DNA from: Heterodontus francisci
Lineage: Eukaryota
Assembly: GCF_036365525.1 (NCBI RefSeq)
Contig: NC_090375.1
Coordinates: forward strand, 46,031,847-46,095,846
Reading direction: 5' to 3'
Length of the DNA: 64,000 nucleotides
The position numbers and the translations under genes are program-made. The notes below the pieces were generated by a model. The model was not told the DNA's origin and did no database searches. It saw only the letters and a program-made list of their open reading frames with translations. Of this stretch, positions 1-64,000 are shown one piece after another. Every line of letters begins with the position of its first letter. The stretch's first letter is position 1.

Positions 1-789
1 CAATGATTCCTTCTGCAAGGTACACCTGTGTGTGAAGGATAAAGGGAGGTAAGTGAAAGGGAAATAGTCTGTCACCACTCCTGTCTGAGCTCACTCATGA
101 AAAATAGTCATCTAGGTGATGAACCAGAGGGTTCATGTTGCCTGAGCAGCAAAGGAGGGGAGTAAAATGGGTGACCAAAAAATAAACACCTCTCGTACAC
201 TGAAGGACTGAGAAACTGCATCAATTTTGCTATTATAACTTGTCAGTTTATTACACACAGATGGCTGCTTCCTTATTAAAAGCAGTCTCTGAATAACCAG
301 ACACAATTTTTGAACTGCCAGCTTTTGTAATTTAGAAAGGTTTAAAAGGGCCCGATCAATACTCGTTCCTCTTTATTAAAACGAGTGCAGAAACAAATTA
401 ACTTCTTCAATTTCTTTCATGCGAGAATGTGGATCTGTTATGCCTGATTTGTATTATTACAATCTATACAGGTGCTTGTTTATCCAAGGAAACCAGTAAC
501 TGACTTCACAATGTTACAGTGGATATTGCCTTCTTACGGGACATCTGCTTACTTTTTACATGCACAGGTTGTAATTAATAAAATTAATCAGTTTCTTTCG
601 TTGCTTTGTATCAGCTCATTTTGCATTGTGTGTCAGTGAAGCACAAGAGCATGTGCATTGTATTTAATCATGAGGGGGTGGTTTCTTCAGGTCACTCCAG
701 GACTAACTTTCCAAATGGGTGCTCACAGCATGCAGCATTCCATTCCCCTCCCCCTGAGAAAATCTGCTGGCCCAGCTATTGCTGGAGCA

Positions 790-2185
790 GTACACCTCCA
801 GATTGGAAAATTGCAAAGGTAATTCCATTATTTAAGAAAGGTGAAAGAGAGAGACCAGGAAACTACTGTTATGACCAGGTGAGGAAGAGGTCTCAGGCTC
901 CCCTCTTGCCCCTTTCCTGGTTTGGCCGTAACAGAGTTTATCTTTTAAAACACAGTGATTTTAGCTTAAACCCCTCAGTGAGCCTTTTGCTCACTGCACT
1001 TTAATTGTAATTGCAAATGAACCAATCAGACAGGTTTTCTTAGGGTTAAACTTAGTAAAGATGTAAGTTTATTAGCCTTATCACTCTAACTCGGTTAAAA
1101 TGACTAAAATACGTGATGCAACCACGCTAGCATGCATATGAGAAAAACACACACACAAATAGATACAGAGGGGAGGAAAGAATTGCCGGGGTGGGGGGCA
1201 CGTTTGAAGTAGAATTTGTTGGGGCCCAATGCACAATTTCTAACTTGCTTCTCTGGTACAAGAAGACTAAAGAAGTGCTCTGTCTTGAGGCTGAAGCCGC
1301 TACTGTGGATCCCTGGGACTTTCCTGGAGAGAGAGAGAGAAAGGAGAGAGCATTTCCTTCTGTTGGTCTTCAAATTGCAGTCAGTTACTTTTCTGTGTTG
1401 CACAATTCAAACAGTTCCTAGTTTGCCCATCTCTTTGTTTGAAATCACAACTTCTTAGAGGGTTGCAGGACTTCAGAGTCTCCCAGACACTCGGTGGGGG
1501 GGGGGGGGGGGGGGCGGGGGTGTTGGAGTGCTGGCTCTTACACAGACAAGATGTGGATCATCACTGTTGCTAAGAGCAATCATGTTAATTGAAACAGTGA
1601 GCACTCCCATTGTCTCTCTATGCAACTGCCTCTCAGAATGCAAACGTGCAACCATGTTTTCAGCCACTTAGTTCTGTTTTTTTAAAACAAGTTCTGTGCA
1701 ATATCCAGTAAAAAAAAGTTCAAGTAGTGTTCCATATGACAAAATTAATATGTTTCCATTTGGCAGGTGTGATTTCCGTCACACTACAGACCCTGTTAGT
1801 CTAACATCTGCTGTGGGGAAGTTATTAGGATCTGTAAGGGGGGGGGGGGGGGGGGTGGCGGTACGGGTCATATCTAACAAACCTAATTGAATTTTTTGAG
1901 GAAATAACTTGCGTAGTAGACAGGGGAATATCTATGGATGTAGCTTTCTGGATTTCCAGAAGGCAGATACTAAGGTTCCACATAAGAGATTGTTAGCTAA
2001 AATTAAAAGCTCATTAAATTTAAGGTAAATTATTGACCTTTTTAGGTGATTGGTTAGGCAGTAGAAGACAGTATAGTGAAATAAAATATGGACTCGAATT
2101 GAAAGGAATTGACTAGTGGTGTCCCACAAGGATCTGTGATGGGGTTTCAACTCTTCACTATATTTATCAATGACTTGGATAACAT
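790..2185 (+). mobile_element. Decayed CR1-type LINE RT fragment interrupted by a solo LTR
   Basis: DWKIAKVIPLFKKGERERPGNY (to 866) continues as (R)PVSLTSAVGKLL after 1787, then DFQKA- and IFINDLD-like remnants. Confidence 0.8.
867..1783 (-). mobile_element. Solo LTR (917 bp) of a Gypsy/Gmr1-related family
   Basis: TG...CA termini (TGTTATGACC...CCGTCACA) and perfect 4-bp TSD CTAC (863-866, 1784-1787). Removing it restores the CR1 frame. The terminus resembles the reverse complement of the LTR end GGTCGTAACA at 34014. Confidence 0.85.
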
Positions 2186-2697
2186 AATACTACATAATGT
2201 AAGGTAATTCAATCAGAAAAAAGAAAAGTGGTCAATGACAAGCTTTGACAACAAACAATTTCCACAATCACCAATGCTATAACAGAAAGATGCTTGAGGT
2301 GGTTTGGTCATATCTAGAGGGTTGTGCCTGAACAGTTAACCTGGGGAGTTTATTGCAGTGGGAAGCAGAGATCAGCCAAGGGTTGTAGAATGAATGGAAG
2401 TCAGAAAAAAAGGAGGAAAATGTGCTCTGCCTGGTGACCTGATGTATTATTCTTACTGATCTACAGGATAGATGCATTGACATGATATGATTTTGAGACC
2501 CGTTGATGCCTGGCACTCAACTTGGTCTCCTGAGGCGATAATGAGCTTGTCATTTACCGTCCAGATAGTTGTAATGTGTCCAATGCCAATAGATGTTTCT
2601 CAGTGGTGGTTGAGGGGTGGAAAGGGGGAGGGGTTGAAGTGGGCAATGGTGGCAAATGAAAATCTGTTAAAGCCACCTCCAGAAACTCCAACAGTTT

Positions 2698-2957
2698 GGC
2701 AGGATTTCATGAGTCCCCCACCCCGAGGCGGATTGGAAGAGAGGGAGAGGGCATGGAGAATTGTAACAGGTGGTGAGGCAGCGGGCCCGTCACCTCCCCA
2801 TCACCCAGTGATCTTGCCAGGGGTAGGATAGGCTGACAACAGACTTCCCGCCCAGAGGCCAATTGAGGCCCTTAAGTGGCCTATTAAGGCAGAGGTGAGG
2901 TTTCTCTGCAGTTTTGGTCTAGCACTTGGAGCCCGGCCTCCAGCACAAAATCCAGCC
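2698..2957. mobile_element. Degenerate Harbinger-like MITE
   Basis: Termini GGCAGGATTT / AAATCCAGCC resemble the TIRs of the 58676 and 62051 elements; GC-rich interior. Confidence 0.45.
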
Positions 2958-3399
2958 ATTTGTTTTTTTAACAATTTTTTGATTTTGCGTTATCATGTCA
3001 ACATTTTGCGATTCACAAGGAAGGCAAGGAGAGGGAGAAACATCATAGTGCACCCTCAAACAATAAAGGTAAATTAAAACTAACTAATGAAATATTGAAT
3101 GTTTGAAACACATTATTGCAGATTGGTGGGTCATCTGCATCAACCGTGTAGCCTGTAGGAGGGAGAGGGGAATGGGTAAAGTACACTGAGGGAGTAAGCC
3201 TTTAACATGTTTTGCATCCAATTTATTCTGCTTGCAGCTTTCCATCCAGATACATTTTGTATGCTGGGGTGGGAGCGCACATTTTGGATTAAATTTTTGG
3301 TTTTAATGATTCAAACAGAGCTTCACAAACCAAGAAAGGATATCACGAATTTTTATCCATTGTCTCAGCCCTACTTTCAGAAATTTCCTCCCCAAGCCT

Positions 3400-3780
3400 T
3401 GGTTCAGTGTTTCTCGCCTCTGCATCAGAGACTTGAGTGCAAAATCTGGGCTGATGCTCCAATGCAGTACTGAGGGAGTGCTGCTTTGTTGGAAGTGCCA
3501 TCTCTTGGATGAGATATTACACAGAGGCCCCCCTCTGCCATCTGAGGTGGCAGAATTTGAAGAAAAGCAGGGGTCTTCTCCCTGTTATGCTGACCAATGT
3601 TTATCCCTCAACCTACATGACTAAAACAGGTCATCTGGCTGTTATCGCATTGTGGGACCAGGCTGCCGTGTTACCTACATTACAACAGTCACTATAGTCA
3701 AAGTACTTCATTGTCTGTAAAGTGTTTTGGGACATCCTGAGGTCATGTAATGTGCTATATAAATGCAAGTCTTTCTTTTC
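3400..3780 (+). mobile_element. Deu-domain SINE (SacSINE1/AmnSINE1-like) with L2-type tail
   Basis: GCAGTACTGAGGGAGTGCTGC...GGATGAGA Deu-like core; tail GTGCTATATAAATGCAAGTCTTTC. Confidence 0.65.
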
Positions 3781-4360
3781 TAAACCCCAACTGCTTCTCC
3801 ATTTCTCTCTCCACTTTTAAAACTCTTCTTAAAAGCCATCTTTTTGATCAAGCTGTTGATTAGCTCTCTTAACTTACTCACCAGTTAGCCTCTTGACCAT
3901 TCCTTTTTTCAGATGTTTTCCTCTGGAAAGTATCTTGAGATATTTTTCAATGTTCAAGGCACAATACCAATGCAATATTATTTTTGTTGGAGATTTTTTT
4001 CAATCTTCCTGTAAGTCTTACTGAAATGAATTTATGATACTTTTGTGAGAACAATTTTTACTTACACATTTTAAGTTTTGGTTTTAAACCTAGTAAAGTT
4101 GCATATTATTCCCTGATAAGTCTCCAAGGTGGACTTATCCATGTAAGTGGATCATTTACAAGGGAAACAATGAAGGCAAATAAATCAGACCTTTTTCAAT
4201 ACACTTCCATGGGAGTTCAGGAAGCCATAAGTTGTCTAACTGCACATTGCAGAATCCTAAGCTGGTGCAAGTGAAGGCAACTTTTATAGCAGGGGTGACT
4301 TTTGTACGCATCCCAGGGACAGCATTCCATGGTCAATGTGTCATAGAATTGAGTGGTACA

Positions 4361-4540
4361 AAGAAAAAAAATAACTTGCACTTATATAGTGCCTTTCACA
4401 TTCTTAGAACACCTAAGGTGCTTCACAGGCAATGAAGTACCTTTGAAGTGTTGTCACTGTTGTAATGTAGCCAAATGTGACAGATAATTTTCAAACAGCA
4501 AGATATCACAAACAGCAATAAAACAAAGGACCAGATAATC
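4361..4540 (-). mobile_element. 3' part of a Deu-type SINE
   Basis: Reverse complement of the 3640-3780 tail (ACTTGCACTTATATAGTGCC...GTCACTGTTGTAATGTAG). Confidence 0.55.
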
Positions 4541-4599
4541 TCTTGCAATAATTTAACACCATGATTTACAAAGTACAGATGGCCTTTGATGGGAACAAT

Positions 4600-6060
4600 G
4601 TGGCCATATGGCCAGCAGATTGCTGTTCCTCTTCTGCCACTACAATGTTTTTCATCTCATCTGTGCATTACCTTCTGAAGCTCGTATCCTTTGGGATATG
4701 TGGTGGTGATTGCAAAGGTTTGTATGAGGAATTCAGTGTTGTGAGATGCTATCTTGTCAGCAGGCTGCTGACCCAGACCACAATGGCACAAAAGTGACTA
4801 ACACTATATTTTTGTCTGGAAGAGACATTGCAAGAATGGTACCATGATGTCACACTGCCAACAGGGAGCTGCAGTTCCTGTCAGCTTGAGGATGTGAAAT
4901 TACGCCTAAAGAATTAGGCAGTGCTTGCGATTCTAAATACATTGTGCAAGTGAGTAAGAAGGGGTTGACAAGGCATAACAATTGGATGGAACAAGCCCAT
5001 AGCTTGGGGGAGAGTTGCAGTTTCACCTTCTCTTACTCCATCAATGGTCCTGGAAGCAAAATTATCTAAGGTGGTCTCCTCCAAATGAGCCATACTTTAG
5101 TCATTTCTGAATACTTAGTTAAGTTCTATTCCATTGCAGTGGGAGCTATCATGGTGAAGGGGTTAAGTAGAAACAAGTTGAGTTTTAGAAAAGCATCTCA
5201 GCAGAATTTAACAGTCAGGTTGAGAAAAGAAACAAAGGCGCTGCTAGGGTAAAGGGCAGGATTAGGGAGCGAAGGTTGGAGCCGAGACCTCGAGGCCACT
5301 GTTTCCGTGGAAGTTTGGTTTAATGGGAAACAAAGAGATAATAAGCTCGAGATGGAGCCATCTGGTATGTGTATTGATAAGGTTGAAGATGTGTGTTCAT
5401 TGGAATGTGTAATCAATCAGCATTGTTTTATGATCAATCATATCAATCATCCGTTGTTTGAATACATTGTATGATAAGAACAGTATATAAGTTTGTGCTC
5501 CTGAATGTAAGTATTACCTCGGAATACCCAAGGTGGTGTCTCTCCCTGCGTTCACTTGAATAAATCAATTGAACCTGTACCTGAGTCTCTTCATGTGGTG
5601 ATTGAGTTGCCCCACAACAATGGCATGCAAAGACAGTAGTTTTAAGGTGGCATAAATTGAAAGAGTACAAGTGCAGGATTAGATGTTTGTGGAAGCAACG
5701 CCTCAGGCTTGCACTGTGCAGCTAGGTTGTCTTAAACACTATTTGTGTATGAATCCCTTTGAAGATGTGAGTATGTCAAAGCTTTCACTCAGTTACAGCT
5801 ATAATGTATGCCCTGCGGGTATGACCAGCAGTGAGAAAGTTGTGTGAGGGTTTGACATGACAGAGTAATAAATGTACAACAGGTTGACTGGCAACACTTT
5901 GTGGTCTGTACATGTGGACCCTGCACTGGGGAAATGGAACTGTTGAGTAGGTTTACTTTGACTGATTTCTTCAGGTTCTTCCACATACGGCCCTGCTATC
6001 CTGTGCGTCCTGTAGGAAGGTACCCTGGTATGATAAACAGTACAGCCATCTTATGCAACA
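4600..6060 (-). mobile_element. Highly decayed LINE RT remnant (possibly Vingi/Ingi- or RTE-X-like), host of the solo LTR at 5155
   Basis: Minus-strand remnants resembling LSKAFD (about 5780) and P-Y-G-V (about 5000); weak. Confidence 0.3.
5155..5619 (+). mobile_element. Solo LTR (465 bp), ERV- or Gypsy-like
   Basis: TGAAGGGG...CCCCACAACA termini, perfect 4-bp TSD ATGG (5151-5154, 5620-5623), TATATAA at 5484-5490, AATAAA at 5559-5564. Confidence 0.75.
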
Positions 6061-6943
6061 CCATCTACACTTTGCCAGCAATGGAGTTCTGGGCAATTCT
6101 ATTACGAGCCCAAAGTCTTAGAGAGCAATTTTAACTCTAAATGCCTGGCAGAAACCAGGCAAATGAGGAGTTAAAAAATGCCCCAGATCCTGATTTCAAA
6201 CTGTTATTCTGAGATGGTGGTGAAGGCATTCTCCGAAAGTCAGCTGGATAAAGTGTTGGGGTTCAGCTCAATGAAGTTATCAGGCCCCAATTGCTTTTTT
6301 TAACATTAATCTGAGCGGAAAAGCAGCTGCAGGTGAAGACCGTGGAAACAGCATCCAGAACCAGATGAGGTCATTTAATATTGTTTTTAGATTCCCTTGT
6401 AGATCCGGGGGGCGGGGGCAGCATTTCACCTAACTGAACACCAAGTGGGATAGGATCTGTTGAAAAAAGGACCAAGCTAAAGAAATAAAACCTTGTGGTA
6501 ATAGAGGAGTATATTCCTGTGTGATGAGATTGCCTTCACCAGTATATCTTTCTCCTTTTTGGAACTAGCATTCATTGTCCAAACAGACTGCGCATATGGA
6601 AGGCAGGTAAAAGGCACCTCAAGGTTCCTTTACCCTACAATTTTCATCTCTCATCTCCTGAATGTTCTTACTTTTGCAGGTATTTGGGAACTTATCCAAG
6701 CGACCATTGTGCATGTATTAACCATGACACTGAATGCCAACAGGGGTAAATCACAATCCAGCCTAATCCTGCCCTCACCTGGTGTTTATGCAGGTGTTCA
6801 TTCCAGCATGGAATGTTGGGTATCGTTAGGCAGAGAGGATGAGCTCAAAACAGGCATGAGACGATAAAAATCAGCAAGAGAGAGAAGTCTGGATGAGATT
6901 TGAAACCACATTCCACAAGTGAAACACAACCTCTATGACTAAT

Positions 6944-7101
6944 AAAAACAAGAAATGCTGGAAATACTCAGCAGGTCTGGCAGCATCTGTGGAGAGAGAA
7001 GCAGACTTAACGTTTCGGGTCCACAGATGCTGCCAGACCTGCTGAGTATTTCCAGCATTTCTTGTTCTTATTTCAGATTTCCAGCATCTGCAGTATTTTG
7101 C
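6944..7101. mobile_element. Penelope-like pseudo-LTR in inverted (fold-back) arrangement
   Basis: 52-bp inverted arms 6941-6992 and 7021-7072 with 1 mismatch; 13-bp TSD CTCT(A/C)TGACTAAT (6931-6943, 7102-7114); same sequence as the 3' end of the PLE at 30200-30295. Confidence 0.8.
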
Positions 7102-7349
7102 CTCTCTGACTAATTACCTTTTATTCAATACAAAGTTAAACATGTCGAAAAAAGAAAAATGAGATTTTTGAGTGACAAAGTGTAAAACTAACAGAGAAAC
7201 TGATAGCAGAAACCATATCTTTATTAAGCAGACTGCTCTAATTATCAAGGCTGCCTAAAATTTGCCTTTGACCATGAAATCTGGTATTCTGAAGATAGGA
7301 GATTCATAGTGAAAAAACTGTTGGTCCAGTAAGTATTTTGCCAAAACTC

Positions 7350-8375
7350 TGCTGCCCACATTCTAACCTGCAACAAGTCCCATTCACCCATCACCCATAT
7401 GCTCGGTGATCTATATTGGCTCCCAGTCCCTGAATTTTTAAAAATTAAAAATTCTCATCTTGTGTTCAAATCCCTCCATGACCGTGCCCTTCCCTATCTT
7501 TGTAACTGCCTCTAGCCCTGTAAGCCTTTGAGAACTCTGTGTTCTTCCCACTTCGGCCTCTTGCCCACTAATTTCACCCCACCATTGATGTGCCTTTAGT
7601 TAGTTGTCTAGGCCCTACAAGAACACAAACATTTAGCATGCAGCTGCAGCAAGCAATTAGGAAAGCAAATGGCATGTTGACCTTTATTGCAAGGGGATTG
7701 GAGTACAAGAATAAAGAAGTCTTGCTACAATTGTACAGGGCTTTGGTGAGACCACACCTGGAATACTGTGCACAATATTGGTCTCCACATTTAAGGAAGG
7801 ATATACTTGCATTGGAGGTGGTTCAGCGAAGGTTCACTAGACTGGTGAGAGGGTTGTCCTATTTATGACAGGCTGAGTAAATTGGGTCTATATTCTCTGG
7901 AGTTTAAAAGAATGAGAGGTGATCTCATTAAAATATTCAAGATTATGAAGAGGCTTGACAGGGTGGACACTGAGATGCTATTTCCCCTGGCTGGGGAATC
8001 TAAAACAGGAGGCACAGTTTCAGCATAAGGAGCCAATCATTTGGGACTCAGATGAGGAGAAATTTCTTCACTCAAAGGGTTATGAATCTTTGGAATTCTC
8101 TACCCCAGATGAATGTGAATGCACCATCATTGAATATAATTAAGGCTGAGAAAGACAGATTTTTGGTCTCTCAGGGAATCAAGGGATTTGGGGAGCAGGT
8201 GGGAAAGTGGAGTTGAAGCCCAAGGTCAGCCATGATCATATTGAATGGCGGAGCAGGCTTGACAGGCCATATGGTCTAATCGTGCTCCTCTTTCTTATGT
8301 TCTTATGTTCTAAAGTCTGGATTTCCCTGCCAGAATCTCTCCCCCATCACCATTCTTTAAGACCCTCTTAAAACA
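7350..8375 (+). mobile_element. L2-type LINE 3' remnant split by a CR1 insertion
   Basis: SPITHMLGDLYWLPV / KILILVFKSLH L2-like C-terminus; resumes after 8310 (AAAGTCTGGATTTCCCTGCC). Confidence 0.55.
7619..8310 (+). mobile_element. 5'-truncated CR1/HER1-type LINE
   Basis: KANGMLTFIARG...[19 protein letters not shown]; 3' tail GCTCCTCTTTCTTATGTTCTTATGTTC. Confidence 0.9.
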
Positions 8376-9111
8376 TTTAAACTGAGGGATATAAGGAGAA
8401 ATAAGACAGACTGAATAACATTTTCCTATTCCTAAAAAAATCTTGTCTTTTCTATTCCTTAATCCTAGTTCTTTCTATAGTATCTTAATAGGATGCCGAC
8501 TTTCCATTGCACATTGTGCCGATGCGAGTTGTAGCACTGTTCCCTACTGTAGCGACAATGTCCCCTTAAAGAATGGTAACAGGCCTAATCCAGCAGCACA
8601 AAAAAAAAACTTTAAAGCAACTGAAGTCCACAAATCCTTTTTTGTCCTCTCAGTATAAAGCATATTTTACATCATTCAAACTTTTCAGCCTTCTTACCAC
8701 TGCAGCTACATCAACCTCACAACCAACTGGCTAGCAATGATTAATCGAGGTGCATACATGGAATAAAGCCTGCCCCAGTGCAGGCTTTCAATTCCACTAT
8801 CTGACCTAGTAATAGCTCACAGCGATTGAAAAAACTATGAGTCCCAGGCGCCTGGTTTCAGACTGAAAACCTGGATGACAACTGCTCAGAAGTACTGGCA
8901 GCAGAACGAATGTATTGAATTAGTGCTTGGCTGTTCTTCACATACATCATCATCCACTGCACCTTTCAAAAACAAATAACATTGTTTTAAGGCAGTCGGA
9001 CACAGTTACAAGCATCATTTTTCTATTTAAGAACCTAAAAAACTAGGTTCTATACTGGATGAAAGGCAGCGTCAAAGTTTACACCATCCTGCATTAAACA
9101 CTCTGACAGCT

Positions 9112-9415
9112 CCCTTGATGAGCCAGTTGGTAAATGCATTGCTTAGCACAGGAATGAGCTACATAGGCCAGAAATGTCACTGGTTTGCTCCCCAGTTTGT
9201 GCTGGGTTAGCTGATTTTTGCTGTGCCAATTGGCCTCAACATCACTAGGATCAGAAGGGAAAATATTAGCTAACCTACCCAGTCTTCATTGCTATCTAGT
9301 GAGTTCTACTGGAGAGTCTGTGTGCATGTGTGTGTGCTTGTGTGTGTTTGTTGAGGACCAAGCTCAGCTGTGGCACTTCCTGAGGTGAAATAATCTATCG
9401 GCACTCACTTCTAGA
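9112..9415 (+). mobile_element. Old tRNA-derived SINE-like repeat; related pieces at about 1-160 (+), 6660-6830 (-), 14395-14475 (+), 17815-17975 (-), 51205-51420 (+)
   Basis: Recurrent motifs TGTGCTGRGTTAGCTGAT, CAATTGGCCTCA, ATTGCTATC(T/C)AGTGA and GAAATA(A/G)TCT across copies; A-box-like start. Confidence 0.45.
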
Positions 9416-10093
9416 TTCATATTTAAAGAATGACACTTGATAAAAATATTGGAGGGCATTTGTTGCTGATAGTGATTTCAGCAGAAGAGATAATGAAAAG
9501 GTATAGCCTGTAAAAGTAAATGAAGAAATCACAACAAAGAGAATCACATTAAACAGATAATCCAGGAGCTGCCATTTTAGTGGAGAGGAAACCTTAGCCA
9601 GTAAATCATTCATAATTTTCAGTATGTTCATGATTTGAAAGCAGAATTGTTAGAAGATAATTGAAATTCCCATAGGAGCCGACCACATTAATGCAGATTG
9701 ATTTTACCAGTATGTAGTTTCAGTACCAGACAGTACAGCATCATCTAGTGAAAATGTCCTTTGCTTACTGGGATTTTTCAGTTTACCATCAGCTGTTACT
9801 TTAAATCCCTATGCCCCTACCCTCTATTATTTTCTCCCACATTATCCTGCCTTACCACTTACTCCCAGACTTTTAAAAACCATCTAAAACCCTTCACTTT
9901 GTTCAAGCTTTCAACACTCTCCTCACCCTAACTTTTCTTCTGCTTGCCTCTTTTCCCTCTCGCTCAGTTTCCTACCACCTTCCGAGAGATGAGACATCTT
10001 GATATACGTGAGGAGTGCTACAGAAAGATCAGCTGCAGTTGTAGCCCTCTGAGCTATTCTTAGACCTTGTTCCATGTGAAATAGGGTAGGCGG

Positions 10094-10168
10094 TGGCGTA
10101 GTGGTATTATCACTGTACTAGTAACCCAGAGACCCAGGGTATTTCTCTGGGGACATAGGTTCGAATCC
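10094..10168 (+). promoter_or_regulatory. Internal Pol III type-2 promoter (A and B boxes) at the LINE 5' end
   Basis: TGGCGTAGTGG matches TRGCNNAGYGG and GGTTCGAATCC matches GGTTCGANNCC, 53 nt apart. Confidence 0.7.
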
Positions 10169-10897
10169 CACCAAAGCAGAAGATGGAATTTGAATTTAAT
10201 TAATAAATCTGGAATTAAAAGCTAATCTAATGATGACCATGAAACCATTGTTGATTGCCATAAAACCATTGTCGATTGTTGTAAAAACCCATCTGGTTCA
10301 CTAATGTCCTTTAGGGAAGGAAATCTGCTGTCCTTACCTGGTCTGGCCTAAATGTGACTCCAGACCCACAGCAATGTGGTTAACTCTTACATGCCCTCTG
10401 AAATGGCCTAACAAGCCACTCAGTTGTACCTAACCGCTACGAAGTCAATAAAAAGGAATGAAACCCGACGGACCGCCCGGCATCGACCTAGGCACCAGAA
10501 ATGACAATGGCAAACCCAGCCCTGTCGACCCTGCAAATTCCTCCTTACTAACATCTGGGGGCTTGTGCCAAAGTTGGGAGAGCTGTCCCACAGACTAGTC
10601 AAGCAACAGCCTGACATAGTCATACTCACGGAATCATACCTTACAGACAATGTCCCAGACACTGCAATCACTATCCCCGGGTATGTCCTGTCCCACCGGC
10701 AGAACAGACCCAGCAGAGGTGGTGGCACAGTGATATACAGTAGGGAGGGAATTGCCCTGGGAGTCCTCAACATCGACTCCGGACCCCATGAAGTCTCATG
10801 GCATCAGGTCAAACATGGGCAAGGTAACCTCCTACTGATTACCACCTACCACCGCCCTCCCTCAGCTGATGACTCAGTACTCCACCATGTTGAACAC

Positions 10898-11246
10898 GGG
10901 GCGGCACAGTGGCGCAGTGGTTAACACCGCAGCCTCACAGCTCCAGCGACCCGGGTTCAATTCTGGGTACTGCCTGTGTGGAGTTTGCAAGTTCTCCCTG
11001 TGTCTGCGTGGGTTTCCTCCGGGTCCTCCGGTTTCCTCCCACTTGCAGGTTGATAGGTAAATTGGCCATTATAAATTGCCCCTAGTATAGGTAGGTGGTA
11101 GGGAAATATAGGGACAGGTGGGGATGTGGTAGGAATATGGGATTAGTGTAGGATTAGTATAAATGGTTGGTTGATGGTCGGCACAGACTCGGTGGGCCGA
11201 AGGGCCTGTTTCAGTGCTGTATCTCTAAACTAAACTAAACTAAACT
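10898..11246 (+). mobile_element. HE1-type (V-domain) tRNA-derived SINE, full length
   Basis: GGGCGGCACAGTGGCGCAGTGG head, V domain TGTGTGGAGTTTGCAAGTTCTCCC...GGTTTCCTCCCAC, CR1-like tail, (TAAAC)n end; TSD AACAC (10893-10897, 11247-11251). Confidence 0.9.
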
Positions 11247-13949
11247 AACACCACTTGCAGGAAGCACTGAGTGTGGCAAGGGCACAAAATGTACTCTGGT
11301 TGGGGGACCTCATTACAGCCTTGGTTCAAACATGGACAAAAGAGCTGAACTCAAGAGGTGAGGTGAGAGTGAATGCTCTTGACATCAAGGCAGCATTTGA
11401 CCGACTATGGCATCAAGGAGCCCTAGCAAAACTAAGGTCAATGGGAATCGGGGAAAACTCTCCGCTGGCTGGAGTCATACCGAGCGCAAAGGAAGATGGT
11501 TGTGGTTGTTGGAGGTCAATCAACTGAGCTCCAGGACATCACTGCAGGAGTTCCTCAGGGTAGTGTCCTAGGCCCAACCATCTTCAGCTGCTTCATCAAT
11601 GACCTTCCTTCAATCATAAGGTCAGAAGTGGGGATGTTTGTGGATGATTGCACAATGTTCAGCACCATTCATGACTCCTCAGATAATGAAGCAGTCCATG
11701 TAGAAATGCAGCAAGACCTGGACAATATCCAAGCTTGGGCTTATAAGTGGCAAGTAACATTTGTGCCACACAAGTGCCAGGCAATGACCATCTCCAACAA
11801 GAGAGAAACTAACCATCTCCCCTTGACATTCAACAGCATTACCATCGCTGAATCCCCCACTATCAACATCCTAGGGGCTACCATTGACCAAAAACTGAAC
11901 TGGAGTAGCCATATAAATACCGTGGCTACAAGAGCAGGTCAGAGGCTAGGAATCCTGAGGCGAGTAACTCATCTCCTGACTCCCTAAAGCCTGTCCACCA
12001 TCTACAAGGCACAAATCAGGAGTGTGATGGAATACTCTCCACTTGCCTGGATGGGTGCAGCTCCAACAACACTCAAGAATCTCGACACCATCCAGGACAA
12101 AGCAGTCCGCTTGATTGGCACCCCATCTACAAACATTCACTCCCTCCACCACCGACGCACAGTGGCAGCAGTGTGTACCATCGACAAGATGCACTGCAGC
12201 AATGCACCAAGACTCCTTAGACAGCACCTTCCAAACCCACGACCTCTACCAATTAGAAGGACAAGGGCAGCAAATTCATGGGAACACCACCATCTGCAAG
12301 TTCCCCACCAAGTCACACAGCATCCTGACTTGAAACTCTATTGCCGTTCCTTCACTGTCGCTGGATCAAAATCCTGGAAATCCCTTCCTAACAGCACTGT
12401 GGGTGTACCTACCCCAAATGGACTGCAGCGGTTCAAGAAGGCAGCTCACCACCACCTTCTCAAGGGCAATTAGGGATAGGCAATAAATGCTGGCCTGGCC
12501 AGCGTCGCCCACATCCCATGAATGAATTAAAAAATACATAATAAGTACTTACATTATGCAGCATCATATGATCCCTCTCAAGTTCACTAACACTGGTCAC
12601 TGCTGTAAGTATTTCCCATGTCTCCTGTGATTAGCAGCTTGCTAATAACATCTACATAGATCTAACACAGGACGCTCTGTGCTCTGAACTGGGTATTAGG
12701 GATAATTTTCAACTGACTGATTGGGCAGAGTGGAACGATTGACCAATACAGAACCTGCCCAATATTAATTTTTATATAAGCCCAGTTTTAAATTCACGAC
12801 GGATAAATTTTCCATCACTAGGCTGGGCTCACTCTCCTGACCTAACTTGACTGAATGACATGCTTGTGTTCCTTTTCCCCTTTCTCTCCTTATGTTCACA
12901 AGGAGTGGGAGAATTGTCTCCCCATTCAGGGAGTTGCCAATAGATCCATCAGTTAAACCAGCTACTATGAACCCCCCCTCCGCCCCCACAAAGGCCCCCC
13001 ACCACTACTTTTGGTGTGTGTGCCCATAGAGACCATCATTCTCAAAATTAATTGGACCATCTTGTCTACTGCGTGTAGGATGAATTAATTGTTTCTTCTG
13101 CTCTACATTTGAAGTGGTCTGTGAGCAGAAGCATTTCCCAGGTTGATCCATTTAGCTTTACCGTACATCTTTAACAAATAAGCTCTTCTCTGTCTAGGTG
13201 GCTGCAGGACAAAACTGTAAAGAGGATATTAAACCAACATCAAACCACTTTGATTTAAAACACACAACTTAAATGTAACTTATTTCCATTCAAATATAGG
13301 ACCCTGATGCCATCTTAACCAGGAAGCCAGTGGGGCGCCTACAGTGACTGCCCCAGCAACAAGAATCAGGTCAGACCAGTGAAGAGGCCTGTAAGGTAAG
13401 TTTAAAGTTTTCTTTCTGGGGTCTTGAGGAGCAAGAGTGCTCCTGCAACCTTCATAGGGGAAGTGTAGGCCTGCCCTGCCCAGACTTCCCTACTCTTCAC
13501 AAACCATTGAGAGCTCTGGTAGTCCCCATCCCAGTCTCTGCACTTACCATGGGCCCAGTGGGTGGCCTCTAACTGTCTGCTGATGGCCTGGCTCTTTTCG
13601 TCGGAAAGTCAGCCAGCAGTATTTTAATGAGACCCAGTCGGTAAAATCACCTTGGCCTCCTGCTGCTATCCCCAGACAGTTGGCTGCTCACAAGACTGCT
13701 TTCCTGCCCAGGAGTTAAAATTCCTACACGTGTCAGGTTTGAAGTTCTTGTTAATACTAGCAGGTGAGGTTACTTAAATAAAAGAGGGCTGTACCACAAA
13801 TCACATCAGTTCAGTAATAGTCACAAATAACAACATGCATTTCAACTGTGCTTCTCATATGCACTTTAAATGGGAGAAAGGAAAAGAGAGAACTAAGAAG
13901 TGTGAAAGGATGGTTTGCAGATAATTTTTTTTCAGAGGCTTTTGGAATC

Positions 13950-14340
13950 AGACAGGTTAGAGGGAGTTTCAGAGTGTTGGATGCAATGGATAAAATAGAG
14001 GCCCTGGAGGAACTGGAAGAAGTAACAGTGGGAAAAGGTTAAACTGTGTTGCAGGGACATACCGAAGGAGATTTGAAATTGGGTGGGAGAGGATAACTGT
14101 GATTGGATGGGGTGAGACCATGGAGGGATTTGAAAGAGAGGACAAGAATCTTAGAATCAATTTGCTAAAGCACAGGGAACTAGTGAAGCTTGGCAAAGAC
14201 TGAAGAGAGATGATGAGACTGTGTAATATTGTGCATGTGATGATGTAGCTGCAGCAGAGTTCTGAATTCATTGCAATTTGTTGAGGAGTGAAGGTCAGTG
14301 AGGAGAGCATTAGAGAGGTTGAAGTTGATAAAGCACAATT
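13950..14340 (-). mobile_element. Old L2-type LINE remnant
   Basis: GAGACCATGGAGGGATTTGAAAGAGAGGACAAGAATCTT is the reverse of the KILxLxFKSLH segment seen at 7450. Confidence 0.5.
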
Positions 14341-15351
14341 CTATCAGGCCAATAGGTAACATTTTAGAAATGATAGAACCATGTCATTGATCATTCCACA
14401 TGAACAACGGCCACTGGGTGAAGTACCACCAGGTACTGGCACCTGTGGAGCTGCAGCTCAGAAAAGAGTCAATGGCTTTATCATTGATCATCCTGGTGGA
14501 TTGTTGGGCTCCATCCTGCTTGGCTGCCATAAGAATGGTAGACAGGACTTCCCCTGAATTGGGCAATTATGTGATTCAACCCATTGGGATTCCTAGGGTC
14601 AGACTATCTAAATAAAGTTAATAGATGCTTGCAGCAGCATTTGTGCAGTTAAGACATGCACTAGGTTGGAAGGGTAAGTTGAAGTAAGACCCAGCATTGC
14701 TCAGCTGCTGAAGCCCAGTGCTGGCATATCTCACTATAGAGGAATGCAGGCGTTAGGAATTGACCATTTTCCAGGAAGGCCAGTTTCCTCACAGCAGCTG
14801 ATCAAAGCAGTATTTCCTTTTAAGTGTCATTGACCTCTAGAATAGATTATTCAAACACACAGTAAGTACTGATTCATTACAATCCTTCACTTGGGAGCTG
14901 GAGGAATCCCTGACATATAGTTATAGCAGCAGTGCTTGAGATGTAGTGCTGTAGAACCATCTCCCAACCTGCTTTGATATGGGTTACTGTGGGACATTGA
15001 GCAGGTGAGGATGCAGCAGCATTTCTTGGAGCTGCAGTGATTTCTTTTGTGGGTTAGAGAGGAATTTGAAATTTTTCACCAATTTCCTAATGCTTGCTTT
15101 GTATCTCAAAGGAGATTGCCATTACTGGGAAGGGAGTGGGTTGCTGGTGCATGAAAACTGCACTGCAACATGTCTTGATGGGATAAGCTGCATGGACCAA
15201 TTGTTTTTTTCCCCCCCTGTTCCTTTTGTATGTTCCTATGATATAGGGCAGAGAGTTGTTTTCTTTTTTATGCACCCTTTTTTTCTCTTGAAACAACTGA
15301 TTCCTTTCTGGGCTACAGCTCCACAGGTGTCAATACCTGGTGGAATCTCAT

Positions 15352-17072
15352 CCAAGTAGTCATTCATCATGTATTTACCAAGGAAGAAGATGCAACCCAG
15401 GCAATGGTGAAAGAGGAGGTAATTCAAACATTAGAAGGGTTTAAAATTGATAAGGAGAAGGATGTATTAGATAGGCTGTCTGTACTTAAAGCAGATAAAG
15501 CACCAGGACCCGATGAAATGCATCCAAGGATACTGAGGGAAGTGAGGTTGGAAATCGCAGATGCACTGGCCATAATTTTTCAGTCTTCCTTAGACTGCGG
15601 GGTGGTGCCAGAGGATTGCAGAATTGCAAACGTTACATCTTTATTCAAAAGTGGGTGTAAAGATAAGCCCAGCAACTACAGGTCAGTCAGTTTAACTTCA
15701 GTGGTGGGGAAACTTCTAGAAATAATAATTCGGGACAAAATTAATAGTCACATGGACAAATGCAGGTTAATTAAAGAAAGACAGCATGGATTTCTTACGG
15801 GAAAATCTTGTTTGACTGACTTGCTGGTGTTTTTTGAGGAGGTAACAGAGAGGGTTGATGAGGGCAATGTAGTTGATGTGGTGTACATGGACTTTCGAAA
15901 GGTGTTTGATACAGTGCCACACAACAAACTTGTGAGCAAAGTTATAGCACGTGGAATAAATGGGATGGTAGCAACATGAATACGGAATTGGATGAGGGAC
16001 AGGAAACAGAGAGTAGTGATTAGTGAATGTTTTTCAGGCTGGAGGAAGGTTTGTAGTGGAGTTCCCTAGGGGTCAGTGTTGGACCCTTGCTTTTCCTGAT
16101 ATATATATTAATGACCTAGACCTTGGTGTACAGGGCACAATTTCAAAGTTTGCAGATGATACGAAACTTGGAAGCATTGTGAACTGTGAGGAGGATAGTG
16201 TAGATCTCCAAAAGGATGTAGGCACCTTGATGGAATGGGCTGATAGGTGGCAGATGAAGTTCAATGCAGAGAAATGTGAAGTGATTCATTTTGGTAGGAA
16301 GAACATGGAAAGACAATATAAAATAAAAGATACAATTCTAAAGGGGGTGTAGGAGCAAAGAGACCTGTATGTATATGTGCATAAGTCATTGAAGGTGGCA
16401 GGACAGGTTGAGAGAGTGGTTAATAAAGCATACATAATCCTGGGCTTTATTAATAGGGGTATTGAGTACAACAGCAAGCAAGTTGTGTTGAATTTGTATA
16501 AGACACTAGTTCAGCCTCAGCTGGAATGTTGCATTCAGTTCTGGGCACTGCATTTTAGGAAAGATGTGAGGGGATTGGAGAGAATGCAGAAAAGATTCAC
16601 GAGAATGGTTCCAGGGATGAAGAACTTCAGTTATGAAGATTGATTGGAGAAGTTGGGACTGTTTTCCTTGGAGAAGTTAACGATGACAGGTGATTTGATA
16701 GATGTGTTCAAAATCATGAAGGGTCTGCACAGAGTAGATAGAGAGAAACTGTTCCCACTGGTGAAAGGATCGAGAATGAGAGGGCACAGATTTGGGTGTA
16801 ATGGGTAAGAGAAGCAAAAGCGACATGAGGAAAACCTTTTTCACACAGTTAAGTGGTTAAGCTCTGGAATGAGCTGCCAGAGAATGTGGTGAAGGCAGGT
16901 TCTATTGAAGCATTCAAAAGAGAATTAGACTGTTACATGAAAAGCAAGAATGTGCAGGGTTACGGGGAGAAAGCGGGGGAATGGCACTAAGTGAATTGCT
17001 CGTTCGGAGAGCTGGTGCAGACACGATGGACTGAATAGTCTCCTTCTGTGCTGTAACAATTCAGTGATTCTG
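15352..17072 (+). mobile_element. 5'-truncated CR1/HER1-type LINE (RT to 3' end, disrupted)
   Basis: [41 protein letters not shown]; tail CTGTAACAATTCAGTGATTCTG. Confidence 0.9.
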
Positions 17073-18714
17073 TTAGCAACCTATCCAACTATGCATCATC
17101 ATGGCTGAGCCTAATCTCACATGTCTTCACCACAGACTACAGCCATGTTTCTTCTTAGTACTTCCCTAGTGACAAGAATGCCAGGTAACAAAAAAATATG
17201 CTGATTTACTGCTGGAGGTCTGTTCTGATTTTCAGATAGACTTCGATTTAGGCGGTAGTGCTCTGCCAGAACGGGAGGAGGCCGAATTTAAAATATTCAA
17301 ACAAGGGTCAAATGACTGTTATCAAGATCCCAACATCATTTTCATGTCAATTAGCGCTGCCTCTGCTACTCCTTTAACCTACTCACAAACCATAAGTGGT
17401 ACAGGTTGGGATTTGGCCACAAGAGCACTGTTTCAACAGATCCTTAGTTGTAGTAAGCAATACACATTTTTTCTTCATGCTGTTGATAGCTTTGGGCCTT
17501 AAAGTTTTCCATAAGTTCATCTTCTTGCTGCTGTGTGAGTTTATAAAATTTCTTGGCCACAAAATTTGCTGCTCCATTTAACCACTGTTACTATTGGCTC
17601 TACCATTTAAGAGTTTTCCCAGACTGATTTCTTGCTCTCTCAAACAACACTACCTAACAAGTGGTGCAATTAGCACCAGCAGCTTTAAGTGAGTCCAGAT
17701 CACCAAAATTGATTGGGCCTCCAGCCAACATTATCAAGTGGGCATATCAGATGCCCCAAACAACATCCATCAGGACTGTGCTCTACACTGAAATTGACCC
17801 CACTTACTTTTGCAAAAGGGTCAGTGGATAGAGATCAAGACTGGGAACTATGATTGAACTTCCTCTTCCCCAAGCCACCGGTACTGAAGCCAATTGTGGC
17901 AGCTAACTCAGAACTGATTCAATTCTATTATAGCTCTGACACACACTGAATAAACTCACTGAGCCATCCGGAGAGCCTTCACTGGTCCTTGCCAATTAAA
18001 GATTGATGAAGCTATAGCCATATCTGCCTCATTTCTAAACGTTCTTGAGTTGCAAGCAAACACTATCACTGAATTTATTTTCCCCCCATGGGTGAGGTAA
18101 TCTCCAAACTTGGATCATGTTACCAGTTCTCCCATTTGAGACAGATGGTTCCAAATAGATCCTGGTTATTATCTGGGCCATAATTGCTGGCAATCAGGCA
18201 TTCACTTTCATGCTGTACTTATGTGCCTCTACCTGCCCTTTTACTATCTCTTTGACTATCCATTTAATATTGCTCATTAGAACAAAGTACCTAAAAGTGT
18301 ACATAAATTTATTAGAAATGTACATTTCTCATTATAGTCTATCAATACAGGTTGATGACATACAGCTTTATATATTTATTTTCTTTAAATAAGATTTTCA
18401 GACATCTCTCATACATTGTGAAAACGCTATCTTTTTGCCAGACTATTCTGATACAGCAGCTTTAATTTAATCTTTTTAATCCACTGTTTCCTCATACAAT
18501 CATTGCTTAATTAATAATATTCATTTAAATATATTTCTGATATTCTTATTTGCAATCCTTAAAATGTTTCTCTTAATTTACAAAACAACTTGAGGAGGGG
18601 GGAGAAGATTTGATTTGGGTGCAATGTCACAAAACCCATTCTTTATAATTGTATACTGTTTGTACCTCACAGGGGAAGCCTTCCCTCAGGTTAGTAAGAT
18701 AAAATTGGAAAGTC

Positions 18715-19930
18715 GAAACAAAGGAACAGGAGTAGACTATTCAGCCCCTTGCGCCTTTTCCGTCATTCAATTACATCATGGCTAATCTGTACCTCAACTC
18801 CACTTACTGTTCTATATCCCTTGACACTCATACCTAATAACAAAAATCTTAATCTGTAGAATTTCAATTGACCCAGCATCTACAGCCTTTTGTGGGCTGT
18901 GTGTTCTGGATTTCCACTCCTCTATGTGTGGAAAATGTGTCTCCTAATTTCAACCTTAAATGTCCAAGCTCTAACTTAAAGATTGCATACTCTTGTTCTG
19001 TACTTCCCACCAGAGGAAATAGTTGATCTGTATCTACCCTACCAAATTCCTTTATCATGTTAAACATCTCAATTAGAGATAAACTCAAGTTTATGCAACC
19101 TGTTCTTATAGTTTTATTTATTATAACCCAGTATCATTCTGGAGAATCTGAGGTGAGGTGCCCAAAACTGAACACTACTCCAGATAGGGAGTGATCAAGG
19201 CTCTATACAAGTGAAGCACATATTCCAACCCTCTTGAGATAAAGGCCAACATTCCATTAGCCTTTTTGATTCCTTTTGTACCTGTGCTGTAGCTTTTAAT
19301 TATATGTGCATTTGGACTAAAATCCCAATGTCTCTTTCAACTTCTTTCAACTTCATTCTTAGCTATTTGACATAACTCATGGAATGTGATGACCAGTTTT
19401 GATACCATATACCATACTTTACATTTCTCCATTTTAGATTTCAGCTGCCTTTGAACTGCCAAGTTTTATTCAACTCATTTTCCCGAAATTACTCCTCAGA
19501 TTCAATTCATAGTTTATTTTTTGTCAGGGTCTGACTTAATTTTTATTGAGTTTCTAAATTTGTCATTAATGTAATTAGAAAAAGGGGTCCTAACATGATT
19601 CTTGGAGTAGAACACACCCTCCACTCCATCTCCTGCTCATTTCTACGCCTCTGCCAATTTCTTATTTGTTCCCAATATTTACTTAGAATCATTCATGGTT
19701 TAAGCTTTCCCATCAGGTGCCTTTTGAATTCTTGGCACATCACGTTGTAAGGATTTCCAAAGTCCACTTGGGATGTTACCTCCTCAAAAAAAACAAGGAG
19801 GTTTCTTAGGGAAGCTTTAGGACCTCTGAATCCAAGTTGGGTACTGGGTTTGGTACCATATAGGACAATTGTCGTGCTTATTCCTAATAATGATCAATTC
19901 TATTGTTTTACCCTAGTAAAATTGCGATCA
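18715..19930 (-). mobile_element. Decayed CR1 3' end plus an older CR1 RT remnant
   Basis: Tail GAACAGGAGTAGACTATTCAGCCC; minus-strand LLVFFEEVTSQVD and QLGFR remnants near 19760-19850. Confidence 0.6.
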
Positions 19931-21732
19931 ATAGGGATCAAAGTGCTGGAGTCTAGCTTCACACAAAGGAAGTTGGTTGCGGTTGCCAGAGGTCAATCAC
20001 TGCAGTTCTAGAACATCGCTGCAGAAGGTCCTCAGGGAACTGCCTTCAGCCCAACCTTCATCCACTGCTTTATCAATGAACTTCCCTCCATCATAAGGTT
20101 AGGTTTGTGGCTGCTCACTGTTGACTCCAGTTTTGCTCGGGCTCCTTGATACCATAGTTGGTCAAATGCGGCCTTGATAACAATGGCAGACACTCTCACC
20201 TCAGCTCTGGAGTTCAGCTCTTTTGTCCATGTTTGGACCAAGGCAATAATACGGTCAGGAGCTGAGTGTCCCTGGCAGAACACAAACTGAGCATCAGTGA
20301 GCAGGTTTTTGCTAAGCAAGTGCTGCTTGATAGCATTGTCGACGACGCCTTCCATCACTTTGCTAATGATTGAGAGTAGACTGATAGGGCGGCAACTGGC
20401 TGGGTTGGTTTTGTCCTGCTTTTTGTGTACATGACATACCTGGGCAATTTTCCAGATTGCCGGGTAAATGCCAGTGTTGTAACTGTACTGGAACAGCTTT
20501 GCTAGGGACATGCCTAGTTCTGCAGCACAAATCTTCAGTACGACTGTTGGAATGTTGTCGGGGCCCATAGCCTTTGCAGTATCCAGTGCCTTCAGCCGTT
20601 TCTTGATAGCACGCAGAGTGAATCGGACTGGCTGGCGACTGGCATCTGTGATGCTGGGGACCTCAGGAGGAGGCTGTGATGGATCATCCACTTGACATTT
20701 CTGGCTGAAGATGGATGCAAGTGCTGCAGCCTTGGCTTTTGCACTGATGTGATCGGCTCCCCCAACATTGAGGATGGAATATTTGTAGAGCCACCTCCTC
20801 CAGTTAGTTGTTTACTTGTCCACCACCATTCATGACTGGATGTGTCAGGAATGCACAGCTTAGATCTGATCCATTTGGTTGTGGGATTGCTTAGCACTGT
20901 CTATCATGTGCTATTTTCACTGTTTGGCATGTAGGTAGTCCTGTGTTGTAGCTTCACCAGGCTGACACCTCATTTTTAGGTATGCCTGATGCTGCTCCTG
21001 GCATGCCCTCCTGCACTCTTCATTCAACCAGGGTTGGTCCCCTGGCTTGTTGATAATGGTAGAGTGGGGGATATGCCGGGCCATGAGGTTACAGATTGTG
21101 GTTGAGTAGAATTCTGCAGCTGCTGATGGCCCACAGTGCCTCATGGATGCCCAGTTTTGAGTTGCTAGATCTGTTCGAAATCTATCCCATTTAGCACGGT
21201 GGTAGTGCCACACAACATGCTGGACGGTATCCTCGATGTGAAGACGGGACTTTGTCTCCACAAGGACTGTGCAGTGGTCACTCCTACCAAAACTGTCAAG
21301 GACAGATGCATCCGCGACAGGTAGGTTGGTGAGGATGAGATCAAGTAGGTTTGTCCTTCTTGTTAATTTCCTCACCACCTGCCGCAGACTCATCTAGCAG
21401 CTATGTCCTTTAGGAACTCGGCCAGTAGTGGTGCTACCGAGCCACTCTTGGTGATGGACATTGAAGTCTCCCATCCAGAGTACATTTTATGCCCTTGCTA
21501 CCCTTGTGCTTCTTCCAATTGGTCTTCAACATGGAGAAGCACTGGTTCATCAGCCGAAAGTGGGGGTTGGTGGGGGGTGCGGGGAGCGGGGGTTAGTAAT
21601 CAGCAGGAGGTTTCCTTGCCCATGTTTGACCTGATGCCATGAGACTTCATGGGTTCGGAGTCAATGTTGAGGACTTCCAGGGCAACTCCCTCCCGACTGT
21701 ATACCACTGTGCTGCCAGTTCTGCTGGGTCTG

Positions 21733-23280
21733 AAATAGTAGATGCATTGGTGGTCATCTTCCAAGATTCTGGAACAGTTCCTACAGATTGGAGGGTAGCA
21801 AATGTATCCCCACTATTTAAAAAGGGAAGTAGAGAGAAAGCAGGGAATTATTGACCAGTCAGCCTGACGTCGGTAGTGGGGAAAATTCTAGAGTCCATTA
21901 TCAAAGATTTTATAGCAGAGCACTTGGACAACAGTGGTAGAATCGGGCAGAGTCAGCATGGAATTATGAAAGGGAAATCATGCTTGACAACTCTACTAGA
22001 ATTCTTCGAGGATGTAACTAGTACAGTTGATGAGGGGGAGCCAGTGGATGTGGTTTATTTGGACTTTCAGAAGGCTTTCGACAAAGTCCCACATAAGAGG
22101 TTAGCGTGTAAAATTAAAGTGCATGGGATTGGGGATAGTGTATTGCGATGGATAGAAAATTGGTTGGCAGACAGGAAACAAAGAGAAGGGATAAATGGGT
22201 CTTTTTCCAAATGGCAGACAGTGACTAGTGGGGTACTGCAGGGATCGGTGCTCGGACCCCAGCCATTCACAATATATATTAATGATTTAGATGAGGGAAC
22301 TAAATATAATATCTCCAAATTTGCAGATGACATAAAACTGGGTGGGAGGGTGAGTTGTGAGGAGGATGCAGAGAGGCTTCAGGGTGATTTGGACAAGTTG
22401 AGTGAGTGGGCTAGTGCATGGCAGATGCAGTATAATGTGGATAAATGTGAGGCTATCCACTTTGGTAGCATAAACAGGAAGGCAGATTATTATCTGAATG
22501 GCTATAAACTGAGAGAGGGAATATGCAACGAGACCTGGGTGTTTTCGTACACCAGTCGCTGAAGGTAAGCATGCAGGTGCAACAGTCGGTAAAAAAGGCA
22601 AATGATATGTTGGCCTTCATAGCAAGAGGATTCGAGTACAGGAGCAGGGATGTCTTGCTGCAATTATACAGGGCCTTGGCGAAGCCACACCTGGAACATT
22701 GTGTGCAGTCTCCTTATCTGAGGAAGGATGTTCTTGCTATAGAGGGAGTGCAGCGAAGGTTTGCCAGACTAATTCCTGGGATGGCAGGACTGACGTACGA
22801 GGAGAGATTGAGTTGGTTAGGATTATATTCGCTGGAGTTCAGAAGACGTGAGGGGGGATCTCATAGAAACCTATAAAATTCTAACAGGACTTGACAGGGT
22901 AGATGCATGAAGGATGTTCCCGATGGTGGGGGAGTCCAGAACCAGGGGTCATAGTCTAAGTAAATGGGGTAAACCTTTCAGGACTGAGATGAGGAGAAAT
23001 TTCTTTACCCAGAAAGTGGTATGTTGGCCTTCATAGTGAGAGGATTCGAGTAAAGGAGCAGGAGTGGATTTGCTACCACAGAAAGCAGTTGAGGCCAAAA
23101 CATTGTATGTTTTCAAGAAGGAGTTAGATATAGATCTCGCGTTTAAAGGCATCAAAGGATATGGGGCAAAAGCGGGAACAGGTTACTGAGTTGGATAATC
23201 AACCATGATCATAATGAAGGGCGGAGCAGGCTCGAAGGGCTGAATGGCCTACTCCTGCTCCTATTTTCTATGTTTCTATA
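21733..23280 (+). mobile_element. 5'-truncated CR1/HER1-type LINE
   Basis: YLDFQKAFDKVPH, QGSVLGP, SKFADD; tail CTATTTTCTATGTTTCTAT; 3-bp TSD CTG. Confidence 0.9.
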
Positions 23281-23554
23281 CTGTCCTGCTGGTGGGACAG
23301 GACATACCCAGGGATGGTCATGGTGGTGTCTGGGACATTGTCTGTAAGGTATGATTCTGTGAGCATGGCTATGTCAGGCTGGTCTGTGGGATAGCTCTCA
23401 CAATTTTTGGAACAAGCCCCTAGATGTTAGTAAGGAGGGCTTTGCAGGGTGAACAGGGCTGGGCTTGGCATTGTCCTTTCCAGTGCCTAGGTCGATGCTG
23501 GCTGGTCCGTCCGGTTTCATTCCTTTTTCTTACACCTTGTAGCTGTTTGTTAAT

Positions 23555-24158
23555 TCTTTCTTTTGGGCCTCCTTATCTCGAGAGACAATGGATACACGCC
23601 TGGAGGTGGTCAGTGGTTTGTGAAGCAGCACCTGGAGTGGCTATAAAGGCCAATTCTAGAGTGACAGGCCCTTCCACAGGTGCTGCAGAGAAATTTGTTT
23701 GTCGGGGCTGTTACACGGTTGGCTCTCCCCTTGCGCCTCTGTCTTTTTTCCTGCCAACTACTAAGTCTCTTCGACTCGCCACATTTTAGCCGTGTCTTTA
23801 TGGCTGCCCGCCAGCTCTGGCGAACGCTGGCAACTGACTCCCACGACTTGTGATCAATGTCACAGGATTTCATGTCGCGTTTGCAGACGTCTTTAAAGCG
23901 GAGACATGGACGGCCGGTGGGTCTGATACCAGTGGCGAGCTCGCTGTACAATGTGTCTTTGGGGATCCTGCCATCTTCCATGCGGCTCACATGGCCAAGC
24001 CATCTCAAGCGTCGCTGACTCAGTAGTGTGTACAAGCTGGGGGTGTTGGCCGCCTCGAGGACTTGTGTGTTGGAGATACGGTCCTGCCACCTGATGCCAA
24101 GTATTCTCCGGAGGCAGCGAAGATGGAATGAATTGAGACGTCGCTCTTGGCTGACATA
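23555..24158 (-). mobile_element. RTE-clade LINE 3' fragment (BovB/Expander-like C-terminus with C2H2-like motif)
   Basis: RRLRWLGHVSRMEDGRIPK...LYSEL...GRP...FKD...KRD...CSTCGRACHSRIGLYSH; 11-bp TSD TGTTTGTTAAT (23544-23554, 24159-24169). Confidence 0.85.
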
Positions 24159-24551
24159 TGTTTGTTAATACAACAGACTTAATCCAGTTCTTCACTCGAT
24201 ATGGATTATTTAATTGCGATTCAGTCGGATCACGGTTCCAATTTTATATCTAAAATTTTCCAGGAAGTTAGGAATAATTTGGGTATAACAGTTAAAGGCT
24301 TCAGCATAGCACCCACAGACACAGGGGGCTTTAGAAAGGTACCATCAGACCCTCAAAACGATGATCAGGACATACTGTCGTGAATATCCCTGTGATTGGG
24401 ATAAAGGGCTAGAATTTCTTTTGTTTGCCACTAGGATTCACCCAATGAGTCTACCGGCTTGACTCCTTTTGAATTAGTCTATGGAAATGAGGTAAGAGGT
24501 CCTCTAAAACAAAGCAAAGAAAAGTTTTTAGAACAGAGGGACAAATCTTCT

Positions 24552-27500
24552 TTAATAAAAACAGAAAGTGCTGGGAATACTCAGCAGGTCTGGCAGCATC
24601 TGTGGAGAGAGACGGTCTGTGACCTTTCATCAGAACTGGCAAAGGTTAGAAATATAATAGGTTTTAAGCAAGTGAAGCAGGGGTGAGGGAAGAGAGAACA
24701 AAGGGGAAGTGTGTGATAGGCAGATGGCAGGAGAGATTAACTAACAAGGAGGTCATGGGACCAAGGCAAAGGGAGTGCTAATGGTGTGGTGAAAAAGAAA
24801 GCATTAGTCCAGGGAGAGTGATAATGACAGAGTAACGAACTGCTCTGTCCAAAAGCACAAACATGAAAAAAGAAGTGTAAGGCAGGCACATGGTAAAAAA
24901 ATGAGAAAACAAAATAAAATAAAATAATAACTAAAAAAGGGTTGGTCATGCTCTGAAATTATTGAACTCAATGTTCAGTCCGGCAGGATGTAGTGTGCCG
25001 AATCAGAAAATGAGGTGCTGCTCATTGAGCTTGTGTTGATGTTCACTGGAACACTGCAGCAGGCCAAGGACAGAAATGTGGGTATGAGAGCAGGAGTGTG
25101 TGTTGAAATGGCAAGAAACCGGAAGCTTGGGGTCGTGTTTTCAGACTGGGTGGAGGTGTTCCACAAAACAGTCACCCAATCTGCGTTTGGTCTCCCCAGT
25201 GTAGAGGAGACCACATTGTGAGCAGCGACTCCAGTATACTACATTGAAAGAAGTACAAGTAAATCGCTGTTTGGGGCCTTGGATGGTGAGGAGAGAGGAG
25301 GTAAAAGGGCAGATATTGCACCTCCTGCAATAGCATGGGAAGGGGTCGTGGGAAGGGGACGAGGTGGAGGTAGTGGAGGAGTGGACCAGGGTATCGCAGA
25401 GGGATTGATCCCTTTGGAATGCTGCCAGGGGAGGGGAAGATGCATTTGTTGGTGGCATCATGCTGGAGGTGGTGGAAATGGCGAAGGGTGATCCTTTGGA
25501 TGTGTAGGCTGGTGGGGTGGAAAGTGAAGACAAGGGGAATCCTATCGCGGTTCTGAGAGGGAGGGGAAGGGTTGAGGGCAGAAGTGCAGGAAATGGGTCG
25601 GACAAGATCGAGGGCCCTGTCAACCACAGTGGGGGGGAATCCTTGGTTGAAGAAAATGGAAGACATATCAAAAGCGCTGTTCTGGAAGGTTGCAGAAATA
25701 GACAAGTTGCAAAAAAAGGTTTTGGATTGGGGGAGAGTGAATTTTAGTAAAATAAGGCAGGATCTGGCCAAGGTAGACTGGAAAGAGTAACTTGTCGGGA
25801 AATCTACAGAAGAGCAGTGGGGGGCATTCAAAAAGGAAATGGGGAGGGTACAGGCCCAACATGTTCCCTCTAGGGTAATAGGTAGGAGCAACAAGCCCAG
25901 AGAACCATGGATGACCAGAAACATTCAGGGTACGATGAGAAGGAAAAGAGAGGCTTTTAGCAAATACAAGGTGAGCAAATCAATTGAAGCATTAGTGGAG
26001 TACAGAAAGTGTAGGATGGAGCTTAAGAAAGCAATTAGGAGAGCAAAGAGTGGATATGAGAAAGCTCTGGCTGGTAAACGCAGGGAAAATCTCAAGATAT
26101 TCTGTAAGTATATCAATAGGAAGAGGATAACCAGGGAAAGAGTAGGACCTGTTAGGGACTAAGGGGGAAATTTGTGGGTGGAGCCAGAGGACATTGGTAG
26201 GGTGTTGAACGAATACTTCACATCTGTCTTCACACAAGAGAAAGAGGATGTAGATATGGAACTTAGAGAGAGAGAGACTGTGAGATTCTTGAGCAAATTG
26301 TCACAGGGAGTGACAAGGTATTGGAGGTTTTGGAAGGCTTAAAAGTGGACAAATCTCCAGGTCCGGACGATTTGTGTCCCAGGATGTTGTGGGAGGCGAG
26401 GGTGGAGATTGCAGAAGCTCTGACCCAAATTTTTAATTCCTCTCTGGCCACGGGGGAGGTGCCAGAGAACTGGAGAACAGCTAATGTGGTCCCACTATTT
26501 AAGAAAGGTTGTAGAGATAAGCCAGGGAACTACAGACCAGTGAGTCTAACATCAGTGGTAGGGAAACTATTGGAGAAAATTCTGAAGGATAGAATCTATC
26601 TCCATTTGGAGAGGCAAAATTTGATTAGGAATAGTCAGCATGGCTTTGTCAGAGGGAGGTCATGCCTAACAAATTTGATTGAATTTTTTGAGCATGTGAC
26701 CAGGTGTGTAGATGAGGGTAGTGCAGTTGATGTAGTTTACATGGATTTCAGCAAAACCTTTGACAAGGTCCCACATGGGAGACTTATCAAGAAGGCAAAT
26801 GCACATGGGATACAAGGTAACTTGATAAGGTGGATTCAAAATTGGCTTAGCTGTAGGAGACAGAGAGTGATGACAGACGGCTGTTTTCGTGACTGGAAGC
26901 CAGTGTCCAGTGGCGTACCACAGGGATCTGTGCTGGGTCCCCTATTGTTTGTCATTTGTATAAACGACATTGATGACTATGTGGGGGGGTAGGATCAGTA
27001 AGTTCACGGATGACACAAAGATTGGCTGAGTGGTTAACAGTGAGGTTGAGTGTCTTGGATTACAGGAAGATATAGACGGGATGGTCAAATGGGCAGAAAA
27101 GTGGCAGATGGGATTTAACGCTGAAAAGTGTGAGGTGATACACTTTGGAAGGAGTAATGTGACATGGAAGTATTCAATGAATGGCCTGACACTGGTAAGT
27201 TCCGAGGAACAAACAGACCTTGGTGTGTTTGTCCATAGATCTCTGAAGGCAGAAGGGCAGGTTAATAGGGTGGTGAAAAAGGCATATGGGACACTTGCCT
27301 TTATCAATCGAGGCATAGATTACAAAAGCAGGGAGGTCATGTTGGAGTTGTTCAGAACTTTGGTAAGGCCACAGCTGGAGTATTATGTGCAATTCTGGTC
27401 ACCACATTATTGGAAGGATGTGATTGCATTGGAGGGGGTGCAGAGGCAATTCACCAGGACGTTGCCTGGGATGGAACATTTAAGCTATGAAGAGAGGTTG

Positions 27501-28009
27501 GATAGGCTTGGGTTGTTTTCACTGGAGCAGAGAAGACTGAGGGGTGACCTGATCGAGGTGTACAAGATTATGAGGGGCATGGACAGGGTGGATAGGGAGA
27601 AGCTGTTCCCCTTAGTTGAAGGGTCAGTTATGAGGGGTCACAAGTTTAAGGTGAGGGGCGGGAGGTTTAAGGGGGATTTGAGGAAGTACTTTTTTACCCA
27701 GAGGGTGGTGACGGTCTGGAATGCACTGCCTGGGAGGGTGGTAGAGGCAGGTTGCCTCACATCCTTTAAAAAGTAACTGGATGAGCATTTGGCATGTCAT
27801 AACATTCAAGGCTATGGGCTGTGCTGGCAAATGGGATTAGGTAGACAGGTCAGGTGTTTTAATGCATCAGTGCAGACTCGATGGGCCAAAGGGCCTCTTC
27901 TGCACTGTATTATTCTGTGATTCTGTGATCATCAGAACAGATGAGTTGGAGACGGAGAAATTGGGATCATGGAATGCAGCGCTTACAGGAAACAGGGTGT
28001 AAGGAAGTG
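24552..28009 (-). mobile_element. Penelope-like element 3' part (GIY-YIG endonuclease + pseudo-LTR), split by a CR1
   Basis: CRRCNIC...NVVYWSRCSQCGLLYTGETKRRLGD; resumes at 27929; imperfect TSD AATC(T)TCT (24544-24551, 28010-28016). Confidence 0.85.
25695..27928 (+). mobile_element. 5'-truncated CR1/HER1-type LINE (2.2 kb)
   Basis: [38 protein letters not shown]; tail TTCTGTGATTCTGTGA. Removing it rejoins the PLE (GAAGGTTGCA|TCATCAGA). Confidence 0.9.
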
Positions 28010-28243
28010 AATCTCTATGTTAGATTATGTATCCGTGTTCCAGGAGCAGCTCACGAGAGCCTGCAAAGTGGCTCAGGAACACCTTAAAGCTTCCCAAACA
28101 ATCTTGAAGAAATGGGCAGACAAGCATGCCAAGACCTGAACATTTCAACCAGGGGATGAGGTATTAGTATTACTACTTTTACAGGGTGAACCACTGAAAG
28201 TACAGTTCAGTGGTCCATATAAAGGGTCACAATAACTGGTAAA

Positions 28244-30301
28244 CCGGCAGACCCATTGTTTCAGCCTGTTCCTGCCCCACTGAACTCACTTCTTCCTATT
28301 TTGACTCTATCTTTTCTCCCCTGGTCCAGTCTCTTCCCACCTAAATCCGTGACTTTTCTGACGCCTTACGCCATTTTGACAACTTCCAGTTTCTGGCCTT
28401 AACTGCCTCCTCTTCAATATGGACGTCCAATCTCTCTACACCTCCATCTCCCACCAGGTCGGTTTGAGGGCTCTCCGCTTCTTCCTTGAACAGAGGCCAA
28501 ACCAGTCCCCATTCACCACCACCCTCCTCCACCTGGCTGAACTTGTTCTCACATTGAATAACTTCTCCTTCAACTCCACTCACTTCCTTCAAGTAAAAGG
28601 TGTTGCTATGGGTACCCACATGGGTCCTAGTTATGCCTGTCTTTTTGTGGGATATGTCAAACATTTCTTGTTCCAATCCTATTCAGGCCCCCTCCCCCAA
28701 CTCTTTTTCTGGTACATTGATGACTGTATCGGTGCCGTTTCCTGCTCCCACCCGGAACTAGAAAGCTTTATCAACTTTGCTTCTAATTTCCACCTTTCTC
28801 TCACCTTCACATGGTCCAACTCCGACATTTCCCTTCCCTTCCTCGCCTTCTCTGTCTCCATCTCTGGGGATAGGCTGTCTACTAATATTCATTATAAGCC
28901 CACTGACTCCCACAGCTACCTCGACTACACTTCTTCACACCCTGCCTCCTGTAAGGACTCCATTCCATTGTCCCAGTTTCTCCGTCTCCGATGCATCTGC
29001 TCTGATGATGCAACCTTCCACGACAGCGCTTCTGATATGTCTTCCTTTTTCCTCAACCGAGGATGCCCCCCCCACTGTGGTTGACAGGGCCCTCAACTGT
29101 GTCCGGCCCATTTCCCGCACCTCTACCCTCACCCCTTCCCCTCCCTCCCACAACCGCAACAGGGTTCCCCTTGTCCTCACTTTCCACCCCATCAGCCTCC
29201 AGATCCAAAGGATCATCCTCCGCCATTTCCGCCACAGCCAGCGTGATGCCACTGCCAAATGCATCTTCCCCTTCCTTACCTTGTCAGCATTCCAAAGGGA
29301 TTGTTCCCTCCGCAACACCCTTGTCCACTCCTCCATTACCCCCACCACCTCGTCCCCTTCCCACGGCACCTTCCCCTGCAATCGCAGGAGGTGTAATACC
29401 TGCCCATTTACCTCCTCTCTCCTCACTATCCCAGGCCCCAAACACTCCTTTCAGGTGAAGCAGCGATTTACTTGTACTTCTTTCAATGTAGTATACTGTA
29501 TTCGCTGCTCACAATGTGGTCTCCTCTACATTGGGGAGACCAAACGCCGATTGGGTGACCACTTTGTGGAACACCTCTGCTCAGTCCAAAAACATAAGCC
29601 CAAGCTTCCGGCTGCTTGCCATTTCAAAACTCCCCCCCACTCTCATGCTCACATCTCTGTCCTGGGATTGCTGCAGTGTTCCAGTGAACATCAACGCAAG
29701 CTCGAGGAACAGCATCCCATTCACCGATTAGGCACACTACAGCCTGCCGGACTGAAAATTGAGTTCAATAATTTCAGAGCATGACGGGCCCCCCTTTTTA
29801 TGTTTGGTTTTTTTTCTATTATTCTTCTTTTCTTTGTTCTTTTTTCTTTGGTTATTTTATTTGGTTTTTTTTAAGTGTGTTTAGTTTGTCTCTACTGTGC
29901 CTACCCACTGTTTCTGTTTTTAAATTTAAAAAAAAATGTTTGTGCTTGCAGTGCTTTGTGCCTTGCAGTCTATTCACACCCTCTCTGTACTAATGCTTTG
30001 TCTTTCAGCACACCATTAACATACCATTTGCCTTTGTTCCATGACCTTCTGGTCAGTTATTCTCTATGACCCTCTGTCCTATCAACACCTTCTCTTTTGT
30101 TATCTCTCGCCCCGTCCCCATTTTACTTGCTTAAAATCTTTTACATTTCTAATATTTGTCAATTCTGAAGAAGGGTCACTGACCTGAAACGTTAACTCTT
30201 CTTCTTTCTCCACAGATGCTGCCAGACCTGCTTAGTATTTCCACCATTTCTTGTTTTTATTTCAGATTTCCAGCAGCTGCAGTATTTTGCTTTCATTATT
30301 A
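28244..30301 (+). mobile_element. Penelope-like element (RT + GIY-YIG endonuclease + pseudo-LTR), 5'-truncated, one frameshift
   Basis: MDVQSLYTSI, GVAMGTHMGPSYA, WYIDD, YKPT; CNRRRCNTC...NVVYCIRCSQCGLLYIGETKR...R...H; 7-bp TSD TGGTAAA (28237-28243, 30302-30308). Confidence 0.9.
30161..30197 (+). ncRNA. Minimal type I hammerhead ribozyme motif in a PLE pseudo-LTR
   Basis: AATT-CTGAAGA-AGGGTC-ACT-GACCT-GAAA-CGTT-AACT: CUGANGA and GAAA core, stem II hairpin, palindromic ACGU stem III, GUU cleavage triplet. Confidence 0.65.
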
Positions 30302-30760
30302 TGGTAAAGTAAATTATTTGATTGACATCCCAGATTGCCAGAAAAAGAATCAGCTGTGACATATCAACATGTTGAAACAGGATCATCACCGGGAGGAGGA
30401 TAAGCAAGCACAGGTATGTCAGGTAGTAGGGACAGTGAAGGATGAAAGAAATACTGAGGATGAGGCAGAAGGAGGCCGAGACAACTCTCAAATTGAACCT
30501 CCTACTATCCGATTAGTTAATACTGAATTGTTAGGGAGATTGGACACATTTAGATGCAGAACAATGAGAAGATGTAACAAGGCTACTCACAGCATTTAAA
30601 GCAATCTGTAGGGATAAGCCAGGATGTACAACTTTATCCACACATGATGTGGATGTAGGGGAATCCTCTCCTATAAAACAGCTTTCATGTCGCTTAAGTC
30701 CAGAGAAACAGGCCCAGGTAAAAAAAGAAATCCAATACACGCTGGAAAACCACCTAATTG

Positions 30761-31120
30761 GTAGATACAGGATGGTAGATGCAGGAAGGATGTTCCCGAT
30801 GGTGGGGGAGTCCAGAACCAGGGGTCATAGTCTAAGGATATGGGGTAAACCTTTTAGGACTGAGATGAGGAGAAATTTATTCACCCAGAGAGTGGTGAGC
30901 CTGTGGAATTCGCTACCACAGAATGCAGTTGAGGCCAAAACATTGTATGTTTTCAAGAAGGAGTTAGATCTGGCTCTTGGGTTTAAAGGGATCAAAGGAT
31001 ATGGGACGAAGGCGGGAACAGGCTACTGAGTTGGATGATCAGCCATGATCATAATGAATGGCGCAGCAATCACAAGGGCCGAATGACCTACTCCTGCTCC
31101 TATTTTCTATGTTTCTATGT
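30761..31120 (+). mobile_element. Short CR1 3'-end insertion in the Gypsy RT
   Basis: TRGHSLRI...FTQRVVSLWNSLP; TSD TAATTG (30755-30760, 31121-31126). Confidence 0.9.
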
Positions 31121-31179
31121 TAATTGAACCCAGTCAAAGCAGCTGGAGTTCCCCATTCATGTTAGTGGCTAAACCTGAC

Positions 31180-32405
31180 ATATGAATATACGAACATATG
31201 AATTAGGAGCAGGAGTGGGCCACTTGGCCCTTCGAGCCTGCTTCACCATTCAACAAGATTATGGCAGATCTGATAGTAACCTCAACTCCACATTCCCGCC
31301 TACCCCCAATAACATTTCACTCCCTTGCTTATCAAGAATCTATCTACCTCTGCCTCAAAAATATTCAAAGACTTTGCTTCCACTGCCTTTTGAGGATGAG
31401 ATTTCCAAAAACTCACAACCCTCTCGGAGAAAACTTTTCTCCTCATCTCTGTCTTAAATGGGTGACCCCTTATTTCTAAACAGTGACCCCCTAGTTGTAG
31501 ATTCTCTCACTACAGGAAACATCCTTTCCATATCCACCCTGTCAAGACCCCTCAGGATCTTATATGTTTCAATCAAGTCGCCTCTTACTCTTCTAAACTG
31601 CAGCTGATACAAGCCTAGTCTGTCCAACCTTTCCTCATAAGACATCCCATCCATTCCAGGTATTAGTCTAGTAAACCTTCTCTGAACTGTTTTCAACGCA
31701 TTTACATCCCTCCTTAAATAAGGAGACCAATACTGTACACAGTAGTCCAGATGTGGTCTCACCAATGCCCTCTATAACTTAAGCATAACCTCCGTACTTT
31801 TGGATTCAATTTCTGTCACAATAAACAATAACATTCTATCAGCCTTCCTAATTACTTTCTGAACCTGCATACTAACCTTTTGTGATTCATGCACTAGGAC
31901 ACCCAGATTTCTCTGCATATCACAGCTCTGCAATCTCTCACCATTTGGATAATATGCTTCTTTTTTATTCTTCTTGCCAAAATGGACAATTTCACACTTT
32001 CCCACATTATATTCCATTTGCCAGGTCTTTGCCCACTCACTTAACCTATCTGGATCTTTTTATAGCCCCCTCATGTCCTTTTCACAACTTACTTTCCTAC
32101 CTATCTTTATGTCATCAGCAAATTTAGCATCCATACCTTCAGTGCCTTCATCTAAATCATTTATATAAATTGTTAAAAGTTGAGGCCACAGCACTGATCC
32201 CTGTGGCACACCACTTGTTACATCTTGCCAACCAGAAAATGACCCATTTATGCCTAGTCTCTGCTTCCTGTTAGCTGGCCAATCTTCTATCCATGCCAAA
32301 ATGTTACCCCCTACACCATGAGCTTTTATTTTCTGAAATAACCTTCGATGTGGCACCTTATCAAATGCCTTCTGGAAATCCAGGCACAGTGCATTCACCA
32401 GTTCC
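31180..32405 (-). mobile_element. 5'-truncated CR1 inserted in the Gypsy RT
   Basis: LDFQKAFDKVPH, AKFADD, VRPHLDYC; TSD CCTGAC (31174-31179, 32406-32411). Confidence 0.9.
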
Positions 32406-33711
32406 CCTGACGGTTCAATTAGATTCTGCATAGACTACAGAAAGGTTAATGCAGTAACAAAGGCAGACTCCTACCCAATTCCTCACTTGGAAGACTGTAT
32501 TGATAGAGTGGTCAGTGCCACGTTTCTGACAAAAATAGATTTGTTAAAGGGATACTGGCAGGTTCCTTTAACACCCTGAGCTAAAGAAATAGCGGCCTTT
32601 GTCACACCAGGTGGTGTTTTCCAATGCCGAGTGAGGCCATTCGATCTAAAAAATGCCCCAGCCACTTTTCAGTGACTAATGAGCCAAGTGGCAGCCAGTG
32701 TTCCTAACTGTGTGGTTTACCTTGATGATGTGCTGGTCAACAGTGACACTTGGAAGGACCACTTGGAACATCTAGAAGCTCTGCTTAGAAAATTACAATC
32801 AGCTGATTTAGTGATAAACCTTGCCAGAAGTGAATTTGCAAAAGACAGAGTAACCTACCTCTAGCATATAGTAGGGAAAGGACAAGTGTTGCCAAGAACA
32901 GCAAATGTACAAGCATTGATGGAGTTCCCTACCCCTAAGGCTAAGTGAGAAATCATGAGGTTTTTGGGGATGTGTGGTTTCTACCAGATGTTTGTACCAA
33001 GTTTTAATACTATAGCTGATCCACTGACAGATTTGCTACAAAGAAAGAAAACCAAGGTAGTGTGGTCAAGGGAGTGCCAAGCATCTTTTGAGAGGCTGAA
33101 AGCCATTTTGATTAATGAACCAGTGTTGGCTGCTCCAAATTTCACTAAGCCCTTCAAGGTAGCAATTGGTGCTAGTGACCTGGGGGCCGGTCCAGTCCTG
33201 TTACAAGACGATGAATCAGGCATAGAAAGGCCAGTGCGATACTTTTCCAAAAAGCTAAATTGACACTAAAAAATATATTCAACAGTATAAGAAGAAACTC
33301 TGTGCTTATTACTAGCTGTTAAGCATTTTGAAGTCTATATTTGCCACGACTACAGAAAGACACTGGGGTATATACTGATCATAACCTCCTAGCCTTTGTG
33401 GAAAAATTTTAAAACATAACCAGAATGCCAGACTATTCTGATGGAGTTTACTATTGCAACCTTACCACTTAAAGATTATCAACATTTTGGGAAAGAATAA
33501 TGTTAGTGTGGATGCTTTGTCTCGAATCTAACTTTGCTTTGAGTTATCGGAGTGCAAAGATAGTACAAAGATGAACTTTATTAGCTACAGGTAAAGAGTG
33601 AATGAGAATGAGTGTGTAAATGTGTTTTAATATTTTCCATCTTCAGTTTTTTTTCATTCTTTATAATGAAACACATTTAAAAATGGTGTTTCATTCCTCC
33701 AAGGATGGAGG

Positions 33712-34014
33712 TGTTATGAAAATCTTCCATTTTTTGCTTTTTTTTTGGGGTGAGGGGAATTTAAAAAGGGAATTTTCATATTTCGATCTGTGTGTTAATG
33801 CTTTGCTTCATTACTGGATAAGTCTTGTTTGCTAATAAACTAATAAATTTGTTGTTTATTAAAGAAACCTGGTTGGTGTATTTTATTCTGGGATAAAGAG
33901 TAGAGTATATGATTTAATAGGTAACTAGGGTAAACACTTTTAAAATATATGTTGTGAGCTGTGGAGAAGTGGGACTAGAAAAGACAGTTCACTCCTCCCA
34001 CCTTGGTCGTAACA
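33712..34014 (+). repeat. 3' LTR of the Gmr1-like element (303 bp, apparently internally deleted)
   Basis: TGTTATGA...GGTCGTAACA immediately after the PPT; aligns to both ends of the ~900-bp solo LTR at 39691-42782. Confidence 0.85.
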
Positions 34015-34341
34015 AGTGAAAAAAATCCTTAACTGTTAAATTTTGCACCAGTTGCTATGCTTTTTCAAAATCTTCATTTCTCCCTCTGACATTCTTTTAA
34101 CATGTTTCTATATTGATCACAGTAAATCTCTTCCCCTTTCTTTAGGCAGAATTTGTACCAGCCATTCTTCTTCCTTATTACACTTCTGATTAATTTATTT
34201 AACCATCTAGGGTCAGGCCTATTTAGTTTATATTTGCTAATCCTAGCTGTGTCTTTGTTCAACATGCTCACTATTATGCCTTTCAAGGTGTTCCACTTGT
34301 CCTATATTGAAATGTGATTAGACAACTGACATGTTTTTTTC

Positions 34342-34671
34342 TTAATTTTAGAGATACAGCACTGAAACAGGCCCTTCGGCCCACTGAGTCTGTGCCGACC
34401 AACAACCACCCATTTATACTAATCCTACATTAATCCCATATTCCCTACCACATCCCCACCATTCTCCTACCACCTACCTACACTAGGGGCAATTTACAAT
34501 GTCCAATTTACCTATCAACCTGCAAGTCTTTGGCTGTGGGAGGAAACCGGAGTACCCAGCAGAAACCCATGCAATCACAGGGAGAATTTGCAAACTCCAC
34601 ACAGGCAGTACCCAGAACTGAACCCGGGTCGCTGGAGCTGTGAGGCTGTGGTGCTAACCACTATGCCACCC
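34342..34671 (-). mobile_element. HE1-type SINE
   Basis: Reverse complement of the 10898-11246 element. Confidence 0.9.
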
Positions 34672-34704
34672 AATTCCAAGACGTACCCCAATTCCAACTA
34701 ATTT

Positions 34705-34837
34705 AAAAGCAAAATACAGCGGATGCTGGAAATCTGAAATAAAAACAAGAAATCCTGGAAATACTCAGCAGGTCTGGCAGCATCTGTGGAGAGAGAAGCA
34801 GAGTTAACGTTTCAGGTCAGTGACCCCTCTTCAGAAC
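34705..34837 (-). mobile_element. Solo PLE pseudo-LTR (133 bp) beginning with a hammerhead motif (34802-34838)
   Basis: Minus strand GTT-CTGAAGA-GGGGTC-ACT-GACCT-GAAA-CGTT-AACT; 11-bp TSD CCAA(C/T)TAATTT (34694-34704, 34838-34848). Confidence 0.75.
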
Positions 34838-35869
34838 CCAATTAATTTACTCGCTTATTTAAACATGCTTGTTTATAACTTCTATCCTTTGATATGTCTC
34901 ATCTGTAACCTAGTTCCCTCCTCTCCCTAACTTAAATTGTTCCCAATATTGTGCTCTCTTATTTCTGTATTGGAATGATACACCTGTTTTTGGTCCTCTT
35001 TACTTCTGAATTTCAGATTGTATTGAACTTTATCATTCTGTGATTGCCATCTTCCAAGGAAATCTGGATTTATATGTCCTGTACATTGAGGTATTTACCA
35101 AGTCAAAATGTTCACTGACTGTTGTGGCTTTCCTGGTACATTAAGTCAGACTTGGGTATTTAGTTTACAGTTAGTTGATCGAATCAGCCTGTTAAACAAA
35201 AAGGCAAAATCCAGCAGATGTTGGAAATATGCAATGTAAATAGAAAATCCTAGAAATGCTCAGGAGGTTAGGCAACATCTCTGGAGACACTGCTTGACTT
35301 GCTATTTCCAATATTGTGTGTTTACATTAAAAACACTTGTTTTGCATACTCTTTCCATCATTTCATAGAGCAAACACTCTTCCTTTTCATTCTAACTGGA
35401 GATGTGTAGCATAACCCTGGTGTTAACTTTGCTCCTTATATGTTATAGATGTCTAACCAGAGTAGTAAACTTTGTAAATTTCCACATTGCACAAGATCAA
35501 AATTTTTAAATGCTCAAGTATTTGATTTATGCAGCTACACTACTTCATTCATATGTAGCTATCACAAACACTCCATACCCTTGTAATGTTGTATTCATTA
35601 GCATCATCTGGAGTCAGCTATGTTTTTGACGGTCTTATATTTTCTTTCTGTTCTTAATAGCTTTCAGGCATTTTATTCCTAATTCTTCTGGTCTTCATCT
35701 ACGTAAATCTTATTGTTGATTGATTTCCTTAATCAGACCTCAGTGACTTTTATTTTTCAGTTACTGTGTAAGCATGCCTGTTTATAACTTCTATCCTTTG
35801 ATATGTCTCATCTGTAACTTAGTTTCCTCCTCTCCCTAACTTAAATGGTTCCCAATATTGCGCCAGCGT

Positions 35870-36395
35870 AAGCACTGACCCCTCTGTCCTCGGACTACTG
35901 CAGTGTTCCAATGAAACTCAACATATGTTTGAGGAATGGCATCTCATCTTTCGATGAGGCACTTTGCAGCCTTCTGGACTCAACATTAAGTACAATTTCA
36001 GATTGTAATCTCTACCCCCATTTCGTTTCCTTTCCTTTGCATGCTTCAGTTTTTCTCGTTTTTGCTTTCAGACAGCAGCACACTTGCTCTCGTCACATCT
36101 TTTGTTTCTTTCTTTCCTTGCCCCATTACCGCTCCCTTTGGCCCTGCACAACTATCTTTTCTGCCATTTAATCTCTCCTGTCTTCCACCCTATCCCATCG
36201 TTCCTTTTTATTCTTTTTCCTTTCCTCCCCTTGTTCAAAACCTATTAATTGCTAATTTTTCCCAGTTCTGATGAAGAGTCATCAACCTGAAATGTTAATT
36301 GTTTCTCTCTCCACAGATGCTGCCAGACCTGCTGGGTATTTCCAACATTTTCTACCTTTATTTCTGATTTTAGCATCTGCGGTATTTTGCTCTTG
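35870..36395 (+). mobile_element. Older PLE 3' end with a degenerate hammerhead (36264-36300)
   Basis: CTGCAGTGTTCCAATGAA...GCAGCCTTCTGGACTCAAC (endonuclease C-terminus); AGTT-CTGATGA...GAAATGTT; CCACAGATGCTGCCAGACCTGCT. Confidence 0.7.
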
Positions 36396-36771
36396 TATAA
36401 GAGTTTATGTTGTATGTTCTTTATACCCTTGGACTTGGACTGAGAATGGACAAACTCATTTCACTTAATACCATTCAGTTGTGATATTTCTCATGTCATG
36501 TTCTATATTGCATCTGTAAACCAATGTATTATTTACTTTTTAATGTACAATCACTTTTAATCATGTAAATTTTACTTTACTTTCTTTTGCATTAATGAAT
36601 GTAAACTAGTTGTGGTGGAGTCCTGTGTGTGTGGAGTCTGTCTCATGGTGGCAACATGGAGCATCAAAGTACGCAGACCGAAGACATCTAATGAACTGTA
36701 TTGCGGGCCTGAAAGTGCAAGACAAATAGTCAATTTGGTCATGACAGAGCCTTGCCAGAATTAGCAAGGTC

Positions 36772-37022
36772 TATTTATTTATTTAGAGATACAGCACTGA
36801 AACAGGCCCTTCGGCCCACCGAGTCTGTGCCGACCAACAACCACCCATTTATACTAACCCCACCACCTATTCTCATATTCCCTACCACCTACCTACACTA
36901 GGGGCAATTTACAATGGCCAATTTACCTATCACCTGCAAGTCTTTGGCTGTGGGAGGAAACTGGAGCACCAGGCGGAAACCCACGCGGTCACAGGGAGAA
37001 CTTGCAAACTCCACACAGGCAG
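36772..37022 (-). mobile_element. 5'-truncated HE1-type SINE
   Basis: (TATT)n AGAGATACAGCACTGAAACAGGCCCTTCGG...AAACTCCACACAGGCAG. Confidence 0.9.
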
Positions 37023-37028
37023 AATGTA

Positions 37029-37127
37029 AGTTCCGAAGAAGGGTCACTGACCCGAAACGTTAACTCTGCTTCTCTTTCCACAGATGCTGCCAGACCTGCT
37101 GAGTATTTCCAGCATTTCTTGTTTTTA
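37029..37127 (+). mobile_element. Solo PLE pseudo-LTR with hammerhead motif (core CCGAAGA, U4 replaced by C)
   Basis: AGTT-CCGAAGA-A-GGGTC-ACT-GACCC-GAAA-CGTT-AACT followed by the pLTR tail. Confidence 0.7.
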
Positions 37128-39690
37128 TGCCACAGAATCATGATTGCTGCCAGGTTACCATGCAATGATCTGCATGATATGCTGAATATGATTACACACC
37201 AGCTGAACATTGAGACTGGAATCTCTTTCAGTTGTAGTACATCTCAAAATCAACATGCGGTGCCTGCAAAGCAACATACGTACAGTCTCTGGCATTCTGC
37301 ACCCTGGGGATGCCTGCAATCCTTGTGAAGTTGCGTGCTTGCTCTGCCTGCTTCTCTTTGGCAAGCGAGAATGAAATGCATTTAGTTCTCTTGGAATACA
37401 AATCCTCTCTCTGAGGTTCAATGGAAGAATTACTCCCTGAGCACGCTGGACAGATATGATCTCCTGCTGAGAATACTTCACCCCGTCCTCCTCCAACTAT
37501 TGCATCCATCTCTGAGAGCAAGTGGCTTGTGCAGGATCTTTGAAGTCGGGACTGCAGGATCTTTGGAGTCAGGACTTAGTAGTTCAGTACATGCCACACA
37601 ACTACCTACAAACGTTAGCAACTTTAAACGATGATAGAAAGCAAAAAACACTTGCACAATCCTAATAGTGCTAGTAGGGGGAGGGTGGGGGGTGGGGAGG
37701 TGGTGGTGGGTGGGTGTCCTACCGGCTGCTGAATGCATGTCCAGCTGTGCAGGGTTAAGACAGGGCATGAGCTGGAGTGTTGAGCTCCAAAATGGCAGCA
37801 CAGGCATCGAATCAGGGTTACATGATGATTGACGTCACAATCCACCTACTCTGCATACTTCTGAAGTTGCTCTCCGTGAATCTGCCAACACCCTCACCAA
37901 AACGGCATCGGTCTCAGTGAATACCAGATGTGCATGCAGGTGCCGCACATGCCATTTTGGAGGCAAACAGCACCTGTAGCACTGAAACATCAGGCACTAC
38001 GGAGCTGAATTTCATGATCTAAGGGAGTCTAAAGAAAAATTGACAGGAGCAAATATGCCAGAAATATCAATGAATTTGAGTGTAATTGAGGTTGCAGATG
38101 TGATCTGAAGATCATCTATCAGATAACATTTTCCTGAAAGTGGTGCTATATGAATAATATTCAGATTCTGGGTAGACTTGGGATTTACCTGTTGCTTGGA
38201 GGTAGTATTTGGCACTAAATAATTTCTTCAAGGCTGTTTTAGCAATGGAGGTGATGTGAGGATTTCATTTGAGGATGGAGATCACAGATGAACTGAAATA
38301 TCCTATCTTTATTTTTATACTTGAACTCATACATGTTTTCCTGAATATTCCAATGATTATGGAAGTAGAACAGTATTAAAAATCCTCTTTTGCAACATTT
38401 TTCCAAACTGTATATACTGCCAAGTAACATTTTAAAATATAGTGAACAAGTGTTGAGATGTAGCCACACAAATGAAAATTCTTAAGATTCATTAGCTAGC
38501 CAAGAGGACGAGACACCAAAACCAAAAGCCAAATATCATTAACCACAGATGTGTTATTAATTGAAAGGTGGGTAGAAACTTTGCATAGCTTATACCTCAA
38601 TTATGAAAGAAAATGAAAAAACTGGATGTAGCCTACTACAAAAAAATGAAAAATAAAAGGTAGAAATACTAAGGTGGCTTAGTCCACTGGTGAAATATGA
38701 ATCTAGGCTGTCACTGGATATAGCTGGTTATCTGAAACATGCTTGGATACTGGGTGAAGCAGGTTACTAAAATACTGGTTCCGCACAGGTTGGATATACC
38801 TGCTACGAGTACTTTCCAACAGGTGATCAACTAACTAGTTACCACCGTGCTCTGCCCTCTCTTGTTCTTGTTGCTAGGATTCAGAATAGCTTTTTTAAAA
38901 ATTCGTTTCATGGGATATGGGCATCACTGGCAAGGCCAGCATTAGTTGTCCATCCTAATTGCCCTTGAGAAGATGGTAGTGAGTTGCCTTCTTGAACTGC
39001 TGCAGTCTATCTGGTGCAGATACACCCACAGTTCCTTTAGGGAGGGAGTTCCAAGATTTTGATCCAAAGACAGTGAAGGAACAATGATATATTTCCAAGT
39101 CAGGCTAGTGGTGGCTTGGAGGGGAACTTTCTGATGGTGTTTGCATGCATCTGCTGCCTTTGTCCTTCTAGGTGGAAGAGGTCAGGAGTTTGGAAGGTGC
39201 TGTTGAAAGAGGTGTGGTGAGGGAGCGAACTTTTAAGGTGGTGGATGTGGTGCTGATCAAGTGGGCTGCTTTGTCCTGTTGAATCTCCTGAGAGTTGTTG
39301 GAGATGCACACATCCAGGCAAGTGGAGAGTATTCCATCACACTCCTGACTTGTGCCTTGTCGATAGATGGTGGACAGGCTTTGGGGAGTCAGTGGGTGGG
39401 TTACATGCCACAGAATTCCCACCTTCTGACCTGCTCTTGTAGTATTTATATGGCAGCTCCAATTCAGTTTCTAGTCAATGGTAACCACACCCCCCTCTCC
39501 CCCCAAGGATGCTGATAGTGGGGAAATTCAGTGATGGTAATGCCGTTGAATGTCAAGGGGAGATGGCTAAGATGGTTAGATTCTCTCTTGTTGGGAGATC
39601 GTCATTGCTTGGCACTAGTGTGGCACAAATGTTACTTGCCACTTATCAGCCCAAGCCTGAATGTCATCCAGGTCTTACTGCATATGGACA

Positions 39691-42600
39691 CTTATGAGTG
39701 CTTTTTTTGGGTCAAATTTTGAAGATTTATGATTTGAAACTGAAAAGGAGTCCATGGATTTTTTTTTAACAAGTCACTGAGGTCTGGACTGTAAACAGTT
39801 ACTTAAAGGCACCTGTCTTCAAATAATCACTCAGCAGGGGTTATTTTTGACTTGGGGAAGATGTTTACAGAGATGTTGTTTAGGGAGCATTTGCTGCGAC
39901 TGCTGGATAGGTTTGTCCCGATGAGGCAAGGAAGGGATAGTAGGGTGAAGGAACCTTGGATGACAAGAGATGTGGAACAGCTAGTCAAGAGGAAGAAGGA
40001 AGCTTACTTAAGGTTGAGGAAGCAAGGATCAGACAGGGCTCTAGAGGGTTACAAGGTAGCCAGGAAGGAACTGAAGAATGGACTTAGGAGAGCTGGAAGG
40101 GGACATGAAAAAGTCTTGGCGGGTAGGATTAAGGAAAATCCCAAGGCGTTCTACACTTATGTGAGGAACAAGACGATGGCCAGAGTGAGGGTAGGGCTGA
40201 TCAGGGATAGTGGAGGGAACTTGTGCCTGGAGTCGGAGGAGGTAGGGGAGGTCCGAAATGAATACTTTGCTTAAGTATTCACTAGTGAGAGGGACCTGGT
40301 CGTTTGTGAGGACAGCGTGGAACAGGCTGATATGCTCGAACAGGTTGATGTTAAGAGGGAGGATGTGCTGGAAATTTTGAATGACATGAGGACAGATAAG
40401 TCCCCGGGGCCAGACGGGATATACCCAAGGATATTAAGGGAAGCGAGGGAAGAGATTGCTGCGTCTTTGGCGATGATGTTTGCGTCCTCACTGTCCACTG
40501 GGGTAGTACTGGATGATTGGAGGGTGGCAAATGTTATTCCCTTGTTCAAGAAAGGCAATAGGGATAACCCTGGGAATTATAGACCAGTCAGTCTTACGTC
40601 GGTAGTGGGCAAATTATTGGAGAGGATTCCGAGAGACAGGATTTATGATTATTTGGAAAAGCATAGTTTGATTAGAGACAGTCAGCATGGCTTTGTGAGG
40701 GGCAGGGCATGCCTCACAAGCCTTATTGAATTCTTTGAAGATGTGACATAACACGTTGATGAAGAAAGAGCAGTGGATGTGGTGTATATGGATTTTAGCA
40801 AGGCGTTTGATAAGGTTCCCCATGGTAGGCTCATTCAGAAAGTAAGGATGCATGGGATGCAGGGTAAGTTGGCTGTCTGGATACAGAATTGGCTGGCCCA
40901 TAGAAGACAGAGGGTGGTAGCAGATGGAAAGTATTCAGCCTGGAGCTCGGTGATCAGTGGTGTTCCGCAGGGATCTGTTCTGGGACCTCTGCTCTTTGTG
41001 ATTTTTATAAATGACTTGGATGAGGAAGTGGAAGGCTGGGTTAGCAAGTTTGCCGATGACACAAAGGTTGCTGGAGTTGTGGATAGTGTGGAAGGTTGTT
41101 GTAGGTTGCAACGGGACATTGACAGGATGCAGAGCTGGGCTGAGAAGTGGCAGATGGAGTTCAACCTGGAAAAGTGTGAAGTGATTCATTTTGGAAGGTC
41201 GAATTTGAATGCAGAGAATACAGGCTTAAAGACAGGATTCTTGGTAGTGTGGAGGAACAGAGGGATCTTGGGGTCCATGTCCATAGATCGCTCAAAGTTG
41301 CCACCCAAGTTGATAGGGTTGTTAAGAAGGCGTATGGTGTGTTGGCTTTCATTAACAGGGGGATTGAGTTTCAGAACCGTGAGGTTATGCTGCAGCTCTA
41401 TAAAGCCCTGGTTAGACCACACTTGGAATATTGTCTTCAGTTCTGGTCGCCTCATTATAGGAAGGATGTGGAAGCTTTAGAGAGGGTGCAGAGGAGATTT
41501 ACCAGGATGCTGCCTGGACTGGAGGGCATGTCTTACGAAGAAAGGTTGAGGGTGCTAGGGCTTTTCTCATTGGAACGAAGAAGGATGAGAGGTGACTTGA
41601 TAGAGGGGTACAAGATGATGAGAGGCATAGATAGAGTGGATAGCCAAAGACTTTTTCCCAGGGCGGAAAGGGCTATCACCAGGGGCCATAATTTTAATGT
41701 GACTGGAGGAAGGTTTCGGGGAGATGTCAGAGGTAGGTTCTTTACACAGAGTGGTGGGTGCGTGGAATGCACTGCCAGTGGTGGTGGTAGAAGCAGATAC
41801 ATTAGGGACATTTAAGCGACTCTTGGATAGGTACATGGATGATAGTAGAATGAAGGGTATGTAGGTAGTTTGATCTTAGAGTAGGTTAAAGGTTCGACAC
41901 AACATCGTGGGCCTAACGGCCTGTACTGTGCTGTACTGTTCTATGTTCTAAGTGACAGGTCAAGATTTATAGAGGTCAGGAGGCTTTATTCGTGACACTG
42001 TTTATGGTTTTGCCTTGGAAAGTGAGTTAGGATATGGACAATGGTTTGAAAAAAACAGTTGGAGAAAACTTGCCAAGAGAAAAACCCCACCTCAGTCTGT
42101 CCCAGCTCTTTGAAAAAGCATGCTAGTTATCCATCTCGAGAAACTGAGAAGCAAATGTAAGAAACTGCCTGAAACCTGATATTGTATTTTCCCTTGAAAC
42201 CCTGCCCAAACTGATCTTCAACGTTGCCTGACAATAACTGTTCTAGGAAGATCCTAGTGACAACCGGCTATACACATTTGGGATTCCAAACCAAAAAGGA
42301 CATCTGAAATCTTTTCATATCTTTTTTTTTCTTCAAGAATTAGCAAGTATTTTTGGCCAACATTTTTTTTTTGTTTTTTTGCACTAGAGCTCTAAAGAGT
42401 TAACTGGTGTATGTGTGTCTGAGGGGCTAAGGTAAAAAGGGAACTTTTATATTTCGATCTGTGTTTGTGCTTTGTTTCATTACTGGTTAAGACTTATTTA
42501 ATTTTGTTGTTTATTAAAGAAACCTGGTTGGTGTGTTTTATGTGGGGAAAGTGGAAACAAGTTACTGAGTTGGATGATCAGCCATGATCATAATGAATGG

Positions 42601-42782
42601 CGGAGCAGGCTCAAAGGGCCGAATGGCCTACTCCTGCTCCTATTTTCTATGTTTCTATTCTGGGATTAAAAAAACTCTGATAGACTGTATCGGTAAGTGG
42701 GAAAAAACTTAAATATATGTTGTGACCTGTGGAGATGTGGATCTAGACTAAACCATGCACTCCTCCCACCTTGGTCGTAACA
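39691..42782 (+). mobile_element. Solo LTR of the Gmr1-like family (about 900 bp net), containing a 2.1-kb CR1 and a ~115-bp CR1 tail (about 42541-42657)
   Basis: Ends CTCCTCCCACCTTGGTCGTAACA like 34014; shares TTTATTAAAGAAACCTGGTTGGTG; 5' terminus eroded (TTATGAG); flanks ACAC/ACAT. Confidence 0.75.
39875..41950 (+). mobile_element. Young 5'-truncated CR1/HER1-type LINE
   Basis: RT ORF pieces near-identical to the 51568-53637 copy; tail CTGTACTGTGCTGTACTGTTCTATGTTCTA. Confidence 0.92.
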
Positions 42783-45184
42783 ACATGGACTGCTTCAGTA
42801 TCTGAAGAGTTCCAAAAGGTACTGAATATGGTACAATCATCAGCAAACATCCCCATTTCTGACCTTATGATGGAGTGACGGTCATTGATGAAGCAGCTGA
42901 AGATGGTTGGGCCTAGTTCTGGATATCAAAGACGTGCAAGCTCTCTACATAGGTCCTGAGCCTCATAAGGTGGGCAAGTCTGTGTGTTTGCATTCAGCTT
43001 GTAACTTTCCAATTAGATGTTAATCTCTCTTGGGCACTTCTTGAAGTGAATTAGAAGATAATTATTTCTCTGCAGATTGGCAATTGCTTGTAAGTTGTTG
43101 GCTCCTCCCCAAGGTCAGAAAAAAATAGGAAACTCATCTTCCTCTTGAAGAAATGTGTAGTGGTCTTAAAACTATTGTTTGTTATCCTGAGCTCAAAATA
43201 AAGGCAAAGAAATGCAGGGAAGCTGTGGTAATGTGGCTTTAAACTAGCTTCCTTTCAGTAAATTTGCAACATTAATACTGCTGAGATTTCCCCTTATTCA
43301 CCATTCATCTAGAAATAAACATAATTCATAATTTATCCCTTAGCAACAAAGCTCCCAATCCAATTCCATCCTCGATCAAAGAGATTTCACCAACCGTTAA
43401 ATTCACTTAATTACAGTGTTCTCCAAATTTCATACTTAATCACTATATACCAATATAATCATTATTTTTCAAAACAACAGTTACTCATCATAGTAGAAAA
43501 GGACAACCATTTCACTTGTATGTAGCACAATACGTCTATTTATTCAGTGTGCGGGGGCAGTTAGTATCTGACAATATGATGTACATTGCTGAAGTATTCA
43601 CAGATGAGAAAGAACACACGAGCTGGAAACCTTAATTAACAGCAAAAAAGTGTTAATGCTGCAGATACTGGATCAGCAAACATTATCTCACATGAATTGA
43701 TTTTTACATTGCAACCGGCATTTGTTACTTGTGGTACGAAAAAGACTGTCTCTAGGGGCAAAACAGGCAATAGTTGTCAGGTACAACATAATACAAGAAG
43801 GTAGCAGTCTGTGTTTGTGAGAAACAAAGTGTGAATGAACTGTCAGCCAATTTGAACCCTTCCCATTTTCCTGGAGGAGCATCAACCATTGATTCAGGAC
43901 AGATTCCCAGTGCTAATAGTGACTCATTGGGAGCTCACCATTCATTGAGAGGAGAATCAAGTGCTGCAGCAGCATTTCATTTGACACAGCTGCATAAAAT
44001 AGAGAGTCTCCTGTTGTATTCCAAAAATTAAGATGGACAGGTACTGGAAGATGAGTCTAGACAAAAATTACTTGTTAGAAAATTAATTGTTCAAAGTCTT
44101 GAACTTCTATGATACTTGGCCCCTGTCCCCAGAAGATGGAACACTTCTTGAATACCAGCATTTCCCCTCCAGAGACAGATCTTGGGCAAAAATGGGAGTA
44201 AATGGCATGGAGACCCAAGTTCTGCTCACTCAATATCATTTATATTCAACAATGTGATCAATAGGAACGTGGCATGATCTATCCAAAAGAGAGTGCGGTC
44301 AAATTCTGGTGATCTTTATCATGAACAAGGATTCAAAGAAGATTTCAAGCCTCATTTACTTGTATTACATGATATGGTACCACATGAAAATAGGCAGTAT
44401 TCAGAAGGAAAATCTAGGTCAAGTTTAACTACACGTGTTCTACTTTGCTCCAATTTTAAAAAATCCTCTTTATGATTTGAGTTTCTATAAGATTTATATT
44501 AACTTTGCATGTCAGTATCTGAAAATGGAGATGGGTTTGATTTCCTACTTTATTGGTTTCCTGTCTCCGCAGTGTTGCATAGAGAGATGGAGATTGGAGA
44601 CAATTTTTTTTGAGACAGGGAGGGAAAATTATAATTGGCATCTATGCTTTTACACACTAAGAACAACACTGATGAAAGTCAGTTACTCCTTCAGCTGCAA
44701 TTGGCAAGTGGCTTGTTTGTGAAGCTGGTCTAAAGCGAAGTATACAAAACTAAACTTTAGGAAATAATGAATTTCACTTCTCAGTTGTCAGCTGCCATCA
44801 ACTCACATGATTAATAGTCTGCAGCGTACTATTACTCTAGTGCTGGCTATTGCCAGGCAAAGCTCAGACTACACATATATCATCAAAGGACATGTACTAT
44901 CATCAGTCTGATGTTGAAACATGAGGGGTTTAACAAGATGCTGAAAACAGAAGGTCAGCTTCCAAAACTACAAAGAAACAGACCTCTGCAGCTTCTCAAT
45001 TAGTGCCACAATTAGAACATTCATTACACCAATATGCTGTATAAATACTAAGGATCCACAAAAGGCCCACAGTGCATGAGCTCATCTCCATTGTTGCATC
45101 TGAGCACCAAATACACCGTCCCATACACATTTTCTCTTGCATGCGTCTGAATCAAGATCCAATTCACTATCTCATTTTTTCCCA

Positions 45185-45700
45185 AGAACAACCTGCAATT
45201 GTATAATGTCTTTAGCACATCAAAGCATCCCAGCATACTTCACAATGAGAAAAATCACCATGAAGTGAATAAGAAGAATTAAGGGAGGTGACTAAAGGTA
45301 GGGTCGAAAAGGTAGGATTTGAGCGGCTTTTAAAGTCGGGAAAAAATACAACCAGGAAGAGGGGTTCAGGGTGCAGGATATGATGGTTCTGCCACCTGTA
45401 GTAAGGGAAGGCTAAGGTGCAATGTGGTCCGGAGTGACATTAAGGATATTTATGAAGAATATGTTGGGTGATGGATAGCCAGTGCAAGCCAGCAAAGATG
45501 GGGGAAAAATGGTGAGCAGAACTCAGTAATAAAGATGCAAGTAACAGAGTTTTGGATAAGTAGAGTTCATAAGACTGGCAGAAAGAATATTGTAGAAGCT
45601 GGGCCTGAAAGTGAGAAATGGTAATAGGGGCTTCTATGGTGGAGGAAGTGCAGTTGGGATGGAAGCAGAAATAAACGATCTTGGTGTAGACTGGGTATTC
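45185..45700 (-). mobile_element. Old L2-type LINE 3' remnant
   Basis: ACAACCTGCAATTGTATAATGTCTTTAGC...GCATACTTCACA tail and GGTGACTAAAGG...CGGCTTTTAAAG. Confidence 0.5.
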
Positions 45701-46689
45701 TAATAATAGAATGGAACTACTCCAAGAAATACTCCATGATTAATACTGTTTTCTACTTTCAATTTTGATTACTGTGCTGCACCATGTGCCTAGTTTTTAC
45801 ACCTAGGTTTTGTAATGCAAAAAAAAACTCTTGGCTGTACATTATTAGATGATTGCTGCTGGAGAAAATAAGGAGAGAGAGAGACTTGGCACCAAGGCAA
45901 GAAGGAGATAAAGATAGGATGAGCAAATCCTGTCAGTACAGTGAGCTTAATTCAATGAATGGCCATTTCTCATTCCTAACTTACTACATTATTTGCGACA
46001 ATACATAACAGAAACTCAATACATTTTAGATTTCTCGTTTTAATTTTAATCTCCTTTATTGTTAGCAGATATGTATGCACGTTTGTAATTAAAACACTAT
46101 TCATCCAGATCTGCTCACCTGTAATAACTTTCCGTTTCTACTTCAAAAGAAGCAAATATATGGTGGGAACCAAAATGCTATTGTATCAATTGGTTTCTAA
46201 GTTTGTTGCAACTTGTAAAATTATTTTTATAAAATTAATAAACAGAAAAGAACCAGTGAAGAGTGAGAAATGAGATTCAATAATGCAAAACGCATGAACT
46301 GCTTTAATAAAAGTTAGATTTACAGATATATTTACAATTTTACAATCTTCACAGTTTCAATTTATACATAGAAGTCAAAATGAAGTAGGATGTTCATTTC
46401 TGTAAGGTGACTGCCATTCTACGGACTGCTGTGTTTCTTGGCTTCATTTTAACCAGCGGTAGGTCAAAACCACAATCTCCTGTTGAAGGACAAATAATGA
46501 TCTTTATTTCTGGTACATTTTTTAGTTCTTAAACTGAAGCTTTCACCAACTTGAAAACATTCAGTGCCTATTCTAAAATCCATTCAGGTATTCTATTTAC
46601 TTGGCATTGGAATCCCCAAGAAAAACATTCATAGCTTGTATAAAATTACTGCTGGATGCATGATTCACATCTGACTTAAAACACAAAAT

Positions 46690-47745
46690 TTCTTGGGATA
46701 TGAAAGTTGCTGGTTAGGCCCGCATTTATTTCCCATCCCTAGTTATCCTGAGAAAGTAGTGGAGTGAGCCTTCTTCAAGGCAGGGAGGAGATAAAGATAG
46801 GATAAGCAAATCCTGTCAGTACAGTGTGCTTGATACAACTGAGAGGCTTGCTTTGCCAAATATGAGAGCAGTTAACAATCAACCATGTTGATGTGGGGTT
46901 GGAGTCACATATCAGCCAGGCCAGGTAAGGGGAGCATGTTTCCTTTCCAAAAGGACATATTATGAACAAATTGGACTTTGACGACAATCTGACAGTTTCA
47001 TGGTCACTTTTACTGATATCAGGTTATTTCCAGATGTTTTTAAAAAACTGAATTTGAACTCATGGGGCATAAATTTTGATTTTGTGCAATAGTGTAAAAC
47101 ATCTGATAGCCACTCGGCTGCCCATAGAAAACACAGAAAAATAGGAGCAGGAGTAGGCCATTCGGCCCTTCGAGCCTGCTCCACCATTCAATACGATCAA
47201 GGCTGATTATCCAAACTCAGTAACCTGCTCCCGCTTTCTCCCCATATCCCTTGATCCCATTAGCCCTAAGAACTCTAACGTTTTCTTGAATATATTTAAT
47301 GATTTGGCCTCAACTGCTTTCCGTGGTAGAGAATTCCACAAGTTCACCACTCTCTGGGTGAAGAAATCTATCCTCATCTCGGTCCTAAATGGCTTACCCC
47401 TTATCCTTAGACTGTGACCCCTGGTCCTGGGCTCCCCCACCATCGGGAACATCCTTCCTGCATCTAGTCGGTCCAGTTCTGTTAGAATTTTGTTACATTT
47501 CACTCAATTTTAACTTCAATCGAAATATAAATTGGCAGAGATTCAAGCAGAGACACGATAGACCAAATGGCCTCCTTTTGTGTTGTAAATATTTCTATGT
47601 TTATTTCTTTCTATGTAAAACAGGCTGCCGAATCACTTTCGTCGCTTCACGCTATCGCACAATGCTAAGATCTGCCCCGCGTTCTCTAGATTATTAGCCC
47701 AGGCCTCTGGATTACTCATCCACTAACAGCCACTACACTACTATA
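46690..47745 (-). mobile_element. Old short derivative of the tRNA-headed LINE (tail, 5' body to about 47062, head at about 47680-47745), interrupted by a CR1 tail at 47124-47490
   Basis: GCATTTATTTCCCATCCCTAG tail, GATACAACTGAG...GGAGTCACAT...CCAGGTAAGG...AAAGGACAT body, CTCTGGATTACTCATCCA head. Linking the head piece to the rest is inference. Confidence 0.6.
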
Positions 47746-48326
47746 TACTTTTGTAGTGTTTATCGGCAATTGCTTTAGAATAGAGAACAGAAAATATTAT
47801 TCTCTGTTCCATGAAAACTGGAGACACTTGCTGATGTGGCCTCCCATTAGGTGTTTAGACAGTACCTGCCAAACAATTATTTTGCTGACCATGTCCTAGT
47901 TTTTGTTCACTTTCATTTACAACATTGAGTTACTAACAGTCAAAATTGGGCCTGACACTGCATAAACCTAAGGTGGGGGAAACTGCATGAAACAGGTGAT
48001 AGATAAATTTTAAGGCATACAAATGCTGAAAGATAAATTGTCCACATAAAAGAATGTTGCTAGTCTTCACAGAGATTTCAAAAATTTTTGATCTATACTT
48101 CAGCATTTGCAAAGGTTGAACAACAAAAAAGTATGGAAGAATCCACTGATTGGTACAGTAAATGTGAAGGCAGAAAACTGAGTCTCTTCTCAAATAATGG
48201 AATGGCACAACACTCCAACTCCTTGCCTGATGGTTAATGAAGTGCTGCTGGATGTTGAATGAGGTGAAGGTAATTCTGTTTGCTACTCAAACGCAATATT
48301 TTCAGAGAACAACATATCCTGGAATA

Positions 48327-48815
48327 ACATAGCAACGATAGTAGGCCATTCAGCCCCTCGAGCCGGTTCTGCCATTTAATTAGATTATGGCTGATCTGTA
48401 TCTTAACGCCATCTGCTTTGTTTCCATATCTCTTAGTACCCATGCTGACAAAAATCTGTGGGGAAGGAGTTCCAGGTTCCCACTACCCTTTGTGTGAAGA
48501 AATGCTTCCTTACATCATCCCTGAACAGCCCAATTTTAATTTTAAAGTTATGTCCTTTGTTCTGGACTCAACCAGCAGACAAAATAGTTTCTATTTACTC
48601 TATCAATCCTTTAATCATCTTAGATAATCATCCCGTAATCATCTATAGTCAAAGGAATGCAAGCCTAGTCTTTCCAACCTTAACTCTTAGCCTCAGTATC
48701 ATTCTGGTGAATCTGCACTGCACCTCCTGCAAGTCCAATATATCCTTGCTGAGTGCAGTGACGAGAACTGAATGCAAGTACTCCAGATGCAATCTAACCA
48801 GAGTTTTATACAACT
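48327..48815 (-). mobile_element. Old CR1 3' fragment
   Basis: LELYKTLVRLHLEY...VQCRFTRMI; tail GTAGGCCATTCAGCCCCTCGAGCC. Confidence 0.75.
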
Positions 48816-49399
48816 CTAATGAGAAGGTAGCAGGAGAGCACTCAAGGATGAAGCTGATTGTTATTACCAATGGTAGTGCAGCCTTATGATGCGTGCTAGC
48901 TGCACGTAAACATGCAACAGACGGCATAGCTCTGCATGTGACCTGTATAGCCAATGCTATATCGTCATTACCAGGCAGAGAAGTCTCAGCCTGTAGATAT
49001 TGATCTGTGGATAATTGCAGGTGGGCACAGCTCTCTGAGGCAGCCTGACCTGCCTGGCATCCCTTTATTGACCTCTCTTCTTTCAAAAACAACGATGAAT
49101 TCCCATTGAGAAATCAATTATCTTAATTCCACTAACAACATTTCTGTTGTGATGAGATATTATAAGCCATCATCCCAAATCCAGAAACAATGTCGTTTCT
49201 GTGAAAATGTCAGTCACTATGTTCTGAATATATAGTGTTATGGAGTATCAGGGGAGAGAAATAAGGTTATAATTTAACTGAGTCGTTCAGGTAACATCAA
49301 ACAGCAATGAAACAAAATGGCTTCCAGACATCATCTGAACTTGGCCTTAAGCTTTTTTAAAAAGATCAAATTGCGAAGATGTTTCAAAACACTGAAAAT

Positions 49400-49925
49400 A
49401 TTGTGCATGATTAAAAACAGAACTGTATTTAATAGAAGATAGTCCAAGACTACAGAAGAGACATGATTAAAGAAGAATGTAATGGAACACTGTAGTTTCA
49501 GCAATGATTCACCAGAATGATAACAAGAATGAAGGGACTTAGCTATGGTGAAATCCTGAGTAAATTGGGATTATGGTCCCTGATGAGATGATCAAGGGAC
49601 GATCTGACTGAGGTGTTTAAAATAATGAAGGGGATTGATATGGAAAGATTCTTCACTCTAACAGGAGATGCTGAATAAGGTGATATAATCGTAGATTTGC
49701 ATTAAGGCAGTTAAACATGAATCAGGAAGAATATCTACTGCTCCAGAATTCCATAGCTGCAGAATCAATAGAGGCTTACAAAAGGGAGATAGATATTTCC
49801 TTTGCAAGTAAGGGTATTAAGGAATATATGGAAAAGAAGGGATTTATGATTCAAAAGGTTGAATTGCATTGTTAATAAATGGTGGAACAGATCTGACAAG
49901 CTTAGTCCTGTTCGACTACAGTTCT
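49400..49925 (+). mobile_element. Very old CR1 3' fragment
   Basis: GATTCACCAGAATGATA...GGGACTTAGCTAT...GATCTGACTGAGGTGTTTAAAATAATGAAGGG. Confidence 0.55.
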
Positions 49926-50160
49926 AAAACAGAATTCGAAGGTGAAGAGCTATTATAATGCTCTGTATTACAGTCCACTTAAATGATTGTGCCCAGCCTT
50001 GAAAGCACGTTACCAAGTTTCCATGAAAAGAAATACCCAAATGAGGTAGGTGCAGGGCATTGCTAGAGTTCAAATTCAGCCCTGCATTAACTACAATTTC
50101 GAATCTTACAGCTTAGTTTCAGAATATAAGTTGCTAAAAATTCAGATTTTACTTTTGAAA

Positions 50161-50465
50161 AGAACAACTTTCATTTATGTAGCATTTTACACATCCTCAA
50201 GTTGTGTCAAAGCACTTCACAAGGAAGTCACCAGCACACCAAAAGAGCTCCCTACTCTCCTTCAAATAGTGCCATGGGATCTTTTACATTCACCTGAACA
50301 GGCAGACAATAACTTGGTTTAAAATCTCATCTGAGATATTGTACCCCTGAAAATGCAATGTGTACTACAATGAAATATCAGCCTAGATTAAATGCTCAAA
50401 TCCTGAAGCAGGGCTTGAGCACACAACCTTTTAACTTAGATGAGAATGCTACGACTGGGCCAGCT
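50161..50465 (-). mobile_element. Deu-domain SINE remnant
   Basis: CAAATAGTGCCATGGGATCTTTTAC...GTTTAAAATCTCATCTGA...TCAGCCTAGATT; L2-type tail. Confidence 0.55.
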
Positions 50466-51567
50466 AACAACCTGCATAAATTTTAGGTGCAGATTCTATA
50501 TCAGAACCTTCAGAAAAAACCTCACCCTGTAGATTCTCTTTTCAGATGCTGATGGAACTGTTGTGCATTTCTGGAGTTTTCTGTTCGTTCCAAAATTCCA
50601 GTTTTATTTTTAGCTCTATAGTTTATTTCTTCCTTCCTCTAGAAAGGGTCTGAGCTCACTTAGCACTTGTCCAGGATAGCACTTTTTAAAATAAAAGGCT
50701 TACTATGGTAAATGTAAAGCACAGACTACCTCTGTGATGCTAGGTGTTGGAGCATTGCTGATAATCATGATTACCATCCTTGATAAAAAGTTAGGAAATA
50801 ATCGTACTATACAAGGAACTTATAAATGGCCAAACTCCTCATTATGGGAACATAATCCTCTGGATGCTATACATTGACCTGAAAATACAGTTAACGTTAA
50901 TTTCACCTCAGTCTTAATTGTCATAGTTAATACTTTAATCATCCCCATTCTTGTGATTCAAAAGGGATCATCAAACATGACATTTTCATTTTGTGTACTC
51001 AGTTCTGCTGAGAGCTGATTTGAGAGTAAGGCAGTTGTTTTGCTATACTGCTACGTATTGCTACATTGCAGCATTTCTACATTAAGAACATTCAGTAACT
51101 GAAATACATGGCCCAGATATTTACATAACACTGATATTCAGCATTCAGAGATTTAACAGATGAATCATTCAATCATCTTACAAACGACATATTTAGGTGG
51201 TAATGAGCCACATTGACCAGAAAGATCTACTTCTAATTTGTGCTGAGTTAATTGATCTGAGTCAGAAATTACATTACAATCATCAACATTACTGGGCTGG
51301 CATGGGGAAAAACTTTAGTGATGAATGGAAACTGGCCTGTCAAATAATTCCTGATGGAAGGTGCATGTCTGCATATGGACTTAGGTAGTGGCATGATTGA
51401 GACTGAATAAAATGCCCACTTCCCCATTAAAATGTATGTAACTCCCATGGAATTGACGGATGAGCTTCAGTTGTTGGGATGGGTTTTCACTATCTACATT
51501 CAGACATGAAGAATGGCTCCTTAAAGTACAAATAGCCTGGTGTATCCAAACACCTGTACACAAGAAT

Positions 51568-54500
51568 GAACATAGAACAGTACAGCACTGTACAGGCCCT
51601 TCGGCCCACGATGTTGTGTCGAACCTTCAACCTACTCTAAGATCAAACTAACTACCTACCCTTCATTCTACTATCATCCATGTACCTATCCAAGAGTCGC
51701 TTAAATGTCCGTAATGTATCTGCTTCTACTACCACCGCTGGCAGCGCATTCCACGCACCCACCACTGTGTAAAGAACCTACCTCTGACATCTCCCCGAAA
51801 CCTTCCTCCAATCACCTTAAAATTATGCCCCCTGGTGATAGCCCTTTCCGCCCTGGGAAAAAGTCTTTGGCTATCCACTCTATCTATGCCTCTCATCATC
51901 TTGTACCCCTCTATCAAGTTACCTCTCATCCTTCTTCGCTCCAATGAGAAAAGCCCTAGCTCCCTCAAACTTTCTTTTTAGGACATGCCCTCCAGTCCAG
52001 GCAGCATCCTGGTAAATCTCCTCTGCACCCTCTCTAAAGCTTCCACATCCTTCCTATAATGAGGTGACCAGAACTGAACACAATATTCCAAGTGTGGTCT
52101 AACCAGGGCCTTATAGAGCTGCAGCATAACCTCACGGTTCTGAAACTCAATCCCCCTGTTAATGAAAGCCAACACACCATACGCCTTCTTAACAACCCTA
52201 TCAACTTGGGTGGCAACTTTGAGCGATCTATGGACATGGACCCCAAGATCCCTCTGTTCCTCCACACTACCAAGAATCCTGTCTTTAAGCCTGTATTCCA
52301 CATTCAAATTCGACCTTCCAAAATGAATCACTTCACACTTTTCCAGGTTGAACTCCATCTGCCACTTCTCAGCCCAGATCTGCATCCTGTCAATGTCCCG
52401 TTGCAACCTACAACAGCCTTCCACACTATCCACAACTCAAGCAACCTTCGTGTCATCGGCAAACTTGCTAACCCAGCCTTCCACTTCCTCATCCAAGTCA
52501 TTTATAAAAATCACAAAGAGCAGAGGTCCCAGAACAGATCCTTGTGGAACACCACGGGTCACCGAGCTCCATGCTAAATACTTTCCATCTACTACCACCC
52601 TCTGACTTCTATGGGCCAGCCAATTTTGTTTCCAGACAGCCAATATTCCCTGAATCCCATGCCTCCTTACTTTCTGAATGAGCCTACCACGGGGAACCTT
52701 ATCAAACGCCTTGCTAAATTCCATATACACCACATCCACTGCTCTTCCTTCATCAATGTGTTTTGTCACATCTTCAAAGAATTCAATAAGGCTTGTGAGG
52801 CATGACCTGCCCCTCACAAAGCCATGCTGACTGTCTCTAATCAAACTATGCTTTTCCAAATAATCATAACTCCTGTGTCTCAGAATCCTCTCCAATAATT
52901 TGCCCACTACCGACGTAAGACTGACTGGTCTATAATTCCCAGGGTTATCCCTATTCCCTTTCTTGAATAAGGGAACAACATTTGCCACCCTCCAATCATC
53001 CAGTACTACTCCAGTGGACAGTGAAGATGCAAAGATCATCGCCAAAGGCGCGGCAATCTCTTCCCTCACTTCCCGTAATATCATTGGGTATATCCCGTCT
53101 GGCCCCGGGGACCTATCTGTCCTCATATCATTCAAAATTTCCAGCACATCCTCCCTCTTAACATCAACCTGTTCGAGCATATCAGCCTGTTCCACGCTGT
53201 CCTCACAAACGATCAGGTCCCTCTCACTAGTGAATACTGAAGCAAAGTATTCATTTAGGACCTCCCCTACCTCCTCCGACTCCAGGCACAAGTTCCCTCC
53301 ACTATCCCTGATTGGCCCTACCCTCACTCTGGCCATCCTCTTGTTCCTCACATAAGTGTAGAACGCCTTGGGATTTTCCTTAATCCTACCCGCCAAGACT
53401 TCTTCATGTCCCCTTCCAGCTCTCCTAAGTCCATTCTTCAGTTCCTTCTTGGCTACCTTGTAACCGTCTAGAGCCCTGCCTGATCCTTACTTCCTCAACC
53501 TTAAGTAAGCTTCCTTCTTCCTCTTGACTAGCTGTTCCACATCTCTTGTCATCCAAGGTTCCTTCACCCTACCATTCCTTCCCTGCCTCATCGGGACAAA
53601 CCTATCCAGCAGTCGCAGCAAGAGCTCCCTAAACAACCTCCACATTTCTGTCGTGCATTTCCCTGAGAACATCTGTTTCCAATTTATGCTCCCCAGTTCC
53701 TGCCTAATAGCATTGTAATTCCCCCTTCCCCCAATTAAATATTTTCCCATCCTGTCTGCTCCTGTCCCTCTCTATGACTATAGTAAAGGTCAGGGAGTTG
53801 TGATCACTATCACCGAAATGCTCTCCCACCGAGAGATCTGCCACCTGGCCTGGTTCGTTGCCAAGCACCAAGTCCAACATAGTCTCCCCTCTAGTCGGCC
53901 TATCTACATATTGAGTCAGGAAACCTTCCTGGACACACCTGACAAAAACTGCTCCATCCAAACTATTTGCACTAAGGAGGTTCCAATCAATATTAGGGAA
54001 GTTGAAGTCACCCATGATAACAACCCTGTTACTTCTGCACCTTTCCAAAATCTGCCTCCCAATCTGTTCCTCCATGTCTCTGTTGCTATTGGGGGGTCTA
54101 TAGAAAACTCCCAACAAAGTGACTGCTCCTTTCCGGTTTCTGACTTCCACCCATAATGACTCAGTAGACAAACCCTCCTCGACGACCTCCCTTTCTGCAG
54201 CTGTGATACTATCCCTGATTAACAATGCCACTCTCCCACCTCTTTTACCTCCCTCCCTATTCCTTTTGAAACATCTAAACCCCGGAACATCCACCATCCA
54301 TTCCTGCCCCTGTGATATCCACGTCTCCGTAACGGCCACAACATCGTAGCTCCAAGTACTGATGCATGCTCTAAGTTCATCACCCTTATTCCTGACACTT
54401 CTTGCGTTAAAATAGACACACTTCAACCCATTATACTGGTTGCAACTTTGCCCTGTCAACTGTCTAACCTTCCTCACAGACTCTCTGCACTCGGTATCTG

Positions 54501-55467
54501 CCTGTTCAACAGCTACCCCATCCAATCATCCGTGGCTCCGGTTTCCATCCCCCTGCCAAACTAGTTTAAACCCTCCCAAAGAGCTCTAGCAAACCTCCCG
54601 CCCAGGATATTGGTGCTCCTCCAGTTCAGATGCAACCCGTCCTTCTTGTACAGGTCCCACCTTCCCCAGAAGGTATCCCAATGATCCACATATCTGAATC
54701 CCTCCCTCCTACACCAGTTCCGTAGCCACGTGTTCAGCTGCACTCGCTCCCTGTTTCTAGCCTCACTAGCACGTGGCACCGGTAACAATCCTGATATTAC
54801 TACTCTGCTCGTCCTGCCTTTCAGCTTCCAACCTAACTCCCTATATTCGCTTTTCAGGTCCTCATCCCTTTTCCTAGCTATGTCATTGGTACCGATATGT
54901 ACCACGACCTCTGGCTGCTCCCCCTCCCCCTTAAGAATCCTGTGGACTCGATCTGAGACATCCCTGACCCTGGCACCCGGGAGGCAACATACCATCCGGG
55001 AGTCTCGTTCGCGACCACAGAATCTCCTGTCTGTTCCTCTAACCATTGAATCTCCTATCACTATCGCTCTCCTATTCTCCCCCCTTCCCTTCTGAGCCAC
55101 TGAGCCAGGCTCAGTGCCAGAGACTTGGCCACTGTGGCTTTCCTCTGGTAGGTCACCCCCCCCCAACCGTATCCAAAACGGTATATGTATTATTGAGGGG
55201 AACGGCCACAGGGGATCCCTGCACTGTGCGCCTATTCCCTTTCCCTCCCCTGACGGTCACCCAGCTACCTTTATCCTGTAACTTAGGTGTTACTACTTCC
55301 CTATAACTGCTCACTATCACCCCCTCAGCATCCTGAATGATCCGAAGTTCATCCAGCTCCAGCTCCCTAACGCGGTCTGCGAGGAGCTGGAGTTGGGTGC
55401 ACTTCTCACAGGTGAAGTCAGCAGGGACACAAGTGGTGACCCTCACCTCCCACATCCTGCAAGAGGA
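51568..55467 (-). mobile_element. Near full-length CR1/HER1-type LINE (ORF1 zinc-finger/coiled-coil/SGNH esterase; ORF2 APE endonuclease + RT), lacking the 5'UTR, with a few frameshifts and stops
   Basis: ORF1 SSCRMW...CEKC...GDSMVRG...HIGTND...DGLHLN; ORF2 YFNARS, VAVTETW, GDFN, SDHN, QGSVLGP, SKFADD. Confidence 0.95.
54561..55467 (-). pseudogene. CR1 ORF1p (SGNH/GDSL esterase-like), frameshifted in the C8 run at about 55156-55163
   Basis: Blocks I (GDS), III (GTND) and V (DGLH) intact; ORFs 55153-55566 and 54561-55166 join at the homopolymer. Confidence 0.85.
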
Positions 55468-56579
55468 TGAGTCAATGTATTTGAAAGAGAAGGGAGAAAA
55501 AGAAAGGAACAATTGAAAATATGTGTTATAGATAAATGCTGTTTTGAACAGCTTGATGACATTCATTACTCAAAAGGCCACCATCTGTAACTATGTGAGC
55601 AATAAGAAGTCAAGACCACTGTAAACACCTACCATAATACCCAAATTCCAGGACCACTGTTTTTATTCCCATTTGGCCAGAGATGTTAGAAAGAGTTCCT
55701 GTAATGGAGGGAAAAAAATTGTGAGCATAAATATATTATGAGCACAATCAAAAGCCATAATGAAATAATAACTCTTAGAAAACAGACAAGCCTCATAAAA
55801 ACATTACCATGCAATGCTAGAAAAAAAGACAATTGTTTAGAGTGAATTTATTCTGATTCAAAATCAAACATTTGAGGCTAACTATGACAAAATTATAGAC
55901 AAAGGTTATGTGTTTTTTACACTTTGTTTAACAGGATAGAATTTAAGAGATCAGCTACTGCTTAGCTTGCAGTTATATAGTTTAGTCTCTACACAATTAC
56001 AAGATCGATTTATAATTGTTAGTTTAGTAGTACTTGAACCTTTTCTATAGTAATTTTTTACTCTAACAACTTTACAACCTTGCTTTCTTTTAGCGTTTAC
56101 TGGTTTTAAATGTTAAAGGTAAATTAAGTGATATTAAAATCTACTTGATTCATTTACCTTTGCAACTGAAGACCTTTTAAGGGTTACACATCCACTGCCT
56201 CTGACGAATGCCACATTAGTCAAGTCTGTTTGCCTCTAAAAAGCTTTAATTGCTTCCAGCGGAGGATTCATTTAGGTAATTCTCATAAAAATTCCAAAGT
56301 GCACTAGTAAAAAAATGCTTAGACAAGATGAAATGCTGATCACATTCTTCATATATTCACTGCTCAGTAGTGTATTTTCAAAGGGCAACAATATGGAATT
56401 ATTTGTTTTTTTAAACATCATTCAGGTATATTTCTGTATCGACCTCAAGACAAGATTTGTTTTAAAAGAAAATTTTAAAAAGACAAAAGTATGCTTTCCC
56501 TGTTTAAAAGATTTTTTGTGGATTTATTTGGCGTTATAAGAAAATGTATCAAAGTTACTGATGTCACACACAGCAAGTT

Positions 56580-57177
56580 TGCTTTTTTCTCAAAACTTTA
56601 TTTGTATCAAGCAAGAATAGTCAATGTCTTTGATCTCAACACTACAGAATATCTGGAGACTTCAGTTACAAAAGAATACAACTTTACTTGGCATTTGGAG
56701 TTTACTGTTGTTTAAGTAGAAGTTTACAAGGGATAATGCTCTAACACAAGCTAAACTTAAAAGTTGAAACCAAAACTTAAAACTACCTATTAACAAAAAC
56801 TAAAAGCAAAACAAAAAAAACATTGATGTTAACTGAATTTGTGTTTACATTTTAAGTGATCTACATTATCAAACCTAGTTTGGTAATAGATTTTTAAAGG
56901 CTAGTTAAACTTAAAAAAACATGTTAATCCTGTTTACTCGTTTCCAACACAGCATATAACAAGATCAAAGTCTTTCTTCCCACCCACCTCCTTTCCGAGA
57001 TCAAATAATCTCTCCATCTAAAGATTAAGGACTTCATACAAGCATTCAGAACTGGTTAAACAGATCTGTTGTATTTAAGAAAATTCTTTTATATAAAATA
57101 ACCAATTACTTTTAACAGCGTACATCACTGCAGAAACAGCTAACTGATGATTGTATTTCACAGAGTGGATGGTAGGA
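56580..57177 (-). other. KHDRBS3: 3'UTR of KHDRBS3 (about 600 nt, AU-rich, no recognisable repeats)
   Basis: Unique AT-rich sequence after the stop codon, ending in TTGCTTGATACAAATAAAGTTTTG and followed by a GU-rich element (TGCTGTGTGTG). Cleavage site approximate. Confidence 0.7.
56597..56602 (-). promoter_or_regulatory. Polyadenylation signal AATAAA of KHDRBS3
   Basis: TTTATT on the + strand, with a GU-rich tract about 20-30 nt downstream on the minus strand. Further AATAAA at 56523-56528, 55847-55852 and 55662-55667 could be distal sites. Confidence 0.7.
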
Positions 57178-57278
57178 TCAGTATCGTGGTGCATAGGGGT
57201 GCTCCCTGTATGCTCCTTTCGGTGCTCTTGTTGGAGGAGCTTTCATCCGTGAGTTTGAGTTCGTCCACTCTTCCTGAC
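57178..57278 (-). CDS. KHDRBS3: Terminal coding exon of KH-domain RNA-binding STAR protein KHDRBS3 (SLM2/T-STAR); Tyr-rich C-terminus with PY-type NLS
   Basis: Translates (G)QEEWTNSNSRMKAPPTRAPKGAYREHPYAPRY*, matching the Sam68/SLM family C-terminus (GQEEWTNS is the KHDRBS3-type start). Preceded on the minus strand by TTTTCTGTAATAACTACAATAG (acceptor AG at 57280-57279, phase 1) and a CTAAT branch-point motif at 57310-57314. Paralog assignment is from recalled sequences. Confidence 0.85.
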
Positions 57279-58396
57279 CTATTGTAGTTATTACAGAAAA
57301 ATAATCTGCATTAGAACAGTTAAGCACCCCACAATAACACTCAAGGAAGTTCAAAAGGTAAACTACGGATTTAAAATCGTACATTTGAATGAGACTAATG
57401 TTTGTACATCAGAAATACTTTTTAAAAAAATGGTTGCCTTTGTTCTGCAATATTTGAAATTTCTGCATTTTGATCTAGCTCCTGCACCATTTAAGTTGTG
57501 AATAATATCTCTATCATGTAATTATCCCAAGTATGTAGATAGTCAGGTGCTAAGTGCATTTTTCATCATGCTTATTTTCACAAAATTTTAGCCTGATGAA
57601 AATTTCTGATCTATAGTAATTCTGTTGAAGATGTGGGAGGATGTAAGATTTTTGCATTTGATGTCACACAGTTTTGTAATAACCAGAATTGAAAAGAAAC
57701 TAGACTTCAGGGAAGAGGTCTGGAGACAATTTCAGTGTGAGACTAAACCAGATTATCTGATCTAAAAATTAGTCACATTAGTGATTTGTTCTAAATCCTA
57801 ATCAAACTGTATATAGTTTAAACATGACCTGAAAAGGTGGGAATACCTATTTAAGGTTAACTAAGTCCTTGACAATGACACTGACAGTTCTCTCTTCAAA
57901 AGCCTTTCGACTGAGATGCAACAGAGATTTCATTTGTGAAAATGAATTCAGATGAGTTTGACACAGAAATTGTGTCACTTACATTTGAAATTGTATTGAG
58001 GTCTTCAAAAATTGTGTCACACAAGTGTTCTAAAGAGCATAATTTAAACACCTTGTAGTTTATATTCTTGTTTAGTATTTGTAGTTTCAGTAATTTGTTG
58101 TGTACTAGTGTTTCTGTGTATCATCTCAGAAATAAATCTGTTAGGAAATTAGGAATAGAAGTAGGAGCTCTCAAGTCTTCACTACAATTCAATTTGATCA
58201 TGGCTGATCTGTATCTTAACTTTATTTACCCACCCTGGTTCCATATCCTTAATATCCTTGGCTAACAAAATTATCAACCTCAGTTCTGAAATATTCAATT
58301 GACTTAGCCTCAGAGTGTCCTTTGTGTGAAGAAATGCTTCCTGACTATACCCCGATAGTGTGGCATTTTGAAAAACACAGAACATGGTGAGAACTC

Positions 58397-60062
58397 TATA
58401 CGAATATATGAATTATGAGCATGAGTAGGCCACTCAGCCCCGAGAGCCTGTTCCGCCATTCAATAAGGTCATGGCTGATCTGATTGTAACCTCAACTCCA
58501 CATTCCCGCCTACCCCCATTACCCTTTCACCCCCTTGCTTATCAAGAACCTATCTACTTCTGCTTCCACTGCTTCTGAGGAAGAGAGTTCCAAAGACTCG
58601 CAACTGTCAGAGAATAAATTTCTCCTCATCTTGGTCTTAAATGGGCGACCCCTTATTTTAAACACTGACCCCCTAGGGCTGAATTTTACCGACCCCGATA
58701 TGGGTTGTGGAGAGGTGCACTGGAAAATGCCTCCGTAAGAGGCCCTGCCCCATATAACCTGTGGCGGCAAGGCCTTGTGGCGGCCCCGCCGCTGCTTGGT
58801 GACAGCAGACACATTTAAATATGGCAATCAATGTAAATTAATGAATTAGTTGGTGTTGCTGTCCGTTCACTCCGATTTTGCGGACATCGGTCGGCTTCCT
58901 GCGCTGTCCGATCTCGGACCAGTGATGGATGGTGGAACACTGGTAGGGAGTGGGGGGAGGAACTAAGAATGTCAGTGCGGGAGGAGAGGAGTGCGATCAA
59001 ACTTACCTGATTGATCTAGGGGGTGATGGGAAGGGGTAAAGTTAAAAGTTTCTGACCTTTGGGGGTGGGGGGGGAAGGTCAGGTACATAAGGTGAGTATT
59101 TTCTGTGGGGGGGGGGGTGAGGGAAGAGGGCAAGGGTTGAAATGTAAGTTTATTGGAGAGGTGGGAGAGGGGCTGGGAACATTAATTTAATAATTTGTAA
59201 TAAACTTTAAAGCAATGTGCCTTTAAAACTTGAAATGTAAGAGCTGGAAGCCCTTTGAAAATGGTGCCGGACGCCGTTGCCGGAGCACTCGCCCCCTCTA
59301 CGTCATCGTGTGGGGGGCAATCCGCCCTGGCTATGTAAATGAGCCGCTGCATATATTGGCGGCGAGCTAGTGAAATTCAGCCCCGAGTTCTAGATTCTCC
59401 CACAAGAGGAAACATCCTTTCCACATCGACCCTGCCAAAACCCCTTAGAATCTTATATGTTTCAATCATGTCACCTCTTACTCTCTAAACCTAGCCTGTC
59501 TAGCCTTTCCTCATAAGACAACCCGCCTATTCCAGTTAGTAGTCTAGTAGACTTTCTCTAAACTGCTTCCAACGCATTTACATCCTTCCTTAAATAAGGA
59601 GACCAATACTGTACACAGTACTCCAGATGTGGTCTCACCAATGACCTGTAAAGCTGAAGCTTTTGTATTCAATTCCCCTCACAATAAACAATAACATTCT
59701 TTTAGCTTTCCTAATTTCTTGCTGTACCTGCATACTAACATTTTGTGATTCATGCACTAGGGACACCCAGATCCCTCTGCATCTCACAGCTATGCAATCT
59801 CTCACCATTTAGATAATATGCTTCTTTTTAATTTTTCCTGCCAAAATAGACAATTTCACATTTTCCCACATTATACTTCATTTGCTAAATCTTTGCCCAC
59901 TCACTTAACCTACCTATATCCCTTTGTAGCCTCATGTCCTCTTCACAACTTACTTTCCTACCTATCTTTGTGTCATCAGCAAATTTAGCAACCATACTTT
60001 TGGTCCCTTCATCCAAACCATTTATATAAATTGTAAAAAGTTGAGGCCTCAGCACTGATCCC
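58397..60062 (-). mobile_element. 5'-truncated CR1 (with MITE insertion), in the KHDRBS3 last intron
   Basis: GSVLRPQLFTIYINGLDEG...AKFADD; same subfamily as 31180-32405 and 60172-62017. Confidence 0.85.
58676..59383. mobile_element. PIF/Harbinger-like MITE (708 bp)
   Basis: TIRs GGGCTGAATTTTAC / GTGAAATTCAGCCC; 3-bp TSD CTA/CGA. Removing it restores CR1 GACCCCCTAGTTCTAGATTC. Confidence 0.8.
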
Positions 60063-60171
60063 TCTCTTTCCTGAACCTGTGTTTTCTTCTGGGCTGTGAC
60101 TGTTGGGGAAGCTGGGTAGAGGGATATAGGAGAGGTTGAGAAGGAGGACCTGCAGACATCGCTCCTGTCCA

Positions 60172-62017
60172 ATAGGTAACTACAGGGCAGTTGGCTTAAC
60201 ATCAGTCATAGGGAAAATGAAAGAAGCTATTATTGAAGACATTATAGCAGGGCACTTAGAAAAACTCAAGGTAATTGGGCAGAGTCAACATGGTTTTGTG
60301 AAAGGGAAATTCCTTGTTTAACCAATTTATTGGAGTTCTTTGAAGTAACATGTGCTGTGGATAAAGGGGAACCGGTGGATGTACTGTACTTAGATTTTCC
60401 AGAAGGCATTTGATAATGTGCCGCATCAAAGGTTGTTGTGGAAAATAAAAGCTCATGGTGTAGGGGTTAACATTTGGCATGGACAGAAGATTGGCTGGCT
60501 AACAGGAAACAAAGAGTAGGATAAATGGGTCATTTTCTGGTTGGAAAAATTTAACGAGTGGTGTGCCACAGGGATCAGTGCTGGGGCCTCAACTTTTTAG
60601 AGTTTATATTAACAACTTAGATGAAGAAACCGAAGATATGGTTGCTAAATTTGTTGATGGCACAAAGATAGGTAGGAAAGTAAGTTGTGAAGAGGACATA
60701 AGGAGGCTACAAAGGGATATAGGTAGGTTAAGTGATTGGGTAAAGATCTGGCAAATGGAGTATAATGTGGGAAAATGTGAAATGGTCCATTTTGGCAGGA
60801 AGAAAATAAAGAAGCATATTATCTAAATGGTGAGAGAATGCAGAGCTGTGAGATGCAGAGAGATCTGATTGTCCTACTGCATGAATCGCAAAAGGTTAGT
60901 ATGCAGGTACAGCAATTAATTGGGAATGCTAATAGAATGTTATTGTTTATTGCGAGGGGAATTGAATACAAAAGTAGGGAGGATATGCTTCAGTTATACA
61001 GGGCATTGGTGAGAGCACATCTGGAGTACTGTGTACAGAATTGGTCTCCTTCTTTAAGGAAGGATGTAAATGCATTGGAAGCAATCCAGAGAAGGTTTAC
61101 TAGACTTTACTACCTGGAATGGGCAGGTTGTCTTATGAGGAAAGGTTGGAAAAGCTAGGCTTATATCTGTTGGAATTTAGAAGAGTAAGAGGCGACTTGA
61201 TTGAAACATATAAGATTCTGAGGGGTCTTGACAGGGTGGATGTGGAAAGGATGTTTCCTCTTGTGGGAGAATCTGGAACTAGGGGTCACTGTTTAAAAAT
61301 AAGCGGTCACTCATTTAAGACAGAGATGAGGAGAAATTCTTTCTCTCAGAGGGTCGTGAGTCTTTGGAACTCTTCCTCAAAAGGCAGTCTTTGAATATTT
61401 TTAAGGCACAGATAGATTTTTTTTTATTTGTCTTATGTGGGATGTGGGCATCACTGGCTAGGCCAGCATTTATTGCCCATCCCTAATTGCCCTTGAACTA
61501 AGTGGCTTGCTCGGCCATTTCAGAGGGCATTTAAGAGTCAACCACATTGCTGTGGGTCTGGAGTCACATGTTGGCCAGACCAGGTAAGGACGGCAGATTT
61601 CCTTCCCTAAAAGGACATTAGTGAACCAGATGGGTTTTTACAACAATTGACAATGGTTTCATAGTCACCATTCAGAGAATCATTACAGCGCAGGAGGCCA
61701 TTCAGCCCATCGTGTCCGCACTGGCTCTCTGAAAGAGCAACTCCCTCATTACTTGTAATTCCAGATTTATTAATTTAGTTCAAATTTCAACATCTGTCGT
61801 GGTGGGATTTGAAGCCATATCCGCATAGCCTGGGCTCTGGATTATGAGTCAAGTGATATTACCACTTTGCCACCACCTCTTGACAAGCAAGGGGGTGAAA
61901 GAGTATTGGGAGTAGGCAGGAATATGGAGTTGAGGTTACAATCAGATCAGCCATGATCTTATTGAATGGCGGAGCTCAAGAGGCTGAGTGGCCAACTCCT
62001 GCTCTTATGTTCCTATG
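60172..62017 (+). mobile_element. 5'-truncated CR1 interrupted by a SINE
   Basis: GNYRAVGLTSVIGK, QGSVLGP, AKFVDG, LVRAHLEYC; resumes at about 61879 through the tail CTCTTATGTTCCTATG. Confidence 0.88.
61417..61878 (-). mobile_element. Bipartite tRNA-derived SINE: 5' ~340 nt of the tRNA-headed LINE fused to its last ~70 nt (with a small CR1 tail at about 61675-61745)
   Basis: Minus strand: GAGGTGGTGGCAAAGTGG head, the same body as 10190-10425, then GCCACTTAGTT|CAAGGGCAATTAGGGATGGGCAATAAATGCTGGCC and poly(A). Confidence 0.85.
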
Positions 62018-62050
62018 TACTTGCTACCTGTGAGGACAAGGAGAAAGACT

Positions 62051-62863
62051 GGGCTAAATTTTATGTTGCCGTTGTAACAATTGGTGCTGGCCATAAAAAT
62101 TGGCGGTCTGCACGTGCGCGTTTTAGTCTGCGGAGCCGGTGCGATATTATACGCAGCGGCTCATTTAAATGGCTGGGACGGACTGCCCCCCCCCCCCACC
62201 CGATTATGTGGAGGGGGTGGGTGAGCTCTTCCTGGCAACGGTGTCTGTTGCCACTGCGCAGGTGCCATTTTTAAAGGCCTTCCAGCCCTTACATTTAATT
62301 TACATGTTTAAAGGTAAAGTTAAATAAAACTGATTAAAAAAAATTAAATACATATTTCCAGCCCCTCTCCCACCCCCGCCCCATTAACAATACACTCATT
62401 TCTTGCCCTCCCCCCACAAAGTTCACAAACTTTTAACGTTACCCCTTCCCAAAATCCCCTCCACCAATCAGAATAGTTCGACCCCGCTCCCCCCACACTG
62501 AGAAACTTACCTCCTTCCCCCCTCCCCACAGGTGTTGCGCCTCGTCTCCCCAGACGGGGATCCGAAGGCGCGGCAGTGCCGGCCACTGGGATAAAGATTG
62601 CGGCAGTACTTCAGGAAGTGACAGTAACGTCATTAATTCAGGTAAGTTAATGAATTTGAATACTTAAAATACGGTTCCTTCGCAGTGCATGGTGCGGGGG
62701 GGGGGGGGGGGGGGGGGGGGTGGGGGGGAAAAGAGGACGGGGGACCCGCCACAAGGCCTCAAGATCGGGACCGTTGCAGGCCTTTTCCGGGGCAATCTTC
62801 ATGCCCCCCCCCCCCACCCCCCGCCATGGATCCCGATCTTGAGGCCTCTATAAAATCCAGCCC
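62051..62863. mobile_element. PIF/Harbinger-like MITE (813 bp)
   Basis: TIRs GGGCTAAATTTTAT / ATAAAATCCAGCCC; perfect 3-bp TSD ACT (62048-62050, 62864-62866). Confidence 0.8.
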
Positions 62864-62929
62864 ACTGTGTGGAGGACATGCACAATGCAGACTGAGGCAT
62901 GGTGTCTCAGAAGACTGTCCAAGGTGGGC

Positions 62930-64000
62930 AAGAGTAGAACAGAAATGTAGTAGTAATAGGTGTCTCTATAATTTGGGGGATAGATTGCATCCTCTGCAGT
63001 CAAGAATGAGACACCAAATGGGTGTGTTGCTTGCTTGGTGATAGGGTAAAGGATATCTCACGGTGACTGGAGAAGAACTTGGAAAGGGAGGGGGTAAATC
63101 CAGTTGTCATCGTTCATGTTGGAACCATGACATGGATAGGAACAGGGAGGAGGTCCTGCTGAAAGGAGAGTATCAGGAGTTAGGCTCTAAATTTTAAAAG
63201 CAGGACCTTGAGGGTAATCATCTCTAGATTACTGCCTGAGCCACATGCAAATTGGCATTGGAGCAGAAAAATCAGAATTAACATGTGGCTAAAGGGCTCC
63301 CGTGAGAAAGAGATGCGCCTTTTCATGAGTCACTGGCACCAGCTTTGGGACAGGAAGACGCTGTATCAATTTTATGGACTCCATCTGAACTGATATGGGA
63401 CCTGTGTCCTAGGTAAATAGGGAGGTTACAAAAACTTTAAAGTAGTACGTTGGGGGAGGGGAAGGGGGAGAAAGAGATCAGCAAGAAATGTAAACAGCCT
63501 AAATGCAAACAAAACTGGGAAGGAAAGCATTGGAAAGAATAAAGGGGGAAGGGGGAGACATTGATGGCAAGGCAACAAATAGTTTTAGACTTCTATCTTC
63601 TATAACTCTATGGTTAAACATTAAGTGAGAGGAAATCCTATTAAAAATATGAGTTAAAATGTCTGTACAGCAATGCACAGAGTGTCCATAATAAAACAGG
63701 GGAGCTGGAGGCAATCATGCGTCGGGAGGAAACAGATGTAGTAGGGATTACTGAGACTTGGCACAGAAAATATCAAGAATGGGAATTAAACATTGACGGT
63801 ATAACATCTTTAGAAAAGATAGAGGGGATAAAGGGCAGGTGGAATAGCTGTACATGTTAGGGTAACATAATTGCAGTAGAAAAAAGGGAAGTAGCTATCA
63901 GCAAGACAAAAATGGAATCCCAATCGATGAGATAAAAGATGAAGGATCAATCACACTATTATACTACCTAACAGTAGAAAGGGAGATGGAAGAAATATGC
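62930..64000 (+). mobile_element. Decayed CR1 ORF1 (SGNH) and start of ORF2, running off the window end
   Basis: PVVIVHVGT, RVIISRLLPEP, GLHLN; then LKCLYSNAQSVHNK...DVVGITETW. Confidence 0.75.

What the first reader, a model, noticed from the sequence alone, without database searches (positions are those of the whole stretch)
10084..12531. Candidate Pol III-transcribed autonomous LINE: tRNA-derived head fused to a single APE-RT ORF, with no TTTT on the sense strand
Seen: the element starts with canonical A (10094-10104) and B (10158-10168) boxes, has a ~320-nt leader and no ORF1, and runs into an endonuclease-RT ORF. An ATG at 10403 is in frame with the endonuclease (ATG GCC TAA here, ATG GCC GAG in the SINE copy at 61.5 kb). 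Reading by eye I find no TTTT in ~2.1 kb of its sense strand, and only one in the ~1.6 kb of the decayed minus copy 20121-21732 that covers the deleted part. The opposite strand and the neighbouring CR1s have many T4 runs. Established: T4 or longer terminates Pol III; LINEs normally use Pol II promoters and tRNA heads define non-coding SINEs. Inference: the family may be under selection for full-length Pol III transcription of a coding RNA, which would require cap-independent translation, with the conserved leader a possible IRES-like element. I cannot say whether the family is already catalogued.
Basis: partly seen in the sequence, partly recalled or inferred. Interest (0 to 1): 0.85.

Follow-up and report, generated by a model that had tools for sequence, protein, structure and literature searches.

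The report
Protein-coding LINE with a SINE promoter
This is a decayed copy of an abundant 3.3-kb protein-coding jumping gene whose full-length copies all start with the tRNA-type promoter of short non-coding SINEs and whose coding strand lacks the T-runs that stop RNA polymerase III, so it is likely a rare case of a long coding RNA made by that polymerase.

Summary
Of 80 copies picked by their RT region, 28 begin at positions 1-10 of a tRNA-Ser-like head and none extends beyond it; older subfamilies (83-86% identical) are headed too. The 3,296-nt majority has one 975-codon EN-RT frame under purifying selection (dN/dS ~0.15) and no T4. T4 absence alone is weak (P~0.09), but terminator-like motifs are 0 vs 5 expected (P~0.006) and T3 runs 4 vs 12.8, the lowest ratios among 41 control LINE frames; an RTE control is half-depleted, which weakens specificity. 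A ~393-nt SINE is this LINE with its middle deleted. Corrections: the ATG at 10403 is followed by a stop in 92 of 116 copies, so the ORF has no usable in-frame AUG; the leader shows no folding signal (z +0.76), so an IRES is unsupported. Pol III transcription is inferred, not shown (~0.55). Not found in 10 literature searches; Repbase/Dfam not searchable. The scan noted the same idea on two other genomes.

The parts
10079..10083 (+). 5' target-site duplication AAATA (second copy 12532-12536)
   Evidence: sequence
10084..10176 (+). tRNA-derived head; best match host tRNA-Ser(AGA), Thr(TGT) close behind
   Evidence: z 6.2-6.6 against 10 host tRNA sequences of 3 amino-acid types only; ARAGORN and Rfam tRNA model do not call it
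10094..10104 (+). Pol III A box
10158..10168 (+). Pol III B box
   Evidence: G80A (still consensus) 30% vs C79T 8% of 122 copies
10222..10427 (+). conserved leader core (element 139-323), shared with the SINE
   Evidence: 3 of 185 old-vs-young differences vs 10% at synonymous sites, p=5e-6; no folding signal
10403..10411 (+). ATG-GCC-stop, two-codon uORF in frame with the main ORF
   Evidence: stop at codon 3 in 92 of 116 copies
10424..10426 (+). in-frame TTG, candidate non-AUG start (inferred); the SINE junction cuts through it
10458..10598 (+). 46-codon AUG mini-ORF in another frame, overlapping the endonuclease start; AUG missing in the three oldest copies
10412..10897 (+). main ORF, Arg-rich leader and APE endonuclease (5' part; this copy has a TGA at 10502)
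10898..11246 (+). inserted V-SINE (HE1-like, name recalled) with AACAC duplication
11247..11312 (+). main ORF resumes (element 786-851), then ~1.2-kb internal deletion
11306..12473 (+). RT domain and C-terminal part of the main ORF (element 2066-3235), broken in this copy
12474..12531 (+). 3' UTR with AATAAA, (TGAA)2 and short A tail; last ~75 nt shared with the SINE
20121..21732 (-). older copy of the same LINE (element 601-2201, 87%)
23281..23547 (-). older fragment (element 328-603, 85%) next to an RTE copy
38907..39691 (-). old 3' fragment (element 2460-3284, 77%)
46690..47006 (-). old SINE-type derivative (leader 151-324 plus tail 3194-3284, 76%)
61419..61878 (-). partner SINE: head + leader (1-321) + tail (3222-3296), with a small insert

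Best explanation
The stretch is a broken copy of a 3.3-kb autonomous single-ORF endonuclease-RT LINE whose full-length copies begin with a tRNA-derived A/B-box head, and which is likely transcribed end to end by RNA polymerase III from that head. Shown: the head is the family's 5' end in young and old subfamilies; the ORF is under purifying selection; the sense strand has no T4 or TVTTT in the ORF; a SINE is the same element with the middle deleted. Inferred: TFIIIC/Pol III start at G1, ten bases before the A box; selection removed U-runs so the enzyme reaches the 3' end; transcription would stop at a T-run in the flank or at a T-run that has grown into the A tail; the uncapped RNA would be translated inefficiently without an in-frame AUG, most plausibly by restart or leak after AUG-GCC-UAG at or near the in-frame UUG; the protein would then bind the 3' tail and insert the RNA by target-primed reverse transcription with 0-7-bp duplications. 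The conserved leader is most likely a cis element needed by both LINE and SINE (ribosome or RT recruitment).
For: Head-ORF join in 37 of 39 hits; 28 of 80 RT-selected copies start at 1-10, 20 at exactly 1, none longer; heads on 83-86% copies L224, L234, L247, L264, L267; leader-to-ORF contigs in runs of other coded organisms (X3, X9, X13, X18). Old-vs-young majority: 67 synonymous, 33 non-synonymous, 0 stops, dN/dS ~0.15; the old majority also has no T4. ORF T3 runs 4 vs 12.8; T4|TVTTT 0 vs 5.0 (P=0.006); 4-of-5-T motifs 1 vs 8.75 (P=0.0008); A-run mirror at expectation. Observed/expected ratios 0, 0.11, 0.31 against lowest values 0.70, 0.79, 0.73 among 36 metagenomic LINE ORFs and 0.76-1.08 for three same-genome CR1 frames. 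T4-free stretch 3,296 nt vs 914 antisense, 1,419 RTE, 811 CR1. Phe 1.85%, below all 57 full-length homologues (min 2.1%). TTTT and TVTTT are the minimal terminators in SINE tests (PMC8466645, passages). Pol III type-2 promoters can give translatable RNA once TTTT is removed (PMC8223928, passages). No G excess at position -1 (A 44, T 24, G 19, C 5 of 92), weakly fitting an uncapped RNA.
Against: No direct transcription data: all runs were contigs. T4 absence alone P~0.09. The family is one lineage, so the depletion is one data point. Same-genome RTE (T 21%) is depleted of the same motifs by about half (8 vs 16.6, P=0.0065; 17 vs 29.2, P=0.0035) and a Penelope-like frame gives 3 vs 7.3, so some U-run avoidance occurs without a tRNA head. 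A TATTT lies inside the young head (57-61). Box columns are not significantly more conserved than the rest of the head (0 of 18 vs 10 of 106 diagnostic columns). Crustacean-type homologues also have low Phe (2.1-2.3%). No IRES-like fold. AATAAA 50 nt from the end fits Pol II equally. 3.3 kb is far beyond usual Pol III products (own knowledge).
Confidence: 0.55

Rival explanations
1. The LINE captured (or gave rise to) a SINE head, but its coding RNA is made by Pol II, from the head/leader acting as an internal Pol II promoter or by read-through; T-run depletion reflects general avoidance of U-rich elements plus a T-poor strand.
For: RTE and Penelope-like controls show partial depletion; AATAAA near the 3' end; papers treat LINE transcription as Pol II (PMC5786205, passages); Pol II can use Pol III promoters (title of a reference in PMC8223928).
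Against: Depletion is complete here and the most extreme of 42 frames tested, including T3 runs where RTE is at expectation (25 vs 26.6); both boxes stay intact across subfamilies; LINE and SINE start at the same base; AUGs in the leader with no in-frame start suit cap-dependent scanning poorly.
Confidence: 0.3
2. Dual use: Pol III makes the retrotransposition template (hence terminator avoidance and the sharp 5' end) while the protein comes from capped Pol II or read-through RNAs, so no Pol III mRNA exists.
For: Explains head, sharp start and T-run avoidance without needing translation of uncapped RNA; no IRES signal; six of 80 copies start at 338-349, just before the AUG at 354.
Against: That 5'-end cluster did not repeat (6 of 40, then 0 of 40); the AUG at 354 is out of frame and missing in the three oldest copies; LINE proteins usually act on their own mRNA (own knowledge).
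Confidence: 0.12
3. Chance SINE-LINE adjacency or a non-autonomous chimera.
For: The window copy is broken, and the in-frame ATG is blocked by a stop.
Against:: same join in dozens of independent loci, no alternative 5' end, ORF under purifying selection.
Confidence: 0.03

Closest known systems
CR1-Zenon single-ORF LINEs and their internally deleted derivative Persaeus (PMC6740152, passages); 'CR1-Zenon like' LINEs are annotated in whale shark (bioRxiv 10.1101/443036, passage)
   Same: Single EN-RT ORF, A tail, bipartite 5'+3' derivative; the RT tree puts the element in a single-ORF clade apart from ORF1-bearing CR1. The Zenon label rests on recalled motif likeness, with no labelled reference in the tree.
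   Different: Persaeus/Zenon are reported to lack tRNA homology and a Pol III promoter; here both LINE and derivative carry one.
tRNA-derived SINEs with LINE-derived body and tail (Kojima 2018, PMC5786205, passages and section 24)
   Same: Head + LINE 5' part + LINE 3' part, mobilised by the partner LINE.
   Different: In that model the head is added after internal deletion, only RTE/Vingi-type LINEs give bodies, and SINEs cannot code; here the head is already on the coding LINE and the SINE needs only a deletion.
T+ SINEs B2/Dip/Ves (PMC8466645, passages)
   Same: AATAAA before a short A tail, and T-runs that grow into the tail as copies age (about 25-28 of 139 LINE ends).
   Different: Those are short non-coding RNAs with a built-in terminator; here most copies have none.
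Shark SINE/LINE pairs HE1/HER1 and SacSINE1 (PMC3747384 table passage; PMC5499810 parts 1-3 of 6)
   Same: Same host group (inferred from repeat content), tRNA head and LINE tail.
   Different: They share only the 3' tail with their LINE; no sequence of them was available here, by recall this body is neither V nor Deu.
Engineered Pol III mRNAs (PMC8223928, passages; Gunnery and Mathews 1995 seen only as a reference title)
   Same: Type-2 promoter fused to an ORF cleared of TTTT gives protein.
   Different: Artificial and short; this would be a natural 3.3-kb case.
BovB LINEs carrying SINE pieces at their 5' end (recalled; paper not held)
   Same: LINE with a tRNA-SINE at its 5' end.
   Different: Not tested here; no terminator avoidance or Pol III use known to me.

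Membership tests
Autonomous APE-type LINE | Endonuclease and RT in one long ORF | tested here: met
   975-codon frame; Pfam on natural copy L099
Autonomous APE-type LINE | ORF under purifying selection | tested here: met
   67 syn, 33 non-syn, 0 stops
Autonomous APE-type LINE | 5'-truncated copies, fixed 3' end, short target duplications | tested here: met
   52 of 80 truncated; 3-7-bp matches in 19 of 34 full-length copies, no chance control
Autonomous APE-type LINE | Pol II internal promoter, capped RNA | not testable with these tools
   only contigs available
Canonical CR1 (two ORFs) | ORF1 upstream of ORF2 | tested here: not met
   no ORF1; same-genome CR1 has an esterase ORF1 and falls in another clade
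CR1-Zenon | Single ORF and A tail | tested here: met
CR1-Zenon | RT groups with labelled Zenon elements | not testable with these tools
   no labelled reference; nearest proteins 41-50% identical are unnamed
tRNA-derived SINE (SINE2) | tRNA-derived head with A and B boxes at the 5' end | tested here: met
tRNA-derived SINE (SINE2) | Short and non-coding | tested here: not met
   LINE is 3.3 kb and coding; met only by the ~393-nt derivative
tRNA-derived SINE (SINE2) | No internal Pol III terminator on the sense strand | tested here: met
   one TATTT in the young head
tRNA-derived SINE (SINE2) | Transcribed by Pol III | not testable with these tools
   needs ChIP, 5'-end chemistry or in vitro transcription
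MetaSINE / DeuSINE / V-SINE | Body matches the named conserved domain | tested here: inconclusive
   by eye no likeness to BivaMeta/BivaMD alignments (part 1 of 4); Deu and V judged from recall; SacSINE1 supplement unreadable
IRES- or ribozyme-led LINE (R2/RTE type) | Structured 5' leader or HDV-like ribozyme | tested here: inconclusive
   fold z +0.76 and +0.48; no Rfam hit; my HDV descriptor found nothing but also had no working positive control

The most novel reading that the evidence does not exclude
A natural 3.3-kb messenger RNA made by RNA polymerase III: an autonomous vertebrate retrotransposon that runs on a tRNA promoter, has purged U-runs (and Phe codons) from its ORF to survive Pol III termination, is translated without cap or in-frame AUG through a conserved leader, and spawns true SINEs by simple internal deletion.
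Probability: 0.45. Interest if true: 0.92.

Novelty: new variant of a known kind. Interest (0 to 1): 0.74.

Why it matters
It would break the working split between Pol II coding LINEs and Pol III non-coding SINEs, give a natural test case for how long a Pol III transcript can be and how uncapped RNA is translated, and offer a direct route for SINE birth (deletion of a headed LINE) that explains a conserved SINE body as a LINE leader. Even if Pol II turns out to be used, a family-wide tRNA-headed LINE with its matching SINE is a clean example for the question of where SINE bodies come from.

Tried and rejected
ATG 10403 as start: stop at codon 3 in 92 of 116 copies; the CAG/GAG/AAG variants match the rate at another CCTAG site (23 of 128 vs 23 of 135), so they look like hypermutation, not opened starts. 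AUG-354 mini-ORF plus -1 frameshift: two old-vs-young changes are synonymous in that frame, but both are CpG sites, no slippery site is evident and the AUG is missing in the three oldest copies; left open. Second 5' end at 338-349: 6 of 40, then 0 of 40; not replicated. T-runs before the A tail as inherited terminators: T+A length stays near 10 and T-runs also occur inside tails, so most likely post-insertion change, as in B2 (PMC8466645). Leader structure, Rfam, ARAGORN and HDV descriptor: nothing. tRNA heads on distant relatives: none among 50 metagenomic loci by ARAGORN, which also misses this head, and no A+B pair among 36 with long ORFs; only L110 of these is in the same clade, and many contigs may lack the true 5' end. 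Public runs: contigs only, RNA status mostly guessed; they show presence in other coded organisms but no start, strand or cap. Searches meant to reach much older subfamilies mostly returned young copies. Literal motif search of the library found no paper printing this sequence.
Full report
Setting. The window lies on contig C5 of a 6.0-Gb genome. It is dense in CR1, RTE and V-SINE-like repeats, which fits a shark; this is inferred from repeat content, with names recalled.

Observation. The A box (10094-10104), B box (10158-10168), in-frame ATG at 10403, absence of T4 in 10084-12531 and the single T4 in the minus copy are all as described. The copy is broken: a V-SINE-like insert at 10898-11246 with a 5-bp duplication, loss of element positions ~852-2065, stops and frameshifts.

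The head belongs to the family. Searching the genome with head plus endonuclease gave 39 non-self full hits among 40 scored candidates of 10,474; 37 cover the join from position 27 or earlier. I fetched all 39; 34 reached the 3' tail and 24 near-full-length ones gave a 3,296-nt majority with one 975-codon stop-to-stop frame, 0 T4, 8 T3, against 15 A4, 13 C4, 8 G4; 16 of the 24 copies have no T4 and the other eight have private ones. Because that sample was chosen by the head, I took a second one chosen by the RT region only: 80 of 131 hits. Of these 28 begin at positions 1-10 (20 at position 1), 52 are 5'-truncated, and none extends further with shared sequence. Copies 83-86% identical to the majority carry an older version of the head. 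Old-versus-young majority differences in the ORF are 67 synonymous, 33 non-synonymous, no stops, dN/dS about 0.15 (old set heterogeneous, depth 5-21). Contigs from runs of other coded organisms bridge leader and ORF (X3, X9, X13, X18) and show the SINE joint. The head aligns best to host tRNA-Ser(AGA), with Thr(TGT) close, among 10 tRNA sequences of three types.

The SINE. Twenty-nine SINE loci are LINE positions 1-321 joined to 3222-3296, with variant joints 323/3219 and 321/3225 and further joints in other organisms. Young SINEs match the young LINE head and old ones the old head. This is most simply internal deletion of an already headed LINE (inference), the reverse of the order proposed in PMC5786205 (section 24 read).

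T-run avoidance. Against synonymous-codon shuffles the ORF has T4 0 vs 2.1 (P=0.085), T3 4 vs 12.8 (none of 5,000 as low), T4-or-TVTTT 0 vs 4.96 (P=0.006) and 4-of-5-T motifs 1 vs 8.75 (P=0.0008); A-runs are at expectation. TTTT and TVTTT are the shortest working terminators in B2 SINE tests (PMC8466645, passages). Controls: three same-genome CR1 frames have ratios 0.76-1.08; 36 of 80 metagenomic loci had ORFs of 800 codons or more, with mean ratios about 1.0 and lowest 0.70, 0.79 and 0.73 against 0, 0.11 and 0.31 here. Against my reading: an RTE of the same genome and T content has 8 vs 16.6 terminator-like motifs (P=0.0065) and a Penelope-like frame 3 vs 7.3, though RTE keeps four T4 runs and normal T3 counts. 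The family is one lineage, so this is one observation; the old majority agrees (no T4) but is not independent. Phe is 1.85%, below all 57 long homologues.

Translation. Codon 3 after the ATG is a stop in 92 of 116 copies; the 23 sense variants match the mutation rate of another CCTAG site. The first in-frame Met lies after the endonuclease. Candidates are leak or restart after AUG-GCC-UAG, the in-frame UUG at 320-322, or a 46-codon AUG frame from 354 with a frameshift; none is shown. AUG-less or unusual ORF2 starts are a known open issue for LINEs (PMC3894237, passages). The leader core (139-323) differs at 3 of 185 sites between old and young majorities versus 10% of synonymous sites (p=5e-6) but folds no better than shuffles (z +0.76). 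It is kept whole by the non-coding SINE, so it is a cis element for both; an IRES is unsupported.

Placement. Nearest proteins are unnamed ~940-residue EN-RT proteins at 35-45% over the RT half. An RT tree (FastTree, 62 rows, 380 columns, RTE as root) puts the element with these in a clade of support 0.999, apart from ORF1-bearing CR1 including this genome's CR1. CR1-Zenon is the likely label by recalled likeness; Zenon is single-ORF and makes deleted derivatives without a Pol III promoter (PMC6740152, passages), and Zenon-like LINEs are annotated in whale shark (10.1101/443036, passage). The one same-clade relative with DNA, L110, has no A/B boxes and 20 T4 runs.

Literature. Ten searches found no report of an autonomous tRNA-headed or Pol III-transcribed LINE, nor this sequence in print. 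I read PMC5499810 parts 1-3 of 6 (supplement unreadable; it holds SacSINE1 alignments that could bear on the SINE's identity), PMC4824008 parts 2-3 of 6 and part 1 of 4 of its supplement, and passages of PMC7245038, PMC5786205, PMC8466645, PMC6740152, PMC11481361, PMC3894237, PMC3747384, PMC8223928, PMC5381603 and 10.1101/443036. Repbase, Dfam, SINEBase and most subscription papers were out of reach, so the family may already be catalogued. Two earlier notes of this scan on other genomes state the same idea; they are not independent support; sequence look-ups found none.

Verdict. Architecture confirmed and family-wide; Pol III transcription is the best-supported mechanism (about 0.55) but rests on indirect sequence evidence; start codon and IRES claims need correction. 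New variant of a known kind, potentially categorically new if Pol III use and translation are shown.

Noticed in passing
L250-L253 (G000 C1:153642000, C10, C4, C30); window 23610-24164 (-): Young RTE-type LINE with intact 1,068-1,069-codon ORFs and a ~550-nt leader; its sense strand is half-depleted of T4/TVTTT motifs though it has no tRNA head.
   Followed up: partly
window 39872-41948 (+) and 51568-55256 (-): Young two-ORF CR1 with a GDSL-esterase ORF1; two copies 96% alike in inverted orientation.
   Followed up: partly
element positions 305, 327, 334, 385, 442, 445: T in TpA (above all CCTAG) mutates to G or C far more often than background in this genome's copies (about 17-18% at the two CCTAG sites).
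   Followed up: partly
L227-L229, L232, L235-L240: One full-length copy with the same flank on many small contigs, i.e. amplified inside a segmental or tandem repeat.
   Followed up: no
L099 959-1110: The leader core is many times deeper than the head in other organisms' contigs and has many loose 5' ends, suggesting it is also the body of other SINE families with different heads; several different leader-to-tail joints suggest repeated independent deletions.
   Followed up: partly
L110 1-950: The one same-clade relative with DNA has a 950-nt leader without ORF1, without A/B boxes and with many T4 runs; it looks RTE-like by eye but gave no Rfam hit.
   Followed up: partly
A tails of LINE and SINE copies: A-to-T conversion of short tails gives T4-T9 runs in about a fifth of copies, which would supply a Pol III terminator at the exact 3' end.
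   Followed up: partly
window 24904-25694 and 28341-29833: Penelope-like (GIY-YIG type by eye) element fragments.
   Followed up: no
L048 4344-5306 (oriented): A 320-codon intronless GPCR-like ORF just downstream of a full-length copy.
   Followed up: no

Follow-up and report, generated by a model that had tools for sequence, protein, structure and literature searches.

Bipartite derivatives of LINEs that lack an ORF are described, in the part of PMC5786205 available to us, only from the RTE, Ingi, Vingi and R2 clades, with a small-RNA head added later, and the same part of that paper treats internal deletion as an established origin of non-autonomous LINEs in other clades. Bov-A and Bov-tA (with BovB), RIME (with Ingi) and the derivatives of Vingi and R2 all consist of the 5' and 3' parts of a LINE brought together by internal deletion, and all are mobilised in trans; as far as these systems are described in the accessible text, their LINEs are without a tRNA head. 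SacSINE1 and LmeSINE1 of cartilaginous fishes combine a tRNA head, a conserved body and a LINE-derived tail (L2-2_CM; PMC5499810), and the portion of that paper available to us reports only the tail as common with the LINE. CR1-Zenon LINEs mobilise SINEs as well, among them ZenoSINE (PMC6685494) and the bivalve SINEs (PMC11481361), which in the accessible text share only 3' tails with their LINEs, and CR1-Zenon-like LINEs have been named in the whale shark in the available part of 10.1101/443036. The origin and function of the bodies in the middle of SINEs have been called enigmatic (PMC5786205), and three untested models for them are given in the portion we have of PMC5499810.

The window analysed here, a stretch of 64,000 nucleotides, contains a SINE (SINE1) that belongs to a real SINE family, and its head, body and tail each correspond to a part of one tRNA-headed LINE, itself abundant. 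It differs from the SacSINE1 type in its head and in being without a Deu motif, and from the CR1-Zenon-mobilised SINEs in sharing head, body and tail with its partner. As judged from sequence, what is new in comparison with the known bipartite systems is that the LINE itself appears already to bear the tRNA-like head together with the body. This would extend bipartite derivatives past the four clades reported in 2018. Since all three parts of the SINE map onto one abundant LINE, the job of the body, whether as a promoter, in the translation of uncapped RNA or in loading of the reverse transcriptase (RT), becomes testable in an autonomous element. No LINE with a tRNA head common to its SINE was found in the literature searched, which lacked most subscription papers; both families may already be named in Repbase or Dfam, and we judge novelty from papers alone.

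The SINE and its partner LINE

SINE1 lies at 61417-61878 on the minus strand and consists of a tRNA-like head, a spacer, a body, a LINE tail and poly(A); it is 462 nt long as annotated and about 390 nt after subtraction of a nested piece. The earlier note had matched it to positions of about 10086-10425 of the LINE followed by a jump to the LINE end. BLAST recovers this match as three blocks, corresponding to the head (61878-61748 against 10088-10226, 107/139 or 77% identical, E 7e-25), the body (61662-61496 against 10260-10425, 156/167 or 93%, E 2e-69) and the tail (61496-61438 against 12460-12518, 54/59 or 92%, E 5e-20). However, the match is discontinuous, because the 3' end of a CR1 (61677-61746, minus strand; about 70 nt, 78% identical by BLAST to 16990-17062) is nested between the head and the body. 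By eye, this piece resembles the CR1 tails printed in the supplement of PMC7245038. The junction itself is as previously described, with one T common to both sides, so that it can be read as 10424->12460 or as 10425->12461. The head is far less similar to the LINE than the body is (Fisher p 5e-5), and the difference holds on ungapped columns (head 103/127, p 8e-4).

The body of SINE1 occupies 61496-61662 and the tail 61417-61496, both on the minus strand; the tail carries the LINE's last codons and 3' UTR, from 12460 onward, with a stem-loop (fold z -2.17) and poly(A). The element thus has a LINE-derived tail matching over 59 nt and an A-rich end, is non-coding and is repeated, as expected of a SINE, and it is bipartite in that its 5' and 3' parts both match one autonomous-type LINE. 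On either side lies a CR1 in plus orientation (5' flank 60188-61416, 3' flank 61879-62018). An intact CR1 copy found at about 31250-31420 aligns with the two flanks alike, the scores being 85 and 120 where the maxima of 300 shuffles were 28 and 35, and 0-4 host bases are left over between them. Since the flanks are collinear with a single CR1, SINE1 inserted as a unit, which agrees with the earlier reading; no target-site duplication is visible around SINE1 when the flanks are aligned to the intact copy.

The partner LINE is represented in the window by a decayed copy on the plus strand (LINE1, 10086-12535) with a head, a body, an endonuclease, an RT and a short 3' UTR. Its tRNA-like head (10086-10178) has an A box at 10094-10104 and a B box at 10158-10167, and its body, in the 5' UTR (10260-10425), ends in a small hairpin on the 3' side. 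Between head and body there is a short tandem duplication at 10242-10268. A segment found only in the LINE (10426-10897) encodes a basic stretch and an APE endonuclease (Pfam PF03372, E 1.9e-5), and the RT, together with the C-terminal portion of the ORF (Pfam PF00078, E 3e-15), extends over 11306-12473, with the stop codon at 12471-12473, so that the tail of the SINE begins, at 12460, within the last codons of the LINE ORF. LINE1 is broken twice: a different tRNA-headed SINE has inserted on the plus strand at about 10898-11245, and some 1.2 kb have been lost at 11305/11306; the size of the family is about 3.3 kb, or 3,290 nt when counted piecewise.

There is apparently one long ORF, and no space for an ORF1 was seen between the LINE1 body and the endonuclease. 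The 3' end of the body contains two ATGs that share the endonuclease frame, one at 10391 and one, in a strong context, at 10403. A further ATG, at 10458, is out of frame, and LINE1 has stop codons at 10409 and 10502. An APE endonuclease and an RT in one element make this an autonomous-type LINE, of which the copies in the window are broken. Full-length protein relatives are 962-983 aa long and 38-42% identical, and the protein is of neither the RTE nor the CR1 type present in the window; a tree of 14 rows places the RT outside the branch of the window's CR1s (95/97), its own group being weak (61/57). We take its C-terminal motif to resemble that of Zenon. Protein searches for longer relatives returned one match each, a metagenome search one locus at 35% and the ESM Atlas unnamed clusters only, and searches of viral contigs (by protein and motif) and of prokaryote genomes (by motif) gave nothing useful.

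Two further copies lie on the minus strand, and LINE copies in the window are 79-90% identical to LINE1. LINE2 (19964-23555) supplies the segment missing from LINE1, is interrupted by a CR1 and is headless, starting within a few bases of the body end, which could mark either a headless class or a truncation hot spot. A 5'-truncated RTE (24169-23555, minus strand) with an 11-nt target duplication is inserted in the first bases of LINE2, and neither head nor body was found upstream of it (a score of 24 against a shuffle mean of 26.9). At its 3' end (19964-20120), LINE2 is inverted at about 20120 and then lost. LINE3 (38891-42916) is made up of 3' fragments of the same family at 38891-39683 and 42783-42916. 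Only LINE1 among the three carries a head.

The head of SINE1 (61795-61879, minus strand) has an A box at 61872-61862 and a B-box-like element at 61815-61806, so that both boxes are present in the heads of both elements. The predicted fold of either head has an acceptor-like stem and a D-arm-like hairpin, and it is on this cloverleaf-like fold and the A and B boxes that their putative tRNA origin rests. ARAGORN found no tRNA; the Rfam tRNA model scored 12.3 bits on the SINE1 head (E 5.3, below the gathering score of 29) and did not match the LINE1 head.

A second, older copy of the SINE (SINE2, 46690-47125, minus strand; 75% identical) has the same body, a spacer that differs from that of SINE1 and a longer tail, starting at about 12432. 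A local duplicate of 63 nt (90% identical, 45893-45955 and 46776-46838) lies at its joint and masks it. SINE2 is more decayed than the LINE copies of the window are, and the SINE form may therefore be old.

Recurrence of the junction and of the LINE 5' region

Of 24 public sequencing runs, four were mapped on window positions 10000-12600 at 85% likeness. They derive from three organisms, X21 and X1 from organism A, X5 from B and X7 from C; X21 consists of raw reads of at most 144 nt from a capture library, and the other three are contigs. The figures for joints come from the 15 joints that were listed out of 10,912. The earlier note would have been undermined by a junction unique to this locus, but the joint 10424->12460 is present in all four runs and all three organisms, with 730 reads at 179 starts in X21 and with contigs in X1 (9), X5 (10) and X7 (9). 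Joints at 10418-10426 sum to 1,122 reads in X21, and slight differences in the reading of a single event may account for all of them. Two others are distinct. The joint 10389->12460 has 62 reads and occurs in all four runs, and the joint 10438->12393 has 54 reads at 39 starts and two contigs in X1, and is not among the joints listed for X5 or X7. The latter retains 13 bases of the LINE past the body and 67 additional bases of the ORF, and because it keeps extra LINE bases on both sides it is not derivable from SINE1 by deletion. Loose ends at 10274 in X1, X5 and X7 reveal an abundant SINE2-like spacer. To judge by loose ends at 10258 in X5 and X7, the duplication at 10242-10268 may be absent from other copies.

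The 5' region of LINE1 likewise recurs elsewhere, as the earlier note needed it to, in read depths, in a contig of X7 and in three whale-shark gene models. Depth in X21 is 9,006 reads at 10390 and 4,778 at 10431, with about 2,300-2,600 reads over the head at 10116-10157, and reads resembling the LINE1 head are abundant in all three organisms. About 1,240 X21 reads show a listed joint to the tail, and there is no loose end at 10420-10435 among the six strongest, of which the smallest listed has 3,566 reads. If every body read came from a SINE, one would expect joints several times as numerous, or a big loose end near 10425, so that the body reads probably do not all come from SINEs. Most long LINE copies probably carry the 5' region, a reading drawn from the depth of a library made by capture, some of whose reads may be duplicates, such as the approximately 1,150 reads ending at 10551.

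Neither the reads, of no more than 144 nt, nor the contigs, which are short, can span from the head to the ORF, and LINE1 itself is the sole record that does; the X7 contig aligns at 10284-10448, only 23 letters beyond the junction. Among 152 fetched proteins, 26 are at least 55% identical to the LINE endonuclease, and seven of these include its start. Three of the seven, the whale-shark gene models P0004, P0005 and P0013, begin with the translated body, and P0005 runs straight across the junction position; two of the others start at the LINE's own ATG and two have unrelated starts. The whale-shark homologues suggest that the window comes from a shark. The linkage that the whale-shark models display is of body to ORF, not of head to ORF, and predicted introns may join the two. 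A search with the reading frame of the body found one protein, which reads as a SINE-type joint and not as a LINE.

Origin of the SINE and transcription of the LINE

The sharing of head, body and tail between the SINE and the LINE, already proposed in the earlier note, is borne out at the level of the families. We suggest, with somewhat more confidence than doubt, that the best explanation as a whole is a deletion lineage from a tRNA-headed shark LINE. A LINE of about 3.3 kb with an APE endonuclease and an RT would start with a tRNA-like internal promoter and a conserved body of 165 nt, and an internal deletion of its coding middle would at one stroke leave head, body and 3' stem-loop, and with them a complete SINE. 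Pol III would transcribe the deleted form from the A and B boxes, and the LINE protein would copy it by recognising the common tail. SINE1, which sits in a CR1 and contains the 3' fragment of another CR1, would then be one copy of this lineage. Such a route to the birth of a SINE would be a single step, with no template switch onto a tRNA needed.

For the direction alone, from LINE to SINE, we consider the odds to be moderately favourable, since the joint 10438->12393 has LINE bases on both sides, as nested deletions leave. The earlier proposal that the SINE arose by deletion from the LINE is accordingly only half sustained: this joint tilts the balance toward deletion, but the divergence of the SINE1 head, much greater than that of the body and tail, means that SINE1 is no plain deletion of the present LINE lineage. 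The difference of the heads implies long separate evolution or an exchange of heads after the birth of the SINE. The disparity between 77% identity in the head and 93% in the body, the decay of SINE2 and the headless LINE2 all count against a deletion origin.

How the LINE itself is transcribed is a separate matter. The head may act as a Pol III promoter for the LINE itself. Since an RNA made by Pol III would carry no cap, the body may have a part in translating such RNA or in its RNP loading. If the LINE is indeed driven by Pol III, the body of a SINE, along with its head, would here be traced directly to a functional LINE leader; in either event, Pol III transcription of a coding retrotransposon has been made directly testable. 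The fullest version of the proposal, a coding LINE transcribed by Pol III from a tRNA-derived promoter, with a body that aids uncapped translation and with repeated births of SINEs by single deletions in sharks, we put forward as tentative and, taken as a whole, rather improbable.

Pol III terminates at T-runs. The sense strand of the LINE has one TTTT run in 3,290 nt. Shuffling of its bases gives 5.2 (P 0.026), and the number expected is 5.6 if codons are used equally (P 0.007) and 2.8 with the codon use of the family itself (P 0.2); dinucleotide shuffles show no deficit. CR1 copies have 3.4-4.1 runs per kb, about ten times the frequency in the LINE, and an RTE fragment has none in 606 nt. 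The scarcity of TTTT is compatible with transcription of the LINE by Pol III and may lend it weak support, but it is not proof. The head could instead be a passenger, in which case Pol II or read-through would supply the LINE transcript and Pol III would serve the SINE alone. We regard this as quite possible, at somewhat less than even chances, and it would fit either direction of origin. It draws on the deficit of T-runs being non-significant against the dinucleotide and own-codon expectations, on the in-frame ATG at 10403 and on the view, held in the available part of PMC5786205, that LINEs are Pol II transcripts, whereas the intact A and B boxes of LINE1, the abundance of such heads in the reads of three organisms and the rarity of T-runs relative to CR1 speak against it.

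A role of the body in cis had been suggested as well. Its retention and its higher identity suggest such a role and may point to a candidate element, but no structure emerged: the fold of LINE1 10086-10460 is no better than shuffles (z -0.51), and only one of 47 predicted pairs had a two-sided change, in a comparison of just three body copies. A gapped motif of 16 bases occurs in both bodies (10312-10327, plus; 61594-61609, minus). It resembles the core of the conserved RTE 5'-UTR domain as printed in the portion of PMC5786205 available, and since the pattern was devised after both sequences had been seen, homology with the RTE domain is a lead only.

The history could also have run the other way. 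An older SINE with head, body and tail would have existed first, a template switch would have moved its head and body onto the 5' end of the LINE, and the chimera would have been amplified; some SINE junctions may later have been regenerated from the chimera. SINE2, only 75% identical and with a different spacer, would suit such a capture, as would the abundance of the SINE2-like spacer at the 10274 loose ends, the heads differing more than the bodies and the start of LINE2 at the body end, and the exchange of modules among SINEs is common according to the accessible part of PMC4824008. In contrast, the 10438->12393 form and the longer tail of SINE2 are expected from deletions, although a long ancestral SINE could also explain them, and the link of body to ORF is already present in the whale shark. 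We therefore consider capture unlikely, while giving it appreciable weight, and prefer the deletion lineage.

That LINE1 is a one-off, either a chance chimera or a SINE adjoining a headless LINE, with only the tail truly shared, is in keeping with a head on one of the three LINE copies of the window, but it is largely refuted by the read depths, the joint counts, the 10438 joint, the X7 contig and the three whale-shark gene models, and is very improbable. The identification of SINE1 with the known shark Deu-SINE SacSINE1, to which a shark genome, a tRNA-like head and a like length (463 nt, against 462 for SINE1 including the nested piece) might invite, we reject almost entirely, since the Deu core printed in the supplement of PMC7245038 differs from SINE1, as do by eye positions 2-78 of the SacSINE1 head in the accessible supplement of PMC5786205, and neither of two printed Deu motifs, at up to 3 mismatches, matches the SINE1 body or the heads of SINE1 and LINE1.

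Other repeats in the window

A separate Deu-like SINE, decayed and on the minus strand, lies at about 50170-50470; by eye, its head agrees with the one printed for SacSINE1 and its core with the printed Deu core, and one Deu motif matches within it, at 50272-50286. It is unrelated to SINE1: compared with SINE1 and with the LINE head, it scored no better than chance, with 21 and 20 where shuffle means were 23.6 and 23.3. Searches with a single printed motif for each of Meta, UCON3 and CORE, allowing up to 3 mismatches and hence of limited power as a test, found none in SINE1 or the LINE head, and four of five words taken from SINE1 are absent from the supplement of PMC5786205.

The SINE inserted in LINE1 at 10898-11245, which is presumably HE1-like, is found by read mapping in great abundance in organism A and hardly at all in B and C, and it aligns to SINE1 with a weak score of 34, which 4 of 300 shuffles reached. 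Relatives of it lie at 34347-34669 and 36774-37022. Rfam gave ten weak matches over the whole window, none of them on SINE1, and the miRNA matches among them are accounted for by MITE-like inverted repeats that form hairpins and are 85-98% alike (6941-7101, 24554-24612, 30181-30290, 34709-34818, 36285-36390 and 37049-37128). A GC-rich repeat occurs twice in opposite orientation, at 58936-59355 and 62148-62536, with 69-75% identity. Two CR1 copies, at 39872-41948 and 51568-53640, are likewise in opposite orientation and are 95.8% identical over 2,077 nt, and their family is, by this likeness, evidently young.
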